This document shows, piece after piece, positions 1-64,000 of a DNA stretch of 64,000 nt. The stretch lies in the IMG/VR virus record IMGVR_UViG_3300026488_000025, positions 1 to 64,000 of that record; one strand, given 5' to 3'. Each line of letters starts with the position of its first letter. Position 1 is the first letter of the stretch. Source of the stretch: a virus. Made by a program: the position numbers and the translations under genes. The notes beneath the pieces are model-generated. The model was not told the origin of the DNA and did not search any database. It saw nothing but the letters and a program-made list of their open reading frames with translations.

Positions 1-20
1 TTTATTATAGGAGTTCTACA

Positions 21-761
21 ATGAACCACTACACATACGAAATCACAAAAATATCAATACAAAAGCACTACATAGGTACTCGCTCATCAAAAATCGAACC
101 TGAGCAAGATATAGGGTATATATACTTTTCCTCTAGCACAGATAAAGAGTTTATGCAAGACCAGAAGACCAACCCATCAGATTACATCTATAATGTGCTT
201 TCTAAATTCAATACACGAGAAGAAGCAATACAACACGAAATAGATTTACATAAAGAGTTCAATGTAGGAGTAAATGAGAATTACTTCAATAAAGTAAGAC
301 AAACATCCACTGGTTTCAATTCTGGTGGAATACCAAAGAACACTGCACACAAACAATTAATATCAGATTCCAATAAACGCACAAAAAATTCAGATGAATG
401 GAAGAATAGTGTAGGTAAAATAACAAGAAGCAAGCTGGTTATAGCGACAAAGAAATTGTGGGAGAATAGAGAGTATAGAGAGAAACAAATAAATTCGCAT
501 AAAGGTAAATGCACGGGTTTGATGCATAGTACCAATAAACCCATTGGCATATATAACGAATTTGGAGAACATATCTTTACTGTCCTATACGATATAGTTG
601 GTAGTTTGGATTTACTAGGATACCCAGGTAAACAATTCCAATCCACATTATATAGGGGTACGAAACTCTATTCTAGCAATAGAGAGTGTGACATAGGTAA
701 ATACAAAAATAGCAAATATTATTACCTAAAAGGTTGGTATGCTAAACATTTAAAGAGTTAA
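21..761 (+). CDS. Free-standing GIY-YIG-like (Seg-type) homing endonuclease
   Basis: N-terminal YTYEIT...HYIG motif, YFSSS and a conserved E/N (AIQHEIDLH...NENYFNK). RBS ATAGGAG. Antisense to the ligase fragment, overlapping its end. Confidence 0.75.
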   Translation: MNHYTYEITKISIQKHYIGTRSSKIEPEQDIGYIYFSSSTDKEFMQDQKTNPSDYIYNVLSKFNTREEAIQHEIDLHKEFNVGVNENYFNKVRQTSTGFNSGGIPKNTAHKQLISDSNKRTKNSDEWKNSVGKITRSKLVIATKKLWENREYREKQINSHKGKCTGLMHSTNKPIGIYNEFGEHIFTVLYDIVGSLDLLGYPGKQFQSTLYRGTKLYSSNRECDIGKYKNSKYYYLKGWYAKHLKS

Positions 762-1530
762 TCAAACCGTTTGATATACTTCTAGGTAGTACTTTATTGT
801 CGCTATTTAGAATTTTTTCCAATTCTTTGATGGTTTCTGGAGATTTCTTATATAATTCAGAAAGATGTTCAAATAATGGTTCATCTAAAACAATAGTTAA
901 TTCTCCGATTAACACATACCCATCTATTTCCATTGTTTTTATATCAGATTCAATCAACGGAAATTCTTGTTCTTCGCCGCTTCTTGACATCATAACAGTA
1001 TTAGAAGGTTCGCATATAGCACTTCTGTATTGCCCATCCATTTTACATTGAGAATAAACTTTCTGATTAAAGTCGATGTTCTTTTCAACATTTTTCTTCG
1101 TACCAATATCACATCTTTCATATGGTGGTTTAACGATAAGGCCTTTCCATACTTTGTTGGCAGTTGTACGACCTACATTTACTTTTAAATCACGACCTAT
1201 AATCTTCTCTATGATGATAGCATCTGATTCTGATACACAACTAAGAATATATTCTAAGCGTTCGATAGCCTTGTTGCCTGTTACTGCTCGTGTACAAAAT
1301 TCATTCTCTAAGATGTCAAGTGCATTTATTAATGAAATAGGACGACCTGATTGAGGTGTGTAGTTGATGTTCTTCATACTGATATTATATGTATGCGAAA
1401 CTTTGTCTAATGCCATTTTGAATAATCTTTTTACTGTGTCATTGTCTTGGTATTTCTTCAATACACCTAGTTTGTAGTTAGAACCATTTTCTAAATTAAG
1501 TTCTTCTAATATTTCAGTCATTTCTTTCAT
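742..1530 (-). CDS. ATP-dependent DNA ligase (gp30-like), N-terminal part only
   Basis: T4-ligase-like N-terminus (NGSNYKLGVLKK; IIGRDLKVNVG), adenylation motif KMDG and RSISNGLIN. The ORF stops before the remaining motifs and the OB domain. Confidence 0.8.
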   Translation of the reverse strand: MKEMTEILEELNLENGSNYKLGVLKKYQDNDTVKRLFKMALDKVSHTYNISMKNINYTPQSGRPISLINALDILENEFCTRAVTGNKAIERLEYILSCVSESDAIIIEKIIGRDLKVNVGRTTANKVWKGLIVKPPYERCDIGTKKNVEKNIDFNQKVYSQCKMDGQYRSAICEPSNTVMMSRSGEEQEFPLIESDIKTMEIDGYVLIGELTIVLDEPLFEHLSELYKKSPETIKELEKILNSDNKVLPRSISNGLINSLNV

Positions 1531-1541
1531 TGAGTATCCTT

Positions 1542-1580
1542 TTCTCTTTATATGTAATATTATAACATATCTTTACTTAA
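1542..1580 (-). promoter_or_regulatory. Early sigma70-type promoter cassette (TTAAG...TGTTATAAT-ATTACATATAAAGAGA), representative copy
   Basis: The same motif recurs upstream of many minus-strand genes (near 3204, 4220, 5905, 6883, 20941, 29042, 31166, 32770, 33520, 34325, 35595, 40568, 49800, 52510, 54603, 55958). Confidence 0.85.
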
Positions 1581-1587
1581 AGCCTTC

Positions 1588-1800
1588 TTAACTTATGGTA
1601 CAAGAGCCAGAATTGTCTTCTTTTTTATATTTTATCATAGCTTGAGCAAAGCGCTTTTCATAATCGTATTGTTTATCTACTGTCCTAGATAGGCTCACCC
1701 CACCTTGTGGTATGTAACCCTCTTTGATTTTATTCATCACTTCCTGCACCAGATATTTTTTTATGTCATCTGATAATATGATATAATCTTCTATTTCCAT
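1588..1800 (-). CDS. Small hypothetical protein (DUF1737-like)
   Basis: Pattern V..KIKEGYIPQGGVS...FAQAMIK. Confidence 0.55.
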   Translation of the reverse strand: MEIEDYIILSDDIKKYLVQEVMNKIKEGYIPQGGVSLSRTVDKQYDYEKRFAQAMIKYKKEDNSGSCTIS

Positions 1801-2252
1801 TACAGCTCCAATCGGTCAAAAATTTGAGTGTCATTAACAGAATCTAACGGCGTTAAACCTAATTCCCACTCACCAGGCCAAATACTATGAATAGCTCTAC
1901 CTTCTGTTTGTGCTGGACTACCCCAACCACATTGGCTTAAACCGTATTCGCATATATGCATCACATCCATTCTATCGTGAGGAACCATATCACCATTTAA
2001 TCTATAACCAGCATATTTGAGTGAATTATAATGTGATAGAGTACTGACCATATAATCACCCTCTTTGGGTTCAATGAGATTTACTTGTTTACCAGAACGA
2101 ACTGTGGAACCCTTTATTCTATATTTTTCTGCCTGTTGTGCTTCTTTAATTTCTCTTTTTCTAGCAGCAGAAGTGTCGTTGAGAAATGCAGTGTTATCTA
2201 TTTCAAACATTATTTCTTTCCTTTGAATAGGTTTATGTCGTTTATAGTACAC
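1800..2252 (-). CDS. Hypothetical protein (start probably near 2210)
   Basis: ORF packed in the minus-strand operon. Confidence 0.55.
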   Translation of the reverse strand: MYYKRHKPIQRKEIMFEIDNTAFLNDTSAARKREIKEAQQAEKYRIKGSTVRSGKQVNLIEPKEGDYMVSTLSHYNSLKYAGYRLNGDMVPHDRMDVMHICEYGLSQCGWGSPAQTEGRAIHSIWPGEWELGLTPLDSVNDTQIFDRLEL

Positions 2253-2578
2253 CTTGATGTACTAAATGAGTTTCCCGGTATAAGAGAACCATTAGCATCT
2301 GTGCTACGAATAAGCAAATGGTCATCATCATACATATCAGGAATTATTTTGTATTCATTCTTCTTATAAACCCTATAATCGTATGAATCCCCTGCTTGAC
2401 ATATTACTTCTGGATAGTTTAGTCCAATAACCATAGAGATATTCAAATCTTTTCTATCGTTATCTGATTCTTTTGACCAATCATACATAAACCCAATAAC
2501 AACTAACTGAATTGCCATAATAATCCACATTGAATTCCATAATTTTCTATTTACTCTTACATCTTCTGAAGGTCTCAT
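2210..2578 (-). CDS. Hypothetical membrane-anchored protein
   Basis: One N-terminal hydrophobic helix; AGGA RBS. Confidence 0.55.
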   Translation of the reverse strand: MRPSEDVRVNRKLWNSMWIIMAIQLVVIGFMYDWSKESDNDRKDLNISMVIGLNYPEVICQAGDSYDYRVYKKNEYKIIPDMYDDDHLLIRSTDANGSLIPGNSFSTSRCTINDINLFKGKK

Positions 2579-2588
2579 TTCCTTTCCT

Positions 2589-2984
2589 TTATAACTGAAG
2601 AGCAGGATATTGCTCTAATTTTTGTTGAAAACTATCAGAAAAATATAATTCCAAATCCTGATGCCATTCTTTCTCGTATCGGTTATTTTTAGTGTACTGC
2701 TCCTTGTGGAAAGCGTACCAAGACAACCAGCTTTGTATTGCTTCATACTCTGATTCATAAAGACCGTCGCCGATGTATTTCGTACAGAAATGGCCATATT
2801 TCTTTCGTTGTGCTACTTCATTATCTGGATGAGATTTCATACCATAATGATATTTTTCTTCAGTCTTATAATATGACCATCGGTCTTCATCAGGACAAGG
2901 GTTAAGCAATTCTGTGAGTGTGTAGGTGTGTAATCCGTTTGAATTCATACTGTAATAAATTTTACCTAGTAAATTCTTATGCAT
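2589..2984 (-). CDS. Hypothetical protein, C-terminal xPxLxL family (YPALQL)
   Basis: ORF track; C-terminal motif shared with 8 other ORFs. Confidence 0.6.
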   Translation of the reverse strand: MHKNLLGKIYYSMNSNGLHTYTLTELLNPCPDEDRWSYYKTEEKYHYGMKSHPDNEVAQRKKYGHFCTKYIGDGLYESEYEAIQSWLSWYAFHKEQYTKNNRYEKEWHQDLELYFSDSFQQKLEQYPALQL

Positions 2985-3190
2985 TATAGACCTCTTACAG
3001 CATTATCTATATCTATTTGTAAATCATCATCTTCCAAATGTTGGAATGTGATTTGCCAGATTGCTCTAAGTGTACTTGCTTCGATGAAATCTACCAAAGT
3101 ATCTACATCTATTTCATCCTTTCTAAATCTTATTAATGCTTTCTCTGATTTTACAATTTCCAAATCTACTATATTTTGATACTCATCCAT
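2984..3190 (-). CDS. Hypothetical protein
   Basis: Follows an early promoter; has an RBS. Confidence 0.6.
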   Translation of the reverse strand: MDEYQNIVDLEIVKSEKALIRFRKDEIDVDTLVDFIEASTLRAIWQITFQHLEDDDLQIDIDNAVRGL

Positions 3191-3288
3191 CTTATCTTTC
3201 CTTATCTCTTTATATGTAGTATTATAACATAAGCAACCTTAGAGGCTACTTAAAATGACTAAAAATACTTAAATAAGAACATTAAATG

Positions 3289-4179
3289 TTATTCATTAGA
3301 TAAGAAGTAAAGTGCCATATTTTCCCAATCGTTTGGAAACTCTTCACGGACGGCAATAAGTTTTAACATACTTCTCATTGATAGAGCAGTACTATAATCT
3401 TTATTTTTCTTGATAAATTCAAGAACTTCTTTTTTGATTTTAATATCAGTATTTGGTGAAATATCTACTACAATATCTTCCATTCTCTCAATTTTTTCAT
3501 CTAATTCCATTGAAACATCTACCATCAGACTACGAGTTTTTAGTGCTGAATCAAGTTTATTACTTCTAAGGTTACTAATAAAGATAACACTACCAGTAAA
3601 GTCAAATGAATCAGGTAAATCAGATGGAATAAATCCTTCTTGTAACCAAGATATAGTTCTCTTTGAATAAGAATCTAATGCTGCTTTAAGAATGTTAAGA
3701 GCAACAGTATCTTTAAGAATCGAATCAGTATCATCGAATACTAATGTTCTATCACGATTTTCCCATAATTTTCTGTATAATGCTTTAGGTGTCATATAAC
3801 CTTTAACGATTACATAATCTTCACCTTCAATTTTCATACAACCGTTTGATAAAGTATCGAGAACACAATATGATTTACCCATACCAGCGTCTCCTGCGAT
3901 AACAGCAGATGGTAAGATACCAAGACCAACCATTTTAACAGATTTCTCCATAATATCAAATCTCTCTGCTACTGTGAACTCTGCTACTTTTGTAGGTACA
4001 TAATTTTGCGTATTAACGGCAGTCTTTGAGAATTCCTCAACGATGAACCATCCACGACTTTGAACATAAGAAACTAAAGTATCTTTATCTTTTCTACGAG
4101 CAAATACTCCACCAGTCTTACGAAACGCTGTGAACTCATTATCAACTTTACTGATTGTTACTTCTTTAATTTGTGCCAT
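3289..4179 (-). CDS. AAA+ family ATPase
   Basis: Walker A GDAGMGKS, Walker B LVFDDTD, sensor VIFISN and arginine-finger region ALKTRS. Confidence 0.8.
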   Translation of the reverse strand: MAQIKEVTISKVDNEFTAFRKTGGVFARRKDKDTLVSYVQSRGWFIVEEFSKTAVNTQNYVPTKVAEFTVAERFDIMEKSVKMVGLGILPSAVIAGDAGMGKSYCVLDTLSNGCMKIEGEDYVIVKGYMTPKALYRKLWENRDRTLVFDDTDSILKDTVALNILKAALDSYSKRTISWLQEGFIPSDLPDSFDFTGSVIFISNLRSNKLDSALKTRSLMVDVSMELDEKIERMEDIVVDISPNTDIKIKKEVLEFIKKNKDYSTALSMRSMLKLIAVREEFPNDWENMALYFLSNE

Positions 4180-4271
4180 TTTTGAAACCTTTAAGTTAAT
4201 TTTGAAAGATGTTAGTCTTTCTCTTTATATGTAGTATTATAACATATCATAGCTTACAGCTTACTTAAATA

Positions 4272-4457
4272 TCAAAAATTACTTTCAATTTGTACTTTAA
4301 TTTGTTTGGTTTCGTTTTCAACTCGTTTTAAATGATTAATAGCATCAGTGGTGCTATGGGTTTCGTAATAATCATCTATATTTTCTAAAATTTCATCGTG
4401 TAGAGCTAAAGACCAATTACATCTGAGGTCTTGTAGCATTATATCTAAGAATTTCAT
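4272..4457 (-). CDS. Hypothetical protein
   Basis: ORF coupled to the upstream gene. Confidence 0.5.
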   Translation of the reverse strand: MKFLDIMLQDLRCNWSLALHDEILENIDDYYETHSTTDAINHLKRVENETKQIKVQIESNF

Positions 4458-5221
4458 TATTTTACCTTATTAGGGTCTAATGCTGATAAATCTGATTGTT
4501 CAACTACACCTAGATATTTTAGACCTAAATCTTCGATAGGTTTCTTAGAAGCGAGACCAAGCGTATAAACACCTTTGATTTTAATATTATTTGTTACCAC
4601 TTCATTGTAGTTTAGACCTTCTGTATTATTCTTTAAGTGAGCATTAAGGAGTTTGTAATTTTTCTCTATTAATCTTTCAGCCATTTGATGATACCACTTT
4701 ATTAGAACACCTCTATCCTTTTTCATCATATATGAAATCGTTTCTATCGTATGCGTATCAGAATTTTCGTCCTCAATAGATTCATACCCTAGTTTAAATA
4801 TTTTATCTTTTAAAGAAGAGATTAACATTGCTTTAAGCTTGTCGCCTTCTTTTGAGTCACCTGGTCTAAAAGATAACCATCTACGACCACCTTGTTCTAA
4901 ATGAGTCCACAAATCTGATTCACCCTCTAATACAATATCACCTTCAAGAACCACAATAAATTCAGGTTTGATGACAATTTTTGTGAGAAGATTCGTACCA
5001 CCCTTAGTGAAAGCAGAAATCTGCTTCTTTTTACCTTGAAGCTTTATGAGATTCTTTAAACCCCTGACATCAGTAGCGTGGAACATATTGCTTTCGTATT
5101 TGTAACCTAATCTATCCATTACAGTCGATGTAAGGGGTAGAGCACCGATAGCCATTAATTGAGCAGGTTTATACATCGATTGTGATGCATCTTCAGTAAA
5201 AAAGTCTTTAAAATTTTTCAT
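4457..5221 (-). CDS. Hypothetical late protein, possible internal head protein
   Basis: Late promoter upstream. N-terminus MKNFKDFFTE resembles the T4 capsid-targeting sequence. Confidence 0.55.
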   Translation of the reverse strand: MKNFKDFFTEDASQSMYKPAQLMAIGALPLTSTVMDRLGYKYESNMFHATDVRGLKNLIKLQGKKKQISAFTKGGTNLLTKIVIKPEFIVVLEGDIVLEGESDLWTHLEQGGRRWLSFRPGDSKEGDKLKAMLISSLKDKIFKLGYESIEDENSDTHTIETISYMMKKDRGVLIKWYHQMAERLIEKNYKLLNAHLKNNTEGLNYNEVVTNNIKIKGVYTLGLASKKPIEDLGLKYLGVVEQSDLSALDPNKVK

Positions 5222-5240
5222 ATAATCTCTCGTTTACTGA

Positions 5241-5252
5241 TATTTATAAATA
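5241..5252. promoter_or_regulatory. Palindromic bidirectional T4-type late promoter TATTTATAAATA
   Basis: TATAAATA reads on both strands. Confidence 0.65.
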
Positions 5253-5348
5253 CTAGTGAAAATACATCAAAGGAGAACATTTAATGCATCAAGTGAACGA
5301 AAGCATTGGAGATTTAGATTGGGATTCTAAATCAACACTAAGCACCTA

Positions 5349-5882
5349 CTAGAACCAAGCGAGAACTTTATCGTTAGTGAGTTCAATATAACCATCTACA
5401 TACTCATTAGCTTCAGGAAAATCATCTACATCCATAATAGCTCTGTTTTTTCTATCAGCAAATGCTAAGGCTAATTTATCATCTGAAATCTTAACGAATG
5501 ACTTTTTACTTACCATTACATCTTCAAACATACCCTTAATCTTATTAATGTAGTTTTTTGTGATGACTGGTTGAACATCTTCCAATCCAGCAGAATTATA
5601 TACAACTTTATCTTCATCTTCAAAATATTCTGATAATTCAGATTTTACAAACGATTTAGGTACTAGACCAGATAAATCAGAAAGCTCTTGCTCATCGATT
5701 ACTTTTTGAATATAAGCAGGTAGAACTAAACATTCTGTGTGTAATAATGTTATACCACCAAATTTCTTATAGTCAATACCTTCTTGCATCCATTCTTCAT
5801 TGATAAGCATACTAATGTTTGCAATGTGAAAGTTACCTTTTTCCGCTAGTTCTGAGCCTAATACATATTTTTCTAAATTCAT
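5349..5882 (-). CDS. Hypothetical protein
   Basis: 177-aa ORF with its own early promoter and RBS. Confidence 0.65.
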   Translation of the reverse strand: MNLEKYVLGSELAEKGNFHIANISMLINEEWMQEGIDYKKFGGITLLHTECLVLPAYIQKVIDEQELSDLSGLVPKSFVKSELSEYFEDEDKVVYNSAGLEDVQPVITKNYINKIKGMFEDVMVSKKSFVKISDDKLALAFADRKNRAIMDVDDFPEANEYVDGYIELTNDKVLAWF

Positions 5883-5938
5883 TTCTTAATCCTTGTTTAT
5901 TGTTGAAGTATTATAACATAAGTTACCTTTAGGTAACC

Positions 5939-6661
5939 TTAAAGTGCCAAATGAGGGTAACATTCTTTGATATACTCATCGATTAAATTCTCCCCATCTA
6001 GGTAAGAATAATAACGCCCGCCATAGCTATAAAATCCAAATAAATCATCGAATGTAGTGCCACCTTCAGCTAGAGGCCCTAAGCGATATTCTGAGCGTTC
6101 TACCAAGAATGCACCTCTTTTTTCATCATACGAAACGGTTTCTAGGGATGCTCCACTCATCGTGTAGAGTATATCATCGATTATTTTTGTCTTTAAGGTT
6201 GCTTTAAGGTATTTTGTTCTGTATTCTTCTAAGATGCTGTCGTACAGCGATAACAACTGCTTAATAAATTCATTACAATTGCTTATACAGTAGAATCCGA
6301 TTTCTTCTTCAGGTTGTGATGCAGTTGAGATTTCTCCATTCATTGTCGGTTTAGCTCTATCTCTAGGTGTGACCATCATAATATCACAATAAATGTCATT
6401 ATACGATTCTTTTAGTAAAGGCATTGTCATCGTTAAAATATCAATTTCTCTGTGGATAGCAAACATACTGCTTACTCCATCAAGCAAAGGTTTCTTTTGT
6501 TTGCGAGTAATATAATCCTCAAAGGAATTATTAAGGTACAAATGCTTTCTCACAAGGCTGTATTTCTCACCTAGCATTTTGTAGTTCGCCGTTAAATAGT
6601 TATGAAATATTATTTGTTCTCTATAAGAAGATATAATTTCCAGTTTTTCTTCTTTCTTCAT
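5939..6661 (-). CDS. Hypothetical protein, C-terminal xPxLxL family (YPHLAL)
   Basis: ORF track; shared C-terminal motif. Confidence 0.6.
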   Translation of the reverse strand: MKKEEKLEIISSYREQIIFHNYLTANYKMLGEKYSLVRKHLYLNNSFEDYITRKQKKPLLDGVSSMFAIHREIDILTMTMPLLKESYNDIYCDIMMVTPRDRAKPTMNGEISTASQPEEEIGFYCISNCNEFIKQLLSLYDSILEEYRTKYLKATLKTKIIDDILYTMSGASLETVSYDEKRGAFLVERSEYRLGPLAEGGTTFDDLFGFYSYGGRYYSYLDGENLIDEYIKECYPHLAL

Positions 6662-6870
6662 TATATCTCCTCCATTTCTTTAAGTCGTTCATCTGCCATT
6701 TTCTTCATTCGCTTTAAAGTTGATACCTCTAAAGCATAGTCATCCCATTCTTTAGATACACTTAACGAATATTTCATAAGCTTGTCTGCCATTCTATCAT
6801 CACTAGTTTCTTCTATCATTTCTTTAAACAATGTAAATATTTTTGAATCTGTTATCTCTAAGTATGCCAT
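6661..6870 (-). CDS. Hypothetical protein
   Basis: Early promoter and RBS upstream. Confidence 0.6.
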   Translation of the reverse strand: MAYLEITDSKIFTLFKEMIEETSDDRMADKLMKYSLSVSKEWDDYALEVSTLKRMKKMADERLKEMEEI

Positions 6871-6940
6871 TTGTTATCCTTTTCTCTTTATATACACTAT
6901 TATAACATATAAATACTTAGAGATAACTTAAAGGGATATA

Positions 6941-7450
6941 ATGCTAGAAGAATTAAAAAATAAAGATTTAAAAGCACTCAAGGAAAAATGGCACACGGAA
7001 CAGAATAATATTTGTCCTATATTAAAGCAAGAATTCTTATTGGAAGAAATGGTTCTCGACCACCAACATAAATTGAAAGCAGAAGAACCTGATGAGAGTG
7101 GTAAAGGAATATGTCGTGGTTCAATTCAGAGATTTGCTAATGCATTAGAGGGAAAGATTGTAAATAATTTTAAGAGAATGGGTTTAGGAAAATTTATTGA
7201 TTTACCTACATTCTTGAGGAATCTAGCTGATTACTTAGAAGAAAATCATATACAAGATGAAATCAAGTACATACACCCTACGGAAGTCCGTAGAGAACCT
7301 AAGATGTCAAAGAGAAATTATAAAAAGTTGGCGAAAGAATATCACCTATCTGGAAAAAAAGCGAAATTTCCTGAATTCCCAAAGAGTGGAAAAGTTACAG
7401 TAAAACTTCGTTCGTTATTTAAGGAATTTGACATTCCTCCGTTTAATTGA
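6941..7450 (+). CDS. Recombination endonuclease VII (gp49-like)
   Basis: CPIL...VLDHQH...CRG...NALEGK EndoVII signature. Confidence 0.8.
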   Translation: MLEELKNKDLKALKEKWHTEQNNICPILKQEFLLEEMVLDHQHKLKAEEPDESGKGICRGSIQRFANALEGKIVNNFKRMGLGKFIDLPTFLRNLADYLEENHIQDEIKYIHPTEVRREPKMSKRNYKKLAKEYHLSGKKAKFPEFPKSGKVTVKLRSLFKEFDIPPFN

Positions 7451-7480
7451 TATATTATATCATAAAGGTGCTTAACTACC

Positions 7481-7536
7481 TAAGTTAATAAATTTTGTTG
7501 ATATTAGTACTCGGATTAACAAAATTTATTAACTTA
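7481..7536. terminator. 19-bp perfect inverted repeat between convergent genes (likely bidirectional terminator)
   Basis: TAAGTTAATAAATTTTGTT / AACAAAATTTATTAACTTA. Confidence 0.6.
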
Positions 7537-7908
7537 AAGCACTAAATCAGGCCATCGGTCAGCCCAACCATCGAAATAACGAATCTGCCAAATAGCTAGT
7601 TCATCTTCGTTGAGTCTGTTTGTAACTGATTCCATAATGTGTGCAGCAAGTTCTCTCTCGGTTTCAAAAATAAATGTTCTTGTATCCATAGATGAAGCAA
7701 TTTGAATCGATGTTTTTTGTTGGTGTTTGTCTTGACCTATTAATGGTAAGAACTCGAGGTTTAATGTTTCATTATTCAAATCATAAGAGTAACTAAAATT
7801 ACTTAAAGCTTTTACTCTTATAATACTATTCTCCATAAACCAAAATAATTTCTTTGACTTTACAAGAGCAATTAGCTCTGTTCTATCTGTACCTAGTGTA
7901 ATTTTCAT
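7534..7908 (-). CDS. Hypothetical protein, C-terminal xPxLxL family (WPDLVL)
   Basis: ORF track; shared C-terminal motif. Confidence 0.6.
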   Translation of the reverse strand: MKITLGTDRTELIALVKSKKLFWFMENSIIRVKALSNFSYSYDLNNETLNLEFLPLIGQDKHQQKTSIQIASSMDTRTFIFETERELAAHIMESVTNRLNEDELAIWQIRYFDGWADRWPDLVL

Positions 7909-10619
7909 TTCTTTTCCTTCTTAATCATATATGGAATGTATTTAAACATATCTTTATTTAATACTAATCTATTATTATTCCATTTATATCCTACAGATTT
8001 AGCAAAACTTTCAAATTGATGCCCATAGCCCATATCTTTATCTAGCTGATTAATTTCATTCTTACTGTACCAAGAATTTAATTTGAAACCAGTACCTAAT
8101 ACCATACAATACTCGATGAAGTGAATATCACCTTTATCTTGAAGTGTTTGCACATCTGAGCTTACAAGCTTACTTAATCTTCCTCTAAGGTTGTAGGTGT
8201 TAATCTCTACAGCATCTTTGAGTTTTTTACATTTGTTGATGTATTCATAATCCTCGATGGTATGCTCACATAATGATACAAGCTTATCTCTCGGTATGTC
8301 GTGAGATACAAAATCCTGAACCTTAGACATCATAACCTTAGTTTTTTCTTCAGGTGTTAATTCAGTCATTTTTGAAGAAAGCTCTTTGATTTCGTGATAA
8401 TCCCATTGGACATCTGCATTATCGTGAAGCATTTCAATTTTGTGCTCTGTTATTTCTCGTTTGACCTCTTTTACCTTAGCTTTCAAATCGTATTTGCTGT
8501 TCTCATCGATTACTACAGCATTATTTTTGAACTGCTGTGCCAATAATATTCTGAAAGCATTAGCGTGATTATTTTCTAAAATATTATTAAAAGATTCAAT
8601 CGTATTCACATATTTACCTAATTCAGATAGCGAGAAATCTCCCGTAGCATAATCCATATCCACTAAAAGTGTTTTATCTTGATTTTTATAGTGATATTTT
8701 ATTGCCAATTCAGCAGAAGCATTAAGAGCCGTTAAATCTGTTTCTTTGTAAAATTGTCTTTCTTGTAAGTAAAAATGTATTTCTTTAGCATTTCTACTCC
8801 GTTTAACCATTTGTAGTGAATCGATGACGCCACCGGCATTACCAGTATCATAATGAAACTGGTGAGTAACATTATTAAGATTACTAACACCAACAGTAAG
8901 TGTAGGAGTATAAAGAATGGCACCCCAAGCATCGTTATCAGTCTCGTTGAATCTTTCATAGATTAATCCTTTTGTTATTTCAGGTGTTTCTGAAGTCAAA
9001 GATATAACGGCTACATTATTTTTCTTCAGTTCCTTTTCTACTACTTTTAAAACATTTACTGACATAAACGAACACGATATGCTCTCACCCTTATCTAGGT
9101 TACAAGCTACATTGACTAAATTTTCTATGAATTTATTGCTGTTGCTGTATTCGTATAATTTTATATCATCACGGTATAGATTCGTTATGCTTTGTGTTTC
9201 TCTGTTTTTTATGTACATATCTTCAAAACCAGTCAAGAAAGCATCTGCCATTAAGACCTTTTTGTTGTTCATAGCTACATAGAATTTTGCTACATTGAGA
9301 TTCTGATTACTAGTAAGATTGCTTCTGTGGTGTAAAAGAATGCTCATAAATTCATCAAGCACAATAACATCAAATTCTTGGAGATTGTATTTCCACAGAG
9401 AATCAAATTGCACAATAAGCGATTCATTCGGCTTCACATCCTCGGGGTCTAAATACATTTTCATTCCATATTTTTCAGAAAAATCTTTAGCTACTGAAAT
9501 TCTATTACTAATGATAAGGACTCTCAGGTAAGCTTTATGAGCTTTCTCTATACACGAACCAATAATATTAGATTTTCCAGTACCCATAGCTGATGCTACC
9601 TTGATAACGCCTTTTTCTGATTTCAGAAAACTATCTAGCATAATATCAGTCTGTGGTGTAGTTTTTAGGTAACGCTCATCCACTACATAATCGCTTGTCA
9701 TCGTAGGTAACAGCTGGTTTTTCTGTTCTTTTTTGTTTAATTCTTTTAGAAATATTTTACCTTGAGCTGTGTCTTTCACATATCCAAAAATATTTACGGT
9801 TCTTTCTGTATTATTGTGGTGCATCAAGAACGGGTTAGTCCCGAACCAAAAATATCCACCTGGGCTGTTTACCTCGTGACCGTGAGAGAAATTAATACTA
9901 CCATTATCATTAATTTTTGATGAATACATAGTGAATCCAAGCTGTCTGAATAAATCCAGTGATAAATCCACAATATCTTTGGTAAAAGAAACATCTGATA
10001 ATAGCGCTGTCGTGCTCTTAGAAATCTTCTCACTCTTTAAATTAGCAGCAACGAGTGTAGCTCTCTCATCGTTGAGTACCGTGATACCTTTGTCGTTCTG
10101 ATAGATAACATCGTTTCTAGTAGTAGGAGCTTGATAGGAAACCGTATCGCCTACGCTCATATCCACCTTAACATTTCTTCCTAAATCTTTTTGTAAAATA
10201 CTAAGAGCATTTTTGATATGCTTGGGTTCATTCAGTAAATCTACGACCATAAGGCCTTTGATATTGAATATTTCTTCTCCATCCCATCTACGAGATTTTC
10301 CTAGAATAACCTGATAATCTTGTGCAGTAAAATATTTGATAACCTTGAGATAATCTACTTTTGTGGTAATCTCATCTATATCTATAGCTATATTCGTAAT
10401 ACGGTCTAGCTTGTACTGAGCCATATTCTTTTTTCTTCTTAACAGTCTCACATCATCGCAAGAAAATGGTTTGGACATAGTGAAGCTTGTACTCATTTCT
10501 AAGAAGGCTTCTGTGAGGTTTGTATATTTTTTTGTTTGAAAATGAAAAGTGCTATCTGCGTATGGTGAAACGGGCACCTTTCCTTTCGAATCAGAGCCAA
10601 AAACTGTTACTTCAATCAA
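7905..10619 (-). CDS. Large SF2 helicase, origin-binding-protein-like
   Basis: Walker A SAMGTGKS, Walker B VLDEFMS, motif V YTPTLTVGVS and motif VI QMVKRSR. An N-terminal IAIDIDE could be a primase-like acidic motif. Confidence 0.7.
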   Translation of the reverse strand: MIEVTVFGSDSKGKVPVSPYADSTFHFQTKKYTNLTEAFLEMSTSFTMSKPFSCDDVRLLRRKKNMAQYKLDRITNIAIDIDEITTKVDYLKVIKYFTAQDYQVILGKSRRWDGEEIFNIKGLMVVDLLNEPKHIKNALSILQKDLGRNVKVDMSVGDTVSYQAPTTRNDVIYQNDKGITVLNDERATLVAANLKSEKISKSTTALLSDVSFTKDIVDLSLDLFRQLGFTMYSSKINDNGSINFSHGHEVNSPGGYFWFGTNPFLMHHNNTERTVNIFGYVKDTAQGKIFLKELNKKEQKNQLLPTMTSDYVVDERYLKTTPQTDIMLDSFLKSEKGVIKVASAMGTGKSNIIGSCIEKAHKAYLRVLIISNRISVAKDFSEKYGMKMYLDPEDVKPNESLIVQFDSLWKYNLQEFDVIVLDEFMSILLHHRSNLTSNQNLNVAKFYVAMNNKKVLMADAFLTGFEDMYIKNRETQSITNLYRDDIKLYEYSNSNKFIENLVNVACNLDKGESISCSFMSVNVLKVVEKELKKNNVAVISLTSETPEITKGLIYERFNETDNDAWGAILYTPTLTVGVSNLNNVTHQFHYDTGNAGGVIDSLQMVKRSRNAKEIHFYLQERQFYKETDLTALNASAELAIKYHYKNQDKTLLVDMDYATGDFSLSELGKYVNTIESFNNILENNHANAFRILLAQQFKNNAVVIDENSKYDLKAKVKEVKREITEHKIEMLHDNADVQWDYHEIKELSSKMTELTPEEKTKVMMSKVQDFVSHDIPRDKLVSLCEHTIEDYEYINKCKKLKDAVEINTYNLRGRLSKLVSSDVQTLQDKGDIHFIEYCMVLGTGFKLNSWYSKNEINQLDKDMGYGHQFESFAKSVGYKWNNNRLVLNKDMFKYIPYMIKKEKK

Positions 10620-10654
10620 TCAGTATCCTTCTAAATTATATATAGTATTATAAC

Positions 10655-11320
10655 TTATTTTCTCTTAACCTTTTTGAGTTTTTCGTTTTCTGCTTCAAGC
10701 TCTCTCATTTTCATCATTGTTTCTGCTGTTGTGTCTGCTACTAGCATATCGATTGTTTCATCTATATCGAGTAGCTTCTTAGCGTCACCTTCAAATCGTT
10801 TCTCAAGCCAGAAAGCAGTAGCATTCATCATTACCATCATTAATATGTTTGAAGCAAATGTATTCAGGTTAATATTCAGGTCCACATTGGTATATAATGC
10901 AATCATTCCCGATACAACAAAAATAAACATAAAGACTCCTGCTCGTATACCCACTAGAAAATAAGCATATATGATAGCAAATATAAACCAATCAAATCTC
11001 ATCATATTTTCTGTATTGACTAATACATTTAAAGCGGCATAAATCGTGAACATTGCAATAGTAGTATATACAGATACTAAGAAAGATTTAGAATACACTA
11101 ATCGGGCATTCGCTATTGTTAGAGCAAACACGACGCTTAGGCTCCATAATACATAATGAATTCCCACATCAGGTATAGTAAGCATATATTTGTAGCCGAA
11201 TAGTAATGTAACGAGAATACTAAGCACAGCATTCCAATTAAAATACATATACCTATCGGCCATTTGTTTTTGGTGTATTGTCTTACCTGAGTAAGAAAAG
11301 TTCTTTAGAAAATCATACAT
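10655..11320 (-). CDS. Polytopic membrane protein with C-terminal coiled coil (sensor-like)
   Basis: About 5-6 hydrophobic segments; overlaps the end of the histidine kinase gene. Confidence 0.6.
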   Translation of the reverse strand: MYDFLKNFSYSGKTIHQKQMADRYMYFNWNAVLSILVTLLFGYKYMLTIPDVGIHYVLWSLSVVFALTIANARLVYSKSFLVSVYTTIAMFTIYAALNVLVNTENMMRFDWFIFAIIYAYFLVGIRAGVFMFIFVVSGMIALYTNVDLNINLNTFASNILMMVMMNATAFWLEKRFEGDAKKLLDIDETIDMLVADTTAETMMKMRELEAENEKLKKVKRK

Positions 11321-12299
11321 AAGTTACTCCTGTCGGTATTTGAATCTTGAAGATGCTACCGTTTTTTGTTGTTTTTTGTAAACTAAGGTCTATGTGTGCA
11401 TATGATAAAAGAGTTTTGTTTAACCATAGACCTACTCCTCTACTTGATTTTTGCTGTAATACTATATCTGCTAATTGTTTCATTACACTCATTTTTTGTG
11501 GCGTTCCATCATTGTCTTTGGTGCTATAATGTAAACGAAAAATCTTTGAATAGCTATCATTCTTAATTACCTTTCCTCTAGCATCTCTAATACCGTCTCC
11601 ATTATCCATAAAAAGAATGATGTAAGAATGTAGTGTTTTTGTTATATTCACATCGAACCTATTAGCGCCAGCTTCTAATGAATTCTTAGCTAAAGCAAAT
11701 ATTACATTTATAAAGTCTGTGTTCTCAAATTGTTGGAATCTTTTAATCTTTATATCATTAAAATTACCAGTAAGATTGTATTCGAATTTATAGCTCATGC
11801 TTAAATTATCGAAAGCTGTAACAATTAACCGTTCTACTGAAATATCAGGAGTAATCCTACACTCTTTGATATTACTACTCTTAGCTAAAATACCCATAAC
11901 TTGATTATAAGAAGTTTCAAAAGTCTTCCTATTTGATACAATTTCTTTGGGTGTAGGTTTATTAGTCACATTGTAGAATGCATTCTCTAATAACATAATA
12001 GGTGTACTTAATTCGTGGTGGATGTTAGTTGTAAAATTAGTTGTGAATTCTGAATCGAGGACTTTAGCCATTTCTTTAATTTGGAATTTTCTTAGTGTGA
12101 TTATTTCAATATATTTGGATACTAACATTGTAACAATGATACTAAATAGCGTTACTAATGTAGGTAATAAGTATGTTATATCTTCAAAGAAATTATTCTC
12201 CTTGAAGATAGCAAATGTAGTAAAATAGAACGAGCCGTAAACAAATATATAGATTCCCAGGAATTTGAGGAATTTAACGGCTTCATCTATATAATGCAT
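11313..12299 (-). CDS. Membrane-bound sensor histidine kinase
   Basis: Two TM helices, H-box IHHELSTPI, N-box KNSLEA, G1 DNGDGI, F-box IFRLHYSTK and G2 RGVGLWL. Confidence 0.85.
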   Translation of the reverse strand: MHYIDEAVKFLKFLGIYIFVYGSFYFTTFAIFKENNFFEDITYLLPTLVTLFSIIVTMLVSKYIEIITLRKFQIKEMAKVLDSEFTTNFTTNIHHELSTPIMLLENAFYNVTNKPTPKEIVSNRKTFETSYNQVMGILAKSSNIKECRITPDISVERLIVTAFDNLSMSYKFEYNLTGNFNDIKIKRFQQFENTDFINVIFALAKNSLEAGANRFDVNITKTLHSYIILFMDNGDGIRDARGKVIKNDSYSKIFRLHYSTKDNDGTPQKMSVMKQLADIVLQQKSSRGVGLWLNKTLLSYAHIDLSLQKTTKNGSIFKIQIPTGVTYV

Positions 12300-12300
12300 A

Positions 12301-13698
12301 CTAGTCTCTGTCGAAAGCTATATCTGCCCATTCAGCGATTTTACTTCTCACAACATTTGTAAGGTTAATACCTTGTATTCTGATTCCACTTTCATTTGGT
12401 TTACCACATTGGTTCATCATAAATGTAAGTGCATTGTTTGATTTACCTAAGTAAGGTGCATCAATTTGGTTGTTTGAACCCATAATAAGGAATAGTGTAT
12501 CTTCGCCTGAACGACTGATAATAGTTTTCATAGTGCTTCTATCCCAGTTTTGTGACTCATCTAAGATAATGATACTTCCTTTATCGAATGTTTGCCCTCT
12601 AAGGTGAGCACTATAAACATATTGAACTTGGTATCTGTCTTTGAACTCTTGTACTTTCTCATCAACTTCATCTTGGTGTAGTTTCTTCTTAGCTTTGTTC
12701 TTAACGAGGTTTTCAATCGAATTTTCCATAGGTTGGATGTATCCATTCATTTTTTCTTCGAGTGAACCTGGAAGGAAACCTAACTCATCATCTTTGTTAC
12801 CGGCGATAATAGTCTTTCTGATATAGATAATTTTTTCGTACTTATCTTTGTGTAAGTCCATAAGTCTTGTAGCAGCACCCAATGAAACATAATTCTTACC
12901 AGTTCCAGCAGGACCAGATACTACGATAATATCGTTCGTGTCATCTAATATTAAATCAGACATTGCCTTCTGACCAACATTTCTAGGAACAGAAGGGTCA
13001 CGATTAATATTTTTATCATCGATTAAACCCCAGCTGTTTACGGTTCTAAAATAATAGTATCTGTTACCAGTGATTGGGTTTGTTACTTCAATATTACTGA
13101 TATGGTCTTCACATTCAGGTATAAGTGTAATATCACCATTGAATCCTTCAATCTCTAGCTCACAATGAAAAGAGATAGTGTGATTATCTAAATCAGTATC
13201 AAGTTTAAGTGTCTCAGCATCGATGCCTAGTGATATAGCTCTCGTTCTAGCCATAATATCTAATGATACAAAAATAACAGTATCGTGTGCATACATCTTT
13301 TTAACATCTGCAGCGATTTCTAAGATTTTTCTATCGTTGATAATTTTCTTATCGATGTCTAGTTTATCGACATCATAACCATCTTTAGCGATAAGGTGTA
13401 AATCAATAGTGCTTTCTTCGTTAATTTTTACATTAATGAAATTAAGGTTTTCTATCTTAACATTATCAGTAATAATAGCATCTTGGAGTTGTCTTTGAAA
13501 TTGTCTTGCTTGGTAGTTGATTTCATCGTGGCCTGATTTCTTAGCGTCGATTTCATCTAATACAGTTTCGGGAAGGACAATTAAGTTATTGCCGTCTTGT
13601 GATAGTAGTTCTATATTACTTGATTCATTAAGAATAATGTTAGTATCGAGAACATATATTTTCTCGTAAGTCTTATCTAGTAATTTCGTATTAGTCAT
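12301..13698 (-). CDS. phoH: PIN-PhoH family ATPase
   Basis: N-terminal PIN (VLDTNIIL), Walker A GPAGTGKN, LGFLPG, LRGQTF and IILDESQN. Confidence 0.9.
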   Translation of the reverse strand: MTNTKLLDKTYEKIYVLDTNIILNESSNIELLSQDGNNLIVLPETVLDEIDAKKSGHDEINYQARQFQRQLQDAIITDNVKIENLNFINVKINEESTIDLHLIAKDGYDVDKLDIDKKIINDRKILEIAADVKKMYAHDTVIFVSLDIMARTRAISLGIDAETLKLDTDLDNHTISFHCELEIEGFNGDITLIPECEDHISNIEVTNPITGNRYYYFRTVNSWGLIDDKNINRDPSVPRNVGQKAMSDLILDDTNDIIVVSGPAGTGKNYVSLGAATRLMDLHKDKYEKIIYIRKTIIAGNKDDELGFLPGSLEEKMNGYIQPMENSIENLVKNKAKKKLHQDEVDEKVQEFKDRYQVQYVYSAHLRGQTFDKGSIIILDESQNWDRSTMKTIISRSGEDTLFLIMGSNNQIDAPYLGKSNNALTFMMNQCGKPNESGIRIQGINLTNVVRSKIAEWADIAFDRD

Positions 13699-13755
13699 TT
13701 AATATCCTTTTTGTACTGTTTTGTACTTGTATCTATTTATAACTTATATGTGAGA

Positions 13756-14487
13756 TTAACTCACATATATTCCTAGAGGCTCCATATAATCAGTAATTAA
13801 GCGTTCTTCTAGTTTCTCTTTTTCTTCGTAACCTTCAGATAAGATTCTATCGAAGTTTATCTCTGAGCCATTAACTAAAGTACTCGTATATTTACCAACT
13901 ACATTACCCCAAGTAATTTTACATAAAGCTTCTACATACTCTTTAATCCATTCGTGACCGAATATCTTATCTCCCGCTTCATCGGGAGTGTAGTCTAATG
14001 CAACTTTTATCATCGCCTTATTCTCTCTAGGTTGTTCAAAGAATCTAAGTGTACCAGTCATTTCATTATAAATGTAATTCAAAGGTATATCAAAAAGACT
14101 CTCTAAAGCACTCATCTTAGATAAGTACATACTCATATTAGTAATATCGACCGAAGTCATACTATCTAATAGTTGTAACCCCATAGGCTGATTAGCAAAC
14201 ACATATCCTCCTGGGAGTCTATATAGTGAACTAAAATTTGAAGCAGTTCTTAGCGATAGTACTGCTGTTACTTCTACGGGTAGTTTATAGTCAAAAACGC
14301 CGTGCGTTAATTCAACAACTATGATTTTTTCTTCTTGTCCGTCCATAGCATAGTAAGCGAATTTCTCAACTGCTTTATCTATGTTATCAGAAATTTGTTC
14401 TGGAGTTAATTCAACTTGAATACTTGGAGCACCCAACTGTCTTAATGTGTATTCTGATAGTCCAGTTCTCGTACTTACTCTTGCCAT
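13756..14487 (-). CDS. Neck protein (gp13-like)
   Basis: LRQLGAPSIQVELT..QI, and WIKEY...WG..GKY. Confidence 0.85.
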   Translation of the reverse strand: MARVSTRTGLSEYTLRQLGAPSIQVELTPEQISDNIDKAVEKFAYYAMDGQEEKIIVVELTHGVFDYKLPVEVTAVLSLRTASNFSSLYRLPGGYVFANQPMGLQLLDSMTSVDITNMSMYLSKMSALESLFDIPLNYIYNEMTGTLRFFEQPRENKAMIKVALDYTPDEAGDKIFGHEWIKEYVEALCKITWGNVVGKYTSTLVNGSEINFDRILSEGYEEKEKLEERLITDYMEPLGIYVS

Positions 14488-14509
14488 ATTAATCTCCTAA
14501 CTTAAAGAA

Positions 14510-14881
14510 TTAGTCTTCTTTAGTGTCTTTTTTAGCTACTTTCTTAACAGCTTTCTTAACTGGTGTTTTCTTAACAGCTTTCTTAACTGGTGTTTCTTTT
14601 ACTTCTTTTACTTCAGGAACTTCGATTTCTACTTCTTTTTCAGCTTTAACTGGAACTGGAGTTTCAATAAGCAATTCCTCTTTAGGTTCTACTTTTTTGA
14701 CTACTTCATCGATAACTTTTGCTTCTGCTTCGCTTGAACTAAAAATACTTGGATAAACTACTGCTAGTGTATCATAGATAGCACCTTCTACTTTTTGACC
14801 TTGTGTAAGGTGATACTCTCCATCACCCAATGTGATAGTTCTCTTTGTTAAATGTGGTGCTAATGTTACTGTGTATGTCAT
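14510..14881 (-). CDS. Late hypothetical protein with Lys/Ala/Val-rich repeat tail
   Basis: TPVKKAVKK tandem repeat; late promoter upstream. Confidence 0.6.
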   Translation of the reverse strand: MTYTVTLAPHLTKRTITLGDGEYHLTQGQKVEGAIYDTLAVVYPSIFSSSEAEAKVIDEVVKKVEPKEELLIETPVPVKAEKEVEIEVPEVKEVKETPVKKAVKKTPVKKAVKKVAKKDTKED

Positions 14882-14944
14882 TTTGACTTCCTTTGTGTTG
14901 TTTGTAATATTTATATCATAGGAGTTTCACGGAAAATTAGGCAT

Positions 14945-14976
14945 AAAAAAAGAGAAGACAAATAAATGTCTTCTCT
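14945..14976 (-). terminator. Rho-independent terminator after the major capsid gene
   Basis: AAGAGAAGACA / TGTCTTCTCTT stem with a poly-U tail on the minus strand. Confidence 0.8.
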
Positions 14977-15015
14977 TATCATTCTATTAAATAGAGGGTT
15001 TAGATAATCCGAAGA

Positions 15016-16359
15016 TTATGCTAAAGCTCCACCTACATTAACTGAGAATGTTCTTGCGTAATCTTCTGGTGAAAGAGGATTAGTAGTAAGACCATATCTT
15101 GTGTTAAGAATGATTGCTGGTTGACCAGATGCTTCGTGTGTAATTCTTGTGAAAGAAACAGGAACATATGGAGCGAAATAACCAATAGCGTCTCTTCTAT
15201 CAGAACCTTTGTAAAGTACAGTACAGTATTCAGAAGTAGCGAAAACATCCATAATAACTTTTTTACCTTCGAAAGTTCCAACCATACCAGTTCCAACAAC
15301 TTGTGCATTAACTGAAGTATTTACTGGATTAGCAGTATAACCTTTAAGTTGTTCTAACATAGTTACAACTTTTGGACTTGCAATGATAACATTACCAGCT
15401 CCTCTACGAGTCTTACGAGCGATTTCTCTACTTTCGTTAGCGATTTTAATTGCTAAGTTTCTGTAACCATCAATCTCATTTCTAGCTCCGGCTCCACCAG
15501 CAGTAATGAATGGTGCAACATCTGGAACTGCAGTAGCAGTATCATTTACGAAATCAACGATTTCTCTGTCCATTTCATTTTGTACTTCAATTGCCATCAT
15601 ATTCATAAGTTCTTCATCAGCGTTAAGACCGTGCATTGCTTTTAAATCTTGGTACATTTCAACTGAATACTCACCTTTAAGTTTACGAGATTTAGCTTCG
15701 ATTGATTTTCTAACAATAGAGAATCCAACTTCTTTCATATCGTAACCTAATAACTCAGCTTCGTTAGTTGGTAAAGAACCAGTATAACCTTTAAGAATCT
15801 TTCTGAAAGAAAGTTCGTTTGAGTAAGTAGCAGTAACATCAGTATCAGCAGTTGTAAAAGAAACAGTTGCTTGTCCTTCAGCATCATATGCTCTATCTAC
15901 ATCAACAAGAACAAGTGAACCTTCAACATAAATTACAGTACCAGTAGCAGCAGAAACAGAACCAGTTACAGTATCTCCAATTGCAGGAACAGTAGCCATA
16001 TCTAAAATTTGTCCACCTTTGATAGGAGAAACTCTTCCACCAGTGTTATCATTTACATTAGTTCCACCACCAGTATAACGAAAGTTAAGTGAGTAGATAA
16101 ATCCAGTTGGTGTATTAAGTGGTTGAACACCTAAAAGGTCGTTTGCGATAAGCGCAGGCATTACTCTACGAGCAAGTGGCATAAAGATTGGTGTGAATTG
16201 AGTAACATCAGAAGCGATAGTTCCCTCTGCAAGTAGTTTACTTTCTTCAACTTGTTGATTCTCAAGCATAATTGCCATTGTTGATTTTTCTGATTCAGCA
16301 AGTGCTGGCATCTTTTCAGACTCGATTAAATCAATATATTTTTCTGTTAATAGTTCCAT
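15016..16359 (-). CDS. Major capsid protein (gp23-like)
   Basis: GVQPLNTPTG, EAKSRKLK..YSVE..QDLKAMHG, YFAPYVP and QPAIILNTRYG. Confidence 0.95.
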   Translation of the reverse strand: MELLTEKYIDLIESEKMPALAESEKSTMAIMLENQQVEESKLLAEGTIASDVTQFTPIFMPLARRVMPALIANDLLGVQPLNTPTGFIYSLNFRYTGGGTNVNDNTGGRVSPIKGGQILDMATVPAIGDTVTGSVSAATGTVIYVEGSLVLVDVDRAYDAEGQATVSFTTADTDVTATYSNELSFRKILKGYTGSLPTNEAELLGYDMKEVGFSIVRKSIEAKSRKLKGEYSVEMYQDLKAMHGLNADEELMNMMAIEVQNEMDREIVDFVNDTATAVPDVAPFITAGGAGARNEIDGYRNLAIKIANESREIARKTRRGAGNVIIASPKVVTMLEQLKGYTANPVNTSVNAQVVGTGMVGTFEGKKVIMDVFATSEYCTVLYKGSDRRDAIGYFAPYVPVSFTRITHEASGQPAIILNTRYGLTTNPLSPEDYARTFSVNVGGALA

Positions 16360-16418
16360 ATTATTTCTCCGTTTGTGTTTATTTGTATTATTTATAAAGT
16401 ATTAGAAAAGTCTATATA

Positions 16419-17180
16419 CTAGTATAAGTGTCTAGCACTTGTTTGATAAAGCGCACCAGTTGTTGTTTTTTCTACGATAACTTCTTCAGTTTCTTGTTTC
16501 TTTTCAGTAACAATTTCAGCAGGAGTTTCATCGATAACGATTTTTGCTTCAGTAACTTTTACATCACTTACAGTTGATTTAATAGCATCAAGTTGAGCCA
16601 TAAATTTTGTAGGGTTTTTAATGTCAAAATCAAGTGTTTCAGCAAGTTTTACGAATTTTTCTTTTTGAATAACTGTAAGTCCAGCCATTTCTTCCTGAAT
16701 AAGTCCAGTTTTAAGAAGTTCTTCATTTTGTGCTTTAAGTGTTACAATTTGTTCTACTAATTCATCGTTAGACTCGTTAGCTTCGCCAAGTGCTACAACT
16801 ACTTCATTGTCATCTTCAGCTTTAGCTTCAGATATGTGCATTAAATCTACACCTGCAGTTAATAATAAAGAATTAAATCCTTCAAGTACAGCGTCCATTT
16901 TTTCTGTTTTAACAGCTTCTTCTATTGCAATTTCGTTTTCAGTCATAAATGTTTCAATAACTTGGTCTAAATATGCATCTAGTTTATCTGCTAGTTCAGC
17001 TTTGTGTGTAGCAATTTCTTCGTTAATGTATGTTTCATATTCTGCTTGTTTTGCTTCTACGATTGCCATAGCTTTTTCAGATGATTTAACATCTACCATA
17101 GAATCAAAAGATTCAAGAAGTTCTGATTTCATATCACTAGTAAATACTTCGCTATCTAGTTTTTCTAAAATAAGTTCCAT
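16419..17180 (-). CDS. Prohead scaffold/core protein (gp22-like)
   Basis: Acidic coiled coil with LDAYLDQV.E.FM.ENEIAIE; lies between gp21 and gp23. Confidence 0.85.
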   Translation of the reverse strand: MELILEKLDSEVFTSDMKSELLESFDSMVDVKSSEKAMAIVEAKQAEYETYINEEIATHKAELADKLDAYLDQVIETFMTENEIAIEEAVKTEKMDAVLEGFNSLLLTAGVDLMHISEAKAEDDNEVVVALGEANESNDELVEQIVTLKAQNEELLKTGLIQEEMAGLTVIQKEKFVKLAETLDFDIKNPTKFMAQLDAIKSTVSDVKVTEAKIVIDETPAEIVTEKKQETEEVIVEKTTTGALYQTSARHLY

Positions 17181-17328
17181 TGTTGTTCCTCCGTTGGTTG
17201 TTTTTACTAAACTTTAATAATTTAAAGTCGTAAATCATTTGTATTTATAAGAGATAATTGGAGTGTTTGGGTGTTTTTGAGAGAAAGAATATAGACCTCG
17301 TTAAAAGTCTATATAGTGTATTCGTGGT

Positions 17329-18288
17329 TTAAGCGTTCTTCATAGCATCAATTAGTTCTTGTGCTTTTTGTCTTTTTTGTAGTAGCTCTTCTGAAACTTC
17401 TTCAACGATGATTTCTTCTTTAATTTTTACCTTTTCTGTCACTGGTACAGATTTAGCGAATTTAAGTCTATTAAGCTCACCTTCAACCTTAGTGAATGAT
17501 TCTGTTACATATTTCTCGTATTTCTTCATTTGTTCAGCAAGTTCATAAGTAGCTAATTCAGCGAATTCAGCAAGTACTTCTTCTTTGTCTTCGTGTGATA
17601 AATCACATAAGATAGATACGCCTCTTGCTTCTAAGATGTCTTTAAGTATAGAAAGATTTTGGAAATCGCTTACTTCCTCATTAACTTCTTTAGATTCATT
17701 AATAACTGTACCAGGTAATTCACACTCACCTACACAACCATTTTCTAAAATTTCGAATTCTTTTTCAGTTAAAACACCTTCAACGATTCCCATCATTTCT
17801 GCATTGTAATCTGATTGACCTTGGTCAGGAATAATATCGTATGTACTTAGTTTGAAATCTTCAACTAAACCCGATGATGATACTTTACCAACACCACGAC
17901 TTGATACAGACATTTTAATACCGGCATCAATTAATGTTTTTAGTTGGTTAGCTTTAGGATTATCTAATAGGAATGCTTCTCCCATTACATATTTTCTGTC
18001 ATCAGAAATATATAGTTTACTAATTTTAGCAACTGCTTCCATCATATCTACATTAGCTCTTGGTGGGTGATTGAGTTCCATTAAAGAATTACTAGCACCT
18101 TTACTTAATGTGTCTTGGTATTTCTTAACTTGGCTTTCCCAAATCGTTCTAGGGTAAACTCTACCATTTTTGTTCTTCTCACCTATTGTACTGAAAATCC
18201 CTGAAATCTTGTATCTAGGAGTGCTAGATGATTCAGTTAATTCCTGTTCAAAAGTTACTTGGTTTTCTTCTTCGTAATATAATTTCAT
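17329..18288 (-). CDS. Prohead protease (gp21-like) with C-terminal extension
   Basis: NKNGRVYP, ELNHP and VSSRGVG. Confidence 0.9.
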   Translation of the reverse strand: MKLYYEEENQVTFEQELTESSSTPRYKISGIFSTIGEKNKNGRVYPRTIWESQVKKYQDTLSKGASNSLMELNHPPRANVDMMEAVAKISKLYISDDRKYVMGEAFLLDNPKANQLKTLIDAGIKMSVSSRGVGKVSSSGLVEDFKLSTYDIIPDQGQSDYNAEMMGIVEGVLTEKEFEILENGCVGECELPGTVINESKEVNEEVSDFQNLSILKDILEARGVSILCDLSHEDKEEVLAEFAELATYELAEQMKKYEKYVTESFTKVEGELNRLKFAKSVPVTEKVKIKEEIIVEEVSEELLQKRQKAQELIDAMKNA

Positions 18289-18306
18289 TTTATACCTCTG
18301 TTAATT

Positions 18307-18576
18307 TTAATCTTCAGTAGTAGCAGGTTTTTCAGTTTCAGTTGGCGTTTCTTCAACTGGAGTTTCTACTTCAGTTTCAACTGGAGTTTCTTCAACTGGT
18401 TCTGATATTTGAGCAAATGTTTCTTTAGCTTTCTGAAATGTTTCTAATTCTGCTGCTTTAGCTACTATCGTAGGATGATTTCTTAGTTTATCATCTAATG
18501 TTTGCTTCACTGCTTTACTAAATTCAGAAAACTTTTTATCGTTTGCTAAATCTATAACTTCTGTTTTATTTTCCAT
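18307..18576 (-). CDS. Small acidic prohead core protein (gp67-like position)
   Basis: Synteny between gp20 and gp21; acidic repeats. Confidence 0.55.
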   Translation of the reverse strand: MENKTEVIDLANDKKFSEFSKAVKQTLDDKLRNHPTIVAKAAELETFQKAKETFAQISEPVEETPVETEVETPVEETPTETEKPATTED

Positions 18577-18630
18577 TTTTGAATCCTTTAAATTCGTTGT
18601 TTTGTTATTCTCTATTATTTATAAGAGATT

Positions 18631-20154
18631 CTACCACTGCTCATCGCCTTCTTCTGCTGCTGCATAGAAACGAGCATAGATAGGGTCATCTTTTTCTTTA
18701 TCTATTTCTTCTGATAATTCTTGAATTTCTTCATCCGTCATCTTAAAGATTTCTTTGAATACAAATCTATGAGAGAAAATCTTACCAACATATTCTTCAA
18801 TGTCTTGGTACTGCGATATTCTCTCTGATAATGTTTCTCTATTCATTTTGTCATAGAAAACATTTTCAGTACTAAAACGAATAATAAGATTTTTTTGTAC
18901 TATATTCCACTCATCTAATGTCATAAGACCTTTAGATAGCATTTGTCTTTTAAGAAGCTCATAGAATACTTGTAAGAATGTTTTTCTAACACCTGAAACG
19001 AATGCATAGAATTTAATTTCTTCTCTTGAATTTGAACTATCATCGAATGTAAATTCTCCAGTCGATTCTTCATCATTAATTCTATCAGTAGGTACTTTCA
19101 GTGCAGTATATAATTTTCTTTTAAAGTAAAGAATATCTGCTAGTTCACCTAAGTTTCCAGTTTCATCGATTGTATCAACCGTTGTACCTTTTTGTCCATC
19201 ACGGTTAGGGAACCAATAGTCTTCCGTCAAAGCAGCGACATGCTGCTGATTAGCAATCGTACCTGATTCTACATCATAGAATTTCTTGTACTTGAATTTA
19301 TTTTGGGTCTTAATCATTACCTCTTCGGCTTTCTTGTTGTTAAGGTTGGCAACATCAACATTAAAAACTCTACGAGATACAGAACGACTAAATCTCATTG
19401 GAATTAACATATCTTCAAGCGTCTGTAGCATATTTGCTGGTTTAATAGCTTTATGTAAATGACCCAAAATAAGTTGTTCGTGGTAGATACCTGAATCTAT
19501 TCTTATAACCTCTTCTTTATCGAACCACTCTGTATTAGTAGCAGAGTGAAGCATATAGTTATTCGTATTTTCATAATCTTTATCATATTCCCATCTATCT
19601 TTTGAATAGTTGAAAAATAAACCTAACGGGTTGATTATTCTAAGTTTTTTGATACCTTCAGATTCTTTGTTCTCTTCATACGAACAATGTAGATTTAACT
19701 GACCATCTACATAAAACTGCTTATAAAGACTGTGTAGATTTTTTTCGATGTTCATCATACTAGAAATTTCTTCAAATTCTTTAGTGATTGTATCTTGCAC
19801 ACTAATAGGTGTATCTGAATCAGTATAATCAATTTCAATAGGGTGTTTTTGGTCTGTTGGAGTAAAGATGCTTTCATTAACAATTTCTGTAATTGCTGCT
19901 TCAACTTCAGGTGAGTTGGCAATTCTTCTGTATTGGTTAATAAGCTCTGTTTGTTTCTTTAGGTACGATTGTTTCTTAGACTGATTAAGAAATCTGTTAC
20001 CTTCGTTGGCATCAAAGAATCCAGTTGGCGCGAGGTCTTCGAAGCTGTCAAGATTGCTGTCAATTCTATCGATTTCTGGCGTACTTGAATATTCAGCTTT
20101 ATTGTCTTCAGTTCTCTTTAAGAACGGTTTTGTTATACTTTCTAATAAAGTCAT
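18631..20154 (-). CDS. Portal protein (gp20-like)
   Basis: RRVFNVDV, EDYWFPNRDG.KGT and YFKRKLY.ALKVP. Confidence 0.95.
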   Translation of the reverse strand: MTLLESITKPFLKRTEDNKAEYSSTPEIDRIDSNLDSFEDLAPTGFFDANEGNRFLNQSKKQSYLKKQTELINQYRRIANSPEVEAAITEIVNESIFTPTDQKHPIEIDYTDSDTPISVQDTITKEFEEISSMMNIEKNLHSLYKQFYVDGQLNLHCSYEENKESEGIKKLRIINPLGLFFNYSKDRWEYDKDYENTNNYMLHSATNTEWFDKEEVIRIDSGIYHEQLILGHLHKAIKPANMLQTLEDMLIPMRFSRSVSRRVFNVDVANLNNKKAEEVMIKTQNKFKYKKFYDVESGTIANQQHVAALTEDYWFPNRDGQKGTTVDTIDETGNLGELADILYFKRKLYTALKVPTDRINDEESTGEFTFDDSSNSREEIKFYAFVSGVRKTFLQVFYELLKRQMLSKGLMTLDEWNIVQKNLIIRFSTENVFYDKMNRETLSERISQYQDIEEYVGKIFSHRFVFKEIFKMTDEEIQELSEEIDKEKDDPIYARFYAAAEEGDEQW

Positions 20155-20185
20155 ATAATCACCTTTGTTTATGATTATTTATAAC

Positions 20186-20932
20186 TTAGTTCTTATGTAT
20201 AATCCCTTCTTTAACGAGGCGGTTTATTTCTTTCATATTCTTTTTGACTCTTTCATAATATAGATTATTGTGCCACCCACCATTGTATTTACTGATAGCT
20301 CCAAAATACGGGTTTCCTCGATTCTCTCTAACTGCTCTGTCATAATTGTATTTAAGGTATGAGTGTGCTACGATAGTATTGAAATGAATATCACCTAAAA
20401 GTTTACTAACAAGCACCGTATCTAAAAGAGAGAAACCATAATACTCTTTGTATAGTTCTTTATTCTTATCTAGGACTCTATTTGCCCATTTAAGGACTTG
20501 TTTGTCTTTTTTATCATTGATGCCATCGTAGTATTTCGGGTTATTTACTATTTTAGTGAATTTATTGATTTTTCTTTTGATTTTTGTAAATTTTTGTGTT
20601 AGTCTATGAGGTACATACAGATAATAGTAATTCTCGTGCATATAAGATTCTTTCAACATCATTTCTCTTGCCGTTATTACTCTAGTTTGTAAAACACCGA
20701 GTGATGCTTCAGTCAAACCTGAATATTTGCTGTGTATTTGTTGGTCGCCTACTATATTCTTCCCGGCTGATGATTCTGTAAGTGCCATAGCACATAAAGT
20801 TTTCTCAAAAGAGTGTCCATCGATAGCCTTCATTTCTAAACCAGTATTATACACTTCATTTAGGACACTTATCTGGTATTCCGAATAACCGTATAAAAAA
20901 GTAGATAACATTATAATTAAAATCTTCTTCAA
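20186..20932 (-). CDS. Secreted lytic transglycosylase (SLT-like)
   Basis: Signal peptide; ALTESS catalytic motif, SLGVLQ and AISKYNGG. Confidence 0.7.
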   Translation of the reverse strand: MKKILIIMLSTFLYGYSEYQISVLNEVYNTGLEMKAIDGHSFEKTLCAMALTESSAGKNIVGDQQIHSKYSGLTEASLGVLQTRVITAREMMLKESYMHENYYYLYVPHRLTQKFTKIKRKINKFTKIVNNPKYYDGINDKKDKQVLKWANRVLDKNKELYKEYYGFSLLDTVLVSKLLGDIHFNTIVAHSYLKYNYDRAVRENRGNPYFGAISKYNGGWHNNLYYERVKKNMKEINRLVKEGIIHKN

Positions 20933-20974
20933 ATAAATCCTTTATGTAGTATTATAACATACAAAGACTTAAAG

Positions 20975-21649
20975 CTAGATGAATTTAGAAGCTTTAAGTG
21001 GGTAGTACTTTCCGTGTTGGAAATAAGGCATTTCTATACCTTTACCAGAGATTTTTTCAGTAACAAGGACTTTAAAGTTAAGCTCTCGTTCTAGTTCTCC
21101 CGGGTTGTTGAACTCATTCTTTGATTTTTTCTCTAATAGCACAAGATTATCTGGTACGATACCTTGAATATACGGATTAACACAAAACCACACGAAGCCT
21201 TTTCTTTGGGTCTTGTCGCCGAATCTGTAAATAGGTACATCACCTAAATCACGACTGAATTGTTGGACTTGTTCTTTGTTCATACTCTTGAAGAACATTA
21301 CATATTCTGCATCTTTAGCATCAATCAATACTTTAGGCGAAACAAATTTCTCGAATTTCTTAGGTGAGTCTGTTTGTCTTCTTAGTAGATAAGGGACTTC
21401 ATTACTCCTACGAGGTTTCAGTACATTCGTTAGATACTTAGCATCTGCCGAAGTAATTTCTTCATAATTCACAAAAGTAGGTAAATCCTTATCATCTATT
21501 TGTATGTACCAGTTGAACGGCATTCTTGTGCTGATATATTCTTGATACGGTATCTTATTATTTTTCGCTGCTGTAAGAAACTCGTTATAAGCTGTTACAT
21601 CATAATAATCATCAAATGTTATATAAACTTTACTCATTGGTGCCCTCAC
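20975..21649 (-). CDS. Hypothetical protein
   Basis: ORF in the late operon. Confidence 0.6.
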   Translation of the reverse strand: MRAPMSKVYITFDDYYDVTAYNEFLTAAKNNKIPYQEYISTRMPFNWYIQIDDKDLPTFVNYEEITSADAKYLTNVLKPRRSNEVPYLLRRQTDSPKKFEKFVSPKVLIDAKDAEYVMFFKSMNKEQVQQFSRDLGDVPIYRFGDKTQRKGFVWFCVNPYIQGIVPDNLVLLEKKSKNEFNNPGELERELNFKVLVTEKISGKGIEMPYFQHGKYYPLKASKFI

Positions 21650-21893
21650 TTATTAGAAGCATTGTAGAAACCTTAACCATTAGTCCAGTGTACTCATCAT
21701 AGATTAATATAGCTTCATTTTTCGAAATACCTAATGTAGATGCAATCTCGACCATCATTTCTGCTATTAACGGTTCTATTATACTATTAAGTTCATCTGC
21801 TGTCAATACATCTATTTTTGCTGCTATGATATTGTCGATGTTGTATTCTTCTTCTATGAAGCGGATAACAGTTACTTGTGCATCATTAATCAT
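21630..21893 (-). CDS. Hypothetical protein
   Basis: ORF with coupled overlaps. Confidence 0.55.
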   Translation of the reverse strand: MINDAQVTVIRFIEEEYNIDNIIAAKIDVLTADELNSIIEPLIAEMMVEIASTLGISKNEAILIYDEYTGLMVKVSTMLLISEGTNE

Positions 21894-22408
21894 TTCTTTC
21901 TCCTTTTCTTAACGCTCATCTTCCAAGCATCACTTGATGAGATTCCCATAAAATGTTCGCCTCTAAGCTCCACCACTTTCAAGTAGCTTTCGTGTGGAAT
22001 CAAAATACCTTTCTTACTTATTCTCTTATTTATATATTTTCTTAGTGCTGGAGCACCACTCTTAGCAAGTAACTTTAACATTCCCTGATAAGTAAAATCT
22101 AAAGGTTTTCCTGCTTTAATATTTCTTTTGTTTCTTCTTAGTATAATCTTCATTAAATTCTTTCTTACAGAAGGTGGTATCCAGTGCCAGTTTAATGCAA
22201 GAGTATGTCTGCTATTTCTACCTAGTATCATTGCCATAGGGGTAGCATCATACGGTGATTTCTTATCTTTTGCATTATAAGAATACATTATTATTTGTCC
22301 AGGCTGGAAATCTGAAGCCTTTAGTATTTTAGGTTTTTTTGCTAAATGTTTTACTAAATCAAAAGCTTCTTTCTCGTTACTCGTTAGTTTTTTTCTTATT
22401 TTACTCAT
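21890..22408 (-). CDS. DNA end protector (gp2-like)
   Basis: PGQIIMYSYNAK...YD..P...LALNWHWIPP..R. Confidence 0.8.
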   Translation of the reverse strand: MSKIRKKLTSNEKEAFDLVKHLAKKPKILKASDFQPGQIIMYSYNAKDKKSPYDATPMAMILGRNSRHTLALNWHWIPPSVRKNLMKIILRRNKRNIKAGKPLDFTYQGMLKLLAKSGAPALRKYINKRISKKGILIPHESYLKVVELRGEHFMGISSSDAWKMSVKKRRKK

Positions 22409-22781
22409 TCGGTACTCCTAGTATTGCACTAATTTTTTCTTTGAGGACTTGTGGTGTAAACGGCTTGACAATGTAGTTATTCACGCCTGCTCGCAAAGCT
22501 TCGAGAACGCTCATTTTCCCACCCTCTGTCGTAACCATTACAATAGGTATCTCTTTATTCACTACACGAACTTTTTTAACGAATTCTAGTCCATTCATTA
22601 CGGGCATATTCCAATCTGTGATAATAATATCGAAAGGTTTATCGAATGAAGCTAGTGTATAAGCTTCAAATGCTTCTTCTCCATTGATTGCTTTCGTGAC
22701 ATCTTTGTACTCTAACCTAGCTAGTGTATTGGCAATAATCCTCAGCATCGTTGTGCTATCATCTACAATTAGTATTTTCAT
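22401..22781 (-). CDS. cheY: Chemotaxis response regulator CheY (stand-alone receiver)
   Basis: MKILIVDDS, ITDWNMP (phospho-Asp), MVTTEGGK, GVNNYIVKPFTPQVLKEK; closely matches Campylobacter/Helicobacter CheY. ATG at 22781. Confidence 0.9.
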   Translation of the reverse strand: MKILIVDDSTTMLRIIANTLARLEYKDVTKAINGEEAFEAYTLASFDKPFDIIITDWNMPVMNGLEFVKKVRVVNKEIPIVMVTTEGGKMSVLEALRAGVNNYIVKPFTPQVLKEKISAILGVPNE

Positions 22782-22794
22782 ATAAATATTTATA
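22781..22794. promoter_or_regulatory. Overlapping divergent late promoters for gp4 (+) and cheY (-)
   Basis: TATAAATA at 22781-22788 (+) and at 22787-22794 (-). Confidence 0.6.
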
Positions 22795-22805
22795 AAGGAT
22801 TCAGA

Positions 22806-23306
22806 ATGGCATTCAAGAAAAAAACTCTCAAACAAGGTTATTTTACTCCAAAATTCCCAGACAAATATATTATTACAGAAAAGAGCATCACGAAAGGGAA
22901 TGGTATTAGGTATATGAGTGGATGGGAAAGAATGTTTTTTGATTTCTGTGACCTGAACCCTAATGTACTATCTTGGAATTCTGAAGGTATTCAAATTCCT
23001 TATATCTCACCATTAGATAATAGACAGCATACATATTATCCTGATGTGTATCTTGAGGTTAGAAGAGCTGATGGTTCAGTAGAGAAATCTTTAGTGGAAA
23101 TTAAACCTAATGCTGAGCGTATGCCCCCTAAGGAACCTAAGAAGAAAACAGAAAAGAGTAAAGCTAGGTATATGAAACAATGTCAAACATTTTTAGTGAA
23201 TCAGGCGAAATGGGAACAGGCGGAAAGGTTTTGTAATGATAATGGTATTACTTGGAAGATTATGGATGAATACTCTTTGGGTATAAAAAAACAACCAAAG
23301 AAATGA
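22806..23306 (+). CDS. Head completion nuclease (gp4-like)
   Basis: P.KY...YMSGWE..F..FCD.NP.V..WNSE...IPY...YYPD...VEIKP...NQAKW. Confidence 0.9.
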   Translation: MAFKKKTLKQGYFTPKFPDKYIITEKSITKGNGIRYMSGWERMFFDFCDLNPNVLSWNSEGIQIPYISPLDNRQHTYYPDVYLEVRRADGSVEKSLVEIKPNAERMPPKEPKKKTEKSKARYMKQCQTFLVNQAKWEQAERFCNDNGITWKIMDEYSLGIKKQPKK

Positions 23307-23467
23307 AATTCAAATTAGAAGATACATCATACGAATCAATATTAGAAGTAAGAAAAGCACTACAAGATTACAAATATACAGTAACACTTGATAACATTTA
23401 TACAGTCGAAGGTGAATCAAAAGGTATTATAAGCAATCTTCAATTCGTGATAATAACAGTCTTATAA
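23303..23467 (+). CDS. Small hypothetical protein (54 aa, below the track cut-off)
   Basis: ATG overlaps the gp4 stop: MKFKLEDTSYESILEVRKAL... Confidence 0.5.
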   Translation: MKFKLEDTSYESILEVRKALQDYKYTVTLDNIYTVEGESKGIISNLQFVIITVL

Positions 23468-23474
23468 ATACATT

Positions 23475-23554
23475 TAATAAGAGGAATCTTGTTTGAACTA
23501 ACTCTTCGCGGTCTTTAGTTCAAACAAGATTCAGGCCGCGAACCACTCTTATAA
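23475..23554 (+). ncRNA. Structured endonuclease leader, copy A
   Basis: Late promoter 23463-70; 18-bp stem 23484-501/23515-532; loop 23505-514 complementary to 23533-542; outer ATAAGAG/CTCTTAT. Confidence 0.75.
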
Positions 23555-23575
23555 TTTACTTATAGGAGTTCTCTA

Positions 23576-24346
23576 ATGAACCTTACAGAAATATTACACG
23601 AATTCAAATCACATAACCTTAACATAATCGATGAATCTAAACTTATAGAGTATATAGACTTTTGCATATCTCACAATCAAAATAACAAAATAATGTACAA
23701 AACAGCACACCATCACATTCTACCACAAGCAGTAAAACTACCATTTGGTAACTTCAGCGACCTCAAATCAAATCCTTGGAACGGCGTGCATTTACTACAC
23801 AAAGACCATTATGACGCACACTTTCTACTTTGTCAATCAATAGAGCATTATAGCATAGTGAGTTCATTTTATGCTATGAATAATAAAGATTTAAAGAATA
23901 AGAGATTAGATAAAAATGATATGGTTTCTGAAGATGTTACGGAATTGTTATTAAGAGATAGAACTAAACTAGTAACAGCAGAATATCTATTAAACGGTGA
24001 ATATACTTCTATAGCTAAAGAAGTGGGTAAGAAAGCATCTATAACGAAAAGAAAAGGATTTATAAAAGATGGGAACCTGACTACGATAGCTAAAGAAAGC
24101 GGAAAGAAAAGAACAGCTACAAATAATGGTAGAGCTATTACAGTTGTTATTTACAATATTAATAATGAAGTTATTGAAGAGTGTAACGGTACTTTCTTTG
24201 CTTTTTGTAAAATACATTCATTGGATTATACATCGTTAAAGAACGCGTCTAAAGATAGTAGATTATTCAAGACAAATCTAAGTAAAGCAAGAGCTATAAA
24301 CCAAGGAAAAGAAAAGTTTATAGGTTGTTATACAGAAACTAAATAG
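23576..24346 (+). CDS. Free-standing HNH homing endonuclease (Mob-like)
   Basis: HHHILP...WNGVHL...DHYDAHFLL. Confidence 0.8.
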   Translation: MNLTEILHEFKSHNLNIIDESKLIEYIDFCISHNQNNKIMYKTAHHHILPQAVKLPFGNFSDLKSNPWNGVHLLHKDHYDAHFLLCQSIEHYSIVSSFYAMNNKDLKNKRLDKNDMVSEDVTELLLRDRTKLVTAEYLLNGEYTSIAKEVGKKASITKRKGFIKDGNLTTIAKESGKKRTATNNGRAITVVIYNINNEVIEECNGTFFAFCKIHSLDYTSLKNASKDSRLFKTNLSKARAINQGKEKFIGCYTETK

Positions 24347-24676
24347 TTATTTCTCCTCCTTAATAAATGTATCAGTTTCCTGAGCCATAGCAATCTCTTT
24401 GAATGTTCTAATTTGCTTCTTCTTTTTTGGTTTCTTGAATATAGCTGTATCGGGTGCTGTACCTAAGTCTGCTGATGCTGTTACTTCCTGAATACGATAT
24501 GCTCTTTTCATAATCATTTCTCGTTCTTCTATATTAAAAGAACCATATAACAGTTTTTCATCATATTTATTATCCTTTATTATCTGAGCAATTAAATCTA
24601 GTCTATTATCATTTTTTAGAGGGCTCTTAAAGTATTCTTTTGCTAGTTTCTGTATATCTTTTTCTATTGTGTGCAT
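24347..24676 (-). CDS. Hypothetical protein
   Basis: ORF with GGAG RBS. Confidence 0.55.
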   Translation of the reverse strand: MHTIEKDIQKLAKEYFKSPLKNDNRLDLIAQIIKDNKYDEKLLYGSFNIEEREMIMKRAYRIQEVTASADLGTAPDTAIFKKPKKKKQIRTFKEIAMAQETDTFIKEEK

Positions 24677-24685
24677 ATCAATCTC

Positions 24686-25057
24686 CTAAGACTCGTATAT
24701 TCTATAAATGTAATACGGAATCATTCCACCATATTCAAAATCTACCATTTTAGCACAAGCTAATCTAATTGGTGCATCACCTGTAATTAAATCTTCATTA
24801 TCTTCCATAATTGCATCATCTGTCATTAAGAAGAAATCTTTACCTTTCTTATCGATACCAGTCATATAAACAAAACCATTTTCTGCTACTAACATTTTGA
24901 TATTAGCATCTGGTCTTTCTATAATAATTCTCTGATTAGCATAAGCACTCTCGTGATTGATATATGCTTTCTTGATGGGTTTTATGTTTGAAACAAGATA
25001 TTTTCTTACTTTGTCCCAAATTACACCTTCGTTTACAAATTCGCTAAATTTTTTCAT
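24686..25057 (-). CDS. Hypothetical protein, possible internal head protein
   Basis: N-terminus MKKFSEFVNE resembles the T4 capsid-targeting sequence; late promoter upstream. Confidence 0.55.
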   Translation of the reverse strand: MKKFSEFVNEGVIWDKVRKYLVSNIKPIKKAYINHESAYANQRIIIERPDANIKMLVAENGFVYMTGIDKKGKDFFLMTDDAIMEDNEDLITGDAPIRLACAKMVDFEYGGMIPYYIYRIYES

Positions 25058-25075
25058 ATTAATCTCCGTTTAAGT

Positions 25076-26560
25076 TTATTTATACTCTTCTTTTCTTATA
25101 GCATAACTGTCAATTCTTACAACTAACCAAGTTAAGGCGAGATAAGTTATTTCAAGAACAAAGGTCATTAAAAGATTTATCATCTTTAATAAAGCTAACA
25201 GTTCTATACCAAGCAACTCAGCAGTAAAATTAAGTGCTTTGTTAGTTTCTCCTACTTGTTTCTCATTCAATTCAATCTTTGCTTGTTCTTTTGTGTCTTC
25301 TAAACTAGTAATCTTATCTTGAAGTACTTCTACTTTTTTATTGATAAGTTCAACCTTACCTGCTTTAGAGCTAATGATAATAGTTTTCTTTTCTTGAACC
25401 TTAGAAATTTCATCATTCATTCTATTAATTTGAATCTGTAAGTTTCTTTTCATAGTCTTATAGTTCTTAGGTAAATCACTTATCCTAACTTTAGTATTAG
25501 TTATTTTATCTCTTATACTAGAAATACTTGAATCTAATGCACTAAGCTGTAATTGGATATTCTTCTCTACCTCAGGTATAGTGTTTTTTACTGTTAAGAT
25601 TCTACTATTTGCTGTTAGAATCTGTTTATCGATAAATTTAATTCTACTATCACCCATCGAAATGGTCTTAGCATCACCAACAGTCGATACGGCTAGACTC
25701 GAATAGATTCCTACACTAGATACGAATACCATCCCCACTAATGATGCTACTAGCACCATTCTGAGCATATAGTGATTGAAGTAAAATGCTATTTTGTCTT
25801 GCCATATTTTACCTATTTTTTCTTTATCAACACCTACTGAAAGAATTTTTATGATAGCCATCTTAGCTACATATAAAGAAACAATAATAAATGTTACCTG
25901 CGAAGGGTCTAAACGATGGTATGTTTCTTTCCAACCATCGATGTCAAACGATATAGCACTAGCAGCAATCATCAACATACTAACCATAACAATAAATCTT
26001 AGTGACATAACAAAATCTAATGTACCAGATACAACCCTAGAAGTGGTTTCAATAACAGTTTTTATGGTGCTCTCAAATTTCGATACTTCTGGTTCTAAGG
26101 TATCCGCATCTTTGAAAGGCACAAAATCATCTTCGCATATAGAAAGTAGGTCATCTATTTCATCTTTTGATAATACCCTAGGTTCAGGTTTCTCTGGTTT
26201 TTTGGGCTCCATTAGGTCTATATCTAGGTCTACTGTACTAGCAATGACGGTATCTAAATCAATTATTTCATAAACCGTGTCTTCAATATTTGGGTAATCG
26301 TACGGTTTTACTTCGTTCAAAGGTATGTCATCAGCATCATCAGCTTCGTCGCTATGAAGGTCTTCTATGACTAGTGGTTCGTTGTTCACTGGAATACTTT
26401 CTCTATCAGGCTGAATGGTATTTGTACGCTCGAAATACTGAGGGAATGCCGCTTGAAGAGAAACATTATCATTATCATCTCCGTGGAATAGTTTGTAATG
26501 TTTTCCGGCAAAAGTAATACCGACTGAATTAAATGGTTGTTCTGATAAATCTACTTTCAT
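25076..26560 (-). CDS. Membrane protein with acidic N-terminal region, about 4 TM helices and a long coiled coil
   Basis: Hydrophobic segments, a heptad-rich region and the peptide VLSKDEIDDLLS. Confidence 0.65.
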   Translation of the reverse strand: MKVDLSEQPFNSVGITFAGKHYKLFHGDDNDNVSLQAAFPQYFERTNTIQPDRESIPVNNEPLVIEDLHSDEADDADDIPLNEVKPYDYPNIEDTVYEIIDLDTVIASTVDLDIDLMEPKKPEKPEPRVLSKDEIDDLLSICEDDFVPFKDADTLEPEVSKFESTIKTVIETTSRVVSGTLDFVMSLRFIVMVSMLMIAASAISFDIDGWKETYHRLDPSQVTFIIVSLYVAKMAIIKILSVGVDKEKIGKIWQDKIAFYFNHYMLRMVLVASLVGMVFVSSVGIYSSLAVSTVGDAKTISMGDSRIKFIDKQILTANSRILTVKNTIPEVEKNIQLQLSALDSSISSIRDKITNTKVRISDLPKNYKTMKRNLQIQINRMNDEISKVQEKKTIIISSKAGKVELINKKVEVLQDKITSLEDTKEQAKIELNEKQVGETNKALNFTAELLGIELLALLKMINLLMTFVLEITYLALTWLVVRIDSYAIRKEEYK

Positions 26561-26571
26561 ATTATACCTCT

Positions 26572-26889
26572 CTAGTTTAGTTCTATTCTTATTTCGTTTT
26601 CATCGTGCTCGATAGTATATTTGTCGTAGACTCCATCAACCAACATAAAGGCACTCTCTGCATCTTTAGCTTTAAAAAATACTAAGGTTTTACCTTTCTT
26701 AGTCGGTTTCTCTAATTTGATTTTGTAACCAAATTCTCTGATAATCTGAATAGGATTAGCTTCAGCTTCAATTAAGGTTTCCATCTTAGATTTCGGTGCT
26801 TCTTCACTCTGAACCTCTTGTGGTGCTTCTGTTATTGCTATTGCTTCGTTTGTGATTTTTGATTCTAATAAATTTCTAAATGGTTTCAT
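26572..26889 (-). CDS. Hypothetical protein
   Basis: ORF with RBS. Confidence 0.55.
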   Translation of the reverse strand: MKPFRNLLESKITNEAIAITEAPQEVQSEEAPKSKMETLIEAEANPIQIIREFGYKIKLEKPTKKGKTLVFFKAKDAESAFMLVDGVYDKYTIEHDENEIRIELN

Positions 26890-28079
26890 ATATGTACTCC
26901 GTTACTGTTTAATATTTTCCTCATATCTGCTGATGATATTTTCTCGAAATTCTTGATATAAGCTTCTTTGATTTTAATTTTCTCTTCTGCTTCAGTCTGT
27001 TTTAATGCTTCACCTAAAGGTCCTGATTTTCTAATAACTGCAGACCTGATTTCAGAATCTACGGCTATTGTATCGAAAATTTCATTAATTTCTATATCGA
27101 ATAGACTGTCTAGCATACTAAACATACCTACCATATATCCCTTCTCAGGTGATTCTGGATAGTGTCTTGCCATTTCTTCAGCTCTATCTATTGTGGCTTC
27201 AAGAACATTATTCGATAGAGCTTCACCTTCTACTTCTGCGAACAAGAAAATCAGTAACCACTGCGATAACGGATTTCTACCTATCATTGTTATTGCTTGT
27301 GAGATTGTAGAAATCTTTTTCGTGAATTCTTGTTGGTTATTCACAAATTTCAATATATTATATACTAGCTCTGGTCGTGTTTTAATATACTCTTCGATTT
27401 GTGTAGTACTAGCATCTTGTTTCAGTAAGACCATTAGCTGTAGAATAATAACCCGCGTGGCATCTTTGATGCTCTTACAAGTCTTAATCTCAGGTTTACC
27501 AATATAGTATCCCTGGAAATATTCAAAACCAAAATCTATATATTTTTTGTAGTCTTCTACTGTCTCAATCTTCTCTGCTAATAGCGTAATACCCATCTTT
27601 TTAAATTTAGGTATCAGTTTTACGAGATTTTCTTCGTTTACTGTCTGAATATCTATTTTCAATATGTTCACATACTTCCATAATGGATTAAATTGCTTAA
27701 GCATTTCTGAAGAAGCATCAAAATCATCAACGGCTATAATAAAACCTGCTTGTTTTAGTAAACGGACTTTCGAAACTACTTCGGGTGTAACATCTATTGT
27801 TTCAAGTAGTTCTATAACATATTTGTCATAATCGAGCATATCAAGTATATCGTGCTGTAGCATTTCTTCATCCACATTTAAGAAACCTAATCGGTCTTCT
27901 AATACATTATCTATGTTTAAATGAGTCAAAAGATTAAATAAGACTTTTGATGTTGCTGCTATATTAGACGGAAAATCATCGATGCCCCGAGGATTATCTC
28001 GATATAATAATTCATAACCTATTAATTTTCCGTGTAGGTTCTTAATAGGTTGTCGTGCTATAAAGACATCTGTAGCCAT
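26886..28079 (-). CDS. EAL-HDOD c-di-GMP phosphodiesterase (YuxH/PdeH type)
   Basis: ARQPI, YELLYR, FLNV, IELLE, AVDDF, LKID, AEKIE, FQGY, followed by an HDOD helical domain. Likely start 28079. Confidence 0.85.
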   Translation of the reverse strand: MATDVFIARQPIKNLHGKLIGYELLYRDNPRGIDDFPSNIAATSKVLFNLLTHLNIDNVLEDRLGFLNVDEEMLQHDILDMLDYDKYVIELLETIDVTPEVVSKVRLLKQAGFIIAVDDFDASSEMLKQFNPLWKYVNILKIDIQTVNEENLVKLIPKFKKMGITLLAEKIETVEDYKKYIDFGFEYFQGYYIGKPEIKTCKSIKDATRVIILQLMVLLKQDASTTQIEEYIKTRPELVYNILKFVNNQQEFTKKISTISQAITMIGRNPLSQWLLIFLFAEVEGEALSNNVLEATIDRAEEMARHYPESPEKGYMVGMFSMLDSLFDIEINEIFDTIAVDSEIRSAVIRKSGPLGEALKQTEAEEKIKIKEAYIKNFEKISSADMRKILNSNGVHI

Positions 28080-28104
28080 AGTGACCTCGTTTTGTGAGTA
28101 TTTA

Positions 28105-28869
28105 TCAAAAAGACAAACCGTTCGGTACAAGGTTTAAAATATCTACATCATCTACCTCTCCCGAACAATGACCAAATTCCTTGAATGAGCAATAACCACA
28201 TAAAGGTGAGACTTTTTTAGGATATCTCTCCCCATTCTCACAAGATTTTGTATCGGCATATAAATCTTTAATAAGCTGTGTTAAATCTTTTCTGTGGAAT
28301 GTTTCGTGTCTTTGAGTACCGTGTTCTACATAGATAAAAGCAGTCTGAACCTCGTTGATGTGTGGATATTCAGTAAATGCCCACACAGCGTATGTTTTCA
28401 TTTGGTCGTTGGTGAAAAAACGAGTATCAGTACTCTTATCTTTACCTGATTTATAGTCATCGATAAAAATCTTATCTCCTTCCCACCAGTGAACATCGAT
28501 AGCACCACGAATCCAAGAAGTTTTATCCCAATAGTCGCACGATACTAGTTTAGCATCTATGATTTTGAAAGCAAACTTTTGTTCGTTGATATAATTTTGT
28601 TTAATAATGTTAGCCCATATTGGACCTTCTTTGAATTTATTTACAGATACAAGAGCAAGTGCTTTCTCTTCTGGTGTAAATATTTTATTCGTTTTGAAAT
28701 CGGGACGGTCATCGTTGTACTCTAAACATTCGTGAATATATGAACCTTTATATAGAGCTAGATTCGGTTCGAATGGAACCTTAACCTTGTCAATGTATTG
28801 TAGTTTAAATTTCATCGGACAAGTTCTAAAACTATCTAATCTTGAATGTGAGTATGGTGAGAATTTCAT
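28105..28869 (-). CDS. PD-(D/E)XK exonuclease, Cas4/RecB-like
   Basis: YSHSRL..F..CP, RGAIDV, IDDYKSG, QMKTY and C-terminal CGYC...C (four Cys in total). Confidence 0.85.
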   Translation of the reverse strand: MKFSPYSHSRLDSFRTCPMKFKLQYIDKVKVPFEPNLALYKGSYIHECLEYNDDRPDFKTNKIFTPEEKALALVSVNKFKEGPIWANIIKQNYINEQKFAFKIIDAKLVSCDYWDKTSWIRGAIDVHWWEGDKIFIDDYKSGKDKSTDTRFFTNDQMKTYAVWAFTEYPHINEVQTAFIYVEHGTQRHETFHRKDLTQLIKDLYADTKSCENGERYPKKVSPLCGYCSFKEFGHCSGEVDDVDILNLVPNGLSF

Positions 28870-29028
28870 CTATATTTCCTTCAGTTCTTTTGTTGTTCTA
28901 TCAAATGAGAAATGTTTATTCTCTGTGTGGATGTGGACTTCTTTTTTTTCGATTTTATAATTTACGGGTCTTAATTCTGTTTCAAATCTGAAATATGATA
29001 GAATTATTTGTAGTTCATTCTCTGACAT
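28870..29028 (-). CDS. Small hypothetical protein (52 aa)
   Basis: MSENELQIILSYFRFE...; follows an early promoter and AAGGA RBS. Confidence 0.5.
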   Translation of the reverse strand: MSENELQIILSYFRFETELRPVNYKIEKKEVHIHTENKHFSFDRTTKELKEI

Positions 29029-29086
29029 AATCTTTCCTTTGTCTCTTTATATGTAATATTATAACATAAAGAACCTTAGAGGTTCC

Positions 29087-29758
29087 TTAATCTATTAGAT
29101 ATATTTTATAAGCAACGATATTTCTGTCATACCAATAGAAGCTATTCTTCCAATAAGCATATTTAAGAATAATTGAGTTTCTTTTGTCGATTTTTACCTC
29201 AAACGATGTTTTATAAAGTTCTTCGCTTTCTTGTTTCTCTTTCTCTATCCAATCTACTGAATATTTCCAAATAACATTCTTATTTTCATTAATATAACCT
29301 CCAAGAACACCATTCTTCATAATTGTTTGCTCGAGAACTCTATCATAACCATAACTAAATCTATACTGAATAGCACCTTTTAATATTGTTGGTCTTAATA
29401 CAATACCACCATTTAGTGATTCTTCATCGTATGATAATTGGTCTACATATAGTTTTTTAACTTTGCCAAATAATATTACATCTGTATATAAAACATTATA
29501 AGGGTCCATTAAGACTGTATAATCTGCTAAATAATCGATGTACTCTGTATTATTTGTTTTAGCAACATTGTATTCACCTTTAACTTTATGTGTTGTAATT
29601 CCTGCTTTGATAGCAGTTTCGAGTTTTAAATTTGTTGATTCTACTTCTGTGTGAGGTGTTGAAGATGTTGAATACCCACCCTCTCCGAATGTTTTTAAAT
29701 GTGTTACATCAAATCCTGATAAACTTAATGCTAGTAGCAATATTAGTAATGTTTTCAT
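29087..29758 (-). CDS. Putative outer-membrane beta-barrel protein (DUF481/YdiY-like)
   Basis: Signal peptide MKTLLILLLALSLSG and alternating aromatic beta-strand pattern; late promoter and RBS upstream of 29758. Confidence 0.5.
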   Translation of the reverse strand: MKTLLILLLALSLSGFDVTHLKTFGEGGYSTSSTPHTEVESTNLKLETAIKAGITTHKVKGEYNVAKTNNTEYIDYLADYTVLMDPYNVLYTDVILFGKVKKLYVDQLSYDEESLNGGIVLRPTILKGAIQYRFSYGYDRVLEQTIMKNGVLGGYINENKNVIWKYSVDWIEKEKQESEELYKTSFEVKIDKRNSIILKYAYWKNSFYWYDRNIVAYKIYLID

Positions 29759-29786
29759 TGTTTCTTCTCCTATATATTTAAGGTAT

Positions 29787-30020
29787 TTATAAGAATAGGT
29801 GTGGTTTGTCTTCTTTGATTTTGACAATTTCTTCATTTGAAATCAAAACAATATTAGCAAGACGCAAATCTTTCTCTGTTTTATGTGTCCTATATGAAAT
29901 TGTAAAGTGAAAATTTTCTTCTAACATAGATACAGCACAAGCATCTTCTTTAGAATGTTTAAGATATCCAATATAACCTTCTAAATAAACCCACCCTTCT
30001 GGAGCGTTTCGCAACATCAT
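29787..30020 (-). CDS. Hypothetical protein, C-terminal family (KPHLFL)
   Basis: Shared C-terminal motif. Confidence 0.6.
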   Translation of the reverse strand: MMLRNAPEGWVYLEGYIGYLKHSKEDACAVSMLEENFHFTISYRTHKTEKDLRLANIVLISNEEIVKIKEDKPHLFL

Positions 30021-30220
30021 AAGAAAGCATCCGGGTATGATTGCATTATCTCTTCGACTGTCTTCTTATCTACTACTTCGCCTCGACCATAATCAGAAGA
30101 GAATCCTGAAATTTTGAAATTTAATATCTGATATGAGTTCTCATTCCGTTTCTTTATGAGAATATCGGGAATTGTTATATTGTGAAATTCTTCTGATATG
30201 TCTAATAATTTTGCTGTCAT
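30017..30220 (-). CDS. Hypothetical protein, C-terminal family (YPDAFL)
   Basis: Shared C-terminal motif. Confidence 0.6.
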   Translation of the reverse strand: MTAKLLDISEEFHNITIPDILIKKRNENSYQILNFKISGFSSDYGRGEVVDKKTVEEIMQSYPDAFL

Positions 30221-30229
30221 AATATTTCC

Positions 30230-30562
30230 TTATAATAATAGGTGAGGTTTGTCTTCATAGATTTCATTCAGTCTTACTTTCATCGATTCTAATCTCTCTA
30301 ATGCGTCCACAACGGCTTCGATTTTATTTACTTGTTGTGCCATCTTATCTGTGATTTTCTCCCAACATTCTTCTTCTGATTTATATATTGCTTGAGTAGT
30401 GTATTTTTTGTCATCAGTAACATATACAAATTTCTTGGTTATTCTTATTACCTTTTCTGGAGTTAATTCACTCCAATCTCTCTCATAATCAACCATCCAC
30501 AACGGATTTGTTTCAAAATATTCTTTTATTTCGTTTCGTTTCATCTGTGCTAATGGAGTCAT
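30230..30562 (-). CDS. Hypothetical protein, C-terminal family (KPHLLL)
   Basis: Shared C-terminal motif. Confidence 0.6.
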   Translation of the reverse strand: MTPLAQMKRNEIKEYFETNPLWMVDYERDWSELTPEKVIRITKKFVYVTDDKKYTTQAIYKSEEECWEKITDKMAQQVNKIEAVVDALERLESMKVRLNEIYEDKPHLLL

Positions 30563-30571
30563 AATATTTCC

Positions 30572-30829
30572 TTATAAGAATAAATGAGGTTGATTCATCT
30601 GAATAGTTTCAACCTCATCAGTACTAAGAATTTCTATACCCATCTGTGAAATTGAATGAGGTGAATTACCGCTGTCGTGCCATCTAATCTTGCTTGTTCC
30701 TGTCCCGCCGATTATTTCATAATGCAAGTAATTAAGTCTATTTCGTACTACCCTCATAAGTAATCTATTAAACATAAAAAATGTACCTACTGGTATGACT
30801 CTAATTTCTATATTATATTTCGGTTTCAT
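30572..30829 (-). CDS. Hypothetical protein, C-terminal family (QPHLFL)
   Basis: Shared C-terminal motif. Confidence 0.6.
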   Translation of the reverse strand: MKPKYNIEIRVIPVGTFFMFNRLLMRVVRNRLNYLHYEIIGGTGTSKIRWHDSGNSPHSISQMGIEILSTDEVETIQMNQPHLFL

Positions 30830-31146
30830 ATTTTGTCTACCATTACAAATGCTACATTTTCATCAGAGAAATTTGTTAGTGCTTTCGTAAGAACTACATA
30901 ACGGCTTCTTGTTACTGTCTGTTTTCCTGACATATCTATTAAATGTTTCGTACCTGCTTTACGAGATTCATCATTCGTTATTGTTTTCTCATATTGCTCT
31001 TTCTTAACGATAATACCATATTTGTATTTCTCATCGATTTTGTTCCAATCTTTACCAGTTTCTTCGAGGCATAAAGCAACTTGCTCAGGACCCGTTAGTT
31101 TTTGTAGTTTTTTGTGTGCTTTCTTCATTGCGGTTTCAAATGTCAT
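30826..31146 (-). CDS. Thg1-like protein, C-terminal fragment
   Basis: HKKLQKLTG.EQ...LEETGKDWNKI...YKYG matches the Thg1C pattern; own promoter and RBS. Confidence 0.7.
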   Translation of the reverse strand: MTFETAMKKAHKKLQKLTGPEQVALCLEETGKDWNKIDEKYKYGIIVKKEQYEKTITNDESRKAGTKHLIDMSGKQTVTRSRYVVLTKALTNFSDENVAFVMVDKI

Positions 31147-31198
31147 TTCTTATCCTTCTTTTTGTTTATATGTAGTATTATAACATAAACTACCTTAA

Positions 31199-32053
31199 TC
31201 AACTCTTAACTGCGTACCAACCATCCAATTCTCTATTAGATTGTTTTCTTGCCTTCTTGCTATCAATCTTTTTGTTTGTTTGATATGACTTTTTGAGTAG
31301 ATACATTTCTAAATTATATTCTTCACATTTCTGCACGAAATCTCCGTGGCTTTCAAATATAAGAACATCATCCTTATTATATACAAATATTTTCAGTGCC
31401 ATACCATTTTTGTTGCCTGGTAACGAACCTAAAGACTTGTATAAATCTTTATTATTATGATAATCTTCTGAAGGCACTCTAGTTTTCACTCCAGTGGATA
31501 TAATTTCAACTGCTACTGTCCCTTTAGCTACACCCACGAAATTGCCACTATCAAAATCTTCTTTAGATATGCTTGTAGTTTCTCCGTTTATTGATACAGC
31601 TACCATACCTTTAGTATTATGTTCATACTCGCCTGTTGCAAATTCTTCTGAAGACACTCTTATATGACCTTCTTTTGTTTTGACAACTACGCTATTTCTA
31701 TTGGTATTTGCCGCTTTTATTATATCTTCTTTGGAGAACTTATATTGTAGATTATTTTCATTAACATAACCCCAGCCACCTATACCACCAACCTTTAAAT
31801 TATAGGTATCTTTTCGTTTAATAAATTCTTCTGTTACTATCTCATTTTCTTTAGCATAAGATTCTTCTTTGGTGTTGTATGCAAATATTTCTACTATTTC
31901 AAATTGAGATTTACTGTATTTTCTAATTGAATCTCCTAAATGAGAATCAGAGTTAGCGTGGCCTTTGAATCTATTCTTTAGCGTATCTTCTGTTACACCT
32001 ATGTATATTTTACAGTTTAATTTATTCGTAATTTGGTACACTTTATGTTTCAT
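31199..32053 (-). CDS. GIY-YIG homing endonuclease inserted in Thg1
   Basis: KVYQITNKLNCKIYIGVT...RF.GH, E...YNLKVGG; late promoter. Confidence 0.85.
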   Translation of the reverse strand: MKHKVYQITNKLNCKIYIGVTEDTLKNRFKGHANSDSHLGDSIRKYSKSQFEIVEIFAYNTKEESYAKENEIVTEEFIKRKDTYNLKVGGIGGWGYVNENNLQYKFSKEDIIKAANTNRNSVVVKTKEGHIRVSSEEFATGEYEHNTKGMVAVSINGETTSISKEDFDSGNFVGVAKGTVAVEIISTGVKTRVPSEDYHNNKDLYKSLGSLPGNKNGMALKIFVYNKDDVLIFESHGDFVQKCEEYNLEMYLLKKSYQTNKKIDSKKARKQSNRELDGWYAVKS

Positions 32054-32104
32054 CCCATTCTCCTAAAAGTCTATATACTACTATTTATAGAGTACGAGAT
32101 ACTG

Positions 32105-32755
32105 TTAAGAATTGGATTGTTCCATATAGTATTTTGCTAAAGTTGCTTGTGACCATAAAGATTTACTGTTTTTGATGCAATCCCTAATTCGCCACATTAC
32201 TGAATTGAATGCTTCTTCATCTGAATCAACACCATACATTCTCGTATCGAAATAAGCATTACCTACTTTATTATTTTGGATATTTAAAATATAATCAATA
32301 TCTTCCTGTTCTGTATAAGAAGTAATATTCATTTCATAATATTCATTTGCAATATCACCTAAATGTTTATTGAATCTCATTGTAGTGTAACCTGCAATCA
32401 ATGAACACATTTTTTGAACCCTACCACCATACGAGTGCTCCCATAGAGCTTTGTTAGTGCCTTTGTGATTCTCTTTAGTCATTAATGATGGAATAATAAG
32501 CGTAATCTCATCTGATTGCTGATATACACAAACTGCTTGGTATTCTTTAGCGAGGTCAAGCGATGTCAATTCAAAAGCCTTAGATAAAATATCATCAAAT
32601 GGTTTTTTGAAACCCTTAGTAAACTTAGAAAATTTATGACCATCTATACGAACGATGATATGCTTTTCTGATTCAATTCTTGTTTCATAATCAGCTTCTA
32701 AACCTTTCAGTCTTCCACCTAATGATTCTGTGTTGTTTTTGATACTTTTCTTCAT
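32105..32755 (-). CDS. Thg1-like 3'-5' tRNA guanylyltransferase, N-terminal catalytic fragment
   Basis: VRIDGHKFSKFT, YQQSDEIT, GGRVQK, FDTR and WRIRDC.KNS. Confidence 0.9.
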   Translation of the reverse strand: MKKSIKNNTESLGGRLKGLEADYETRIESEKHIIVRIDGHKFSKFTKGFKKPFDDILSKAFELTSLDLAKEYQAVCVYQQSDEITLIIPSLMTKENHKGTNKALWEHSYGGRVQKMCSLIAGYTTMRFNKHLGDIANEYYEMNITSYTEQEDIDYILNIQNNKVGNAYFDTRMYGVDSDEEAFNSVMWRIRDCIKNSKSLWSQATLAKYYMEQSNS

Positions 32756-32820
32756 CTTTCTTTCCTTCTCTCTTTATATGTAATATTATAACATAATGAA
32801 CCTTAAGGTGTACTGAACCG

Positions 32821-33204
32821 CTAGAATGGTACTTCTGATTCTACATAAGCACCCGTATCAGCATAAAATATACCAGTACTCGAACCTATATGACCTTTAC
32901 CTAAAAACTCCCAACACTCATCTATCGTATCAAAATATTTAACACCTAAATCGCTTGAATCTGCTTTATACTTTTTGTCTTTGTTCATTTCACCAAGCGT
33001 ATGTTTGTATTCGTGAACCTTATAAAACTTATCTAATGATTCGTATTTAGGTGTGTAAACTTTTGGTTCTTCTAATCTTAAACCAACGAAATAATCGTAC
33101 TTATGATATTCTTTGAGTACATCAAATACTTCTCTAGCATCTATCTGTGACCCTTGAAAAACTAAAGTGTTTTCGTTCTCTCTTTCTTCATATACTTTAT
33201 GCAT
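32821..33204 (-). CDS. Hypothetical protein
   Basis: ORF in an early cassette. Confidence 0.55.
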   Translation of the reverse strand: MHKVYEERENENTLVFQGSQIDAREVFDVLKEYHKYDYFVGLRLEEPKVYTPKYESLDKFYKVHEYKHTLGEMNKDKKYKADSSDLGVKYFDTIDECWEFLGKGHIGSSTGIFYADTGAYVESEVPF

Positions 33205-33506
33205 TATTCTTCCTCTTTAAAAAATTCTGCGAACATTTTCATAAACTCTTTATTTTCAGTAGGTGACTTATCATAACCAATAACTTCATTTTCCATACGA
33301 TAAAGTTTTCTATCAATCTTTGTAACTTCTCTTTGTAGTTCAAATCTTGTATTGTACGGGTCGTATTTTTTATTGAAACGGCTTAATTCGCCTTGACATT
33401 TAGGAATCTTTCTCATTTGTATTATTCTATCGTTACAGACATCTAAATCTTTTTGAATCTCTCTTTGTGTTTGTACCAAATATTTGTATTCTTGAACTAA
33501 ATTCAT
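33204..33506 (-). CDS. Hypothetical protein
   Basis: Early promoter and RBS upstream. Confidence 0.55.
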   Translation of the reverse strand: MNLVQEYKYLVQTQREIQKDLDVCNDRIIQMRKIPKCQGELSRFNKKYDPYNTRFELQREVTKIDRKLYRMENEVIGYDKSPTENKEFMKMFAEFFKEEE

Positions 33507-33562
33507 CTTGTTTCCTTTATCTCTCTTTATATGTAATATTATAACATAAAGAACCTTAAAGG

Positions 33563-33934
33563 CTACTGAAAATCTATTGTAGTGTCTGTTATTTGCTTTT
33601 TCGTGTTTGTTCTGTCATTTAATGCACTTTGAAATAACCCAATAACATTAACATCAACGAAATGGTCATCTGGTATATTGGTAAGGAATTCGCTAAATAG
33701 TTCATATAAATTCGTAGGGATATTTTGTTCGTGATATTCTACTCCAATATCATTGTAATAGTTTTTTATTGAGAGCATTCGTGAATTTCTGTTTAGTGGT
33801 TTTCTACTCTTTTTGTAATTCATTGGTACATCTTTCCCGAGGATTTTCATATTATTTTTCCATTTCTTAGAATTCATTCCTTCGCAATCTGCACAATCGC
33901 ACGATGCAGGATAGCTACAGCTTCGATAAATCAT
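33563..33934 (-). CDS. Hypothetical protein (possibly two short coding segments)
   Basis: ORF with a Cys-rich N-terminus. Confidence 0.45.
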   Translation of the reverse strand: MIYRSCSYPASCDCADCEGMNSKKWKNNMKILGKDVPMNYKKSRKPLNRNSRMLSIKNYYNDIGVEYHEQNIPTNLYELFSEFLTNIPDDHFVDVNVIGLFQSALNDRTNTKKQITDTTIDFQ

Positions 33935-33937
33935 TTC

Positions 33938-34162
33938 TTATCCTTTGTAACCAGTATCTTTGATTTCTTTTTGAATAGCATCAAATAATTCTGTTTCATT
34001 TCTACTAACAATAAACATCATAGAATCATCACGAAATTTAGGCCATAGATTAAAAATATACATTTCATCATTGTACCTTGGCATCATAAGTTCTTCGAAT
34101 TTATCTGCGTTTACTCTGTTACTACAATACTTAACTAATATATTTAATTCTGAAAATTCCAT
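33938..34162 (-). CDS. Hypothetical protein
   Basis: ORF with RBS. Confidence 0.55.
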   Translation of the reverse strand: MEFSELNILVKYCSNRVNADKFEELMMPRYNDEMYIFNLWPKFRDDSMMFIVSRNETELFDAIQKEIKDTGYKG

Positions 34163-34371
34163 TATCTTCTTCCTTTACTAATAGTTCTATCCATTTTATC
34201 TTCTAGCATCATTAACATATTACCAAAATAACTAATCTCATCTGGTGTTGTTGCTAAATCCAAATCTTTTTGTGTATCTTTGATTTTCTGTGTTAGTTCG
34301 TTGTAATTCATCTTGTTTCCTTTATCTCTCTTTATATGTAATATTATAACATAAAGGACCTTAAAGCTTTA

Positions 34372-34632
34372 TTAACCTATACAGACATATTCTTTTAAAT
34401 CGCCTTCCACATAAAAATGATAATCTTCATCAGCAATAATGTCCATATTACCATCAAACCGTTCTACCGAAATCCAACCATTTGGTACTTTTCTGAATCC
34501 ATTACCTTCATCATCTTTTGCTGTCACTATTTCTAAATCTTGTGGTAGTTCTTGTAGTAATGCTATCGTATCTTTTACTGTCATTATATTCCTTATATTA
34601 CTTATAAAAATAAATGTGGTTTGTTTTCGCAA
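34372..34632 (-). CDS. Small phage hypothetical protein (likely start MTVKDTI)
   Basis: MTVK..I..LQ..P...KDDEGN.F is a common phage small-protein pattern. Confidence 0.55.
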   Translation of the reverse strand: MRKQTTFIFISNIRNIMTVKDTIALLQELPQDLEIVTAKDDEGNGFRKVPNGWISVERFDGNMDIIADEDYHFYVEGDLKEYVCIG

Positions 34633-34871
34633 ATATCTTTGTATTGGCTGTTTGCTGTTTTAAGGGCTGTTCTCCATTTTTTCATTTGAACCTTAAATTT
34701 TTCTTTCGTTGTACCTTTGTTCTTAGAGGCTACTTTCTTATTGAGGTATGCAATCCTAAGCTTTAGACCTTCAAAATCTGCTTCTTCTTTTGTGCTGTAC
34801 CCTCTAGTTTCCCATTTGGATGTGCTTGTCTTGAATGGGTATTTCCAAGCATCGACAATAAATATTTCCAT
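34602..34871 (-). CDS. Hypothetical protein, C-terminal family (KPHLFL)
   Basis: Shared C-terminal motif. Confidence 0.6.
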   Translation of the reverse strand: MEIFIVDAWKYPFKTSTSKWETRGYSTKEEADFEGLKLRIAYLNKKVASKNKGTTKEKFKVQMKKWRTALKTANSQYKDICENKPHLFL

Positions 34872-35212
34872 TATTTTCTTCTTTTTCGTTCGATTTCAAA
34901 AACATCGTTACCTGAATCGATAAGCAATGTCGTGCTGTATCTGCATCGTTCTTGGTCATTGAATTTTAGAGCAACATCCCATTCTTTGATGTAGTTCTTA
35001 TTTTCTTCGTCCCAAGTAGCTATATCAATCTGAGGTACTACATTCCAGTATCCAGAATCAGTAAACTTGATTTGAAAAGTCATCTGTAAATCGCCTTTAC
35101 AATACACATAAAACTTTCTAGCTGTAGATGTATTATTGACACCAAATTCTTCTCTAATATCGCCTTCAATTTCAATCAAATCGTCGCTTGCGCCATAAAT
35201 TTGTACTTTCAT
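34871..35212 (-). CDS. Hypothetical protein (YGASDDLIEIEG family)
   Basis: Recurrent phage N-terminal motif. Confidence 0.6.
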   Translation of the reverse strand: MKVQIYGASDDLIEIEGDIREEFGVNNTSTARKFYVYCKGDLQMTFQIKFTDSGYWNVVPQIDIATWDEENKNYIKEWDVALKFNDQERCRYSTTLLIDSGNDVFEIERKRRK

Positions 35213-35215
35213 TAT

Positions 35216-35578
35216 TTATCCTTTAATCTCTAATTCTAATTGTTTGATTTCTTCTTGAAGTTTTTCTACTTTGTATTCACAAGAAGCTTTTCTTGCCTTT
35301 AGTGATGCTACTGCTTTATCTGCATCAGAAACTTTGCGTGTCTTAATATACTCTATTAGTATAGGTCTTAATGGTTCAATAGTCTTATCCATCGAATCTT
35401 CATCTACTGTGATTAATACGCAATCTGCATATATTTTAAGTAATGCATCATCTTTGTGTTGAGAAAAGTGTCTTTTGAGATAACCTAGAGTACTCCAAGT
35501 TTTACCTTTTTTAGTGAAAGTAACCCACATACCACCAGTTGAAAATTTATCATCTAAATTTTTTACTTTAATAAACAT
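35216..35578 (-). CDS. Hypothetical protein
   Basis: Early promoter upstream. Confidence 0.6.
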   Translation of the reverse strand: MFIKVKNLDDKFSTGGMWVTFTKKGKTWSTLGYLKRHFSQHKDDALLKIYADCVLITVDEDSMDKTIEPLRPILIEYIKTRKVSDADKAVASLKARKASCEYKVEKLQEEIKQLELEIKG

Positions 35579-35631
35579 TTTATATCCTTTTATATTATAT
35601 GTATTATAACATATAAGACCTTAAGGCCTTA

Positions 35632-35859
35632 TTAAGAATATATGTTTTGGTTGTATGGTTTAGGGTTGGATTTAGAGAGTTCGAGGTTCTCTTCGCTCAA
35701 GTCTATGATTACTTGGCTGTATTGTAGAAGAAGAGTGGTTAGTAGTTTTACATCATCACCCGTTGTATTTTCGAAATCGAGTTCATCGAATTCTTCTTTC
35801 ATACTACCTAAGGTAGCTTTAAGGGTATCAATGAGAGCCCTATTGATAGGGACAATCAT
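35632..35859 (-). CDS. Hypothetical protein
   Basis: ORF coupled to clpX. Confidence 0.5.
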   Translation of the reverse strand: MIVPINRALIDTLKATLGSMKEEFDELDFENTTGDDVKLLTTLLLQYSQVIIDLSEENLELSKSNPKPYNQNIYS

Positions 35860-37109
35860 TATTCAGATTCCTTCGTTTTGAACTTACCTCTACTGTAATC
35901 CACATTAAGTGATTTACCTTTGAATTCGTTGATATTATACATCGTGTCTAGCATAATCGATTCAAGAATCGTTCTAAGGCCACGAGCTCCTGCCTTTTGT
36001 TCAAGTGCCATATCAGCAATTTGGTCGATACTTTTTTTACTGAAACCTAAATCTACATCGTCCATTGTGAATAATGTTTTGAACTGTGAAATAATGTTGT
36101 TGCTAGGCTCTGTTAAAATTCTAACCATTTCTTTCTTTGTAATCATTTCTAATTCAGTATGGATTGGGAAACGACCCATTAGCTCAGGAATCATACCATA
36201 AGCAATAAAATCTTCATTCGTTACTGATTCTTTTTGAGTTTTTTTCTTATCATCAAAATTATAACCAATAACATCATTGTCCTTTAGTCTTGCTTTAATA
36301 ACATCATCCATACCATCGTATGCACCAGCACAGATAAACAGAATATTTGTAGTGTCGATTTCTACTGTCTTACCTGCATTAGGATTTGATTTGTTTCTAT
36401 CGATAGGAACCTGAACCTTAGAACCTTCTACTAATTTAAGAAGCTCTTGTTGTACACTAGCACCACCGACATCACGACCACGACCACCAGTCTTAGCAAT
36501 TTTATCTACCTCATCGATGAATACGATACCACGCTCACACGCTGCGATGTCTTCGCCCGAATCTTGATACAATCTATACAGAATACTAGAAACATCTTCT
36601 CCGACATAGCCAGACTGTGTTAATGATGTGCTATCTGTAATAGCCATTGGAACATTTAGTGCCTTAGCAATCGTTTGTGCAAGTAATGTTTTACCTGAAC
36701 CAGTGGGCCCAATCATCAAGATATTTGATTTTTGTACATACTCGCCTGTCTTAAGCTTGAGTAATCTTTTGTAGTGGTTATATACAGCTACAGCAAGAAC
36801 TTTTTTGGCTTGATTTTGACCTATAACGGCCTCATCTAATGTATTTTTTACTTCTACTGGAGAGAATACATCCCAATCGATTAAATCAGTGCTTTCTTCT
36901 GGTGTATCAGAAAAAATATCCATATCTTTTGTACCGAGAACATCTGATGCAACAGCTACACACGATTTACAAATACTGACATCATCAGCTACGATGATAA
37001 CATTTTCTTTTGTTTCTTTTTGTTTACAGAAACTACACACTTTTGTTTCGTTCTCTTTGCTTTCTTTACTCATTAATCTCGTCCTTTTCTTTTCTAATTG
37101 ATTCACCAT
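35859..37109 (-). CDS. clpX: ClpX ATPase subunit
   Basis: CSFC/ICKSC zinc domain, VIGQNQAKK.LAVAVYNHYKR, GPTGSGKT, GYVGEDV, VQQELLK and GARGLR. Confidence 0.95.
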   Translation of the reverse strand: MVNQLEKKRTRLMSKESKENETKVCSFCKQKETKENVIIVADDVSICKSCVAVASDVLGTKDMDIFSDTPEESTDLIDWDVFSPVEVKNTLDEAVIGQNQAKKVLAVAVYNHYKRLLKLKTGEYVQKSNILMIGPTGSGKTLLAQTIAKALNVPMAITDSTSLTQSGYVGEDVSSILYRLYQDSGEDIAACERGIVFIDEVDKIAKTGGRGRDVGGASVQQELLKLVEGSKVQVPIDRNKSNPNAGKTVEIDTTNILFICAGAYDGMDDVIKARLKDNDVIGYNFDDKKKTQKESVTNEDFIAYGMIPELMGRFPIHTELEMITKKEMVRILTEPSNNIISQFKTLFTMDDVDLGFSKKSIDQIADMALEQKAGARGLRTILESIMLDTMYNINEFKGKSLNVDYSRGKFKTKESE

Positions 37110-37476
37110 TTTGTAACTTAATAATATTGGCTCTTAGTTTCATTCCACCAAAGATGTGTAGAACATAAAAGAAGCTTAATACCGGGTAACCTAATCCTGC
37201 TAACATAATAAACACTAAAGTATCTAAAGTGCAATCGAACCACAAAGGCACTGATAGTTTCCATTCATTGTCTGCTTCGTATATTGTTTCAGCTAGTACT
37301 GGTACACTACCAAAAGTACCAGCTAATGCTGTTAGCCAAAACACAAAAATAGATACAGCAACGAACCCGCTAATATCGTAAACTGTACCAACTATTAACA
37401 GGCTGATTAATATTGTATTTGTTGCAATGTATTTAATCATCCTAGTAGCATCTGAAATATTCTTCGTTCTTTCCAT
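37066..37476 (-). CDS. Hypothetical membrane protein
   Basis: 3-4 hydrophobic segments. Confidence 0.55.
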   Translation of the reverse strand: MERTKNISDATRMIKYIATNTILISLLIVGTVYDISGFVAVSIFVFWLTALAGTFGSVPVLAETIYEADNEWKLSVPLWFDCTLDTLVFIMLAGLGYPVLSFFYVLHIFGGMKLRANIIKLQNGESIRKEKDEINE

Positions 37477-37512
37477 TGATTCTCCTTACTTCATATTATA
37501 TCGTAATATAAC

Positions 37513-38001
37513 TTAATATTTTATTAAATCTTTGATAGGTTTACAATCTACACCTACTGAATTAAGCAATTCTACGCCACTCAAATCTCTGTATGCTTCA
37601 TCATAGATAACCTTAACGATTCCTGATTGTTTCATTAATTGAGCACATTCAGTACAAGGACTATATGTGACATAAACAGTACAACCTTCTGTGGCAATAC
37701 CGTTTTTAGCACAAAAAGCAATTAAATTCTTCTCTGCGTGTACGACATTTGGGTTACTGATAATACCTTTACCTTGGCACGATTCGCATCTTCTTTCTTC
37801 ATAAGATGATACTGTACCTGAACCATTACAGTCCAAACAATCTTTCTCACATTTGTTATCTGTACCTGATATAGTACCATTATAACCTACACTAAGAATT
37901 CTACCATCTTTTTCAAGAACAGCACCTACTTTTTTTCTAATACACGAGGACATTTCTGCCCAAACATAGGCAGTGTCCATCATAGGTTTGATAAATTTCA
38001 T
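37513..38001 (-). CDS. dCMP deaminase with zinc-finger insert
   Basis: GYNG, HAE and SPC.EC; two CxxCxGxG motifs inserted. Confidence 0.9.
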   Translation of the reverse strand: MKFIKPMMDTAYVWAEMSSCIRKKVGAVLEKDGRILSVGYNGTISGTDNKCEKDCLDCNGSGTVSSYEERRCESCQGKGIISNPNVVHAEKNLIAFCAKNGIATEGCTVYVTYSPCTECAQLMKQSGIVKVIYDEAYRDLSGVELLNSVGVDCKPIKDLIKY

Positions 38002-38297
38002 TATCTATATCCTTTTCTAGTTAATCTATGCCAATTCGGGCATTCCTTTCTTTTGAAGTGAATTTCCCAATATACATTTACGAAATTACCATCACATAAC
38101 CCTTGAACCATATTCCAATCGAAAACTCTGTTTTTAATATAGAGGTTATAAAAACTTCTATTCTCCCAATGAACTAATTGAAACATAGTGGGTTCTAAAA
38201 TATAGTTGTAATATTCGTATCTTTCTTGATTATACATTTCATATCGCTTATAAGCACAATCTCTATTTCTTGTATAAGTACACTTTCTTATTTTCAT
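38001..38297 (-). CDS. Hypothetical protein
   Basis: ORF with RBS. Confidence 0.5.
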   Translation of the reverse strand: MKIRKCTYTRNRDCAYKRYEMYNQERYEYYNYILEPTMFQLVHWENRSFYNLYIKNRVFDWNMVQGLCDGNFVNVYWEIHFKRKECPNWHRLTRKGYR

Positions 38298-38320
38298 TAT
38301 GCTTCTCCTTATAGCTATCG

Positions 38321-38743
38321 CTAGTCGTTCTTCGCTGTTAATTGGTGAATAAGAACACCAATATCAACATTTTCTTGGAACTGCTCTACTAAAAAGTTTT
38401 CTTCTTCTTCATCAAGTGGATTAGCTTTAGCCATTTTCTTCAGTTTAGCTAGTGCAGCATTTACTTGTTTGATAGCAATACCTTCTGATTTGGCTTCTTT
38501 CTTAATCTCGCCTTGAGCTTCTTTAATCTCTTTGATTTCAAGGTCATAAGCTAACATTTGTTTCGCAAAATCAATAGTGAGATTTTCAGTCGAAACTTCT
38601 CTATCTACAATATATTTTTCAACCATTTGGTCTTCTAACGATTTCTCTGGTTTTGTCTCTGGAATCGTTTCTAATGGCCCCATACCGTCATTTCCTGTTG
38701 TATCGATACTATCGAAAATATCATCTAATCCTAAATCTTCCAT
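38321..38743 (-). CDS. dsDNA-binding protein (T4 DsbA/GapR-like)
   Basis: EIKEIKE...IKKEAKSEGI..K helical pattern; likely start 38743. Confidence 0.55.
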   Translation of the reverse strand: MEDLGLDDIFDSIDTTGNDGMGPLETIPETKPEKSLEDQMVEKYIVDREVSTENLTIDFAKQMLAYDLEIKEIKEAQGEIKKEAKSEGIAIKQVNAALAKLKKMAKANPLDEEEENFLVEQFQENVDIGVLIHQLTAKND

Positions 38744-38744
38744 A

Positions 38745-39224
38745 TTAATGTTCTCCTTGAAGTTTTTGTTTTGTATTTGTGTATAGTGCTGTATCGTTAC
38801 CGAATTCCCAAAATTCATAAGCAGCGATTAAAGAATCATTATAATGAGGGTGTGTTACACTAAAGTTAAAGTTAAAGATGACTTTCTGTTTTCTATCATC
38901 AAATCCTATACTTGATACATTGTTCATATTAATATAACGATGTTCTCCTAATTCAGGTTCTAACCAATCATCTGTAAGATTCGCTACAATAATATCTTCA
39001 TATACAGAACTTTCATTCTCCTGAATATTCCAATATAAGTAATCAGGCACATCTATACCTGATTTAAGTGTACGAGGGTTGTTGAAGTGAAAAATCACTT
39101 TATCATTATCTACAAAGATTGTAGAAACATTGTCTAGGTTTACGGGTCGTTGGTCTTTAATACTAAATAAATCCATCTTCTCTATCCTCTCATTCTTATA
39201 ATCTTCTCTGCGATATAAGACCAA
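38745..39224 (-). CDS. Hypothetical protein with an internal two-fold repeat
   Basis: VNLDNVSTI...KVIFHFN / INMNNVSSI...KVIFNFN. Confidence 0.6.
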   Translation of the reverse strand: MVLYRREDYKNERIEKMDLFSIKDQRPVNLDNVSTIFVDNDKVIFHFNNPRTLKSGIDVPDYLYWNIQENESSVYEDIIVANLTDDWLEPELGEHRYINMNNVSSIGFDDRKQKVIFNFNFSVTHPHYNDSLIAAYEFWEFGNDTALYTNTKQKLQGEH

Positions 39225-39682
39225 AAGTAATCACCTTCGATACCATCTTTCATAGCGAATATCACAATATCAGAATCAGTTAAAGCCGAAGCGTTATCGT
39301 GCATAATAAGTTCATTCAAAATGTTTTTTGTTCCAACAGTATTATTAAATGAAATACTTGCTGTTTTGTCAATACCAGAAATATCTTGCGTGATACCTTG
39401 GCATCTACGAATCATTTCTTTACGGTCAAAATCTTCTCGAGTTTCTTTAGTCTCTGTCTCTCTTGCAGTCATTTGTTCATCAAAGATTTGGTCGAAGACT
39501 TTAGTTAAGTCACCAAATAGACCATTAAATGCATCTGAAGCACCTGGTTTAAAGGTAGTCTTAGTTTCTTTAACTACATTTTCAGTTTCCGTCTTTACGG
39601 TTTCTGCTGTTTTTTTGATTGTTTCTAAAACATCTGTGAATACAGATACTAATTCATCGGGGATTTCTATTTCTACTTTCAT
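39182..39682 (-). CDS. Hypothetical protein
   Basis: Promoter and RBS upstream. Confidence 0.6.
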   Translation of the reverse strand: MKVEIEIPDELVSVFTDVLETIKKTAETVKTETENVVKETKTTFKPGASDAFNGLFGDLTKVFDQIFDEQMTARETETKETREDFDRKEMIRRCQGITQDISGIDKTASISFNNTVGTKNILNELIMHDNASALTDSDIVIFAMKDGIEGDYFWSYIAEKIIRMRG

Positions 39683-39725
39683 TATCTTTCCTTTGTGTTG
39701 TATTATAACATTCTATTACTTAATT

Positions 39726-39917
39726 TTATTTAACTATTTTGATTTTACCTGAATTCGCAATTAACATACCGAATCCTACTAATGCTCCAATAAATGGCAT
39801 AATAATACCAACGATGTGTACAAACGGGTTCATTTTATATTTCGGTGATGGTTTGAAAAAGTAATAAACATTTAAGAACCAACCGTATAATACGATTAAA
39901 CTAAAAATAACACTCAT
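39726..39917 (-). CDS. Small membrane protein
   Basis: Two hydrophobic helices; RBS. Confidence 0.55.
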   Translation of the reverse strand: MSVIFSLIVLYGWFLNVYYFFKPSPKYKMNPFVHIVGIIMPFIGALVGFGMLIANSGKIKIVK

Positions 39918-39930
39918 AATCTCTCCTTCT

Positions 39931-40224
39931 TTAAATTTGTAGTCTTTGACTTATTATTGTTCTTCTATCATTTTCGGGAATGTTATGCATATTAATTGTA
40001 TCAGGTGTATCATTTTCATCACAATATCGAGTCGCGCTAGATAGAGTGTTAAATATACGATGTCCTGGGACTTCTTTACCCATTTTGGTGTCTTCAAAAC
40101 AAACAGAAAGAAATTTAATACCATCATCATAGATGTACATTTCTGAAACTGTTTTACAGTCTTCTGAAGCTATCCAGTATTTTTTGTTTTTAATACCAAT
40201 CATCTTAATCCTCCCACTCATCAC
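39931..40224 (-). CDS. Hypothetical protein
   Basis: ORF. Confidence 0.5.
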   Translation of the reverse strand: MMSGRIKMIGIKNKKYWIASEDCKTVSEMYIYDDGIKFLSVCFEDTKMGKEVPGHRIFNTLSSATRYCDENDTPDTINMHNIPENDRRTIISQRLQI

Positions 40225-40552
40225 ATTGTTGCATTACATAATCCATTTCTGCTTTTGAACGCATATAAGATGTAAGATAGCCGTCAATGTTAGATGCTCC
40301 TACTGGATTTGCTGAGTGAATATTCCAAGTAAATGTATCAGGAATAAATTCACCTGACATATCTAAGTCCATTTCAATTAGCCATTTAACAATAACCATC
40401 GAAGTGTCATCACCACCTAAATCGTGGTCCCAACTTATAAAATCAGGACAACCGAAACGAGTTAAGTACTCAATAGTTTCTTCGCTTGAACGAGTAATTT
40501 TGTCAAAAGTTCCTTTAGGATTTCTAATATCATCTACATATAACTTTCTCAT
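40205..40552 (-). CDS. Cyclic-phosphate-processing receiver-domain protein
   Basis: KLYVDDIR.P, ISWDHDLG and IHSANPVG. Confidence 0.75.
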   Translation of the reverse strand: MRKLYVDDIRNPKGTFDKITRSSEETIEYLTRFGCPDFISWDHDLGGDDTSMVIVKWLIEMDLDMSGEFIPDTFTWNIHSANPVGASNIDGYLTSYMRSKAEMDYVMQQCDEWED

Positions 40553-40624
40553 CTTTCTCTCCTTTTAATCTTTATATGTAATATTATAACATAACTTAAC
40601 TTAAAAACTCCTTATAAATAAGAG

Positions 40625-40714
40625 TATAAGAGATACTACATATACTTTCTAACTCTTAGTCGGGTTCTTAGAAAGTATATGTAGTGTGAACCCGACTAAC
40701 CTCACACTCTTATA
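40625..40714 (+). ncRNA. Structured endonuclease leader, copy B
   Basis: Late promoter 40613-20; 20-bp stem 40633-52/40668-87; loop 40656-67 perfectly complementary to 40688-99; outer TATAAGAG/CTCTTATA. Confidence 0.75.
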
Positions 40715-40736
40715 ATAAAAATATAGGAGTCTTCAA

Positions 40737-41372
40737 ATGACTACACAACAAGAAAATCAAGTAACACTATACATAGCAACTCATAACAAAACAGGTCTTA
40801 AGTATTTCGGTAAAACAACAGTTTATTTTACTGAAGAACTACTCCAAGAAAAATATCACGGAAGTGGTAAATATTGGGTTAGGCATCTTAAAAAACACGG
40901 TGATGATGTGACTATGGAAATCTATGGTATATATGCATTGGATGAAGTAAAAGAAGTTGCATTAAAGTTTTCTGAAGAAAACAATATAGTAAAATCTCAT
41001 AAATGGTCAAACCTTAAGTTAGAAAATGGTTTAGATGGAGGTTCAACTATATGGTCAGAGAAGTCAAAAATCAAAAATAGTATTAGTCACCTCGGAGTCA
41101 AAAATAGTATGTACGGAAAGACTCATTCTTTAGAAACGAAGCTTCTTTTAGGTAAACAGTCCTCACTAAGAACTCAAGGTTCTGATAATCCAAATGCTAA
41201 AAAGTGGAAAGTAACTAATCCAAACGGTATAATATTTATTGTTGAAGGAGGTATTATCGATTTTTCCAAAAAACATAATTTACCTACTACTACTTTAGCA
41301 ACAATGGCTAAAGAAAATAGAATAATGAAATCCGGTAAATTAGTGGGTTGGAAGTGTGAATTTCTTACTTAA
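40737..41372 (+). CDS. GIY-YIG-like (Seg-type) homing endonuclease with NUMOD3-like motif
   Basis: TLYIATH..TGLKYFGKT, YHGSG.YW and MYGKTHS.ETK. Confidence 0.8.
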   Translation: MTTQQENQVTLYIATHNKTGLKYFGKTTVYFTEELLQEKYHGSGKYWVRHLKKHGDDVTMEIYGIYALDEVKEVALKFSEENNIVKSHKWSNLKLENGLDGGSTIWSEKSKIKNSISHLGVKNSMYGKTHSLETKLLLGKQSSLRTQGSDNPNAKKWKVTNPNGIIFIVEGGIIDFSKKHNLPTTTLATMAKENRIMKSGKLVGWKCEFLT

Positions 41373-41542
41373 AGCAGTTATTTGCACCTAAATCTAGTGC
41401 TTGAATCTTTCTATTTGCTTCATCTTGTTCAGCTTGTGTACTAGCAAAGACAAATTCCATTAATAATTCTCTATACATTCTTTCCTCCTTTTCCTTCTAT
41501 TTATATGCATATAAATACATCATATATACTTTCGAAACCAAT

Positions 41543-42259
41543 ATGGAGACAATTATGATATTAGGACCTAGTGTAACGCACAAATTATCTTTAATAAGAT
41601 TTACTAAACTTGAAGAAGAATGCTTAGAAATACACGGCGACCAATTTAACTATGATTCTTTCGTATTTACTAATATGAGATTACCGTCCACTATAATATG
41701 TAATATATGCAAAACATCATTCGATACATCTATGGACGCTCACATAAACAAAAAGTCTGGATGCAAAAAGTGCAAATCAACTAAACCTCAGCTAACACTC
41801 GATACGATTAAAAAGAGAGTCAAAAAATGTCACGGCGACAAATACACTATACTTAGTAGCGTGTTTACCGGCATAACAAACAAACTACTAATCAGATGCA
41901 ACACTTGTAAATCAGAATATCTTCAAGTAGCCGATAGCATAACTAGAGGTATTGGTTGTGCATCTTGCAATAAGACTGGTTTTAATGACAATAAACCTGC
42001 TACGCTATACTATATAAGTGTAGCTAATACTGCATTTAAAATAGGTATAACTAATAGGACAATAAAGGAACGATTTGGTAAAGATTTTAGTAAAATACGA
42101 GTTATAGCAACAAAACATTTCGATAAAGGTGTAGATGCTCGTTTAGCAGAACGAGAAATCATACTAAAATATAGAGAATGTCGCTATTTAGGCGAAAATC
42201 TACTAATGAACGGTAATACAGAATTATTTTATATGGATGTACTACAAGGTAAGCTTTAG
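41543..42259 (+). CDS. Zinc-ribbon-repeat homing-endonuclease-like protein (DUF723/Hef-like)
   Basis: Two repeats with CxxC...GCxxC; C-terminal LYYI...FKIGIT....ERF...GNTE. Confidence 0.7.
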   Translation: METIMILGPSVTHKLSLIRFTKLEEECLEIHGDQFNYDSFVFTNMRLPSTIICNICKTSFDTSMDAHINKKSGCKKCKSTKPQLTLDTIKKRVKKCHGDKYTILSSVFTGITNKLLIRCNTCKSEYLQVADSITRGIGCASCNKTGFNDNKPATLYYISVANTAFKIGITNRTIKERFGKDFSKIRVIATKHFDKGVDARLAEREIILKYRECRYLGENLLMNGNTELFYMDVLQGKL

Positions 42260-43273
42260 TAGTGCTTCCATCCCTTTATATATGTTATTATCTATTAGTG
42301 AATTTATTTGTTCTTTGGTGGCACCCATTTTCACTAAATCATTAAAATCTTTTACTTTATGTGGTACCTTTTTAGGCCACACAAAAACTTTGTGCCCCGC
42401 TTTTGCATAATTTATAAGCTCTATTCTAGCTCTATCATCTATATTATTATTATCTAAACAGAATATCGGTTCCTTCAGTTCATCAATCCTATCTTTAGAT
42501 AATTGCGCACCCATCTGAGCTATAGCATTAGGTTTAAAAGTAGAAAGTGTGTCATATACAGACTCCGTAATATATACGGGCTCATCTTTTTTAATATTCG
42601 ACCAATTCCAGACCTTCCAACCAATATTCTCAGGTAGAAGCACCACTCTGAAATCTTTTTTCTTGAATGCCAATGCTTGAAAGCCGTACCATAGACCGTT
42701 TTTCCATTTGAGTGGTATAACGATGTAATCAGGTAGAGAAAACTCTCTAGCATCAAACGCTAGAGTCCCTAGACTGTATAGCCAATCCTCTTTGGGTTCT
42801 ATCCCTCGATTTCTCAGGTACTGAACTGCTTCAGGAAAATCTTTGAGATTCGGTAGAGGAATTTCTTGAACGAGCTTATCAGGCTTAGGTTCTGCTTCTA
42901 GCTCTGTCATTTTCTGTGTGATAATGTTATCGATTACCAGAGGGGCGCTTGTGGGTTTGGTTTCTTTCTCTATCACTAAGCGATTAAAACCTTCTGATTG
43001 ATTTTCTTTTTTAAACTGAGGAAATAATGAAGGATGATAATCTCTTAAATAAGAATACATATTTCCAGTATAATCGCAGTTCCAACATTTTATAGCATCG
43101 CCATCAAATCCCGATTTCGTGAAAAGGTGTAATCGTTTCTTTGAACGAGAGTGAGCAGAGTCTCCACAGATATCGCATCTACAAGCATAATCCTGAGGTG
43201 TTTCTGTACCTAAATCAGAAGCACTATGAACTAATTTCCAATATTTAACATTAATGGGGTCAAGTCTTGCCAA
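42242..43273 (-). CDS. DNA primase (gp61-like)
   Basis: Zn ribbon CDICGDS...CWNC, YLRNRGI, TOPRIM ESVYD/LDN and KDFND. Likely TTG start at 43273. Confidence 0.85.
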   Translation of the reverse strand: MARLDPINVKYWKLVHSASDLGTETPQDYACRCDICGDSAHSRSKKRLHLFTKSGFDGDAIKCWNCDYTGNMYSYLRDYHPSLFPQFKKENQSEGFNRLVIEKETKPTSAPLVIDNIITQKMTELEAEPKPDKLVQEIPLPNLKDFPEAVQYLRNRGIEPKEDWLYSLGTLAFDAREFSLPDYIVIPLKWKNGLWYGFQALAFKKKDFRVVLLPENIGWKVWNWSNIKKDEPVYITESVYDTLSTFKPNAIAQMGAQLSKDRIDELKEPIFCLDNNNIDDRARIELINYAKAGHKVFVWPKKVPHKVKDFNDLVKMGATKEQINSLIDNNIYKGMEALLKLTL

Positions 43274-43349
43274 TAGTTCTCCTTTTTGGGGTTTATAAAT
43301 ACAAGTATAAATAAATTTATATAACATTATATCTAAGAGGTACTTAAAA

Positions 43350-43637
43350 ATGATACAAAACGAAGCTTTACAAGCAGAATTTTCTAAGCTAGAAGCACTA
43401 ACAACAAAGTCGTATGCAAATCATATTATGATGAACTCATTAAAAATGTTAGGTTCTAAGAAATCAGAATCTAAAGATGTGCTTGATGAAAAAGATTATA
43501 AGTTATTGAATTCATATAAGTATCCTGATAGATTAATCAAGATGTTAGAACACAACTCTGCTCGTTTTGAGGCAGAGGGTTCATTTGGTGTGTCATTTGC
43601 GAAGTTAGCACTTCAAGGACACGATATTACTTTCTAA
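43350..43637 (+). CDS. Hypothetical protein
   Basis: ORF with RBS, convergent with RNase H. Confidence 0.55.
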   Translation: MIQNEALQAEFSKLEALTTKSYANHIMMNSLKMLGSKKSESKDVLDEKDYKLLNSYKYPDRLIKMLEHNSARFEAEGSFGVSFAKLALQGHDITF

Positions 43638-44713
43638 AAGAAGTCAGCCAATGAAGTTTCTACTTCAGCTCCCGAAATATAAAAATCAGATGCATTAGCA
43701 AATAACTCCCCTAGACTATATTTTAACAGAAAATCATTAATCTTCTTAGCATTGAATTGAATCGTTTGTTCTTTGAAATCTTTAACGACTGGATTATAAA
43801 TGTAATCAGGAATAGCATCGAAACTAGTTAAGATATAATTCAAATCGTAATTCTTTCTATACATAACATTCTCGCTTAAATTTACTTCCAAATCTTGAAC
43901 GAATTTTAATGCACCTTTCTCACCGAATGGCACTGTTTTGTATATGTCTTTGATGTCTGACATCTGACCTTTTTTCTTTCCTGCTGTAATTTTCTTAAAG
44001 ACTGTGAAATCACTCATAAGTTTTTCGCTAATACTAAGTTTTAGAAACTCTGGTACGCTTGTAGTGTAAATTTCATTCTCTTTGAGATACGAAATAAATG
44101 TTGGACTGAATGCTGTCCTACTTTTAATATTTGGAATATTATCGACTGCATCACCTAAACATCTGTGAAGTATAGCATAATCTTCAGCTTCTTCTGGTGT
44201 CATTGATACAAAATCTTTTTTAATAGGTCTGTATTGTTTAACGCCTCTGTGTTTAAGTAATTGAAAGAAATCTTTATCTTCACTTAAAATAGTCACATTG
44301 TAAATAGGGCTGTATTCTTTTGCTATAACAGCAATACCATCATCTGCTTCAGTCTTATCTAACCCAATAACTTTGAATGGGAATGCTTCTTTCATAGTAT
44401 CTGTCAATTCATTAAGAACTACATAAAGAGTTTCCCAATTAATATCAGATTCAGATTTATCTCTGTTGCCTTTGTATTCCGGGTAAACATCTTTTCTCCA
44501 AGAACCAAAACCATCTAAGAATATAACTACTTCATCACTTTTAAATCGTTTCATACTGAAGCGTAGTGAATTTAGTACCATATGGAATAGCATACTCTGA
44601 AAGTCAGCTGTTACATATTTTCCATCTTTTTTTGAGGGTTTTGATAGGTGAATGGCCGTATGGACCATTCTTGAAGAAAGATGACCGAAATCTACTAGTA
44701 GTAAATTTTTCAT
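43634..44713 (-). CDS. rnh: T4-type RNase H / 5'-3' exonuclease
   Basis: LLVDF, WRK..YPEYKGNR, EADD, SEDKDF.QL, GDAVDNIP; C-terminal SLADFF resembles a clamp-binding motif. Confidence 0.9.
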   Translation of the reverse strand: MKNLLLVDFGHLSSRMVHTAIHLSKPSKKDGKYVTADFQSMLFHMVLNSLRFSMKRFKSDEVVIFLDGFGSWRKDVYPEYKGNRDKSESDINWETLYVVLNELTDTMKEAFPFKVIGLDKTEADDGIAVIAKEYSPIYNVTILSEDKDFFQLLKHRGVKQYRPIKKDFVSMTPEEAEDYAILHRCLGDAVDNIPNIKSRTAFSPTFISYLKENEIYTTSVPEFLKLSISEKLMSDFTVFKKITAGKKKGQMSDIKDIYKTVPFGEKGALKFVQDLEVNLSENVMYRKNYDLNYILTSFDAIPDYIYNPVVKDFKEQTIQFNAKKINDFLLKYSLGELFANASDFYISGAEVETSLADFF

Positions 44714-45729
44714 ATATTATCCTTTATATGTTTCAAATATGTAGTGCGGTTTATTATACTAAAACTATCTACATATTTTTGTTTATTTTTCAATAACCTG
44801 AAGTTATCAACTGTGCTTTTATACTGTTTTGCTATTAAATAGTTAGCAAAATCATTTTTCCTCATATAGATACCATCCACAAGAAAGAAGTATTTAGCAT
44901 CAATAGTTGTATAAGTATTATCAGTTTCGTAAGTAGGTTTAGTTATCTCTACTAATTTATCTGTTTTTATATCCCAAGCAGTAACTATGTTTTGTTTTAC
45001 GCTTTTAAGTTTCCCTAGTTTATATTCTTCTGAAGAAACCTTTATAGTATTGCCTTTTTCGTCTTTGACGCATACTTTATTACTGGAATTATGGCTATAA
45101 TTCTGTTTATTCTTATAATATTCTTGTTTCGTTACTGATATGTTATTACCTTTTTTATCTACAACTACAACTCTACCTTTAGTATGAAATAAATGAATAT
45201 CACTATCATATTGGTCTTTATTTACTGTAATATTTTCGCCTGTTCTTATAAGTTTAACATTAACCTTACCTTTAGCAACACCTACATAACTAGGATTTGC
45301 TTTAAACTCTTCTACTGTGACTCGCTTTTTATCGCCAGTTTCTAAATCTATAATAGTTGTAGTACCAAGTTTGTCTAGCGATATTTGTTGCATAGATTGT
45401 TGCTTTAGTGCACCATAAGTAGTAGAATCAATAACACCTTTCATATCGTTCTTGTGAGTCATACCCCACCAAGCATAAGTAGTAGATGGTTCATCTAAAG
45501 CTTGAGCTAATAGAGAATGAGCAATGTAGTGGTCTTCGCACAATAATATAGCACGATTCCACACATAGTCTTTAAGATTACTATAATCTGGAAATAATGC
45601 TTGTGGTAGAATGTGATGGTTCTCTGTTTGGTTCTTGATATATATAGACTTATTATTATTACAAAAGTCTATATACTCTATTAGTTTTAACTGGTTTTTA
45701 ACTCTAACATTTTTGAAATATTCTAGCAT
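44710..45729 (-). CDS. Free-standing HNH homing endonuclease with repeated C-terminal modules
   Basis: ENHHILP...WN...L..EDHYIAH.LL and repeated GV.KG.V.V modules; likely start 45729. Confidence 0.8.
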   Translation of the reverse strand: MLEYFKNVRVKNQLKLIEYIDFCNNNKSIYIKNQTENHHILPQALFPDYSNLKDYVWNRAILLCEDHYIAHSLLAQALDEPSTTYAWWGMTHKNDMKGVIDSTTYGALKQQSMQQISLDKLGTTTIIDLETGDKKRVTVEEFKANPSYVGVAKGKVNVKLIRTGENITVNKDQYDSDIHLFHTKGRVVVVDKKGNNISVTKQEYYKNKQNYSHNSSNKVCVKDEKGNTIKVSSEEYKLGKLKSVKQNIVTAWDIKTDKLVEITKPTYETDNTYTTIDAKYFFLVDGIYMRKNDFANYLIAKQYKSTVDNFRLLKNKQKYVDSFSIINRTTYLKHIKDNI

Positions 45730-45787
45730 AATGACCTCCAAAAGTCTATATAGTATTATTTATATAGACCGTTCAAGAAATCAAGTG

Positions 45788-46822
45788 CTACAACCCATTA
45801 AGGAAATCCAAATCATCATCTGATTCAGTTGCTGGAACTGGAGTCGTTTGACCCGCGTCTGCATTGAGTGTTGTTTCGACTGGTGCACTAACAACTGGTG
45901 TTTCAACTACTGGAGTTGGTGTTGTAGTTACTGGTTGAACTGCTAGTGGGTCTATTACTGTTTGTGCAACTGTCGTAGTAGGCTCTTGTGCAACTGTCGT
46001 ATCGGCTACTTGTCCTAGTGTACTTGCAACAAGTTGCTTGAATACGATTGGGTCAAGAAGTTTCGGTGTGTAAGTTTCACAAACCCATTTAAGTGACTTA
46101 GCACTTTCTTCATAAGTTTTGAATGCTTCTGGTTGCTTGAATTCCATTAAATCAACAGCGTTCTCTGTGATGTCTTTGATAGCAGCGTCTGCATCAGCAT
46201 AAACTGAAGTTGCAACATCGATTGTAGTGTCATCATAATTGAAGAAACCTGACGCTTTCTTAATTTTTAGTTTGATGTTATTACCAACTAATGGATTGAA
46301 TAACTCTTTTGGAGTTTCACCAAGTGCTCTATCTTGCTCAGATGGATTAAGTGCTGCCATAAACTTATCGAAAAGTTTTGTACCAAATTTCCATAGTTTG
46401 ATTTTACCATTGTTCTCAGGGTTAGCAGGGTCATTAACTACTAAGATATTAACATAGTAATTCATTTTACGAGAGAAGTTTTTCGCTTCAGTCTTTGCTT
46501 CATCTGTACCTAGTGCATAGATTGCTCCCCATAACTTAGAGGCAGGACACGGCTGGTCGATTGTTTCAGGTGATGTGTTTAAGTACCATCTTTTTTTCTT
46601 ATTTACTGCATCCCAAGATTGAACTGCGTGTGAATAAACTTTAATGAAAGGTAAACCTTTTGGGTCTAATAGTAAGCGAATGATTGCTACACCGTTGTCA
46701 TTTTCATCTCTTGAAAGTGTCCAGAATCGGTCATCTTTGTATGATTTTTTTTCAGTACCTAGTGTACCTGGTGCGAGTGTTTTTGATAGTTCTGCGAATG
46801 ATTGATTGAAATCTAATGCCAT
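45788..46822 (-). CDS. Single-stranded DNA-binding protein (gp32-like)
   Basis: DDRFW, AIIR.L, NILVVNDPANPENNGK, GTKLFDK and acidic tail DDDLDFL. Confidence 0.9.
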   Translation of the reverse strand: MALDFNQSFAELSKTLAPGTLGTEKKSYKDDRFWTLSRDENDNGVAIIRLLLDPKGLPFIKVYSHAVQSWDAVNKKKRWYLNTSPETIDQPCPASKLWGAIYALGTDEAKTEAKNFSRKMNYYVNILVVNDPANPENNGKIKLWKFGTKLFDKFMAALNPSEQDRALGETPKELFNPLVGNNIKLKIKKASGFFNYDDTTIDVATSVYADADAAIKDITENAVDLMEFKQPEAFKTYEESAKSLKWVCETYTPKLLDPIVFKQLVASTLGQVADTTVAQEPTTTVAQTVIDPLAVQPVTTTPTPVVETPVVSAPVETTLNADAGQTTPVPATESDDDLDFLNGL

Positions 46823-46829
46823 TGTGTAT

Positions 46830-46975
46830 TTCTCCTAACGAAATCTTAACGAGTATCTTAAAGATACTTTTATACGAATGCCAACTTAAAGATGGCTTTA
46901 AACGAATTTTAACGAATGTCCTAAAGACAAAATTACTCTAAATAGTACTTCCTATAAGTACTTCCACGAATAATC
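46830..46975 (-). promoter_or_regulatory. Structured, repetitive 5' leader of the gp32-like gene
   Basis: Six ACGA (mRNA UCGU) repeats alternating with four short hairpins. Confidence 0.6.
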
Positions 46976-47156
46976 CAATGTCTATATACATATCTATTTA
47001 TAAACTTTATTTCTGAACATATTATATCAAGTTTTTACTTAATAACGATACGCTTATCAAAGATTCTAAACTTCTCGTTCATTCTCTTTGTGTACAGTAT
47101 TATAACAAAAAAGGACTTAATTTTTGTATATAAATACTATCAAAATGGAGAACTCT

Positions 47157-48065
47157 ATGGAATTAATCACCGAAGAAGAATTAAGAAGAATCGATGAAGC
47201 AACTACAATCAATGACCTTGTTAATACAGAAATACTAATTACTAGTATGGAAAGAATTGTACAAAAAGATAGTATTGCTTATCAAGTATCAGATATTAGA
47301 AAAATGGCAGGCCCAACTGGTCGTGTTAATGGATATTTAAGAGATAAAACATCAGATAAGATGATTGTAAAAACAGCACTTGTAGAAGCTGTGTCAAGAA
47401 CGATTAAATCTGAATTCACATTAGAAGTTCTTAAAGATAATGCAAGATTATATGGTGAAGATTTTCACGAAGTTCTTGCTTATTACTTCATAGATGAACT
47501 TGCTTATACAATCGATGCAGATTTTATCGATATGACTAAACTTGCTTCTAAAAAGAGTACAGCTTTATCTTTTGACTCTAGCTTTGATAATAACATTTAT
47601 GATGTTGTTACACAAGTTTTCGCTAAAATAAACAAAGAAAGAGTTGCACTTGCTACACGCTCTAAACGCCCACTAAAAACTTGGGCAGTTGTTTCACCAA
47701 ATATTGCTTCATTGCTTATGAATAACAGTATTCTTGCTCAAGATTTAGATAAAGGTGATTCAGGTGTTTCTCTTTTAGGTTCATTTGCTGGTATGGATAT
47801 CTACTTAGATAATACGCATACGGATGTAAAAGATTATGTTCTTTTAGGTGTTAAAGGAAATGGTTTTGCTAAAGGTGCTACGACTGTAAGCCCTTATGAG
47901 AGAACTTTCTTTACATCACAAGACCAATTATCAGGTGAGAGAAATTACTTTATGCTAGATAGAATAGCTATGATTCAAAACCCATCGGATACATTAGGTG
48001 ATGACCTTTCAAGTATGCTAGTGTCATTTGAGATAGATTTAAGCCAATTAGCGTTATACGCATAA
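47157..48065 (+). CDS. Capsid vertex / major-capsid paralogue (gp24-like)
   Basis: MAGPTG, VEAVSR.IKSEFT.E, AVVSPNIAS and SPY; late promoter at about 47129. Confidence 0.75.
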   Translation: MELITEEELRRIDEATTINDLVNTEILITSMERIVQKDSIAYQVSDIRKMAGPTGRVNGYLRDKTSDKMIVKTALVEAVSRTIKSEFTLEVLKDNARLYGEDFHEVLAYYFIDELAYTIDADFIDMTKLASKKSTALSFDSSFDNNIYDVVTQVFAKINKERVALATRSKRPLKTWAVVSPNIASLLMNNSILAQDLDKGDSGVSLLGSFAGMDIYLDNTHTDVKDYVLLGVKGNGFAKGATTVSPYERTFFTSQDQLSGERNYFMLDRIAMIQNPSDTLGDDLSSMLVSFEIDLSQLALYA

Positions 48066-48075
48066 GGAGATAGAT

Positions 48076-48198
48076 ATGTTAATTTTTAGTGAATTTGTAC
48101 AAGAAGGTACAGAAAGCAAAGAGTGTGATTGTGGTTGTAAGGGTGATGAAAGCAAATGTAAATGTGAAGATTCTTGCTCTTGTAGAACAAAAAAATAG
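48076..48198 (+). CDS. 40-aa cysteine-rich (metallothionein-like) peptide with capsid-targeting-like N-terminus
   Basis: AAGGAG RBS; MLIFSEFVQEGTESKECDCGCKGDESKCKCEDSCSCRTKK. Confidence 0.65.
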   Translation: MLIFSEFVQEGTESKECDCGCKGDESKCKCEDSCSCRTKK

Positions 48199-48213
48199 TA
48201 GTATATAGACATT

Positions 48214-48450
48214 ATGAATGCTCTATATGATTTGATATACGATTGGCTAGACAAAGATGCCAACTCTATTGATTTTTGGGGTATTATAGCCGATGAATAC
48301 GGCATATTTTATGAAGAAGGTAAAATAGATGATGTCGATGATTTAGTAACAAGGCTCTCTAAGAAGCAACTAAAGAAGTTTGCTAAAGATTATATTACTG
48401 ACCCAGCGAGAACCAGACAAAAATTAGGTAAATATGCCGACCTATTGTAG
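48214..48450 (+). CDS. Hypothetical protein
   Basis: ORF convergent with dda. Confidence 0.5.
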   Translation: MNALYDLIYDWLDKDANSIDFWGIIADEYGIFYEEGKIDDVDDLVTRLSKKQLKKFAKDYITDPARTRQKLGKYADLL

Positions 48451-48451
48451 A

Positions 48452-49789
48452 TTAGTTAGTCAATAAGACTAACTTGTCCGAACTCCTCGTAACCCCTACA
48501 TACATTAAGCGAAACATTAAATCATCTTGTTCCTTACTCTTACCCTGCATACCTTGAATATCTCTTACATCTAAGTAAACAGAACAAAAAGATGAACCTT
48601 GTAGTTTGTGTAATGTACTTGCATAATGGTACTTGATTTCAATAAATTCTTCTTTCAAAGCGAAGAACTCTTGCCATAATTCTTTCTTGAATTCACCCTT
48701 AGCCATCTTTGCATCGTTAGCTACTTTTTGAGTAATACCATAGAAGTCTTGCTCTGAAGATGGGTCTATGATGTCAATACTTTTGTTGTCTTTATCGGCA
48801 CATTTCCAGTAGTTAATCGTTTGACCTTTCATCTTTTTAGAACTTTTTATTACTCCCATTAACTCAACACTTTGTCCATTACTATGAACCATTTCTTTTT
48901 GTGTACCTTTATCAATAACATTTGGTTGTTGTAGTACAATAGTGTCACCAGGTTCTAAGAATTTCTTATCAGGGAACATAGTTTTTCTGATTCCAAAATT
49001 GTAAGTATTCACCAAACTGTTTGTAAATGAACCTACAATTTTTGTAGTCAAAGTATTACTATCAGTAGCATAAATATTTAAGAATTCTCCTATCTCTTGG
49101 TACATAGGGATATCAGGATGTCTAGCAAGAATCTTACTGATTGGTGGGTATTTTTTCAGTTCGATACATCTTCTAAGGTCTGTAGCAAGTTTAATTAATG
49201 GATTATCTTTTGCTTGTCTAACGATTTCTGTTAGTTCGTATGAGTGAGATTCTGGTAGTTCGTGCATCTTACCTGACACTACGGGTAGTTGGTATTTATC
49301 CCCTACTAGCAGTACAGCTTTGACTCTTCCCGAGTCGATAGCATCTTCTACATACTCGAACAACTCTGAACCTACCATCGACTTCTCATCGATTATGAGC
49401 AAGTCACATTTCATTTTCTTGATACCAGGGTCTGTGTTCACTTTAAGGACTTGTTTACCAGTATTGTAATCATTTTCGATTTTTAGTTTAAGGAATGAGT
49501 GTATAGTACTTGCTATAATTTCATCTTCTGCTCTTTTGTCGCCTGTATTGTATTTCTTAGCAATATTCTTAGCTACTTCAAGTGAAGCGTGGGTAGGTGT
49601 CGTAATGGCAATCTTCCATCCTAAGAACTTGAAATAATTGATTATATAGAGTATAGAGAAAGTTTTACCTACTCCGGCACCACCAGATAATTCAACAATA
49701 CTATCTCTAGTAATGTCCATATCTTTGGCTTCGATGAGGTCTTGAATGAGAGGCGTAACAACCTCTTCTTGGTGTGTAGTTAGTTCCAT
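48452..49789 (-). CDS. dda: Dda-like SF1B DNA helicase
   Basis: GGAGVGKT, TPTH, TIHSFL, IIDE.SM, VGD.YQL, IVRQ, STLHKLQGS and YVGVTR. Confidence 0.9.
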   Translation of the reverse strand: MELTTHQEEVVTPLIQDLIEAKDMDITRDSIVELSGGAGVGKTFSILYIINYFKFLGWKIAITTPTHASLEVAKNIAKKYNTGDKRAEDEIIASTIHSFLKLKIENDYNTGKQVLKVNTDPGIKKMKCDLLIIDEKSMVGSELFEYVEDAIDSGRVKAVLLVGDKYQLPVVSGKMHELPESHSYELTEIVRQAKDNPLIKLATDLRRCIELKKYPPISKILARHPDIPMYQEIGEFLNIYATDSNTLTTKIVGSFTNSLVNTYNFGIRKTMFPDKKFLEPGDTIVLQQPNVIDKGTQKEMVHSNGQSVELMGVIKSSKKMKGQTINYWKCADKDNKSIDIIDPSSEQDFYGITQKVANDAKMAKGEFKKELWQEFFALKEEFIEIKYHYASTLHKLQGSSFCSVYLDVRDIQGMQGKSKEQDDLMFRLMYVGVTRSSDKLVLLTN

Positions 49790-49842
49790 TAGTATCCTTT
49801 ATGTCGTATTATAACATAAAAGTACTTAATACATTTTAGTAC

Positions 49843-50187
49843 TTAGTATCTACTTGGTAAATCTTTTTGTGTCTTCATTGGCCCAAAATTAAAATATTTC
49901 TTACCACTGATTCTTACGGCGAAATAATAAGCATAAGCAGCAGTTCTATTCCAGATATTACTAAACCAATTCGATGCTCTTTCTGCATCTTCTAGCATAG
50001 CATCTAAAAATGATTTGTCTGCATATTTTCTGTCTTTGTTCTCACCACCTCTCCAGTAGTAAAAGTCGTGATGATTACAAGATGCCTTGAAGAAGAATTG
50101 TGGAGGCGTAAAACCCATTCCTTTACCACCACATCCGTTAGTGATTTCTGATTTTTGTTTATCTGTTAATTGACTGTATTTTAGCAT
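49843..50187 (-). CDS. DUF1353/PLA2-like late protein
   Basis: NGCG...CNHHDFYY...R..AD..F...YYFAVR..G. Confidence 0.65.
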   Translation of the reverse strand: MLKYSQLTDKQKSEITNGCGGKGMGFTPPQFFFKASCNHHDFYYWRGGENKDRKYADKSFLDAMLEDAERASNWFSNIWNRTAAYAYYFAVRISGKKYFNFGPMKTQKDLPSRY

Positions 50188-50236
50188 ATTATATACCTCC
50201 GTATTTAGAGATATTTATAGAAGGAGTGTATTATTC

Positions 50237-50516
50237 TTAAAAATTAGATTGAATCGTTTATGATGTTTTCGTTTACTGGCATCTCCGAAGAGAACATTAT
50301 CAATTTAATGCCGAAGGAACCATCTATTTGCTCATAGATAAGACACATTTATTTGATATGTGTATCGAGTTATTCATTATCATAACTGAAAAGTTGAACT
50401 CATTTCGATGCTTATAGCATCAGGCTTTGTCTTCAACTCTGACTGTAACAGCTTCCATTTAAGTTTCCTTAATAATTAAGTTTGATGTATTCATAAACTG
50501 TAATTCTAATTTTTAA
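50237..50516 (-). ncRNA. Candidate Y-RNA-like ncRNA 3 (about 280 nt, multi-hairpin)
   Basis: Closing stem with the conserved internal-loop motif, about 8 internal hairpins including UUCG and GAAA tetraloops; late promoter at 50542-49. Confidence 0.65.
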
Positions 50517-50575
50517 CAATAATAATTTAAAGAAGTATCATTATTTATAGACCCGATAAGAGGTCTATTTAAGTA

Positions 50576-50647
50576 TTAAACTTTGCACTTACCAAATTTA
50601 CGAAGCAATTTACAAAGTAAACAGTTCTTACGCATCCAATTTAACAT
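50576..50647 (-). CDS. 23-aa basic Cys-containing micropeptide
   Basis: AAAGGAG RBS; MLNWMRKNCLLCKLLRKFGKCKV. Confidence 0.45.
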   Translation of the reverse strand: MLNWMRKNCLLCKLLRKFGKCKV

Positions 50648-50661
50648 AGTTCTCCTTTGTA

Positions 50662-52185
50662 TTAAAGTTTGATTGCTAGAATCTCATCGATTAATGCGTT
50701 TGAGTTTTTCCACATCTTCGGAATTACGCTTAACATCTTGTCCGAAAATCCTGAAACTTCCAGAATGTCATTAGATAATTTCATTGGTGTGTCACCGCCG
50801 TATCCTTGAAGATTCCAGAATAGTATCTTAACATTTGGGTTGATTTTTCTATATGCTGTTACTGCTTGTTTGAATGAACCTAAACTATTTGATTGCATAT
50901 CTGTTAGGATAACAATTTTATCTACGAATGTTTTCGTTTTCACTAAATCTGCCATACTAGCATTAAGATTTGTACCATATCCTTGTGTGTTTGTTCTCTT
51001 AATGAAATCGAACGGAGAACCACTGATATCCACTCTACGAGCATTGTCTGCCCATAAGTAACCTAATGTTTTGGTTTTATCTAATCCCACTAACATACTT
51101 GCCATTAAAATCTTACCGATTTTGAATGGGCTCATTTCTGTAGCACTTGAACCCCATCCTGAACTACCCATTGAACCTGACTCATCTAGTAACAGTGCTA
51201 CACTCTCACCTTCATCAACGATTGGGATATTCTTTGCTGAAATAATGAAACCTGCTTCGATACCATCTAATAGTTCTTTTTGTAAGATTCTATCGAATGA
51301 CATTGCTTCTACTGCTTCTGCTGCTTGAATAAATCTGAATGGAAGTACCATAGATTTACGACACGCTTTCTCATTTCTGAATAACAATGAAAGTTTTGTA
51401 ATCATTGCTTGTCTATCTGATTGGTCGAAACCATCAAGAGTTTCTAAGATATTTTTAAGGTTTTTAAGACCAGCCATATATCCTAGTTTTCCTTCGATTA
51501 ACATACTGAAATAGTTTTGAGCTCTTGATTCACCAGTTGATTGAGCATTAACTGTTTGAGCAGTAACGATGTTCTCTAATGTTCCTTCGATTAATCTTTT
51601 GAATACATCTGTATCTTTTGCTTTACCTTTTGCTACAAGAGTTTCTGGATTTGGACGAGCAAGTTTAACGATGTCACGAAGTTTAATCTTACCTGAACCA
51701 CCTGAATATTTCTTTAATTGATACTCATCAAATTTTGACTCAAATACATCTTTGATTGCTCTACGAAGAGAATTTGGAATCATTTTACCTTTATTGCGAG
51801 TATTGAATAAAGCAACCATTTCCATAGCATCATCAGGTCTTACAATAGTTTTAGTAAGAGCACTTCTTAAATAATCAGTACCTTTAACATTTTCTGCTAA
51901 GATAGCACCCATTATATGTGATACAGTTCTAAGATTACCTTCATTACGAACATAAACTGCTGCTTTTGCTGCGAACTCTGAATCGCCTTCAGCAACCATA
52001 CCTATAATACGATTGATTCTATCTGATTCTGATTCGTAATATGAATTACCATTTACCATACTTGATAAGATAACTGAAGCTAACTCTTTACGAGCATCTT
52101 CATATTTGTATGCTACACCACCTGCTAAGTTTGTAGTTTCTGCTTTTTTCTCTGTTTGATTGATTGTTTCGTTGAATTTTGCCAT
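50662..52185 (-). CDS. Ro60/TROVE-domain RNA-binding protein with vWA domain
   Basis: TNLAGG.AY, KAAVYVR...NLR, FDEYQLKKY, LPFRF, MIDAS DESGSM, GT and LTD.Q. Likely start 52185. Confidence 0.9.
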   Translation of the reverse strand: MAKFNETINQTEKKAETTNLAGGVAYKYEDARKELASVILSSMVNGNSYYESESDRINRIIGMVAEGDSEFAAKAAVYVRNEGNLRTVSHIMGAILAENVKGTDYLRSALTKTIVRPDDAMEMVALFNTRNKGKMIPNSLRRAIKDVFESKFDEYQLKKYSGGSGKIKLRDIVKLARPNPETLVAKGKAKDTDVFKRLIEGTLENIVTAQTVNAQSTGESRAQNYFSMLIEGKLGYMAGLKNLKNILETLDGFDQSDRQAMITKLSLLFRNEKACRKSMVLPFRFIQAAEAVEAMSFDRILQKELLDGIEAGFIISAKNIPIVDEGESVALLLDESGSMGSSGWGSSATEMSPFKIGKILMASMLVGLDKTKTLGYLWADNARRVDISGSPFDFIKRTNTQGYGTNLNASMADLVKTKTFVDKIVILTDMQSNSLGSFKQAVTAYRKINPNVKILFWNLQGYGGDTPMKLSNDILEVSGFSDKMLSVIPKMWKNSNALIDEILAIKL

Positions 52186-52251
52186 TGTGTTCTTTCCTTT
52201 GTTTAATTCTCTTACGAGATAATGTTGAAGTGTCCTCACTTCACCTTGTGT

Positions 52252-52400
52252 GTTCTTTTAGTAATATTAGATGAAATCTACCAAGATGTCATTCCCGAGG
52301 GAATGTTGTGGTTTGACCCACGAGTTCAAATTAAGAGTTTGTGTGCTGCAATCAGCGCGATGTAATCTGTGGTATGTAATTCTAACATTACTAAAAGAAC
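52252..52400 (-). ncRNA. Candidate Y-RNA-like ncRNA 1 with tRNA-like arms
   Basis: 20-bp closing stem, conserved internal loops, and inner D-like, anticodon-like (CUCUUAA) and T-like hairpins. Confidence 0.7.
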
Positions 52401-52498
52401 TTAGAAATTTTTTGATGAAATCGAATTTGATGTATATGTGTAATTCAATTAATTTGCGATGTAATCAAAATCTGTAATTCAAAAAATTTATAAGTTCT
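52396..52498 (-). ncRNA. Candidate Y-RNA-like ncRNA 2 (minimal)
   Basis: Same internal-loop motif with different, compensated stems; starts just after the early promoter at 52510-52536. Confidence 0.65.
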
Positions 52499-52610
52499 CT
52501 TTGTTCGTAGATGTATTATAACGAAAGTTTACTTAATTTTTGTGTAATTAAGTATTTTCTATCCATCTTTCTTTTCTTATATGTATTTATATAGACCAAA
52601 AGTCTATATA

Positions 52611-53366
52611 CTACTTATGTTTACACTTATCGAAATGCCATTGTTTCATTCCATTAATCTTTCCAGACTTATTGCAGTGAGGACAAGTAACTGTCTCTCT
52701 ATTCTTAGCACTATCACTCATTTGTTTCTTAGTACAATCAGAGTGTTCTTTATCTAAGAATGGTTTAGAAGATATTATAACTCCATCAGCATATAGTTTT
52801 TTCATAAGTTTGGATTGTTTCTCTTTTCTTTCCTCTGAATGTTTCTTGCCTAGACAAGGATGAATCTCTCTATTCTTAGCACTATCACTCATTTGTTTCT
52901 TAGTACAATCAGAGTGTATCTGATTGTACATAGGATTACCAACACCTGCTTTTACTTTTCTCATCTTATTTTTTGTTTCTTCTGAATGAGATAGATTAAG
53001 ATTATATGTTTCATAATGTTTTGAATTATACTTTCCTGACCCATTCATTCTTCTAATTGCTTTACTCATCTTTCGTTCACCATAAGTATAAGAGATAGAT
53101 TTGTAGTGTTTCCAAATAAGTATATGACATATAAAGTGCTCTCTAGCGGTAAGAAGAATGCTATTCCATTTATTAGACCTTAGGTCACCATATTCAGGAA
53201 ACATAGATTCGGGTAGAATATGGTGATTCTCAAAGTATATATACTCATCTTCAGATTTTTTAAGTTTCTTACGATTCTCATTTTGGGCATTGTTTATTAT
53301 GCTAAGGTATAATTTGCCATATTTGGTTTCTTGTTTAAGGTGTGATTGTATTTCTGTAAGTGTCAT
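52611..53366 (-). CDS. HNH homing endonuclease (MobE-like) with NUMOD3 repeats
   Basis: ENHHILP...LTAREHFICH; duplicated HSDCTKKQMSDSAKNRE; terminal CPHC...WHFDKC. Confidence 0.85.
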   Translation of the reverse strand: MTLTEIQSHLKQETKYGKLYLSIINNAQNENRKKLKKSEDEYIYFENHHILPESMFPEYGDLRSNKWNSILLTAREHFICHILIWKHYKSISYTYGERKMSKAIRRMNGSGKYNSKHYETYNLNLSHSEETKNKMRKVKAGVGNPMYNQIHSDCTKKQMSDSAKNREIHPCLGKKHSEERKEKQSKLMKKLYADGVIISSKPFLDKEHSDCTKKQMSDSAKNRETVTCPHCNKSGKINGMKQWHFDKCKHK

Positions 53367-53385
53367 AGAAGACTCCTATAATAAA

Positions 53386-53467
53386 TTATAAGAGTTGATT
53401 TCCAGGTCTGTTACTTATTATGATATAGACCTGGAAGAGTATATCATAATAAGTAACACTCTTATTA
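53386..53467 (-). ncRNA. Structured endonuclease leader, copy C
   Basis: Late promoter 53472-79 (-); 19-bp stem 53440-58/53409-27; loop 53428-36 complementary to 53400-08; outer ATAAGAG/CTCTTAT. Confidence 0.75.
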
Positions 53468-53474
53468 TCTGTAT

Positions 53475-53660
53475 TTATATAGTACTATTCTTTGACTCAC
53501 TCAATAACTCTTCTAAATCAGATAGAGCAAATTCGTATCCCTCTAATAAACCTTGAAGATAAGCATCATTATATTCATTATTACTTTTACTTATACCTTC
53601 ATTGGTTACGCTTACCATAATTCTATAAGAATCAATCAATTTTTCAAGTTTCTCGTTCAT
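53475..53660 (-). CDS. Small hypothetical protein (likely start MNEKLEKL)
   Basis: AAGGA RBS upstream of 53660. Confidence 0.5.
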   Translation of the reverse strand: MNEKLEKLIDSYRIMVSVTNEGISKSNNEYNDAYLQGLLEGYEFALSDLEELLSESKNSTI

Positions 53661-53670
53661 ACTTTTCCTT

Positions 53671-54384
53671 TTACCAGATTTCCCAAAGTACTGATTTGCT
53701 AAGAGCGTGAGTCTTAACCTCAGCATCCCAATCTCTAGCATCACACCACTTTCTGATATTCTGTCTGTCCATTGAAGAAGCATACTTTTGGGCATATTTT
53801 CTTCTTTTGCCGTCATTATAAAGAGTCATTCTTTTCCAATCAGGAAGAGGTTTACCATAGAGATATGTAGTACCTTCTCCGTGGTTATTAACAGAAACCT
53901 TGTTGTTTCTTGTTTTCTCTTTAGTCCAATCTAAGCGAAGTTCACCAGTCATTCTTACTTTCTCAACGAAAAAATCTTTGTAAGTAGCACTCACTAATCT
54001 GAAAATATCTCTCTTATCAGTGGTACACCATTTTCCGTTATTGAAGAAAGCTTCAAAAGTAATAGTATTCTCAACATCGCTTAAGAATGTTTTGTAGTGG
54101 ACTCTTACTTTGAAAGTCTTCACATATTCAGGATAACTCCCGTTTGTGTAACCATAAAAAGAACCACTGTAAGTGTGTTCTGTAATAGTACTATTTGTAA
54201 GAATTTCAGGTTTGTTTCTGCATCTGTGATTTCTAGGAATATCTTCTGTTTCATCGAAGTTTCTTAGTATAGCACGACCTTTGTCTCTTATTGTGTTGTT
54301 TCTTGATGTTTTTCTGCGTCTGTTTCCTTTACGGTCCCAGCCACTAACATTTTCTTTCCATAATCCGTTCATTGTGAACCTCAT
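53671..54384 (-). CDS. Hypothetical basic protein
   Basis: Long ORF. Confidence 0.6.
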   Translation of the reverse strand: MRFTMNGLWKENVSGWDRKGNRRRKTSRNNTIRDKGRAILRNFDETEDIPRNHRCRNKPEILTNSTITEHTYSGSFYGYTNGSYPEYVKTFKVRVHYKTFLSDVENTITFEAFFNNGKWCTTDKRDIFRLVSATYKDFFVEKVRMTGELRLDWTKEKTRNNKVSVNNHGEGTTYLYGKPLPDWKRMTLYNDGKRRKYAQKYASSMDRQNIRKWCDARDWDAEVKTHALSKSVLWEIW

Positions 54385-54636
54385 AAAGCATAAATTTAAA
54401 CATTTCTGTTTAGAGCTTTATTTAGATAACACCTTTACCTTTAACTGTTTTCATTTTAGTTTCCTTATATAAATAAACTAATACTAGCTGTTACGATAAA
54501 ACCTACAACAGCACCATTAACATCACCGATTAACCAACCGATTGCTGCACCTATCATCCAGAACACTAAAGCATTTGGGTTTATATTCATTTCTCTTCCT
54601 TTTAATATAGTATTATAACATAACAATTCTTAAAGC

Positions 54637-54966
54637 CTACTGAAAGGCTCCATAAGCTTCTTTAGCTTTAACTGCGTTGTTTAATTCTCTGTAATCTTCT
54701 AGTGTGTCTAATGTCTTGATGTAGTTTTGTGTATCTATCTGCACTTCTGCTTCTACACCAGCACCTGCTTTGTAAGCTTCTATTTTACCTTCTTGTACTT
54801 CTTTAGCTACTGCTAATGTTTCCATATCAGTAAGCTCTGTCTTTTGTGTTTTATCTGCTTTCTCTGCTTTCTCTAACGCTTTATCTCTAATATCATCGAG
54901 ATTTACTGGTACTTCTGGTTTTGGATATACTGGTTGAATACCTATTGGTTGTGTGCCTTGTATCAT
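54637..54966 (-). CDS. Hypothetical late protein
   Basis: Late promoter and GGAG RBS. Confidence 0.6.
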   Translation of the reverse strand: MIQGTQPIGIQPVYPKPEVPVNLDDIRDKALEKAEKADKTQKTELTDMETLAVAKEVQEGKIEAYKAGAGVEAEVQIDTQNYIKTLDTLEDYRELNNAVKAKEAYGAFQ

Positions 54967-54987
54967 AATAGTCTCCTTTAAGAATAT

Positions 54988-55296
54988 TTATAAGAAAATA
55001 TGTGGATACCCTTCTGTTATTCTATCCACTATTTCCTGTGTTTTTTCGTTCTCTTCTATGAAATGCATTGAACCATCAAGAAAAGTGAGAACGAATGCCT
55101 GTTCTGCTTCTAGCTTCGTTTCAAATAAATCCTCACGGACGACTCGTATATCAGCAAATTGTTCCTGACCAATGTACTGCTTGAATCGAATCACATTCCC
55201 TCTGATATGCTCTACCTCTATCTCTTTGGGGTATTCTACCAGCATAGTAGAATTGCTGTACCAGTAGTTTTTTCCTTTCTGAATATGTTCTATCAT
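54988..55296 (-). CDS. Hypothetical protein, C-terminal family (YPHIFL)
   Basis: Shared C-terminal motif. Confidence 0.6.
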   Translation of the reverse strand: MIEHIQKGKNYWYSNSTMLVEYPKEIEVEHIRGNVIRFKQYIGQEQFADIRVVREDLFETKLEAEQAFVLTFLDGSMHFIEENEKTQEIVDRITEGYPHIFL

Positions 55297-55300
55297 AAGG

Positions 55301-55747
55301 TCATAGCTCTATCGTTGTGTCGTGCTTTACCTCTCGGTGTGTAACGACCTCTTCTTCAACGGGTTTTGGTGGAGCCTTCGGCCTATGTAATGGAGGTAAC
55401 GAAGCAGGGGCCTTCTGAGGTCTAGGTAGATTATTCTTCTTCCATTCTTCATTCGATTTATTTAGTTTATCAGAAGAAATCTTATCAATGATTTTATATA
55501 GCCGTTTTGCTGTACTAACACTGCAATAACCCTTTATAGCGTATTCCCTATACAAACTCGGGCCAGCAAAATATCTATTTGCTATCCATATTGATTTACC
55601 ATTTAATGTACAAGTACAATCACTCACATCCTTGATAATATAATCGCCATCAAGAGCAGTACTAATGAATTCTTCTACGATAGGATTATATTTCTCATTT
55701 CTTGACCAAGACGCTGGCGTGAATAATCTAGCGAAAAAAGAATTCAT
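55301..55747 (-). CDS. Hypothetical protein with Pro-rich tail
   Basis: ORF. Confidence 0.55.
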   Translation of the reverse strand: MNSFFARLFTPASWSRNEKYNPIVEEFISTALDGDYIIKDVSDCTCTLNGKSIWIANRYFAGPSLYREYAIKGYCSVSTAKRLYKIIDKISSDKLNKSNEEWKKNNLPRPQKAPASLPPLHRPKAPPKPVEEEVVTHREVKHDTTIEL

Positions 55748-55941
55748 TACGAATCTCGTTTCTCGTTACGGATGTCTCTTGCTTTTCCTTTTTCTTCTTT
55801 TCCTAATGAATCAACAAAATCAGATGCTTCATCTGCGAATTCAGCACCTTTATCTAATATAGTACTAAGACCTTCTAAGGCTCCTACTGCTAATGTTTTT
55901 GCTGTTTTCTTTACTACGGCTTGTGTGATTTTTCCAAACAT
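55747..55941 (-). CDS. Small hypothetical protein
   Basis: Early promoter and RBS upstream. Confidence 0.55.
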   Translation of the reverse strand: MFGKITQAVVKKTAKTLAVGALEGLSTILDKGAEFADEASDFVDSLGKEEKGKARDIRNEKRDS

Positions 55942-56007
55942 ATTAAGTCCTTTCGTGTTATATATAGTATTATAACATAAAAGTCCTTAAGGTTTTATTA
56001 AAAAGAG

Positions 56008-56997
56008 CTAATAGGGATTATTTATTGTTTTTTCTATTTCTTCAAATAAAGGTAGATTTTCTAAAAATATTCGTACAACCTCAGGGTCGAAAGATTTTCC
56101 TGATTCTGCTTTGAAATGCTCTGTTATTTTTTCATAAGACCAAGCCTTTCTATAATCTTTATCCATTCTTAGAGAATCAAAAACATCTATAATAGCTACG
56201 ACTCGAGCCCATATATGAATCTCTTCACCTTTTAATCCTTTTGGGTAACCTGAACCATCCCATTTCTCGTGGTGTTGTTCGGCAATAATAACAACCATCT
56301 TATGTAAAAAAGAATCAGATTCCTTGAAGAATCTTGCTCCTTTTACTGTGTGTTGTTGTACTAATTTGTATTCTGATTCTGTTAATCTTGTAGGTTTACC
56401 TAATATCGATTGAGGTATACCAATTTTACCTATATCGTGCATAGGTGCCGTTAATCTCAAATCTCGAGCTACTTTCATTCCTAGACCCATTTCTAAAGCA
56501 AGATGATAACTCCACTCACTAATTCTTAAAGCTTTAGCACTAGAAAAATTAATGTGTGCGTTTACAATATTAGAAATAGTAGTAAACATTTCTTTGTGTG
56601 TTTCGTACATCTGTATATTATCATTCACTGCACAAGTAACATCTGTCCTAATACTAATATATTCTTTGGGGTTTAATTTTCTTATTATAGTATAGAAAAA
56701 AACTATTTCGCCTCTCTTAGAAACATTCTCTATGAGTCCCGTCCAAGTCTGGCCTCTAGCGATAGTAGTCCACAAATCTTCAAAAATTTTCGGTTCATAC
56801 TCATCAGGTAAAAGAAAGCTGTGAGTCCGACCCATAACTTCTTTTTTTGTATAACCCATTTTTTCTAGTAGGTTATTGTTAATAGATGTTATATTACCTT
56901 TGAGGTCTGTGGTGCTTATATAAAATACTTCGTCCACTATTGACTGAATATCAATAGTCTTCGCTGTTACTCCGAATATACCACATAAATTAAACAC
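56008..56997 (-). CDS. PAS + HD-GYP phosphodiesterase
   Basis: PAS (ISTTDLKGNIT...GYT..EVMG...LW.TI..G..W.G), MHDIGKIGIP, HHEKWDGSGYP and ARVVAIIDVFD. Confidence 0.9.
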   Translation of the reverse strand: MFNLCGIFGVTAKTIDIQSIVDEVFYISTTDLKGNITSINNNLLEKMGYTKKEVMGRTHSFLLPDEYEPKIFEDLWTTIARGQTWTGLIENVSKRGEIVFFYTIIRKLNPKEYISIRTDVTCAVNDNIQMYETHKEMFTTISNIVNAHINFSSAKALRISEWSYHLALEMGLGMKVARDLRLTAPMHDIGKIGIPQSILGKPTRLTESEYKLVQQHTVKGARFFKESDSFLHKMVVIIAEQHHEKWDGSGYPKGLKGEEIHIWARVVAIIDVFDSLRMDKDYRKAWSYEKITEHFKAESGKSFDPEVVRIFLENLPLFEEIEKTINNPY

Positions 56998-57008
56998 ATT
57001 GCTTCTCC

Positions 57009-57617
57009 TTAGACTGTTCTATCTCTATACATTTCAATAGTTGCTACCAATACAAAGTTCGGGTTTACTTCACCGTAAATATTACGATAATTTAATCTCA
57101 TTTTAAAAATCTTTGGGACAAGCATAGCATCATTACTTTCAAGTATCATACCGTGATGATTAGTACCTAATACTAATAGATTGTTTACAAATCTATCTAC
57201 TACATAATCAGTAGGAAATAGGAAATAATCTCCAACCCAAGTGTCATCAGGTGCTGAAGCAGCAGTTATATATTGAACTGTTCCCTCTACCATATTAGCA
57301 TTACCTTTGCCATCACCAGTAGGTAAAGGTGTATTAGCAGGTAAAATAACTTCCCAATCTAATGTATCACCTAGAATAGCGTTTTCCCATATAATCATAC
57401 CATCTTTTAAGTGAATATCATCTATGAACTGGCAATCAACTGATTTCTGTGTAGTTGGAGTAACTGTATTATTAAGTACAAGAGGTGTACCATCACCTAC
57501 TACTCCGTTTACTGAATCATCTCCAGAAGAAGTGAAGTATAACATTGTACCTTCAATTCTTGGTGTACTTGATGTTTTAGCTGTACCATCTGGTTGTAAA
57601 TATCTACTTTTTTTCAT
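57009..57617 (-). CDS. Hypothetical virion-associated protein
   Basis: Beta-rich; downstream of the fibre gene. Confidence 0.55.
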   Translation of the reverse strand: MKKSRYLQPDGTAKTSSTPRIEGTMLYFTSSGDDSVNGVVGDGTPLVLNNTVTPTTQKSVDCQFIDDIHLKDGMIIWENAILGDTLDWEVILPANTPLPTGDGKGNANMVEGTVQYITAASAPDDTWVGDYFLFPTDYVVDRFVNNLLVLGTNHHGMILESNDAMLVPKIFKMRLNYRNIYGEVNPNFVLVATIEMYRDRTV

Positions 57618-58576
57618 TATTTGTATCTCCCGTCTAAGTGTCTGTCTTTATACTGAATTCTCTCAACTGCATCACCAGTTCTCATATCAATAGTTCTATC
57701 ATTGAATTTTACGAATCTACAATTTTTAACCCAATACTCGAAAGTTCTTGGATTCCAAGCTCCCCATTCATTCCATTCTAAATACTTTATATATAGGTAT
57801 TTACCATCTTCAAAAGTACCAAATTCTTTACCTACACCACGATTATAGTCTGAACCAATAACTAAAGTATTACCTAAGTTATCATCATTTTCTACTGTTA
57901 CTTTAACACCAGAAAGATAGTTTTTATTACCCGAAATACTTAATTTACCATCACTTTCCCACGAGTCTGAATCTTCATACCAAGTATTTATGAATCTCTG
58001 AATATCATCTATATCTTCACCTTGACTATATCCCTCTATAAAAAGTTCAACATAAGCATTTGTGCTTTCAGCTGTTATTACCACTTGGATATCACGAACT
58101 TTATTATTGAAATCCAACTCTAAAGTCTGTCTTTTAACTAGATTTTCACCTGGTAAAACAAGACCGTCTCCCGTAATAATAGTAACTTCTACATCAGAAG
58201 TACTAGGTATAACATATAAAGAAGAAACTTTACCTCTAAAATGTTTAATCATTCTGTGGTCTTCTTTGATATAGAATCTATCTCTTACAAAGTAATATAT
58301 ACTTTTTGAGTCGTTGAAATCTTCTGTATTATCAATTACTATTCTGTTATAGTTATTTGCCACAACAAGAGCAGCATCATTACTTGGTAAATCGAATTCA
58401 TCTTCCATAATCACTAAAATACTCTGATATATAAGAGGTGTAATCTCTCCTACATTATCAGCTATTTCTTCTCTTGAGCCAACTTCATTGAAGGCTCTTC
58501 TTTCACCAGGTTCTACATCGGCACCCGTGTTACCTATATTTACTACATCTAAACTAATATTTTTAAAATAATACAT
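57617..58576 (-). CDS. Hypothetical virion-associated protein
   Basis: Beta-rich; directly downstream of the fibre gene. Confidence 0.55.
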   Translation of the reverse strand: MYYFKNISLDVVNIGNTGADVEPGERRAFNEVGSREEIADNVGEITPLIYQSILVIMEDEFDLPSNDAALVVANNYNRIVIDNTEDFNDSKSIYYFVRDRFYIKEDHRMIKHFRGKVSSLYVIPSTSDVEVTIITGDGLVLPGENLVKRQTLELDFNNKVRDIQVVITAESTNAYVELFIEGYSQGEDIDDIQRFINTWYEDSDSWESDGKLSISGNKNYLSGVKVTVENDDNLGNTLVIGSDYNRGVGKEFGTFEDGKYLYIKYLEWNEWGAWNPRTFEYWVKNCRFVKFNDRTIDMRTGDAVERIQYKDRHLDGRYK

Positions 58577-58586
58577 TTTTTACCTC

Positions 58587-61500
58587 TTATGGTTGAATAA
58601 TTTTTCTGAATTTTAAAGTAAGAGTTGCATTACTCAATCTTTCACCCATTATTCTTGCTTTTAACTCGAAACCAGCATTAAAATTCATATTCTCTGTTGT
58701 ATTTATAGTAACTCTTGTGCCCGAATTTGTAATATCTATACCAAGAACATTATTACTTGCTCCGTCTCTTAGGAATATTACATCATTTCTAGCATTTTCG
58801 TTACTTGAAGTTTGGAGATTCCAACCAGTCAAACACATATCTTCATCTATTAGTTTTGGTATTGAAGATGTACTTATCTGTGGAGTACAATTCATATAAG
58901 TATCTCTTTTATCTGTACCATTTTTATACATAATAACATCATAAACTCTATGACTTAAATATTTACCACGAACTGAATCATAGAAATACGGTTCTACTGC
59001 TTGACCTTGAGCGAAACCTGAACCATCATCTTGCTCCCAATAGTAAGTGTTACCATCAGTCGCTAATCTATTGGTTGCTTTTCCTATTACAGAAGGGAGA
59101 ACTGTTAATGCCGCAATCGCTGCATCTTGTTGGACATTCTTATCGTGTTCGATAGCTATATCAGTTTGTAATGAACTAACATCAGTAGCTCTTGTATTTG
59201 CTTCATTATTAACTGCTACCCATAGATTAGTATCTTCCGTAGCTCTTGATGATGCTTCAGCATTGATATTGCTTTGTAAAATATTATCATTTGAGTTTCT
59301 GATTGCTGCTTCATCAGAAACACTACCATTCAATACGATACCGTAATTCACGAAATCATTCTCTAAAGAATCAATATTGCTTTGTAGGTTGTTATCTTCG
59401 GTAGCTCTTGTATTTGCTTCAGCGTTGATATTTGCTTGTAATGTATTATCTGCTGTTACTCTATTAGAAACTTCAGTATTTAAACTATTTTGTATAATAT
59501 TTTCTTTATTTGTTGCTCTAGTAGTTTCACTTGATAAGTTGGCTGATAATGTACTCTCTGCTGTCATAGCTCTTGATACTTCATTCGATAAATCAGAAGA
59601 AATAATCGTAACAGTTGCATTAGTCGTATTGATACCTGCTTGTAATGTGCTTTCTGCTGATTGAGCTCTTACTACTTCTGAAGCTAAGTCATTAGTTAGA
59701 GTTGCATCAGATGCTGTTCTTGCACTTGTTTCTGCTGATATGTTATTTTGTAAATTTGTATCTGCAGATTGTCTTGTGCTTTCTTCAGAATCAATGTTGC
59801 CTTGTAATATAGTATCAGCAGTAGCTCTACTTGTAATTTCAGAATCGATACTAGCTTGTAATGTATTATCAGTAGTTCCTCTAGTAGCAATTTCTTGTGC
59901 TAAATCACTTTCAATAGTATTGCTTCTAGTATTGTTACTGATAACATAAGAAGCAAAAGCATCATCATTTGTTTGGTCTACTGTATTGATTAAGTCCACA
60001 ATCTCTTGGAAAGAATCTTTATCAGCACTTGAACCAGATAAGATTGAATCAATTCTAGCAGTTTCAGTATCGATATTTGTTTGTAAAGTAACATCTACGA
60101 TTGCTTGTTGTGCTACTTCAGTTTCCAATGAACTAATTCTTGCTTTTTCAATATCAATATTTGCTTGTAAAATAATATCGCTATCATTTCTTGTAGTTGC
60201 TTCAGTTGTTAAGTTATTAGCTAATACACTCTCTGCTACCGTTGCTCTTGATACTTCTGTATTTAGATTGCTTTCTATATTGTTTTCTTTAGATGTTGCT
60301 CTTGATACTTCACTCGATAAGTCATTAGTTAAAATGTTATCATTAGCAAGTCTTGTAGCTGATTCACTATCTAAGTTACCTTGAACTTGTGCTATTGAAG
60401 CATCAGTACTATTACTTAAAGAATCGATATTACTCTGAAGAGTCGCTTCAGAAGAAGTTGCTCTAGTAACTTCTGCGTTTAAGTTATTATTTAGAGTATT
60501 TTCTTCAGTCGTTGCTCTTACTGTTTCTGCGTTTAAATTAGTACCCAAAGTGTTCTCTGCTGTTGTAGCTCTTTGTACTTCATTTACTAAATTATTAGAT
60601 AATGTTGTATCATTAGCAAGTCTTGTAGCTGATTCACTATCTAAGTTAGATTGAATTAAATTTTCTTTGGTAGTTGCTCTAGTTGTTTCTGTGTCTAGGT
60701 TATTTTGTAATGCGTTATCATTAGCAAGTCTTGTAGTTGATTCAGTAACAATATCTGTATTAAGGTCAGATTCAGCTGATACAGCTCTGTTATATTCTGC
60801 AGTTACACTTCCTTCGATAGTTGTACTTCTTTGGTCGTTACTTGTAACATAAGCAGCGAATGCATCATCGTTACTTTGGTCCACTGTATTGATTAAGTTC
60901 ACGATTTCAGTAAATGAATCTAAGTCAGCAGAAGCACCAGATAAGATTGAATCAATTCTTGCTTTCTCTATATCTAAGTTACTTTGGAGAGTCGTATCAT
61001 TAGTTTCTCTAGTAACGCCTTCTGCGTCTAAATTTGCTTGAATAACATTATCATTAGCAAGTCTTGTAGCTGATTCACTATCTAAGTTAGATTGAATTAA
61101 ATTTTCTTTAGATGTTGCTCTTGATACTTCACTCGATAAGTCATTAGTTAAAATGTCATCGTTAGCAAGTCTTGTAGCTGATTCACTATCTAAGTTAGAT
61201 TGAATAAGTGTTTCTGCATCTGTTGCTCTTGTAACTTCTGTGTTTAAGTTGGCTGTAAGTGTACTTTCTGCAGATGTTGCTCTTGACTCCTCAGAATCGA
61301 TATTGCTTTGTAAAGTTGTATCATTAGTAAGTCTTGTAGCTGATTCACTATCTAAGTTAGATTGAATTAAATTTTCTTTAGTAGAGGCTCTACTAATTTC
61401 TGTATTAAGATTGCTTTGAACTTGAGCTATGTCTGCATCAACATTTATAGTTAAAGTGTCGATATTTGTTTGAAGTGTTGCTTCGGCAGTTGTTGCTCTT

Positions 61501-64000
61501 GATACTTCACTTGCTAAGTTAGTAGTTAAAGTTGTTTCAGCTCCAGTTGCTCTAGTTGTTTCTGTGTTAGCATCTGTTTCAATAGTTGTACTTCTAGCGT
61601 TGTTACTTGTAACATAAGCACTGAATTGGTCATCATTTTCAGTATCTACTGAATTGATTAAATCTACAACTTCTTTGAATGAATCTAAGTCAGCTGTACT
61701 AGCAGATAAGATTGAATCAATTCTTGCTTTTTCAACATCTAAGTTATTTTGTAAAGTTGTATCATCTGATAATCTCGTAGCACTTTCTGCGTCTAAGTTA
61801 GTTTGGATACTTAATTCAGAAGCAGTTGCTCTAGTTGTTTCAGCGATTAAATCGTTAGCCAATGTAGTTTCTGCTGTCTCAGCTCTTGATACTTCACTTA
61901 CTAAGTTATCTGTTAATAGTATCTCAGCATCTGTTGCTCTAGTTGTTTCTGTGTCCAAGTTAGTTTGTAATGTATTATCATTAGAAAGTCTTGTAGCAGT
62001 CTCAGCATCGATGTTTGCTTGTAATGTATTATCATTAGAAAGTCTAGTAGCAGTCTCAGCATCGATGTTTGCTTGAAGTTGAACATCAACTGCAGTTCTT
62101 CCTGCTTCAACTGTATCTATATTAGTTTGAAGTTGAATGTCTGCTGCTGCTCTAACATCTAATTCAGTAGCTATAGAGTCTTCCATAATATGGATTGAAG
62201 CATTAACATCTGTTTCTAGCACATCATAGTTAGTCTGCATAATAGTATCAGTAGCAATAGCTCTTGAAATTTCTGAATCTAAATCATCTCGAAGTATAGA
62301 CTCTGCAGTAGATGCTCTTGAAGTCTCTATATCGATATTATCCTGAAGAATAGTGTCTTCTGAAATTCTTGAAGTAACCTCCGAATCGATACTAGCTTGT
62401 AATGTATTGTCATTTACTTCTCTCACACCAATTTCTGCCGATAAATCTGCTTCAACTTGCGAAATCTTGATGTCATTAGAGTTTACATAAGAATTGTGAT
62501 TACCTTCAACTTCATTGATTGCTAGAACTAAACTAGTTTTATCATTTGTTGCTAATGTTAGAAGAGAACCTTCAACTGATTTAGCTCTTGATTCTTCTGT
62601 ATCGATGTTTGCTTGAAGCATAGTATCATCTGCATTTCTTTGTATTGCTTCAGTATCTAAGTTAGATTGAACTGTATCGATATTACTTTGTAATACAATA
62701 TCTTGTGAGTTAGCATTAGCAGAAACAGTATCTAAGTTAGATTGAACTGAATCAACATTTGCTTGAATAATAATATCATTAGCAAGTCTATCAGAACTCT
62801 CTGTAACAAGATTTGCTTCGATTCCAGCACTTCTATTATCATTGTTTAATACATATCCAGCAAGTGCTTGGTCATTAACAGTATCAACTGAATTAACTAA
62901 AGCAACCATTTCTGTGAATGAGTTAAGGTCGGCACTTGAACCACTAAGAATATCATCAATTCTACTTTTTTCAGTCGCTAATGCAGTACTGATATTAGTA
63001 TCTTCTTGTGTTCTTTGTTGTGTTTCTAATGATACTGTTGCTTCAATAGCAGAACTTCTCGTATCATTTGTACTTTTATAATCTAAGATAGTAGCATTAA
63101 CATCATTAACAGCACCAGTAAGTGTACTTTTTTCTAAAGTATCTAAATTTGATAAGTCACCTTCAACTGATTTAGCTCTTGCTTCTTCTGAATCGATATT
63201 AGATTGAAGAAGATTATCTGCTGCTAATCTTGTATTGTTTTCTGCAGTTATAGAACTTTCGATTCCAGTACTTCTAGTATTATTATCTTGCACATAGTTG
63301 TTGTGATTACTTTCAACTTCATTGATACTTGCAACTAAGTTTTCTTTTCTATCTGTTGTAAGGTCTAAAAGTACACCTTCAGTATTTGTAGCTCGTAGAG
63401 ATTCTGTATCAAGGTTTGTTTGTAAAGTATTATCTGCAGAAATTCTATTAGATTCTTCTACATCTATATTAGCTTGTAGTGCATTATCATTAACAGTTCT
63501 TGTATTTGCTTCAGAATCTAAATTGCTTTGTAAAGTATTATCTGCAGAAATTCTTGAATTAGTTTCAGTATCTAAGTTTGCTTGAAGTTGTGAGTCTTCT
63601 GCTAATCTAGTAACACCTTCAGAAGTTAAATCTGCTTCAATTTGTGTACTTCTTGTGTTGTTAGAAAGAACATAAGAATTGAATGTATCATCATTTGTAA
63701 CATCAACGGAATTGATAATATCAACAACTTCTTTGAATGTGTCTGCATCAGCAGTACTACTTAGTAGTATAGCATCAATTCTTGCTTTTTCAGTATCTAA
63801 TTCTGCTTGAAGTATACCATCTTCTGTTATTCTATCAGCGATTTCGCGACTTACTGAAGTTTCAATATTTGTACTTCTTTGGTCGTTTAAAGTCTTATAA
63901 ACAGAAAGCTTATCATCAAGTACTGTCTCAGCTGTGATAGCTCTTGACTCTTCAGTATCTATGTTATCTTGTAATAAAGTTTCAGCTGTGATAGCTCTTG
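58587..64000 (-). CDS. Giant repetitive coiled-coil tail-fibre-like protein (5' end outside the window)
   Basis: The same repeat pattern continues in frame beyond the track start at 63293. LQSNID.E..R repeats, repeated EKARIDSILS..ADLDSF.E.V.LIN.VD nodes, and a globular C-terminus. Confidence 0.75.
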   Translation of the reverse strand, partial: RAITAETLLQDNIDTEESRAITAETVLDDKLSVYKTLNDQRSTNIETSVSREIADRITEDGILQAELDTEKARIDAILLSSTADADTFKEVVDIINSVDVTNDDTFNSYVLSNNTRSTQIEADLTSEGVTRLAEDSQLQANLDTETNSRISADNTLQSNLDSEANTRTVNDNALQANIDVEESNRISADNTLQTNLDTESLRATNTEGVLLDLTTDRKENLVASINEVESNHNNYVQDNNTRSTGIESSITAENNTRLAADNLLQSNIDSEEARAKSVEGDLSNLDTLEKSTLTGAVNDVNATILDYKSTNDTRSSAIEATVSLETQQRTQEDTNISTALATEKSRIDDILSGSSADLNSFTEMVALVNSVDTVNDQALAGYVLNNDNRSAGIEANLVTESSDRLANDIIIQANVDSVQSNLDTVSANANSQDIVLQSNIDTVQSNLDTEAIQRNADDTMLQANIDTEESRAKSVEGSLLTLATNDKTSLVLAINEVEGNHNSYVNSNDIKISQVEADLSAEIGVREVNDNTLQASIDSEVTSRISEDTILQDNIDIETSRASTAESILRDDLDSEISRAIATDTIMQTNYDVLETDVNASIHIMEDSIATELDVRAAADIQLQTNIDTVEAGRTAVDVQLQANIDAETATRLSNDNTLQANIDAETATRLSNDNTLQTNLDTETTRATDAEILLTDNLVSEVSRAETAETTLANDLIAETTRATASELSIQTNLDAESATRLSDDTTLQNNLDVEKARIDSILSASTADLDSFKEVVDLINSVDTENDDQFSAYVTSNNARSTTIETDANTETTRATGAETTLTTNLASEVSRATTAEATLQTNIDTLTINVDADIAQVQSNLNTEISRASTKENLIQSNLDSESATRLTNDTTLQSNIDSEESRATSAESTLTANLNTEVTRATDAETLIQSNLDSESATRLANDDILTNDLSSEVSRATSKENLIQSNLDSESATRLANDNVIQANLDAEGVTRETNDTTLQSNLDIEKARIDSILSGASADLDSFTEIVNLINTVDQSNDDAFAAYVTSNDQRSTTIEGSVTAEYNRAVSAESDLNTDIVTESTTRLANDNALQNNLDTETTRATTKENLIQSNLDSESATRLANDTTLSNNLVNEVQRATTAENTLGTNLNAETVRATTEENTLNNNLNAEVTRATSSEATLQSNIDSLSNSTDASIAQVQGNLDSESATRLANDNILTNDLSSEVSRATSKENNIESNLNTEVSRATVAESVLANNLTTEATTRNDSDIILQANIDIEKARISSLETEVAQQAIVDVTLQTNIDTETARIDSILSGSSADKDSFQEIVDLINTVDQTNDDAFASYVISNNTRSNTIESDLAQEIATRGTTDNTLQASIDSEITSRATADTILQGNIDSEESTRQSADTNLQNNISAETSARTASDATLTNDLASEVVRAQSAESTLQAGINTTNATVTIISSDLSNEVSRAMTAESTLSANLSSETTRATNKENIIQNSLNTEVSNRVTADNTLQANINAEANTRATEDNNLQSNIDSLENDFVNYGIVLNGSVSDEAAIRNSNDNILQSNINAEASSRATEDTNLWVAVNNEANTRATDVSSLQTDIAIEHDKNVQQDAAIAALTVLPSVIGKATNRLATDGNTYYWEQDDGSGFAQGQAVEPYFYDSVRGKYLSHRVYDVIMYKNGTDKRDTYMNCTPQISTSSIPKLIDEDMCLTGWNLQTSSNENARNDVIFLRDGASNNVLGIDITNSGTRVTINTTENMNFNAGFELKARIMGERLSNATLTLKFRKIIQP

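Follow-up and report, generated by a model that had tools for sequence, protein, structure and literature searches.

Homing endonuclease genes of a T4-like phage are preceded by an RNA leader in which two long interleaved helices, both of them covarying, exclude each other at full length, and in which a predicted third hairpin closes over the Shine-Dalgarno (SD) sequence. That this leader limits translation through sequestration of the SD seems to us probable. With less assurance, just past an even balance, we read it as the 5' leader of the late mRNA of a homing endonuclease cassette, acting in cis as a transient-ON brake on translation; most likely it keeps nuclease production low and brief. 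Homing endonucleases need to be expressed, but sparingly, and to our knowledge context-independent expression control of free-standing nuclease cassettes is known for a few T-even genes only. The leader family described here would be a different, portable control in which a late promoter is combined with an SD mimic, an SD hairpin, and two interleaved helices; at least 70 diverged copies have retained it, and the genes they precede belong to four or more nuclease families. Its two exclusive and strongly covarying helices offer a clean natural test of programmed refolding or intermolecular pairing, and at about 100 bases the leader is short enough for direct probing.

A shared leader upstream of homing endonuclease genes

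The DNA analyzed here (the window) comprises the first 64 kb of an IMG/VR contig 79.7 kb long, which by our estimate represents about one third of a genome. The source phage is T4-like: the contig encodes a gp20 portal and a gp23 capsid protein and carries dozens of TATAAATA late promoter boxes. Cultured phages are remote from it, the best identity of the portal protein being 43%, to Vibrio and Campylobacter T4-like phages, and megablast of the locus against cultured phages returned no match. A first-pass annotation of the window had proposed that three intergenic segments share one order of elements, and direct reading bears this out. In all three copies the late box TATAAATA is followed after 5 to 6 nt by element A (ATAAGAG), segment X (18 to 20 nt), CTC, and segment Y (9 to 12 nt); then come X' and Y', a linker of 3 to 7 nt, element A' (ACTCTTATAA), a loop of 4 to 7 nt, the SD block (TTATAGGAGT), and, 5 to 6 nt further on, the ATG. 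Elements A and A' separated by 50 to 80 nt occur three times in the window against 0.02 expected, and a covariance model combined with a pattern search found no copy beyond these three in the whole 79.7-kb contig. The X and Y segments are unrelated among the three copies: cross-copy complementarity is 3 to 5, against own-copy values of 7.5 to 12 for Y and 18 to 19 for X.

Copy 1, on the plus strand, begins with a T4-type late promoter box, TATAAATA, read from the sequence at 23463-23470, and this box overlaps the stop codon of an upstream ORF (23303-23467). Element A, the predicted 5' end of the late transcript, lies at 23477-23483, and X (23484-23501), the loop of CTC plus Y (23502-23514), and X' (23515-23532) together make a perfect 18-bp hairpin (23484-23532). 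Y' (23533-23542) pairs with loop Y over 10 bp including one G-U, and the putative RBS-sequestering SD hairpin (23545-23569) consists of A' (23545-23554), a 5-nt loop, and the SD block (23560-23569), ahead of the ATG at 23576. Copy 2 (40613-40739, plus strand) has its promoter at 40613-40620, A at 40626-40632, X at 40633-40652, CTC at 40653-40655, Y at 40656-40667, X' at 40668-40687, Y' at 40688-40699, the linker at 40700-40706, the A' core at 40707-40715, the SD block at 40722-40730, and the ATG at 40737. Copy 3 (53364-53479) is on the minus strand, with its promoter at 53479-53472, A at 53465-53459, X at 53458-53440, CTC at 53439-53437, Y at 53436-53428, X' at 53427-53409, Y' at 53408-53400, the linker at 53399-53395, the A' core at 53394-53386, the SD block at 53381-53372, and the ATG at 53366-53364. 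The suspicion that the window opens on the 3' end of a fourth copy was justified: positions 1-23 (plus strand) hold the 3' arm of an SD hairpin, the SD, a spacer, and an ATG, and resemble the 3' end of copy 3, with the first 14 nt identical. Because the contig begins at this remnant, the fourth copy cannot be completed.

The downstream genes encode nucleases of two folds, as had been supposed. Behind copies 1 and 3 lie an HNH-type homing endonuclease gene (23576-24346, plus strand) and an HNH-NUMOD3 homing endonuclease gene (52611-53366, minus strand), whose products match PHROG HNH and homing-endonuclease families and whose HH..N..H residues are invariant in the family alignment. A Seg-like GIY-YIG homing endonuclease gene with NUMOD3 lies behind copy 2 (40737-41372, plus strand), and a GIY-YIG-type gene behind the remnant (21-761, plus strand); both products match phrog_314, and the match covers the region of a GIY-YIG domain confirmed by Pfam. 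The N-terminal domain of the protein starting at 40737 has its best fold matches, which are weak (E 0.3, probability 0.89), in the catalytic domain of I-TevI. The HNH structure model was too poor for a fold match, and PDB sequence searches with single proteins and family profiles returned nothing useful.

We searched for further leaders by exact-pattern scans of IMG/VR, one JGI metagenome scan, and a covariance model built from five copies, which was also run over five whole related contigs. All searches combined gave 70 distinct leaders with the full architecture, from uncultured phage and metagenome contigs, after 37 of 107 distinct pattern-matching sequences had been discarded as chance. 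Matches in prokaryotic genome contigs were chance throughout (10/10, with neither promoter nor helices) and hence give no clue to the host, and a relaxed pattern mostly drew in an unrelated terminator-plus-promoter family (L022, L025-L034). Short-query blastn with the A'-SD block gave chance matches alone, below threshold (E 0.7 or more). Across the 70 copies, X forms a gapless Watson-Crick run of 14 to 21 bp (mode 18) and Y mostly one of 8 to 12 bp (mode 9 to 10); the junction between Y and X' is 0 nt in 50 of the 70, that between X' and Y' is 0 to 3 nt, and the linker is 2 to 9 nt. A late promoter box stands 4 to 7 nt upstream of A in 64/70 copies, and an ATG follows within 14 nt downstream in 70/70. 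The CTC is present in the loop of every copy and is the only conserved sequence between A and A', the rest being variable, and element A itself is invariant over 32 aligned copies save for one G-U change. The first-pass annotation had not recognized the motif, and Rfam does not hold it: the window gave no match at gathering thresholds, and the sole match of a permissive scan was a chance miRNA hairpin (E 0.47). Nor did we find a description of such a leader in the literature.

The linkage to endonuclease genes extends to this wider set. The ORFs behind the leaders fall into HNH (16), Seg-like GIY-YIG (13), and second GIY-YIG (16) groups, together with an I-TevI-like GIY-YIG group and a few others; eight complete ORFs are shorter than 100 aa. 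Of 60 pairs of leader cores with 85% or more similarity, 34 stand before ORFs of different families, so the leader is a portable module, and the earlier argument that it does not belong to one gene family holds. HNH and Seg-like ORFs also have their first three codons in common. Because the ORF upstream of copy 1 has no relatives that a related-locus search could find, an empty site is not demonstrable for the window copies, and another pair of syntenic contigs was used instead. There, 16 bp in one contig correspond to promoter, leader, and nuclease gene in the other, and the filled site also bears a duplicated 3' end of the upstream gene; different cassettes, headed by leaders of one type, also occupy the same sites in two syntenic contigs. 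The conserved ends of the leader are probably points of exchange between cassettes. Decayed ORFs are still preceded by intact leaders. Neither X nor Y matches a second place in the contig, which therefore holds no trans target and no homing-site mimic for them.

Covariation and geometry of X:X' and Y:Y'

Both X:X' and Y:Y' are real RNA helices. In the covariance-model alignments, which were fitted by two models so that the figures are biased to some degree in favor of the modeled structures, pairing is 95.9% for X:X', where both strands have changed in 17/17 pairs, and 96.7% for Y:Y', where 9/10 pairs show double changes. The covariation score of X:X' is 0.72 against 0.17 after shuffling, a value that 0 of 500 shuffles reach, and slid controls are 31 to 56% paired. 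A model-free script gives the same picture for Y: complementarity of a loop to its own tail is 9.3, compared with 3.8 for shuffled tails and 4.0 for the tails of other copies, and the own score lies above all 300 shuffles in 22 of 26 copies. The claim that X and Y differ between copies with both pairings kept is thus sustained by the covariation, and the loss of Y/Y' complementarity in homologues, named beforehand as something that would speak against a function, did not occur. Interior non-Watson-Crick pairs comprise 36 G-U and 9 A-C, both types being scored as mismatches, and this excess favors sense-strand RNA, rather than duplex DNA, as the selected form. The covariance model scores the sense strand at 104 bits and the antisense strand at 27.

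Full X:X' and full Y:Y' cannot coexist in one molecule, since Y abuts X' and X' abuts Y' (0 to 3 nt), and the first-pass judgment that a complete pseudoknot is sterically implausible is therefore right. The hairpin loop (Y) does pair with sequence 3' of the hairpin (Y'), as in an H-type pseudoknot, but the connecting loops are too short for both full stems, the X stem being 16 to 21 bp. With the full-length helices mutually exclusive, a bistable RNA, one of the readings offered initially, is a reasonable one. A pseudoknot may be possible in partial form only, if X unzips over its lower 7 to 9 bp and the X' strand freed there becomes the connecting loop. A rough estimate, which ignores loop geometry, adds stacking energies for Y:Y' and for the top 10 bp of X to an assumed penalty; it predicts the partial pseudoknot to win over the complete X hairpin in 54 of 67 copies at a penalty of 9 kcal/mol, and in just 21 of 67 at 15 kcal/mol. 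Y is G+C-rich (53%) and X is A/U-rich (20 to 25% G+C), and mismatches are frequent at the second pair of X counted from its base; these features fit a base of X that can open, though they fall short of proof. Y:Y' could act as the latch of a partial pseudoknot, as an intermolecular pairing, or after cleavage.

The SD hairpin and its upstream mimic

The first-pass annotation placed the RBS outside the paired region, which proved wrong. A' is complementary to the SD block over 9 to 10 bp with one G-U, across a loop of 4 to 7 nt, and the resulting hairpin is part of the minimum-energy fold in 24/24 copies examined first and in 67/67 later; it is 98.2% paired among 31 sequences. That annotation had missed both this pairing and the resemblance of A to the SD, with which it would compete for A'. 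Element A matches the SD core at all but one base and is fully complementary to A'; it directly adjoins X, so that A:A' would lengthen the X helix with Y' and the linker as a one-sided bulge. In every copy the A:A' state is computed to be less stable than A':SD, by 0.6 to 8.8 kcal/mol (median 4.0). For nascent RNA extending no further than A', the minimum-energy fold contains A:A' in 66 of 67 copies. The median direct-path refolding barrier is 8.1 kcal/mol from ON (A:A') to OFF (A':SD) and 11.8 kcal/mol back.

Because A, A', and the SD are almost invariant, true covariation does not speak for A:A' and A':SD, and the evidence for these two putative pairings is their complementarity and a few wobble variants. 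Leaders L044 and L038 have a G in A and in the SD, respectively, each retaining a G-U pair with A'; in L023 a G in A' retains G-U with the SD block; and in L046 an altered 3' arm compensates by pairing with a shifted part of A'. The layout corresponds to the expression platform in a translational ON riboswitch, in which the 3' strand of the closing P1 helix (here A') has the SD as an alternative partner, but no conserved ligand-binding core is found between A and A'.

How the alternative pairings might operate in time is a matter on which we are more doubtful than confident, and we propose a specific transient-ON scheme with a latch as one possibility. In T4, late transcription starts about 6 nt after the promoter box, and by this rule we infer a start at or within 2 nt of A. 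On the nascent RNA the long, A/U-rich X:X' hairpin would form, A' would next pair with the 5'-terminal A and so lengthen the X helix, and the SD would emerge unpaired. The more stable local hairpin of A' and the SD block would then capture A' from A, and the ribosome site would close. With Y:Y' as latch, the reading of this helix that we prefer, A would be released, the weaker lower half of X would open, and Y' would pair with loop Y; the resulting H-type pseudoknot, composed of upper X and Y:Y', would make the OFF state hard to reverse. The net effect would be a short burst of nuclease synthesis per transcript at most, and because the control unit is self-contained it would work wherever the cassette lands. 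The barrier from ON to OFF is modest, so the ON state may last much less than a second, perhaps too briefly to matter. No mechanical tie connects the state of Y:Y' to the choice among A, A', and the SD, and each may be a module in its own right. T4's distinction between own-promoter and read-through transcripts is inapplicable here, as transcripts of both kinds carry the whole leader. We also considered a ribosome at the upstream stop codon within the promoter box; by our own estimate it reaches only the first base of A, and the idea was dropped because it would not distinguish read-through from own transcripts.

Alternative roles and comparison with known systems

The mutual exclusion of the two helices is an argument for an intermolecular reading, which we consider unlikely but the best placed of the alternatives. 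The X (17 pairs) and Y (10 pairs) helices all covary yet exclude each other within a molecule, and a homodimer would satisfy all of them with no need for two states: the loop of one leader would bind the 3' flank of the hairpin in another copy of the same leader, giving copy-specific dimers or chains with every covarying helix formed at once. Y' pairing would turn the X:X'/A:A' bulge into a three-way junction, and translation could then follow mRNA abundance. Y is short and G+C-rich (53%), like kissing helices, and homo-oligomers made of RNA only are documented for bacterial and phage-associated RNAs (PMC12286853; bioRxiv 10.64898/2026.07.01.735769). The leaders resemble phi29 pRNA and ROOL/GOLLD-type pairings (PMC12286853) in having covarying complementary segments that are hard to pair intramolecularly; those are stand-alone non-coding RNAs with demonstrated oligomers, whereas here the RNA is an mRNA leader and the oligomers are putative. 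The Ys of copies in the same contig cross-pair no better than background, as copy-specific recognition would have it, but within-contig cross-complementarity equals the between-contig background and is not lower, so there is no sign of selection for orthogonality. Nor is there a known reason for a nuclease mRNA to dimerize, and a 3-nt connector would still have to cross the groove of a 9- to 12-bp helix. Somewhat less likely again is a self-recognizing leader in which Y/Y' pairing between copies completes the three-way junction and stabilizes A:A', so that translation occurs only when the leader's own mRNA is abundant; if true, it would be a copy-specific, RNA-concentration-sensing switch built from a homo-oligomerizing mRNA leader.

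We give the same low probability to the possibility that the long helix made of A:A' and X:X', 25 to 28 bp in length and bulged on one side, serves as a cleavage site for RNase III or as a 5' stabilizer, such that cleavage or protection of the 5' end sets the life and translation of the mRNA. Host RNase III processes phage mRNAs, including T7 early mRNAs and the lambda N leader, and the narrow length of X (16 to 21 bp, mode 18), its near-perfect pairing, and its A/U richness give it the look of a ruler-type substrate more than of an element built for stability. A cut in X would moreover lift the steric bar to Y:Y', which would form only after X is cut or eroded and would provide a new protective 5' structure. 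This account offers no clear benefit in retaining Y:Y', however, and intact leaders persist in front of decayed ORFs.

A role at the level of DNA, also among the initial suggestions, appears improbable. On this account the palindromes, together with the conserved stretches at either end (from the promoter to A and from A' to the third codon), would be recombination joints that shuffle nuclease cassettes, in the manner of the PeSL cassettes of T4-type phages, which are promoter/stem-loop modules whose modular shuffling has been described (PMC2839356, PMC4122927). The similar cores (85% or more) found before different ORF families (34/60 pairs), the three codons shared by HNH and Seg-like ORFs, and the syntenic contigs with different cassettes and the same leader type at the same sites are all in keeping with shuffling. 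It accounts for the conserved ends but not for the compensatory evolution of two helices, and it leaves the G-U over A-C bias (36 to 9), the fixed spacing of promoter and A, and the SD complementarity unexplained; shuffling more plausibly follows from the conserved ends than represents the function under selection. Like PeSLs, the leaders are small conserved modules of promoter and hairpin next to accessory genes, and they too probably mark points of exchange. A PeSL, however, has a sigma-70-type early promoter after a G/C-rich terminator hairpin, whereas here a late promoter comes first, followed by an A/U-rich hairpin with no U tract, plus an SD hairpin. No intrinsic terminator was found in the leaders on either strand, and sigma-70-like promoter matches occur in them at chance level.

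A partner or guide RNA for the nuclease, loosely like HEARO or omega RNAs, had been suggested as well and is very improbable: physical linkage to nuclease genes is all that favors it, one leader core can stand before nucleases of unrelated folds, the rest of the contig contains no match to X or Y, the proteins have their own DNA-binding modules (NUMOD3), and no Rfam family, HEARO included, is matched. We also set aside, by reasoning only, self-cleaving ribozyme, retron-like, attC-like, and xrRNA-like readings, whose conserved cores or partner genes are absent.

As a translational brake, the leader invites comparison with two kinds of known system. The leaders of hok and of the MS2 maturation gene are co-transcriptional metastable structures that sequester the SD. 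Metastable SD-sequestering hairpins likewise act co-transcriptionally on a Helicobacter toxin mRNA, H. pylori aapA3 (PMC6733600), evidence that bacteria do use control through the order of folding. Mutually exclusive conserved helices, a logic based on the order of synthesis, and control of a potentially harmful protein through the fold of its mRNA would be common to these systems and ours. There the transient structures block translation, whereas here the first helix would expose the SD and the final fold would close it, and neither an antisense RNA nor 3' processing is evident here.

Nearest among described systems are the RBS-sequestering hairpins that regulate T-even homing endonuclease genes, namely I-TevI, I-TevII, I-TevIII, segB, and Aeh1 mobE (PMC2988022), of which the present leader would be an elaboration. 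In both cases homing endonuclease genes with late promoters have their SD in a stable local hairpin, predicted in ours, and the likely purpose is to restrict nuclease synthesis. In the T-even genes the late promoter lies inside or beside the hairpin, which leaves late transcripts without its 5' arm; in the present family the promoter stands 85 to 100 nt upstream, ahead of the leader, so every transcript has the whole hairpin, and release, if there is any, must come from the competing 5' SD mimic. The two long interleaved covarying helices have no T4 counterpart. A perfect late box inside A', which is the T4 design, occurs in only 2 of the 70 copies and is not conserved. Other endonuclease-like genes in the window are preceded by a different, short leader.

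Filled and empty insertion sites

We compared the filled site at L015:5258-6500 (-) with the empty site of its syntenic counterpart, L014:1290-1330 (+). Behind the cassette inserted in the filled site, the final ~10 codons of the upstream gene recur as a diverged second copy. Because of this diverged duplicate, the sequence suggests that the nuclease of the L015 cassette would target the 3' end of the upstream gene and bring a replacement end along with it.

Leader variants

Two further contigs carry damaged leaders. The decayed copy at L047:1440-1540 (-) contains a tandem duplication of the segment running from A' (the partner of the SD block in the RBS hairpin) through the SD to the ATG, and the ORF behind it is destroyed. 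The remnant at L019:4793-4886 (-) retains an intact promoter, A (the ATAAGAG element), X, Y, and X', but has an interrupted Y' and lacks A', the SD, and the nuclease gene. At L008:1035-2993 (-), the leader precedes a gene for a 653-aa GIY-YIG protein, the C-terminal two thirds of which consist of many repeats, with 13 stretches matching a single PHROG family.

In copy 3 of the window only, the end of X' and a TATAAT within A' form a sigma-70-like promoter match (10/12; 53385-53414, -). This match is not conserved across the other leader copies, and such matches occur in the region at chance frequency.

Other genes in the window

Two further endonuclease-like genes, one HNH-like and the other GIY-YIG-like as judged by their N termini, share a short conserved leader (45728-45764, -, and 32053-32089, -) that, unlike the long-hairpin leader, comprises a late promoter box followed by a common ~15-nt motif with the SD at its end; the long hairpin is absent from both. 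A third nuclease-like gene (41543-42259, +), with its own late promoter, lies in tandem downstream of the nuclease gene of copy 2.

The phage also encodes a TROVE/Ro60-like protein (50662-52239, -), whose locus adjoins leader copy 3, a stand-alone CheY-type receiver (22401-22835, -), an EAL-HDOD protein (26886-28130, -), a PIN-PhoH fusion (12301-13698, -), and a ClpX-like ATPase (35859-37109, -). A second, shorter Gp23-family ORF of 313 aa (47124-48065, +), on the strand opposite the main capsid gene (15016-16359), may be the vertex protein homologue.

Follow-up and report, generated by a model that had tools for sequence, protein, structure and literature searches.

The window analysed here is the whole 64,000-nucleotide stretch that forms positions 1 to 64,000 of the 79.7-kb IMG/VR record IMGVR_UViG_3300026488_000025, which comes from a hydrothermal-vent metagenome and represents a large T4-like phage (GC 33%) encoding gp23, a scaffold protein, the gp21 protease, the gp20 portal and gp2. 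Its minus strand bears a packed run of genes coding for a PD-(D/E)XK nuclease, an EAL-HDOD protein, a 105-aa ORF, the membrane protein P0001 on which this analysis is centered, and two further small ORFs (Table 1). A prior reading of this DNA, made from the sequence alone, had set the P0001 gene just downstream of the EAL-HDOD gene and about 3 kb from cheY. This arrangement is borne out: the P0001 and EAL-HDOD genes share the same orientation with a single 105-aa ORF between them, and cheY begins 2.3 kb past the end of the P0001 ORF. The cheY gene is preceded by its own late-promoter box and no such box lies directly upstream of P0001; hence, the two genes may be expressed at different times.

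Table 1. Positions of P0001, its constituent segments and the neighboring genes in the window, together with the small protein of a second phage contig.
Feature	Coordinates	Strand	Remarks
P0001, orphan phage membrane/coiled-coil protein, 494 aa	25076..26560	(-)	AGAGG ribosome-binding site 6-7 nt before ATG
P0001 N-terminal mini-domain, aa 1-45	26426..26560	(-)	conserved (alignment); two strands and a helix, FPQYF motif; AF2 pLDDT ~84
P0001 acidic variable linker, aa 46-175	26036..26425	(-)	modelled disordered
FliM-N-like peptide RVLSKDEIDDLLSICED, aa 128-144 of P0001	26129..26179	(-)	PSSM 22.4 bits; AF2 helix 132-140
P0001 TM1-TM3, three hydrophobic helices, aa 183-291	25688..26014	(-)	hydropathy; alignment
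P0001 antiparallel coiled-coil hairpin, aa 297-450	25211..25672	(-)	AF2 pLDDT ~91
P0001 TM4, C-terminal hydrophobic helix, aa 450-482	25115..25213	(-)	followed by a short basic tail
cheY, 126 aa from MKILIVDD, candidate partner	22401..22781	(-)	PF00072, E 3.6e-27
Late-promoter box TATAAATA	22787-22794		directly upstream of cheY, five bases before ATG
EAL-HDOD gene	26886..28130	(-)	PF00563, E 2.5e-12; PF08668, E 8e-7
L140 small protein, 143 aa	L140:754-1185 of IMGVR_UViG_3300026484_000308		begins MADILSQEEIDRLLDICEDE, 39.9 bits

The start codon of P0001 appears soundly called, since the N-terminus MKVDLSEQ...FPQYFE is kept in its homologues. Hydropathy points to transmembrane segments at approximately residues 183-207, 222-244, 265-291 and 450-482, and the alignment reveals an invariant FDIDGW..Y loop between the first two of these. 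An AlphaFold2 (AF2) model generated with the 12-sequence alignment of the family as input has a mean pLDDT of 65.7; the transmembrane helices are of moderate confidence therein, and residues 47-160 are disordered (pLDDT ~32) except for a helix at 132-140. The coiled-coil hairpin is independently corroborated by the covariation of its arm lengths, with both arms shortening together among the homologues (66/82, 41/57 and 34/50 residues).

P0001 typifies a rare orphan family of distinctive architecture: searches of 5.8e9 and 1.8e9 proteins brought up only about 12 homologues and 8 representatives, respectively. An identical protein is also encoded on a contig of 331,651 bp. It has no family match in Pfam, PHROG, NCBIfam or PADLOC, and no relatives were recovered in a tblastn search of 50,697 phage records or in scans of IMG/VR viral contigs and metagenome contigs. 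A megablast search with positions 18-30 kb of the window against phage records likewise returned nothing. At the structural level, a Foldseek search of the PDB with the AF2 model retrieved generic coiled coils only (SMC, F-BAR, PaxB/YaxB and MCP, all with E > 0.01), the alignment profile gave no match below E 0.2 against PDB sequences, and the ESM Atlas yielded unnamed viral clusters only. P0001 is devoid of a signal peptide; its second loop and C-terminal tail are somewhat more basic than its first loop, and the entire region before TM1 (residues 1-182) features 44 D/E against 15 K/R residues for a net charge of about -29. Based on the lack of a signal peptide, this 182-residue acidic N-terminal region and the weak to modest positive-inside bias, P0001 is most likely a phage inner-membrane protein with its N-terminal third in the cytoplasm (N-in).

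The acidic linker harbors a peptide that closely resembles the N-terminus of the flagellar switch protein FliM (FliM-N). The part VLSKDEIDDLLS spans residues 129-140 and window positions 26141-26176 on the minus strand; the sequence-only reading had recognized this peptide and its boundary at 26141 correctly and had extended it four nucleotides too far, to 26180, the true end being 26176. That reading had also assigned the peptide to an acidic, probably disordered region ahead of the transmembrane helices, and this agrees with both the composition of residues 1-170 (42 D/E against 14 K/R) and the low pLDDT of the linker. The modelled helix (pLDDT 53) begins directly after Ser131, and nowhere else in the latter half of the linker does the confidence rise. 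Thus, by AF2 prediction only, the peptide lies in a flexible, exposed segment able to form a short helix. Within the core, LSKDEIDDLL agrees with the consensus at 8 of 10 positions, and over the extended form 9 of 17 positions agree, with conservative changes elsewhere; relative to the host FliM-N, the peptide has Q changed to K and A changed to D. The resemblance extends across 17 residues of the FliM N-terminus as it reads in Campylobacteria, the likely host class (MADILSQEEIDALLEVVDD), and so reaches beyond the 10-residue core. A further candidate motif just past the peptide, an 'EDDFVPF' reminiscent of the SSB tail, was dropped as it is internal and not conserved.

To place this resemblance on a quantitative footing, we collected the FliM N-termini of 32 Campylobacteria genomes, which read MADILSQ[E/D]EIDALL[E/D]VVDD, and derived an ungapped PSSM of 17 columns from the 15 distinct versions, with empirical nulls. 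The P0001 site scores 22.4 bits. On this scale, the four genuine FliM N-termini that were assessed reach 45.7-53.3 bits, no other site in the window (26,601 positions in six frames) exceeds 9.8 bits, and bacterial loci amounting to ~0.3-0.4 million residues peak at 16.8 bits outside FliM. A single bacterial match scored higher (27.3 bits); it falls close to the beginning of an ORF that neighbors cheY in an alphaproteobacterial MAG and is probably FliM itself. When the acidic linker of P0001 was itself shuffled, 9 of 200,000 shuffles reached 22.4 bits. We also scanned 61 Campylobacteria genomes with a degenerate DNA pattern for the core, LSx[D/E]EIDxL[L/I/M/F], which recovered 80 sites, about 60 of them at the start of FliM and about 20 elsewhere, against 2 for the reversed control; within these genomes the core is close to exclusive to FliM. 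Among the non-FliM sites that were inspected, two resembled wrong-frame artefacts and one was the start of a helix within a larger protein. This amounts to ~0.3 non-FliM sites per 2-Mb genome and, hence, to ~0.01 expected by chance in the 64-kb window; for a 330-kb phage the core would be expected ~0.05 times and the extended match more rarely still. An HMMER model of the 20-residue FliM N-termini ranked P0001 first and its homologue P0005 second among the ORFs of the window and the homologues; however, short models are penalised and the E-value of P0001 was only 0.16, for which reason we relied on the ungapped PSSM. A protein search of five Campylobacteria genomes with a 30-aa query containing the peptide gave no match, the method being insensitive to such short queries. 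At the level of sequence, therefore, the P0001 peptide is a statistically strong look-alike of the host-type FliM-N, beyond what chance would provide.

Comparison of the 12 homologues presents a more patchy picture. The N-terminal domain, the transmembrane block and the hairpin are the conserved parts of the family and the linker is unalignable, being almost absent in the three shortest members. Strong likeness to FliM is confined to two of the 12 members, namely P0001 and P0005, with the remaining ten scoring below 10 bits. P0005 is a distant relative (45% identical) whose linker cannot be aligned with that of P0001; it nevertheless features EILTPDEVDALLANVTE at 21.3 bits, a score reached by 10 of 200,000 shuffles, and a second copy, KNLSRDEISEVLNPTEE, at 11.6 bits. 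The closest homologue, P0002 (63-66% identical), displays what looks like a degenerate remnant, SILTEKETLALNELFPD, at 7.2 bits. A looser helix of the form LSxxEIxxL ([LIV][ST]xx[DE][IVL]xx[LFIVM]), for which 0.04-0.1 occurrences are expected per protein, is found 42-66 residues before TM1 in five of the 12 and 95 residues before TM1 in a sixth, P0003. Thus, the predicted cytoplasmic arm of this family repeatedly features a short capped helix, and the apparent sharpening of this helix into a copy of the host FliM is specific to certain lineages. Such patchy conservation fits a fast-evolving mimicry motif, yet it weakens the case for CheY docking as the core function of the family.

These observations bear directly on the foremost alternative, namely that the peptide is a generic N-capped amphipathic helix (a hydrophobic residue followed by Ser/Thr, two variable positions, Glu and another hydrophobic residue), whose likeness to FliM is incidental and which engages neither CheY nor the flagellar ATPase FlhG. 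Such a helix might serve the family's own function, e.g., in an intramolecular contact or one with another phage protein, and the N-terminal region would perhaps not even be cytoplasmic. It would be in keeping with most homologues retaining only the loose form (e.g., LSKQDIKFF, LTEEDVKDF and LTEKETLAL), with the presence of the non-FliM core pattern at helix starts in real proteins (e.g., VLSKDEIDKLL in L134), and with matches of 16-18.6 bits inside ORFs of related phage contigs, namely a nuclease homologue and a 126-aa ORF. The last of these (YVKNQEEIDALIDYLDF, 18.6 bits; in contigs L114 and L115) was briefly entertained as a second decoy and set aside, as it is without the Leu-Ser start and, judged by eye, may be part of a folded beta-alpha unit. 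However, the P0001 site stands 4-6 bits above every background match, with the flanking Ile and the acidic tail matching too, and P0005 attains a nearby score in an unalignable linker. Moreover, the model puts the site in a disordered stretch rather than in a folded domain, and the phage itself encodes a host-type CheY. We regard an incidental resemblance as a real but doubtful prospect.

A second, independent instance of FliM-N-like sequence in phages emerged when IMG/VR was scanned for exact matches to the extended motif of Campylobacterota type. Of the five matches returned, two are in proteins with a resemblance, on visual inspection, to ParB-methylase fusions and two belong to one unrelated small protein. 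The fifth is in the 143-aa protein of contig L140 (Table 1), which is encoded by a jumbo phage (contig of 114 kb, GC 27%), with the same protein also being present on a 281-kb contig; we detected no homologues of it beyond itself. It parallels P0001 in being phage-borne, in displaying the form LS.[DE]EID.LL.ICED, and in having a chemotaxis gene nearby, here one for a CheW-like domain (PF01584, 36 bits) at a distance of 2 kb; the 114 kb of L140 contain no cheY. Unlike P0001, it possesses an exact FliM-type N-terminus (MADILSQEEID...) and is a small soluble coiled-coil protein, and there is no sequence relation between the two outside the peptide. The 'ICED' tail is common to both phage peptides and occurs in none of the 32 FliM proteins; their codons differ (e.g., Ser TCA versus AGT), so the likeness does not stem from a recent transfer of DNA.

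The candidate partner encoded by the phage itself is a markedly host-like CheY. It aligns with Helicobacter pylori CheY1 (3gwg) with an E of 2e-43 and ~65% identity, and its segment NNYIVKPFTPQVLKEK, comprising beta5 and alpha5, is identical to that of CheY1. Its best genomic relatives are the CheY of a Campylobacterales MAG (61-63% identical) and that of Halarcobacter, which makes a vent member of the Campylobacterota the most likely host; among cultured phages, the best match in the collection is only 40% identical. The viral contigs L114 and L115 are related to this phage: their gp23 and CheY proteins are 62-64% and 66-67% identical, respectively, to its own, and they share its gp2-cheY gene order, with gp4 seen in L115 alone. 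Both have cheY, and neither presents a P0001 homologue in the contig DNA that was examined.

It has been established that the alpha4/alpha5 groove of CheY-P accommodates the N-terminal EIDAL(L) motif of FliM or FliY, with the FliM/FliY peptide acting as a tethered capture site of moderate affinity (PMC6946799, PMC9126983, PMC7355467). Full or degenerate copies of EIDAL also occur sporadically in FliN/FliY, and the reuse of the same motif on FliY shows that it is a portable element (PMC6946799, PMC9126983). Against this backdrop, the P0001 peptide is comparable to three cellular elements. The closest of these is the FliM-N of Campylobacterota: in both, L-S-x-[D/E]-E-I-D-x-L-L forms the core, with a hydrophobic residue and then a run of acidic ones after it. 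Like FliM-N, the P0001 peptide is a short helix on a disordered tether in the model, and it would probably face the cytoplasm alongside a CheY of the H. pylori CheY1 type. They differ in that the P0001 peptide is internal rather than N-terminal, departs from FliM-N in the above-noted substitutions and the 'ICED' tail, and is borne by a polytopic membrane/coiled-coil carrier without the middle or SpoA domains of FliM. The structure of the FliM-N/CheY complex is known for E. coli (PDB 1F4V). Likewise, the N-terminal EIDAL peptide of FliY from Bacillus and Thermotoga presents the same docking motif on a different carrier, FliY being a C-ring or CheC-family protein to which P0001 is unrelated. Finally, the CheY-binding peptide at the C-terminus of E. 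coli CheZ has the 'DDLL' form that is also seen in P0001; it too is tethered and amphipathic, and binds the same face of CheY as is proposed here for the phage peptide. However, it lies at the C-terminal end of a phosphatase four-helix bundle, whereas the P0001 peptide is 350 residues from the C-terminus. Binding measurements for both FliM and CheZ peptides are attributed to McAdams 2008 in PMC9126983.

Profile comparison places P0001 outside the FliM, FliY and CheZ families, with neither PF02154 nor PF01052 nor the CheZ family matching it; PF01052 is likewise without a match in the whole 79.7-kb record. The literature that was searched yielded no phage mimic of FliM-N. What appears to be new, then, is that a membrane protein of a virus carries a candidate short motif for CheY docking, such motifs being previously known on FliM, FliY and CheZ.

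We accordingly frame the following model for P0001. The acidic, disordered tether of ~130 residues would display a mimic of the 'EIDALL' of host FliM (LSKDEIDDLLSICEDD in the phage versus LSQ[E/D]EIDALLEVVDD in the host), and this peptide would capture CheY-P on the cytoplasmic side of the membrane, by analogy with the FliM-N helix that occupies the alpha4-beta5-alpha5 groove of activated CheY. The CheY thus engaged might be that of the host, the host-like version of the phage, or both. One conceivable outcome is competition with the motor switch for CheY-P; another is that CheY-P would serve as an input to the transmembrane and coiled-coil module. That the P0001 peptide acts as such a membrane-tethered FliM-N mimic is, in our estimation, an evenly poised proposition. 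The isolated FliM-N peptide binds only weakly, with a Kd of 27 uM as quoted in PMC9126983, and P0001, as a membrane protein and if its copy number is modest, would hence be a poor bulk sink; local recruitment or sensing of CheY-P is somewhat more plausible than bulk sequestration. The suggestion of the sequence-only reading that P0001 is a phage-encoded receptor or sink for CheY-P is consequently upheld in part: the strong look-alike of FliM-N, its placement in a disordered and likely cytoplasmic segment and the host-like phage CheY favor it, but the restriction of the strong motif to two of 12 homologues tells against it, as do the internal position of the peptide, its Q to K and A to D changes, the lack of a P0001 homologue in the examined DNA of the cheY-positive L114 and L115, and the separate late-promoter box of cheY. 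The lysis timing and motor jamming that this reading had offered as outputs are speculative.

That reading had also presented the motif as a docking site for CheY-P, and the peptide is indeed of the FliM type; what it overlooked is that the same EIDAL motif also serves as the docking site of FlhG. In polar flagellates, this MinD-like ATPase binds the EIDAL motif of FliM/FliY, which stimulates its ATPase activity, and thereby controls flagellar number. Hence, P0001 might alternatively have FlhG as its main partner, either instead of or besides CheY-P, and titrate or relocate it so as to upset how flagella are assembled or positioned in the host. As both partners have the same motif requirement, sequence mimicry is by itself silent on the choice between them. 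MinD-type ATPases cycle on and off the membrane, and a membrane-anchored decoy would suit a protein with such a cycle. However, the phage carries its own CheY, with no FlhG or FlhF having come to notice incidentally among its genes, and the pairing of the FliM-N copy in L140 with a CheW-like gene points to chemotaxis. Furthermore, the binding of FlhG to specific C-ring proteins is unclear in amphitrichous and lophotrichous systems, which include many Campylobacterota (PMC12826062). We consider both FlhG as the main target and the resulting disturbance of the flagellar apparatus to be unlikely.

Returning to the docking of CheY-P, a more elaborate version of this model would be a private branch of chemotaxis, wherein the phage CheY, once phosphorylated by a kinase of the host (CheA) or of the phage, docks on P0001 and gates the hairpin device across the membrane. 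We view this as quite improbable at present. Were it to be the case, the hairpin device could control the timing of lysis, exclude superinfecting phages or act on a nearby polar motor, and P0001 would be the first viral 'motor-like' receptor for CheY-P as opposed to a passive decoy.

Mimicry by short motifs is well known for eukaryotic viruses and is hardly documented for phages. If the proposed docking of CheY-P by P0001 is true, it would mean that short-motif mimicry is a means by which phages act on the final step of chemotaxis signalling. This could, in turn, help explain the presence of genes for CheY, CheW-like and c-di-GMP proteins in the large phages of motile Campylobacterota.

An N-terminus exactly matching that of Campylobacterota FliM opens the 143-aa orphan protein coded by IMGVR_UViG_3300026484_000308 (L140), a large low-GC phage contig, and its gene lies 2 kb from one for a CheW-domain protein; the 114 kb of this contig that were covered yielded no receiver domain. 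Three neighbouring small coiled-coil proteins of L140 have similar C-terminal tails (L-x-x-x-F-[EG]).

Coordinates of the features discussed
Feature	Location	Strand	Remark
143-aa orphan protein, FliM-type N-terminus	L140:754-1185	-	starts MADILSQEEIDRLLDICEDE
CheW-domain protein	L140:3247-3657	-	PF01584, 36 bits
~700-aa ORFs adjoining cheY, gammaproteobacterial loci	L059:4212-6314; L061:4184-6340; L022:4116-6152		
126-aa ORF	L115:7481-7861; L114:7447-7848	-	absent from window gene order
TATAAATA box ahead of cheY	window 22787-22794	-	5 nt before cheY ATG
249-aa ORF	window 29087-29836	-	
TATAAATA box	window 29784-29791		~25 nt upstream of internal Met of the 249-aa ORF

The top non-FliM background seen with the FliM-N PSSM, a matrix built from Campylobacteria FliM N-termini, came from the ~700-aa bacterial ORFs, which are probably CheA: at residues 180-230 they share a recurrent [E/D]-I-[S/T]-x-D-E-F-[D/E]-A-L-L-D element scoring 12.8-16.8 bits. 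The additional ORF of the cheY-positive viral relatives L114 and L115, which is flanked by genes homologous to window 20186-20932 and 20975-21649 and matches no Pfam family, contains YVKNQEEIDALIDYLDF (18.6 bits); this may be a second, weaker FliM-N look-alike or else a chance helix. For window ORF 11313-12299 (-), a candidate histidine kinase, the HATPase_c hit stayed below threshold (E 2e-4, 22 bits vs a cut-off of 26.4), and a search of it for HisKA returned no match.

The window has 31 copies of the T4-type late-promoter box TATAAATA, where 14.5 would be expected. Since one copy immediately precedes the ATG of the phage cheY, and both are located within the gp2/gp4 head-completion cluster, cheY is apparently a late gene. 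The probable start of the 249-aa ORF is an internal Met, where MKTLLILLLALSLSG... resembles a signal peptide; with the box upstream of that Met, the product is probably late and either secreted or part of the envelope.

Finally, two homologues of the orphan membrane protein of ORF 25076-26560, P0008 and P0009, display an ExoX-like_C motif (PF20600, 28-30 bits; aa 40-71) in place of the family's usual N-terminal mini-domain. Thus, judging from this replacement, the membrane module of the family has an exchangeable head, predicted to be cytoplasmic.

Follow-up and report, generated by a model that had tools for sequence, protein, structure and literature searches.

Homing endonucleases have to be produced very sparingly and at the proper time, which phage T4 is known to achieve with a single hairpin. 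Hairpins that sequester the ribosome-binding site (RBS), combined with a late promoter, precede I-TevI, I-TevII, I-TevIII and segB of T4 and mobE of Aeh1, and in Aeromonas phage 25 a very stable hairpin sits immediately before the RBS of seg43(25) (PMC2988022). For endonuclease genes from marine metagenomes, the part of the account of Dassa et al. 2009 considered here describes 5' UTR hairpins with TATAAATA and two complementary motifs (PMC2677866). T4-type phages also harbor PeSLs, in which an early promoter is joined to a terminator-like stem-loop and which are reported to act as recombination sites (PMC2839356, PMC4122927).

The window, a 64,000-nucleotide stretch of a 79.7-kb virus record (IMGVR_UViG_3300026488_000025), contains at positions 40613-40739 a leader in which a TATAAATA box is followed, in this order, by AAGAG, the A/A' stem, a loop with X, the segment X', a second CTCTT, a Shine-Dalgarno (SD) sequence and an ATG (copy B; Table 1). 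An initial annotation had singled it out as a 20-bp stem with a 12-nt loop/tail complement, and every element that it described is present in the sequence. The leader is a conserved architecture, one module placed before several nuclease types, and its probable effect is to limit how much nuclease is made. We hold with roughly even confidence that it is the cis-acting 5' leader of a portable cassette (late promoter, structured leader, nuclease gene) and sets the translation of the nuclease.

Table 1. Coordinates of the leader elements and copies in the window
Feature	Position	Strand	Basis or remark
Late-promoter box TATAAATA (T4-type, cassette B)	40613..40620	+	sequence; promoter activity predicted from motif
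P1 5' strand UAUAAGAG	40625..40632	+	minimum free energy (MFE) folds; covariation
AAGAG	40628-40632	+	sequence
A, 5' strand of helix P2, 20 nt, ATACTACATATACTTTCTAA	40633..40652	+	inverted repeat; covariation
Proximal CTCTT	40653-40657	+	sequence
Loop CUC	40653..40655	+	alignment
X, TTAGTCGGGTTC, remainder of P2 loop	40656..40667	+	sequence, alignment
A', 3' strand of P2, TTAGAAAGTATATGTAGTGT	40668..40687	+	inverted repeat; covariation
X', GAACCCGACTAA, exact reverse complement of X	40688..40699	+	no spacer after A'
N, CCTCACA	40700..40706	+	its TCACA pairs with UGUGA
Distal anti-SD element CUCUUAUAAU	40707..40716	+	alternative pairings; covariation
Distal CTCTT	40707-40711	+	sequence
Translation start region: SD TATAGGAG 40722-40729, 7-nt spacer, ATG 40737	40722..40739	+	sequence
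Putative homing-endonuclease gene, 211 aa, NUMOD3 and GIY-YIG-like N-terminal motif	40737..41372	+	
Copy A, whole leader	23463..23578	+	covariance model 84 bits; precedes HNH gene 23576-24346
Copy A parts: TATAAATA; AAGAG; A; X	23463-23470; 23479; 23484-23501; 23505-23514	+	
Copy A parts: A'; X'; distal motif; ATG	23515-23532; 23533-23542; 23546-23555; 23576	+	
Copy C, whole leader	53364..53479	-	covariance model 68.6 bits; precedes HNH/NUMOD3 gene 52611-53366
Copy C parts: TATAAATA; AAGAG; A	53479-53472; 53463-53459; 53458-53440	-	
Copy C parts: A'; distal motif; ATG	53427-53409; 53394-53385; 53366	-	

The arrangement in copy B, where A/A' forms 20 pairs including one G.U (the second pair) and the loop consists of CTC and the 12-nt X, exceeds chance, as had been proposed for the loop/tail complement. 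Its folding z-score against 200 shuffles is -5.1, and the pattern AAGAG-N14-24-CTCTT-N30-60-CTCTTAT occurs three times in the window (0.01 expected), with no further copies in the whole 79.7-kb record. About 40 further members were found in uncultured phage contigs, with six copies in one 81.7-kb relative and four in a 37-kb relative; the family set comprises 30 members in the covariance-model alignment and 14 additional matches in metagenomes. At gathering thresholds, Rfam matched nothing in the window, and a search of 40560-40780 at E values up to 10 returned at best 25 bits against a threshold of 59, with RF02996 (int-alpA) unlisted; HEARO, int-alpA and other Rfam families were thus rejected, as none had a covariance-model match near its gathering score. 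A megablast of the locus against phage records had no match, and a search for related loci via the neighbouring primase found none. Among the contigs examined, homologous flanks were found in the search for endonuclease-free sites, but every comparable site was occupied.

The initial annotation had called the gene behind copy B GIY-YIG-like. The N-terminal motif bears this out, but Pfam sees only NUMOD3 (E 8e-6) and PHROGs places the product in phrog_314, 'homing endonuclease'. Among the genes examined, family members nearly all precede HNH, GIY-YIG, NUMOD3 or T5orf172 nuclease genes, so that the motif is indeed, as the annotation had also stated, not limited to HNH genes. Most of the downstream proteins tested match NUMOD3, GIY-YIG or T5orf172/DUF7487, or a PHROG named 'homing endonuclease' or 'HNH endonuclease', while a few have no Pfam match or no PHROG match; judged by domain, the downstream genes would be homing endonucleases. 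The nearest isolate homologues of the copy B nuclease belong to two Vibrio phages, where the leader is absent and only a terminator and an RBS lie upstream.

The A/A' helix (P2) is 17-21 bp long across the family and nearly free of mismatches except at pair 2. Compensatory changes occur at 16 of its 16 modelled pairs and 96.9% of the alignment cells are paired, a value reached by none of 500 shuffles, although the family members are related and these covariation counts are not independent events. X and X' are 100% paired, with compensatory change at 7 of 10 pairs in an alignment (MAFFT) that was not fitted to the structure. Their cognate runs average 9.8 bp, against 4.9 bp for non-cognate combinations, and X' begins at offset 0 from A' in nearly all 30 members, so the complement that the annotation had noticed is under selection. 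The outer helix P1 (AUAAGAG/CUCUUAU) covaries as well, from U:A to C:G in L146, L044 and L193 and from A:U to G:C at another pair in one member. In L146, L044, L247 and L193 the change is triple, CUCUUGUA occurring together with ACAAGAG and ..UACAA. The AAGAG/CTCTT repeats, taken by the annotation as a second possible switch point, thus form a covarying helix whose 3' strand pairs with the start region too.

P2 contains 25 G.U against one A.C, and X/X' about ten G.U, from which it follows that folding occurs in the sense strand, RNA being its most likely form; strictly, the excess fixes the strand and not RNA, as G.T is the mildest mismatch in single-stranded DNA too. This bears on a function of the DNA itself, in which cruciforms or single-strand hairpins would mark the cassette edge for recombination or homing, or the repeats would be kept by hairpin-templated repair. 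In its favour are the unusual length and perfection of the arms and the location of the element at the 5' border of a mobile cassette; promoter-plus-stem-loop cassettes (PeSLs) are, moreover, reported to bring about shuffling in T4-type genomes (PMC2839356, PMC4122927). We nevertheless regard such a function as very unlikely: the 25:1 ratio is strand-specific, whereas templated repair would leave only Watson-Crick pairs, the three-way covariation of 5' strand, distal motif and Shine-Dalgarno makes sense only for mRNA, and the orientation and the distances to promoter and ATG are fixed.

The X segments form a shared, slowly drifting family (UU...CGG.CY) that is reused ahead of unrelated nuclease types. 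As X and X' are GC-rich in an AT-rich genome and vary from copy to copy, they could be imagined to serve as guide or target for the nuclease or a host factor, the relationship that the annotation had suggested searching for. Within the 79.7-kb record, the stem is not repeated (up to two mismatches), and X and X' gave, besides themselves, only chance matches at one mismatch, which lends the idea no support. Moreover, the same leader stands before unrelated, protein-guided nuclease families, near-identical X precede different nucleases (L190 and L146 share X; copy B resembles L016) and pairing with the own partner fully accounts for the sequence, so that a guide or target role appears hardly credible.

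From motifs, predicted folds and alignments, we infer a transcription start, a fold and an effect on translation. The leader is predicted to adopt a three-armed fold in which P1 encloses the long perfect P2 (17-21 bp) and a short arm, Pt, where TCACA of N pairs with the last nucleotides of A' together with the first of X' (UGUGA). Support for Pt is modest: its cognate run averages 3.9 bp against 2.8 bp for non-cognate combinations, and reaches 5-6 bp in eight members. The CUC of the P2 loop is the same in 28 of 30 members and stays single-stranded as long as P2 is formed; its possible partners are the GAG of the 5' AAGAG and the SD, to both of which it is complementary. The 5' strand UAUAAGAG resembles the real SD region UAUAGGAG, and modelling suggests that it acts as an SD decoy by pairing with the distal CUCUUAUA. 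The distal CUCUUAUAAU has two partners, namely the 5' UAUAAGAG (P1, start open) and the start region UAUAGGAG (P3, start closed). Across 35 members these two states are iso-energetic in the model, with mean energies of -28.5 kcal/mol when P1 is enforced and -29.0 kcal/mol when the 5' strand is free to give P3; the difference is 0.5 +/- 2.0 and stays within 2 kcal/mol in 24 of the 35. From SD to AUG, 3.6 nucleotides are paired in the P1 state versus 6.9 in the P3 state, and the MFE fold contains P1 in some members and P3 in others, with a closed start in about half.

In the current model, the leader would control in cis, at the level of the sense RNA, how much nuclease is translated. When the distal CUCUUAUAAU lies on the 5' decoy, the start site would be free, and when it lies on the start site, this would be blocked. 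If the A strand became unavailable, refolding to the X/X' hairpin together with P3 would give a closed state. In the predictions, A forced single-stranded yields X/X' plus P3, and RNA truncated from its 5' end through A folds likewise at about -24 to -26 kcal/mol. Candidate triggers for the passage from P2 to X/X' would be that the 5' strand is lost or occupied, that an RNase processes the RNA, or that two molecules pair. The net effect would be a low synthesis of the nuclease that depends on the cassette's own promoter.

The record contains 36 TATAAATA boxes, typically 15-40 nt before the SD and ATG of structural genes, among them those for the major head (16396) and portal (20183) proteins. 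The leaders of the three nuclease genes are 105-116 nt long, against 15-40 nt for ordinary late genes, and almost all family members have TATAAATA upstream of AAGAG at a distance of 6-9 nt. Transcripts from the TATAAATA box would begin 6-7 nt downstream of it, at about UAUAAGAG, judging by the motif. Predicted start-site accessibility peaks at 0.48 for transcripts beginning 3-12 nt before AAGAG and is 0.38 for read-through or shorter RNAs, a small predicted difference. If late transcription started at the first A of AAGAG, P1 would be reduced to 5 bp and the closed state would dominate in late transcripts as well. In the MFE fold of copy B and of several relatives, the promoter and start regions pair with each other, a pairing that is weak in copy C; RNA reading through from upstream may therefore be additionally closed, on the principle known from T4. 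The distal CTCTTATAAT was also considered as the -10 box of a second promoter and rejected: the sequence has no -35, and variants that lose TATAAT (L044, L146, L193 and L247, CTCTTGTA..; L283, CTCTTATTAT) can still pair with the 5' strand and the start region. AUG or GUG with UAG soon after is present in many A strands. A leader peptide was rejected, since copy B, L193 and L195 lack these codons, which for the same reason are ascribed to shared stem ancestry.

A' forms the loop of the alternative X/X' hairpin, and the helices A/A' and X/X', although equally well conserved, are mutually exclusive. In an H-type pseudoknot, loop 3 must cross the shallow groove of stem 1; the linkers from X to A' and from A' to X' are 0 nt in nearly all members (the divergent L197 has an 18-nt spacer) beside a stem 1 of 17-21 bp, which excludes coexistence as a pseudoknot. 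Co-tuning of the two stabilities was also rejected, the correlation between P2 and X/X' not being significant (r = 0.30, p = 0.12). As the X/X' state lies uphill and P2 should form first during transcription, the cis model offers no reason for X/X' being kept.

Covarying complementary loops of one RNA are used for intermolecular pairing in phi29 pRNA and bicoid mRNA. X in the apical P2 loop of one leader could similarly pair with X' of another, which would cap the output at abundant mRNA. The 3' part of X' would lie in the Pt loop; dimers would open Pt and P1 and close the start site. Such a dimer would accommodate two helices that are both conserved and, with zero-length linkers beside A', sterically exclusive in cis; the favoured fold shows both partners in loops, and the cis X/X' state is less stable than the best fold by 6.4 +/- 2.9 kcal/mol. 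If true, it would be a concentration-sensing dosage limiter within the selfish gene's own mRNA, and we know of no such self-pairing leader described for bacterial or phage mRNAs. Its chances are nonetheless judged to be small: Pt is weakly supported, a 9-13-bp complement flush with P2 exceeds what a kissing contact needs and resembles a hairpin stem, and the X segments are not orthogonal within a genome (ACGGTC recurs in three of the six X of the 81.7-kb relative).

RNase III sites are known to control lambda N, cIII, sib and the T7 early mRNAs. Here, cutting of P2 (e.g., by RNase III) or degradation of the 5' strand might leave an RNA with the blunt, GC-rich X/X' hairpin at its 5' end, in which X/X' sets stability and P3 silences. 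The narrow length range and near-perfection of P2 would suit this, as would the fold predicted for RNA without its 5' part through A, and X always follows directly after the invariant CUC, where a cut would give a hairpin flush with the 5' end. However, a stable yet silent product has no obvious use, and once the 5' decoy is lost P3 forms with X/X' unneeded; processing is thus improbable as the main function.

Attenuation, in which X/X' would be a terminator-like hairpin and P2 the antiterminator that lets the polymerase reach the nuclease gene, draws on the GC-richness of X/X' and on its being topologically barred by P2. However, X' is not followed by a run of T (about three in the next 8 nt) and the loop of the hairpin would be 17-21 nt long. 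A terminator scan of 40400-41600 found none, although its 8-nt loop limit would miss the X/X' hairpin. An intrinsic terminator was rejected on the missing U-run and the empty scan, and attenuation as a whole is given little credence.

Relative to the single hairpin of T4, the module adds an RBS decoy, an anti-SD element balanced between two partners and two mutually excluding long helices, and in many uncultured T4-like phages it is reused before nuclease genes of at least four families. With strong covariation among some 40 natural variants, it offers a test bed for the setting of bistable leaders. RNA catalogues lack it, and it could mark mobile nuclease cassettes in annotation.

Start sites whose opening is decided by alternative pairings are familiar from lambda cIII, hok mRNA and the fold-back inhibition of IS10, and in IS10 and hok these pairings keep a gene that is selfish or toxic silent when the transcript or the timing is wrong. 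To our knowledge, none of them is homologous to the leader or has two full-length helices that are each other's loop. PeSLs share with it that they are small portable regulatory modules, repeated in T4-type genomes and tied to gene shuffling, but they are not leaders of endonuclease genes. The hairpins of Dassa et al. also stand before GIY-YIG and other free-standing endonuclease genes ('fractured genes') of uncultured phages and may belong to the same or a sister family; the portion of that report considered describes a plain hairpin and mentions neither a second interleaved helix nor a start-site alternative. In seg43(25), a strong hairpin resembling P2 in position lies ahead of the RBS of a seg-type gene and not over it, although this is a single case for which neither covariation nor alternative folds are described (PMC2988022). 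The T4-family hairpins, with those of Dassa et al. the closest published relatives, share the T4-type phage background, a TATAAATA late promoter (here recognised by its motif) directly upstream of a homing-endonuclease gene and an RNA that occludes the Shine-Dalgarno (here by prediction); in predicted folds of read-through RNA, part of the promoter region can also reach the start region by pairing. In T4, the 5' strand of the single hairpin is left out of the late transcript, whereas the one here is predicted to hold the whole 100-nt element, including the inhibitory strand: the anti-SD CUCUUAUAAU lies downstream of the putative start and would toggle between 5' decoy and SD, and the two long mutually exclusive helices are added. 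The leader is, in this comparison, a more elaborate form of the control known from phage T4.

The arrangement of leader copy B is real and lies well past chance expectation. Reading of positions 40300-41800 reproduced base for base the description in the initial annotation (see table), which had noted a 20-bp stem followed at once by an exact complement of its loop sequence and had deemed it unlikely to arise by chance. This judgement held, as the RNA of copy B folds with z = -5.1 against shuffles, and the window contains three instances of the skeleton AAGAG-N-CTCTT-N-CTCTTAT, with 0.01 expected; the 79.7-kb record (CheckV completeness ~33%) holds no skeleton copies beyond those three. Arms A and A' form the long helix P2, X is the last part of its loop, and X' is the complement of X.

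Leader copy B, as read from the sequence, and the two other leader copies of the window
Feature	Position	Strand	Remarks
Box TATAAATA	40613-40620	+	then seven bases
AAGAG	40628-40632	+	
Arm A	40633-40652	+	20 nt; then CTC
X, TTAGTCGGGTTC	40656-40667	+	12-mer
Arm A'	40668-40687	+	20 pairs with A, one of them G.U
X', GAACCCGACTAA	40688-40699	+	exact complement of X, zero spacer; then CCTCACA (seven bases)
Distal motif, CTCTTATAAT	40707-40716	+	then AAAAA
TATAGGAG, seven bases, ATG	ATG 40737	+	start of 211-aa ORF
Leader copy A	23463-23578	+	layout as copy B; stem and X sequences unrelated
Leader copy C	53364-53479	-	layout as copy B; stem and X sequences unrelated

Copy B belongs to a family of leader RNAs of homing-endonuclease cassettes that is widespread, covaries strongly and has no catalogue entry. 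In IMG/VR, two pattern scans turned up 20 occurrences of the arm together with the loop/tail complement, and a covariance model built from seven family members of equal length recognised 30 members, spread over the window and 11 further viral contigs. Whole-record searches located six copies in one 81.7-kb contig, four in a 37-kb contig and two each in two more, and one metagenome scan contributed at least 14 further matches, about 12 of them distinct. Rfam returned zero matches to the leader. Among isolates, the closest homologue of the protein encoded at copy B, present in two Vibrio phages, is not preceded by such a leader. Nuclease signatures mark nearly all of the downstream ORFs that were examined, mostly NUMOD3, GIY-YIG, T5orf172/DUF7487 or PHROG homing or HNH endonuclease, in agreement with the earlier remark that the motif is not limited to HNH genes; no ORF follows the leader in contigs L042 and L066 (copy at position 99). 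In a decayed leader, L203:1501-1574 (-), the long helix survives; the distal motif, the nuclease ORF and most of X' are gone. Many A strands (e.g. L189, L018, L190, L194, L198) contain an AUG or GUG ~9-12 nt past AAGAG, with a UAG at once or a few codons later. These mini-ORFs were considered as leader peptides, but they are probably inherited stem sequence instead, and they are missing in window copy B, L193 and L195.

All 16 modelled pairs of P2 have changed on both sides, 96.9% of cells are paired, and no shuffled or slid control comes near. In a plain MAFFT alignment of seven members, made with no structure fitting, X/X' is 100% paired and 7 of its 10 pairs are compensatory; in the set of 30 members, cognate runs have a mean length of 9.8 bp, compared with 4.9 bp for non-cognate combinations, and start nearly always from the first base past A'. 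The two bases that follow the invariant CUC of the loop are included in this pairing, a loop CUCUC or CUCUA being matched by an X' ending in GGA or GUA, respectively. The outer helix P1 (AUAAGAG/CUCUUAU) is largely invariant, with U:A replaced by C:G in three members. Non-Watson-Crick pairs in P2 comprise 25 G.U and one A.C, and X/X' has about ten G.U, so the sense strand is the folding strand. RNA is the natural reading of the folded molecule; a DNA hairpin is less likely, although G.T, also the mildest mismatch in single-stranded DNA, could give a similar excess there. The second pair of P2 (family alignment A3; window 40634/40686) is U.G in nine, G.U in two and unpaired in 12 out of 30 members, the rest of the helix being near-perfect; it may be a built-in weak junction point, because the last A' bases also join a small third arm, Pt. 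Between X' and the distal motif, the sequence tends to duplicate the last bases of X and can therefore pair with the first X' bases (UGUGA/UCACA in copy B). For Pt the cognate run averages 3.9 bp versus 2.8 bp non-cognate, reaching 5-6 bp in eight members, and in the favoured fold predicted with it, P1, P2 and Pt meet at a three-way junction.

The end of X abuts the start of A', and the end of A' abuts the start of X'. Because the three segments abut directly, a pseudoknot would have a zero-length linker across a helix of 17-21 bp, and such a linker is incompatible with that crossing; on general pseudoknot geometry, P2 and X/X' cannot coexist in one molecule, being sterically excluded. Folded separately as hairpins, P2 has a mean energy of -19.4 and X/X' of -14.8 kcal/mol, with no significant correlation between the two stabilities (r = 0.30, p = 0.12), and P2 should form ahead of X/X' during transcription. 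X/X' is clearly under selection, and its timing is explained by neither thermodynamics nor synthesis order. When the A strand is unavailable or removed, A' is predicted to become the loop of an X/X' hairpin, accompanied by P3, the helix between the distal motif and the translation start region. Compared with the best fold, this state is higher by 6.4 +/- 2.9 kcal/mol, and by at most 1 kcal/mol in a few members. One candidate role for X/X' is a fold taken after RNase cleavage or loss of the 5' strand, and another is a contact between two leader molecules. It is unlikely to be an attenuator, since a U-run after X' is missing. The divergent leader L197:1501-1615 (+), which has an 18-nt spacer from A' to X' and lacks the distal CUCUUAUAAU, retains X/X', a small arm GAC/GUC and a hairpin AGUCCUU/AAGGACU sequestering the Shine-Dalgarno (SD) sequence; in this single case, an X-to-X' contact could be compatible with a standing P2.

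P3 is 8-10 bp long and pairs the distal CUCUUAUAAU with UAUAGGAG in all three window copies, and in other members with AUUAUAA, located between the AGGA SD and the AUG. A distal variant, CUCUUGUA, occurs in L146, L044 and L247, and independently in L193; there the 5' strand is ACAAGAG and the start region ..AUACAA or ..UUACAA, both partners having changed in step. Minimum-energy folding of the predicted late transcript divides the members about equally into those with P1 and those with P3. Among 35 members, enforcing P1 gives a mean of -28.5 kcal/mol with 3.6 of the last 16 bases (SD to AUG) paired, and leaving the 5' strand free, so that P3 forms, gives -29.0 kcal/mol with 6.9 paired; the gap is 0.5 +/- 2.0 kcal/mol, and stays within 2 kcal/mol in 24 of the 35. 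From these computed energies we read the choice between P1 and P3 as a balanced toggle. The 5' UAUAAGAG would act as a decoy of the true UAUAGGAG, and the distal anti-SD element would select between both. The near-invariance of AAGAG, CUCUU and the loop CUC would then follow because the ribosome fixes the SD, the SD fixes the anti-SD and the anti-SD fixes the decoy. Translation control in cis, via balanced partner choice of the anti-SD element, is the best-supported mechanism.

It had also been proposed that X and X' might have a guide or target relationship, which the phage record did not bear out. In the 79.7 kb, the arms do not recur with up to two mismatches, and X or X' have just chance matches at one mismatch. 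UUAGUCGG.. is common to the X of window copy B, L016 and L248, and L190 and L146 carry an identical X ahead of different proteins; judged by these sequences, X is not private to one nuclease. Empty sites were not found, comparable sites in related contigs being all occupied.

The record has a T4-type myovirus gene set (gp23-like major head, gp20-like portal, gp32-like SSB, Dda-like helicase). TATAAATA is counted 36 times and is taken as the late promoter because it is placed, usually by 15-40 nt, 5' of the SD and ATG of the head and portal genes, among others; in the three leader-bearing endonuclease genes the box-to-ATG distance is instead 105-116 nt. Their products are putatively homing endonucleases, HNH and HNH/NUMOD3 at copies A and C. 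The copy B gene had been called GIY-YIG-like, a resemblance that stands at motif level only, whereas the domain match is NUMOD3 and the protein is a member of phrog_314. Two further endonuclease genes of the window are leaderless: 41543-42259 (+; DUF4379/MUG113, phrog_681), preceded at 25 nt by a TATAAATA box, and an HNH gene at 44710-45741 (-; phrog_655), between the exonuclease and gp32-like genes, with the box just 15 nt upstream. A minus-strand module, reading 5' to 3' CTTAAGG, ~10 nt, TGTTATAATA and ..ATATAAAGAG ahead of the gene start, recurs twelve to fourteen times in window 1521-56010 (e.g. 33500-33561, 40545-40606) and probably represents this phage's early promoters. The gene that adjoins leader copy B and diverges from it, 40205-40552 (-), is driven by one copy of the module and encodes a cyclic-phosphate-processing receiver domain (cREC_REC, E 5e-20). 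A 525-aa ORF lies close to copy C (50662-52239, -), and a 1568-aa ORF (58587-63293, -, and on to 64000) with dozens of 54-nt (18-aa) repeats of 60-80% identity resembles a repeat-rich protein of fibre or coiled-coil type. An intergenic inverted repeat at 7481-7536, whose 22-nt arms are complementary at 95% and flank a 12-nt loop, has no X/X' and falls outside the leader family.

In copies A and C, the stop codon of the upstream gene (23465-23467 and 53477-53475) lies within the TATAAATA box, so that a ribosome terminating on read-through RNA would sit at the P1 5' strand. Predicted start-site accessibility in 19 members peaks at 0.48 for RNAs starting 3-12 nt before AAGAG, and is 0.38 for read-through RNAs and those starting at or past AAGAG; this modelled trend fits late-promoter-specific expression, the effect being small.

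In the T4 family, mobile-element genes (I-TevI, I-TevII, I-TevIII, segB and Aeh1 mobE) have been reviewed as carrying hairpins that sequester the ribosome binding site (RBS) and a late promoter that lets late transcripts escape, and seg43(25) has a very stable hairpin directly ahead of its RBS, whose purpose the review leaves unexplained (PMC2988022). In copy B and several relatives, a helix lying outside P1 is predicted between the start region and the bases around TATAAATA, which is the T4 arrangement. The present leader nevertheless fails the simple T4-type definition, because its inhibitory strand lies within the late transcript. Among 16 endonuclease 5' UTRs of marine metagenomes, Dassa et al. 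(2009) reported hairpins in 15, ten of which had TATAAATA, along with two conserved mutually complementary motifs (PMC2677866); these may be the same family as ours. As far as these accounts describe them, the T4-family and marine hairpins have purpose and promoter in common with the present leader, which adds to them the decoy/anti-SD toggle and the interleaved second helix.

What the first reader, a model, noticed from the sequence alone, without database searches (positions are those of the whole stretch)
50237..52498. Phage Ro60/TROVE gene flanked by three RNAs with a shared covarying internal-loop stem (candidate new Y-RNA class)
Seen on the minus strand: three hairpin RNAs (52396-52498, 52252-52400, 50237-50516) share the pattern long stem-GA AUUACA-8/9-bp stem-GA (U/A)UACAUC...variable domain...ACA UC-stem-GAUU(U/C)(C/A)A UC-long stem. 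Stem sequences differ but pair in every copy, while the loop nucleotides are conserved. The variable domains are about 25, 70 and 200 nt. Two RNAs lie in tandem between an early promoter and the Ro60 gene; the third has its own late promoter downstream. Established: bacterial Ro60 (Rsr) genes sit beside Y RNAs that have a Ro-binding stem and a variable effector module. Inference: these are the Ro ligands, with a binding motif unlike the canonical bulged helix, giving modular early and late RNPs.
Basis: partly seen in the sequence, partly recalled or inferred. Interest (0 to 1): 0.87.

Follow-up and report, generated by a model that had tools for sequence, protein, structure and literature searches.

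The report
Phage Ro60 gene with variant Y RNAs
A phage Ro60 (TROVE) gene is flanked by three small structured RNAs from a well-supported RNA family that looks like a new variant of the known Ro60-partner Y RNAs, with a differently built stem where Ro60 normally binds.

Summary
On the minus strand, three hairpin RNAs flank a full-length Ro60/TROVE gene. They share outer stem, GAAUUACA, 6-7-bp stem, GAWUACAUC, variable domain, ACAUC, stem, GAUUYMAUC, outer stem. This occurs exactly 3 times in the window against 0 expected.

A covariance model built from copies in related phages found 58 distinct copies. Both stems covary strongly (88.5% paired against 43-50% for shifted controls). G-U pairs outnumber A-C 14 to 1 on the Ro60 strand. 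UACAUC is invariant in 58/58.

About 25 of 30 copies in nine Ro60-encoding phage records, including cultured Vibrio phages Va1 and phiKT1024, lie within 2 kb upstream of Ro60 on the same strand. The rest sit inside tRNA arrays. One of these is a fourth copy in this genome, outside the window.

In relatives the same module closes RNAs with a permuted tRNA-like domain. These hit Rfam YrlA at 36.6-43.5 bits, like the published CcrColossus Y RNA. So these are Y-RNA relatives in which this module replaces the canonical GNCGAAN0-1G site (0/58 copies).

Ro60 binding and the early/late promoter claims remain untested. Phage Ro60 with tandem Y RNAs is already known, so this is a new variant of a known kind.

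The parts
52396..52498 (-). RNA W1 (about 103 nt). 18-bp outer stem; loop A 5' strand GAAUUACA 52473-52480; inner stem 52467-52472 paired with 52423-52428; loop B GAUUACAUC 52458-52466; 24-nt apical domain that repeats GAAUUACA; ACAUC 52429-52433; loop A 3' strand GAUUUCAUC 52414-52422.
   Evidence: R1 covariance model 71.3 bits, E = 2.8e-12.
52252..52400 (-). RNA W2 (about 149 nt). 18-bp outer stem that shares 5 nt with the 3' end of W1. Same module: loop A 52375-52382, loop B 52359-52367, ACAUC 52285-52289, GAUUUCAUC 52270-52278. The 69-nt apical domain has three hairpins. W2 holds the position just upstream of Ro60 that YrlA-type RNAs hold in relatives.
   Evidence: MFE -50.3 kcal/mol, z = -9.2. 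R1 67.5 bits. No YrlA or tRNA match even in a 161-nt search at E <= 10. ARAGORN finds no tRNA.
50662..52185 (-). Ro60/TROVE gene (507 aa, ATG at 52185; TROVE ring domain plus vWA domain with DESGS).
   Evidence: Pfam TROVE E = 1.4e-20. PDB 9L5Y/9KOP phage phiLo Ro60, residues 17-491, E = 1.5e-9. 52% identical to Vibrio phage Va1/phiKT1024 TROVE proteins.
50237..50516 (-). RNA W3 (about 280 nt), downstream of Ro60. 10-bp outer stem; loop A 50499-50506; inner stem GUUUAU/AUAAAC; loop B GAAUACAUC 50484-50492; 217-nt multi-hairpin apical domain; ACAUC 50262-50266; GAUUCAAUC 50247-50255.
   Evidence: Recovered by R1 although not in its seed (32.9 bits, E = 6e-4). Shares the hairpin AUCUAUG.G.AAAUAGAYGG with the Ro60-adjacent RNA of Vibrio phage Va1.
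52515..52520 (-). TATAAT hexamer 16 nt upstream of the W1 stem. A possible -10 box for a W1-W2-Ro60 transcript.
   Evidence: Read from the sequence. Not reported by the consensus scan. Inference only.
50542..50549 (-). TATAAATA (T4-late-promoter-like octamer) 25 nt upstream of the W3 stem. A second copy lies at 52584-52591(-) upstream of W1.
   Evidence: 31 copies in the window against 14.5 expected, 21 of them on the minus strand. Function not tested.

Best explanation
W1, W2 and W3 are phage-encoded Y-RNA-like non-coding RNAs of one family. A fourth copy lies in a tRNA array 15 kb away in the same genome.

Each RNA is closed by a conserved two-stem, two-internal-loop module:
- a variable outer stem of 10-18 bp;
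- loop A, GAAUUAMA opposite GMUUUYAUC;
- a variable 6-bp inner stem;
- loop B, RAWUACAUC opposite a short NNNUY.

The module carries an interchangeable apical domain. In relatives this domain is often the permuted tRNA-like domain of YrlA-type Y RNAs. The module sits where canonical Y RNAs carry their Ro60-binding site and is the only non-tRNA part conserved across the family.

The most likely mechanism is that the phage Ro60 ring binds the conserved single-stranded loop nucleotides. The different apical domains then act as gates or as tethers to other factors, by analogy with Ro60-Y RNA-PNPase complexes.

The RNAs are probably cut out of longer transcripts: W1-W2-Ro60 in the window, and tRNA operons elsewhere. 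The long outer stems and abutting tRNAs suggest RNase III and RNase P type processing.

What is shown: the RNA family, its structure, its strand, its linkage to Ro60 and to tRNA arrays, and its homology to YrlA-type RNAs. What is inferred: Ro60 binding to the module, the effector role of the apical domains, processing and timing of expression.
For: Specific motif. Exactly 3 matches in the window against 0 expected.

Covariation, 18-sequence alignment. 88.9% of cells paired against 43-49% for slid controls. Covariation score 0.865 against about 0.2. All 18 pairs change on both sides.

Covariation, 58 distinct copies. 88.5% paired against 43-50%, and 0.911 against 0.21 or less. This alignment is fitted to the model.

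Strand. G-U 14 against A-C 1 on the Ro60 strand.

Loop conservation in 58 copies. A15, A18, A20 and UACAUC are invariant. Loop A's 3' strand reads G57/58, U54, U56, U55, A56, U58, C53. The linked Ro60 proteins are only 43-59% identical.

Linkage. R1 hits lie directly upstream of Ro60 on the same strand in G001 (4), G003 (6), G005 (4), G006 (3), G007 (3), G008 (1), Va1/phiKT1024 (1) and metagenome loci L289, L279 and L278. No real hit appeared in 910 kb of unrelated phage DNA except one duplicate locus.

Clade specificity. No hits in four out-group Ro60 loci.

Homology to Y RNAs. Module-closed RNAs with a T arm, acceptor hairpin and D arm hit Rfam YrlA RF02553 at 43.5, 41, 37.4 and 36.6 bits. 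The CcrColossus RNA in a phage where Y RNAs were reported (PMC12135203) scores 42.3 bits.

Literature. Ro60 mainly reads the 5' strand of a disrupted helix (10.1101/312249, PMC12135203). Phage phiLo Ro60 binds two Y-like RNAs encoded upstream of its gene (PMC12135203).
Against: - No binding or expression data exist for any member.
- The canonical GNCGAAN0-1G or GGUCC motif is absent in 58/58 copies, so Ro60 recognition cannot be carried over by homology of the site itself.
- None of the three window RNAs has a detectable tRNA-like domain.
- Roughly one copy in six in the viral records, and most copies on short metagenome contigs, lie in tRNA arrays rather than beside Ro60.
- G009 encodes Ro60 with no module RNA beside it and three copies more than 100 kb away.
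- Ro60 often sits inside an RNA-gene island with tRNAs and tmRNA. That island could explain part of the adjacency.
- All carriers may belong to one phage lineage, so synteny by descent contributes.
Confidence: 0.65

Rival explanations
1. The module is not a Ro60 site. It is a recognition or processing element for another factor of the phage RNA-gene island. Candidates are RNase III cutting the long outer stem, an RNase P/Z-coupled release signal, or a phage RNA repair or modification enzyme. On this view the RNAs sit near Ro60 only because Ro60 lies in the same island.
For: - Copies are embedded between tRNA genes on the same strand and abut them. Examples: G000 67609-67734 between tRNA-Thr and tRNA-Arg, plus L126, L128, L274, L276, L285 and L288.
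- G009 has three copies in tRNA arrays and none at Ro60.
- tRNAs or tmRNA flank Ro60 in several relatives.
- The canonical Ro motif is absent.
Against: - In the window, three copies flank Ro60 and no tRNA lies within the 64-kb window.
- 25 of about 30 copies in nine Ro60-encoding records lie within 2 kb of Ro60 on its strand.
- A processing signal alone does not explain nearly invariant loop nucleotides on both strands, nor the YrlA-type apical domains. Those RNAs need a Ro60 site somewhere, and the module is the only other conserved part.
- Processing of the outer stem is compatible with the main explanation.
Confidence: 0.22
2. The elements are cis-acting parts of the Ro60 mRNA (leader, attenuator or terminator hairpins) that regulate Ro60 expression.
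For: W1 and W2 lie between a possible promoter and the Ro60 start, and no intrinsic terminator separates them from the gene.
Against: - The same module occurs downstream of the gene (W3) and in tRNA arrays far from any Ro60 gene.
- It occurs in tandem arrays of up to six upstream of Ro60.
- It encloses tRNA-like domains.
- No U-tracts follow the stems.
Confidence: 0.04
3. The elements are DNA-level repeats: a miniature mobile element with terminal inverted repeats, or protein-binding DNA sites.
For: They are multi-copy, each bounded by an inverted repeat, and homing endonuclease genes lie nearby.
Against: - Stem sequences differ between copies and change by compensatory substitutions. Copies of a mobile element would share them.
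- G-U 14 against A-C 1 shows selection on one transcribed strand.
- Orientation always follows Ro60 or the tRNA genes.
Confidence: 0.02

Closest known systems
YrlA-type bacterial and phage Y RNAs (Rfam RF02553; Chen et al. 2014, PMC4201824)
   Same: - Encoded beside Ro60 on the same strand, often several per locus.
- A long stem formed by the 5' and 3' ends, with internal loops below an apical effector domain.
- In relatives of this phage the apical domain is the same permuted tRNA mimic (T arm, acceptor hairpin, D arm), which hits RF02553 at 36.6-43.5 bits.
   Different: - The stem module has its own conserved sequences (GAAUUAMA / RAWUACAUC / GMUUUYAUC) on both strands. It lacks GNCGAAN0-1G in 58/58 copies; only a GAA at the helix/loop junction is shared.
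- All Rfam hits fall below the gathering score of 69.
- The three window RNAs have no detectable tRNA-like domain.
- Some members lie inside tRNA operons.
Thermus phage phiLo Ro60 with Yrl1 and Yrl2 (PMC12135203)
   Same: A phage Ro60 gene with tandem Y-like RNAs immediately upstream. The window protein matches phiLo Ro60 over its full length.
   Different: The phiLo RNAs were picked by the CGAA motif and shown to bind by EMSA and cryo-EM. The RNAs here lack that motif and have no binding data. The array here spans both sides of the gene and includes a 280-nt member.
S. Typhimurium YrlB and D. radiodurans Yrn1/Yrn2 (Y RNAs without a YrlA-type domain)
   Same: Short Y RNAs that share the Ro60-binding stem with a tRNA-like sibling but carry a different or minimal apical domain. 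This matches W1 and the many 80-95-nt members.
   Different: There is no sequence relationship, and the stem motif differs.
RNase III processing hairpins of T7-like phages and rRNA processing stalks
   Same: Two helices separated by a conserved asymmetric internal loop within polycistronic phage transcripts. This comparison rests on my own knowledge, not on a tool result.
   Different: Those elements enclose no tRNA-like or large apical domains and are not linked to Ro60. Cleavage was not tested here.

Membership tests
Y RNA (Ro60-associated ncRNA) | Encoded next to the Ro60/Rsr gene on the same strand (bacterial and phage Y RNAs) | tested here: met
   W1 and W2 lie 67-313 nt upstream of the Ro60 gene and W3 lies 146 nt downstream, all on the minus strand. 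The same holds in 8 of 9 related viral records and in 3 metagenome loci.
Y RNA (Ro60-associated ncRNA) | Long stem formed by pairing of the 5' and 3' ends, with internal loop(s), below a variable effector module | tested here: met
   Folds. Covariation of both stems.
Y RNA (Ro60-associated ncRNA) | Canonical Ro60-binding motif on the 5' strand (GGUCCGA in animals; GNCGAAN0-1G or CGAA in bacteria and phages) | tested here: not met
   0 of 58 copies have GNCGAA or GGTCC in the first 45 nt. CGAA appears in 7, and only by chance after loop B. Loop A begins with GAA in 51/58 copies, a partial resemblance.
Y RNA (Ro60-associated ncRNA) | Physically bound by Ro60 | not testable with these tools
   Needs EMSA or RIP with the phage protein.
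Y RNA (Ro60-associated ncRNA) | Size about 80-130 nt | tested here: inconclusive
   W1 (103 nt) fits, W2 (149 nt) is slightly long and W3 (280 nt) is far outside. Family lengths, measured with 12-nt stems, run 80-284 nt with a mode of 85-95. True transcript ends are unknown.
YrlA (Rfam RF02553) | tRNA-like domain with conserved T and D arms that scores against the covariance model | tested here: not met
   Window RNAs: no RF02553 or tRNA hit at gathering score, at E <= 10 in 2.8 kb, or in 161 nt around W2. Relatives' module RNAs score 36.6-43.5 bits, below the gathering score of 69 but equal to the CcrColossus RNA at 42.3 bits, in a phage with reported Y RNAs.
Ro60 / TROVE protein | TROVE HEAT-repeat ring domain followed by a vWA domain with a MIDAS motif | tested here: met
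   Pfam PF05731 74.4 bits against a cut-off of 23. Full-length alignment to phiLo Ro60 structures. DESGS is invariant in the clade alignment.

The most novel reading that the evidence does not exclude
The two-loop module (GAAUUAMA, 6 bp, RAWUACAUC, paired with GMUUUYAUC) is a previously undescribed Ro60-recognition element used by a clade of large AT-rich phages. It lets one phage Ro60 be loaded with a whole panel of adaptor RNAs: tRNA mimics, T-arm-only RNAs, minimal hairpins and 200-nt multi-hairpin RNAs. Some of these are made from tRNA operons, which would tie Ro60 RNPs to phage tRNA biogenesis or to anti-defence.
Probability: 0.5. Interest if true: 0.72.

Novelty: new variant of a known kind. 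Interest (0 to 1): 0.6.

Why it matters
Ro60-Y RNA particles are conserved from bacteria to humans, yet how bacterial and phage Ro60 proteins recognise their RNAs is known only from a short 5'-strand motif.

This family offers 58 natural variants of a different, larger and strongly conserved module attached to many apical domains. It also occurs in cultured, tractable Vibrio phages (Va1, phiKT1024).

That makes three things directly testable:
- whether Ro60 can read a second kind of site;
- what the non-tRNA-like apical domains recruit;
- why phages place such RNAs in tRNA operons.

A phage Ro60-like protein was recently reported to counter a bacterial defence system, with the suggestion that neighbouring 'tRNA genes' might be Y RNAs (bioRxiv 10.1101/2024.10.10.617714). 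That makes the ligands of phage Ro60 proteins of current interest.

The family is also missing from Rfam and would improve phage genome annotation.

Tried and rejected
- Rfam search at gathering score on the whole window, and E-value scans of the region and of W2 alone, gave no meaningful family.
- Megablast of the region against GenBank phages found no match.
- A single-protein locus search in IMG/VR found nothing. It worked only with a 4-sequence alignment.
- The first exact 5'-half pattern scan of viral contigs returned 109 loci, but most were a conserved coding stretch (CATCCT, CATTCT and AGATAAC spacers) or chance. They score about 26 bits or less with the model.
None had convincing paired stems (one borderline locus, L246, got no R1 match), so this is no evidence for the module in cellular genomes, and the scan was incomplete.
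- The same pattern in viral contigs added no new family members.
- The long apical domains of W3 and relatives did not align convincingly, apart from one hairpin shared by W3 and Va1.
- I looked for pairing across loop A (GAAUU with AUUUC). The positions are too invariant to test, and the few variants do not compensate, so I left the loops as unresolved internal loops.
- Whole-record searches of metagenome contigs were not possible.
- Two Y-RNA reviews were not held, and Chen 2014 has no supplement text held. I could not check its list of 22 phages directly.
Neither ARAGORN nor the covariance models support this.
Full report
**1. What is in the window**

On the minus strand, a 507-aa gene (50662-52185) encodes a complete Ro60 orthologue.
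- Pfam TROVE matches at E = 1.4e-20.
- It aligns over residues 17-491 to the solved Ro60 of Thermus phage phiLo, 9L5Y/9KOP, at E = 1.5e-9.
- The vWA MIDAS-like DESGS is invariant among its relatives.

Each reads: outer stem, GAAUUACA, a 6-7-nt strand, GA(U/A)UACAUC, variable domain, ACAUC, the complementary strand, GAUU(U/C)(C/A)AUC, outer stem.

Both half-patterns occur exactly three times in 64 kb. All matches are on the minus strand, with none expected from shuffles. The closing stems survive MFE folding, with z-scores of -4.3, -9.2 and -3.6.

**2. Not a known Rfam family as it stands**

No Rfam family reaches its gathering score anywhere in the window. No YrlA, Y_RNA or tRNA match appears at E <= 10 in the 2.8-kb region. 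The same holds for a 161-nt search around W2. ARAGORN finds no tRNA in the window.

**3. The family elsewhere**

An exact-pattern scan of IMG/VR gave many chance or coding matches. It also gave a few contigs with several full copies. Those contigs encode Ro60 proteins 51-56% identical to the window's.

A 4-protein alignment retrieved six Ro60 loci. The cultured Vibrio phages Va1, phiKT1024, phiTY18, pv27, SRILMA and TDDLMA carry a 52%-identical Ro60. The next best phage Ro60 proteins are 29% identical or less, so this is a distinct Ro60 clade.

A descriptor script found the module upstream of Ro60, on the same strand, in nearly all of these loci. I aligned 18 copies and imposed the two stems.
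- 88.9% of cells pair, against 43-49% when the partner is slid.
- The covariation score is 0.865 against about 0.2.
- All 18 pairs change on both sides.

The inner stem was part of my selection criterion. The outer stem was not, and it pairs in 86% of cells. G-U pairs outnumber A-C 14 to 1, so the structure is selected in RNA made from the Ro60 strand.

The covariance model R1 recovered W3, which was not in the seed, and further copies. In 910 kb of unrelated phage DNA it found only one real hit, L086 at 46.8 bits with the same spacer as L119. A strict composite pattern found 22 metagenome loci, of which 21 are confirmed by R1 at 50-81 bits.

The model-fitted alignment of 58 distinct copies keeps the same statistics: 88.5% paired and a score of 0.911. 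Its consensus is:
- loop A 5' strand: G53 A51 A58 U56 U54 A58 M A58;
- inner stem: 6 bp, usually opening with G-C or G-U;
- loop B: R A57 W U58 A58 C58 A58 U58 C58, then G in 45 copies;
- 3' of the apical domain: NNNUY, which is ACAUC in 20 copies;
- loop A 3' strand: G57 M U54 U56 U55 Y A56 U58 C53.

**4. Why these are Y-RNA relatives**

In relatives, many module-closed RNAs contain a T arm (GGUUCGAnUCC), a closed acceptor-like hairpin and a D arm (UAGCUCAGUUGGUAGAGC), in that permuted order. This is the YrlA architecture described by Chen et al. (PMC4201824).

These RNAs hit RF02553 at 43.5, 41, 37.4 and 36.6 bits. That is below the gathering score of 69, but it equals the 42.3 bits of the CcrColossus RNA, in a phage where Y-like RNAs have been reported (PMC12135203).

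In these RNAs the module occupies the stem in which canonical YrlA carries its Rsr/Ro60-binding module. It is the only conserved part outside the tRNA mimic. The published motif GNCGAAN0-1G (CGAA; GGUCCGA in animals) is absent from all 58 copies. Only a GAA at the junction of the outer stem and loop A is shared.

Four out-group Ro60 loci have no R1 hit at E <= 1. These are CcrColossus, a crAss-like phage, halovirus HGTV-1 and a 635-kb uncultured phage. The module is therefore specific to this Ro60 clade.

**5. Genomic contexts**

I counted nine viral records that encode the clade Ro60: G000, G001, G003, G005, G006, G007, G008, G009 and Va1. About 25 of 30 module copies lie within 2 kb of Ro60 on its strand. 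Such windows make up about 2% of the sequence.

The remaining copies lie inside tRNA arrays on the tRNA strand, often abutting tRNAs.
- A fourth copy in this genome, just outside the window (G000 67609-67734, minus strand, 61.4 bits), lies between tRNA-Thr and tRNA-Arg.
- Three copies lie in G009, which has none beside its Ro60.
- One copy lies upstream of tRNA-Thr in Va1.
- Several lie on metagenome contigs.

Ro60 itself often sits near tRNAs and a tmRNA gene in relatives. Linkage to Ro60 is therefore strong but not exclusive, and part of it may reflect a shared RNA-gene island. In the window, however, three copies flank Ro60 with no tRNA within the 64 kb window.

**6. Subtypes**

The apical domains fall into four groups.
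- (a) YrlA-type tRNA mimics.
- (b) A conserved T-arm plus UUGAAGCUGGU type. Members are the G000 far copy, L017a, G009a and L041 13526-13654.
- (c) Minimal 20-40-nt loops, the commonest type, including W1. W1's loop repeats GAAUUACA.
- (d) Long 140-220-nt multi-hairpin domains, including W3. W3 shares one hairpin with the Va1 RNA.

W2 holds the position next to Ro60 that YrlA-type RNAs hold in G001, G003 and G005. Its domain is not detectably tRNA-like. The record is only about 33% complete, so a YrlA-type member may exist elsewhere in this phage.

**7. Mechanism**

Ro60 recognises Y RNAs mainly through bases of the 5' strand of a helix that it prises open (10.1101/312249, PMC12135203). Invariant single-stranded nucleotides flanked by freely covarying helices are what a protein-binding platform of that kind should look like.

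I therefore favour binding of the phage Ro60 to loops A and B, with the apical domains acting as gates or tethers. The precedent is PNPase in RYPER-type complexes, including the phiLo phage system (PMC12135203).

The long outer stems and abutting tRNAs suggest release from polycistronic transcripts by RNase III and RNase P type cuts. W1 and W2 share 5 nt at their bases. No terminator separates them from Ro60, which is consistent with co-transcription. All of this paragraph is inference.

**8. Promoters**

A TATAAT at 52515-52520 precedes W1. The consensus scan does not list it, and promoter-like sites are not enriched. TATAAATA lies 25 nt upstream of W3 and also upstream of W1. The octamer is over-represented and biased to the minus strand, which fits a T4-like late promoter. 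No evidence shows which RNA is early or late.

**9. Novelty**

Phage Ro60 genes with adjacent Y RNAs are known: 22 phages in PMC4201824, and phiLo Yrl1/Yrl2 in PMC12135203.

These features appear to be undescribed:
- the module itself;
- its replacement of the CGAA-type site;
- the breadth of apical domains attached to it;
- its presence inside tRNA operons.

No Rfam family matches. Text searches for the motifs found nothing relevant. A wider literature search found only general statements about phage Ro60.

I rate the finding a new variant of a known kind. It has solid comparative support and a clear experimental path in cultured Vibrio phages.

Noticed in passing
G000 contig 67609-67734 (-), outside the window (locus L124 3609-3734): A fourth module RNA in the same phage genome. 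It has a perfect T-arm-like hairpin (GCCCG UUCGAUU CGGGC) and lies between tRNA-Thr and tRNA-Arg. The 64-79.6 kb part of the record holds 20 tRNA genes.
   Followed up: yes
window 50575-50646 (-): A 23-codon Cys/Lys-rich ORF (MLNWMRKNCLLCKLLRKFGKCKV) with a good AAAGGAG ribosome-binding site, directly after the Ro60 stop and before W3. It may be a real micro-gene.
   Followed up: no
window 50552-50571 (-) and 52596-52614 (-): Two hairpins of the form TAGAC...GTCTA whose 3' arm runs into TATAAATA (GGTCTATAAATA). One follows the Ro60 operon and one follows the endonuclease gene. They may be combined terminator and late-promoter units.
   Followed up: partly
window 52611-53366 (-): A NUMOD3-containing homing-endonuclease-like gene immediately upstream of the Y-RNA/Ro60 unit (Pfam NUMOD3, E = 5.7e-14).
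   Followed up: no
window 50435-50473 (-), inside W3: A 12-codon mini-ORF (MEAVTVRVEDKA) preceded by AAGGAAAC within the apical domain of W3. It is probably chance, but W3 might not be purely non-coding.
   Followed up: no
L041 8137-8588 and L017 1987-2494 (related phage contigs): GOLLD RNAs (Rfam RF02032; 218 bits, and 115 bits below threshold) lie in the same tRNA / Y-RNA islands as the module RNAs.
   Followed up: no
L119 2115-2503 (+), L122 2801-3182 (-), L118 7870-8185 (+), L037 1160-1645 (-): Phage-encoded tmRNA genes lie within 1-4.5 kb of the Ro60 gene in four related phages. In G009 (L122) the tmRNA takes the place upstream of Ro60 where the Y-like RNAs sit in the other phages.
   Followed up: partly
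window 52434-52457 (-), apical loop of W1: The apical loop of W1 contains a third GAAUUACA octamer identical to loop A. Its orthologue in G001 has GAAUUAAA at the same place. This hints that the octamer is read as single-stranded sequence.
   Followed up: partly
window 49843-50187 (-): A 114-aa ORF after W3 gives a weak, sub-threshold match to prokaryotic phospholipase A2 (26.5 bits against a cut-off of 29.4).
   Followed up: no
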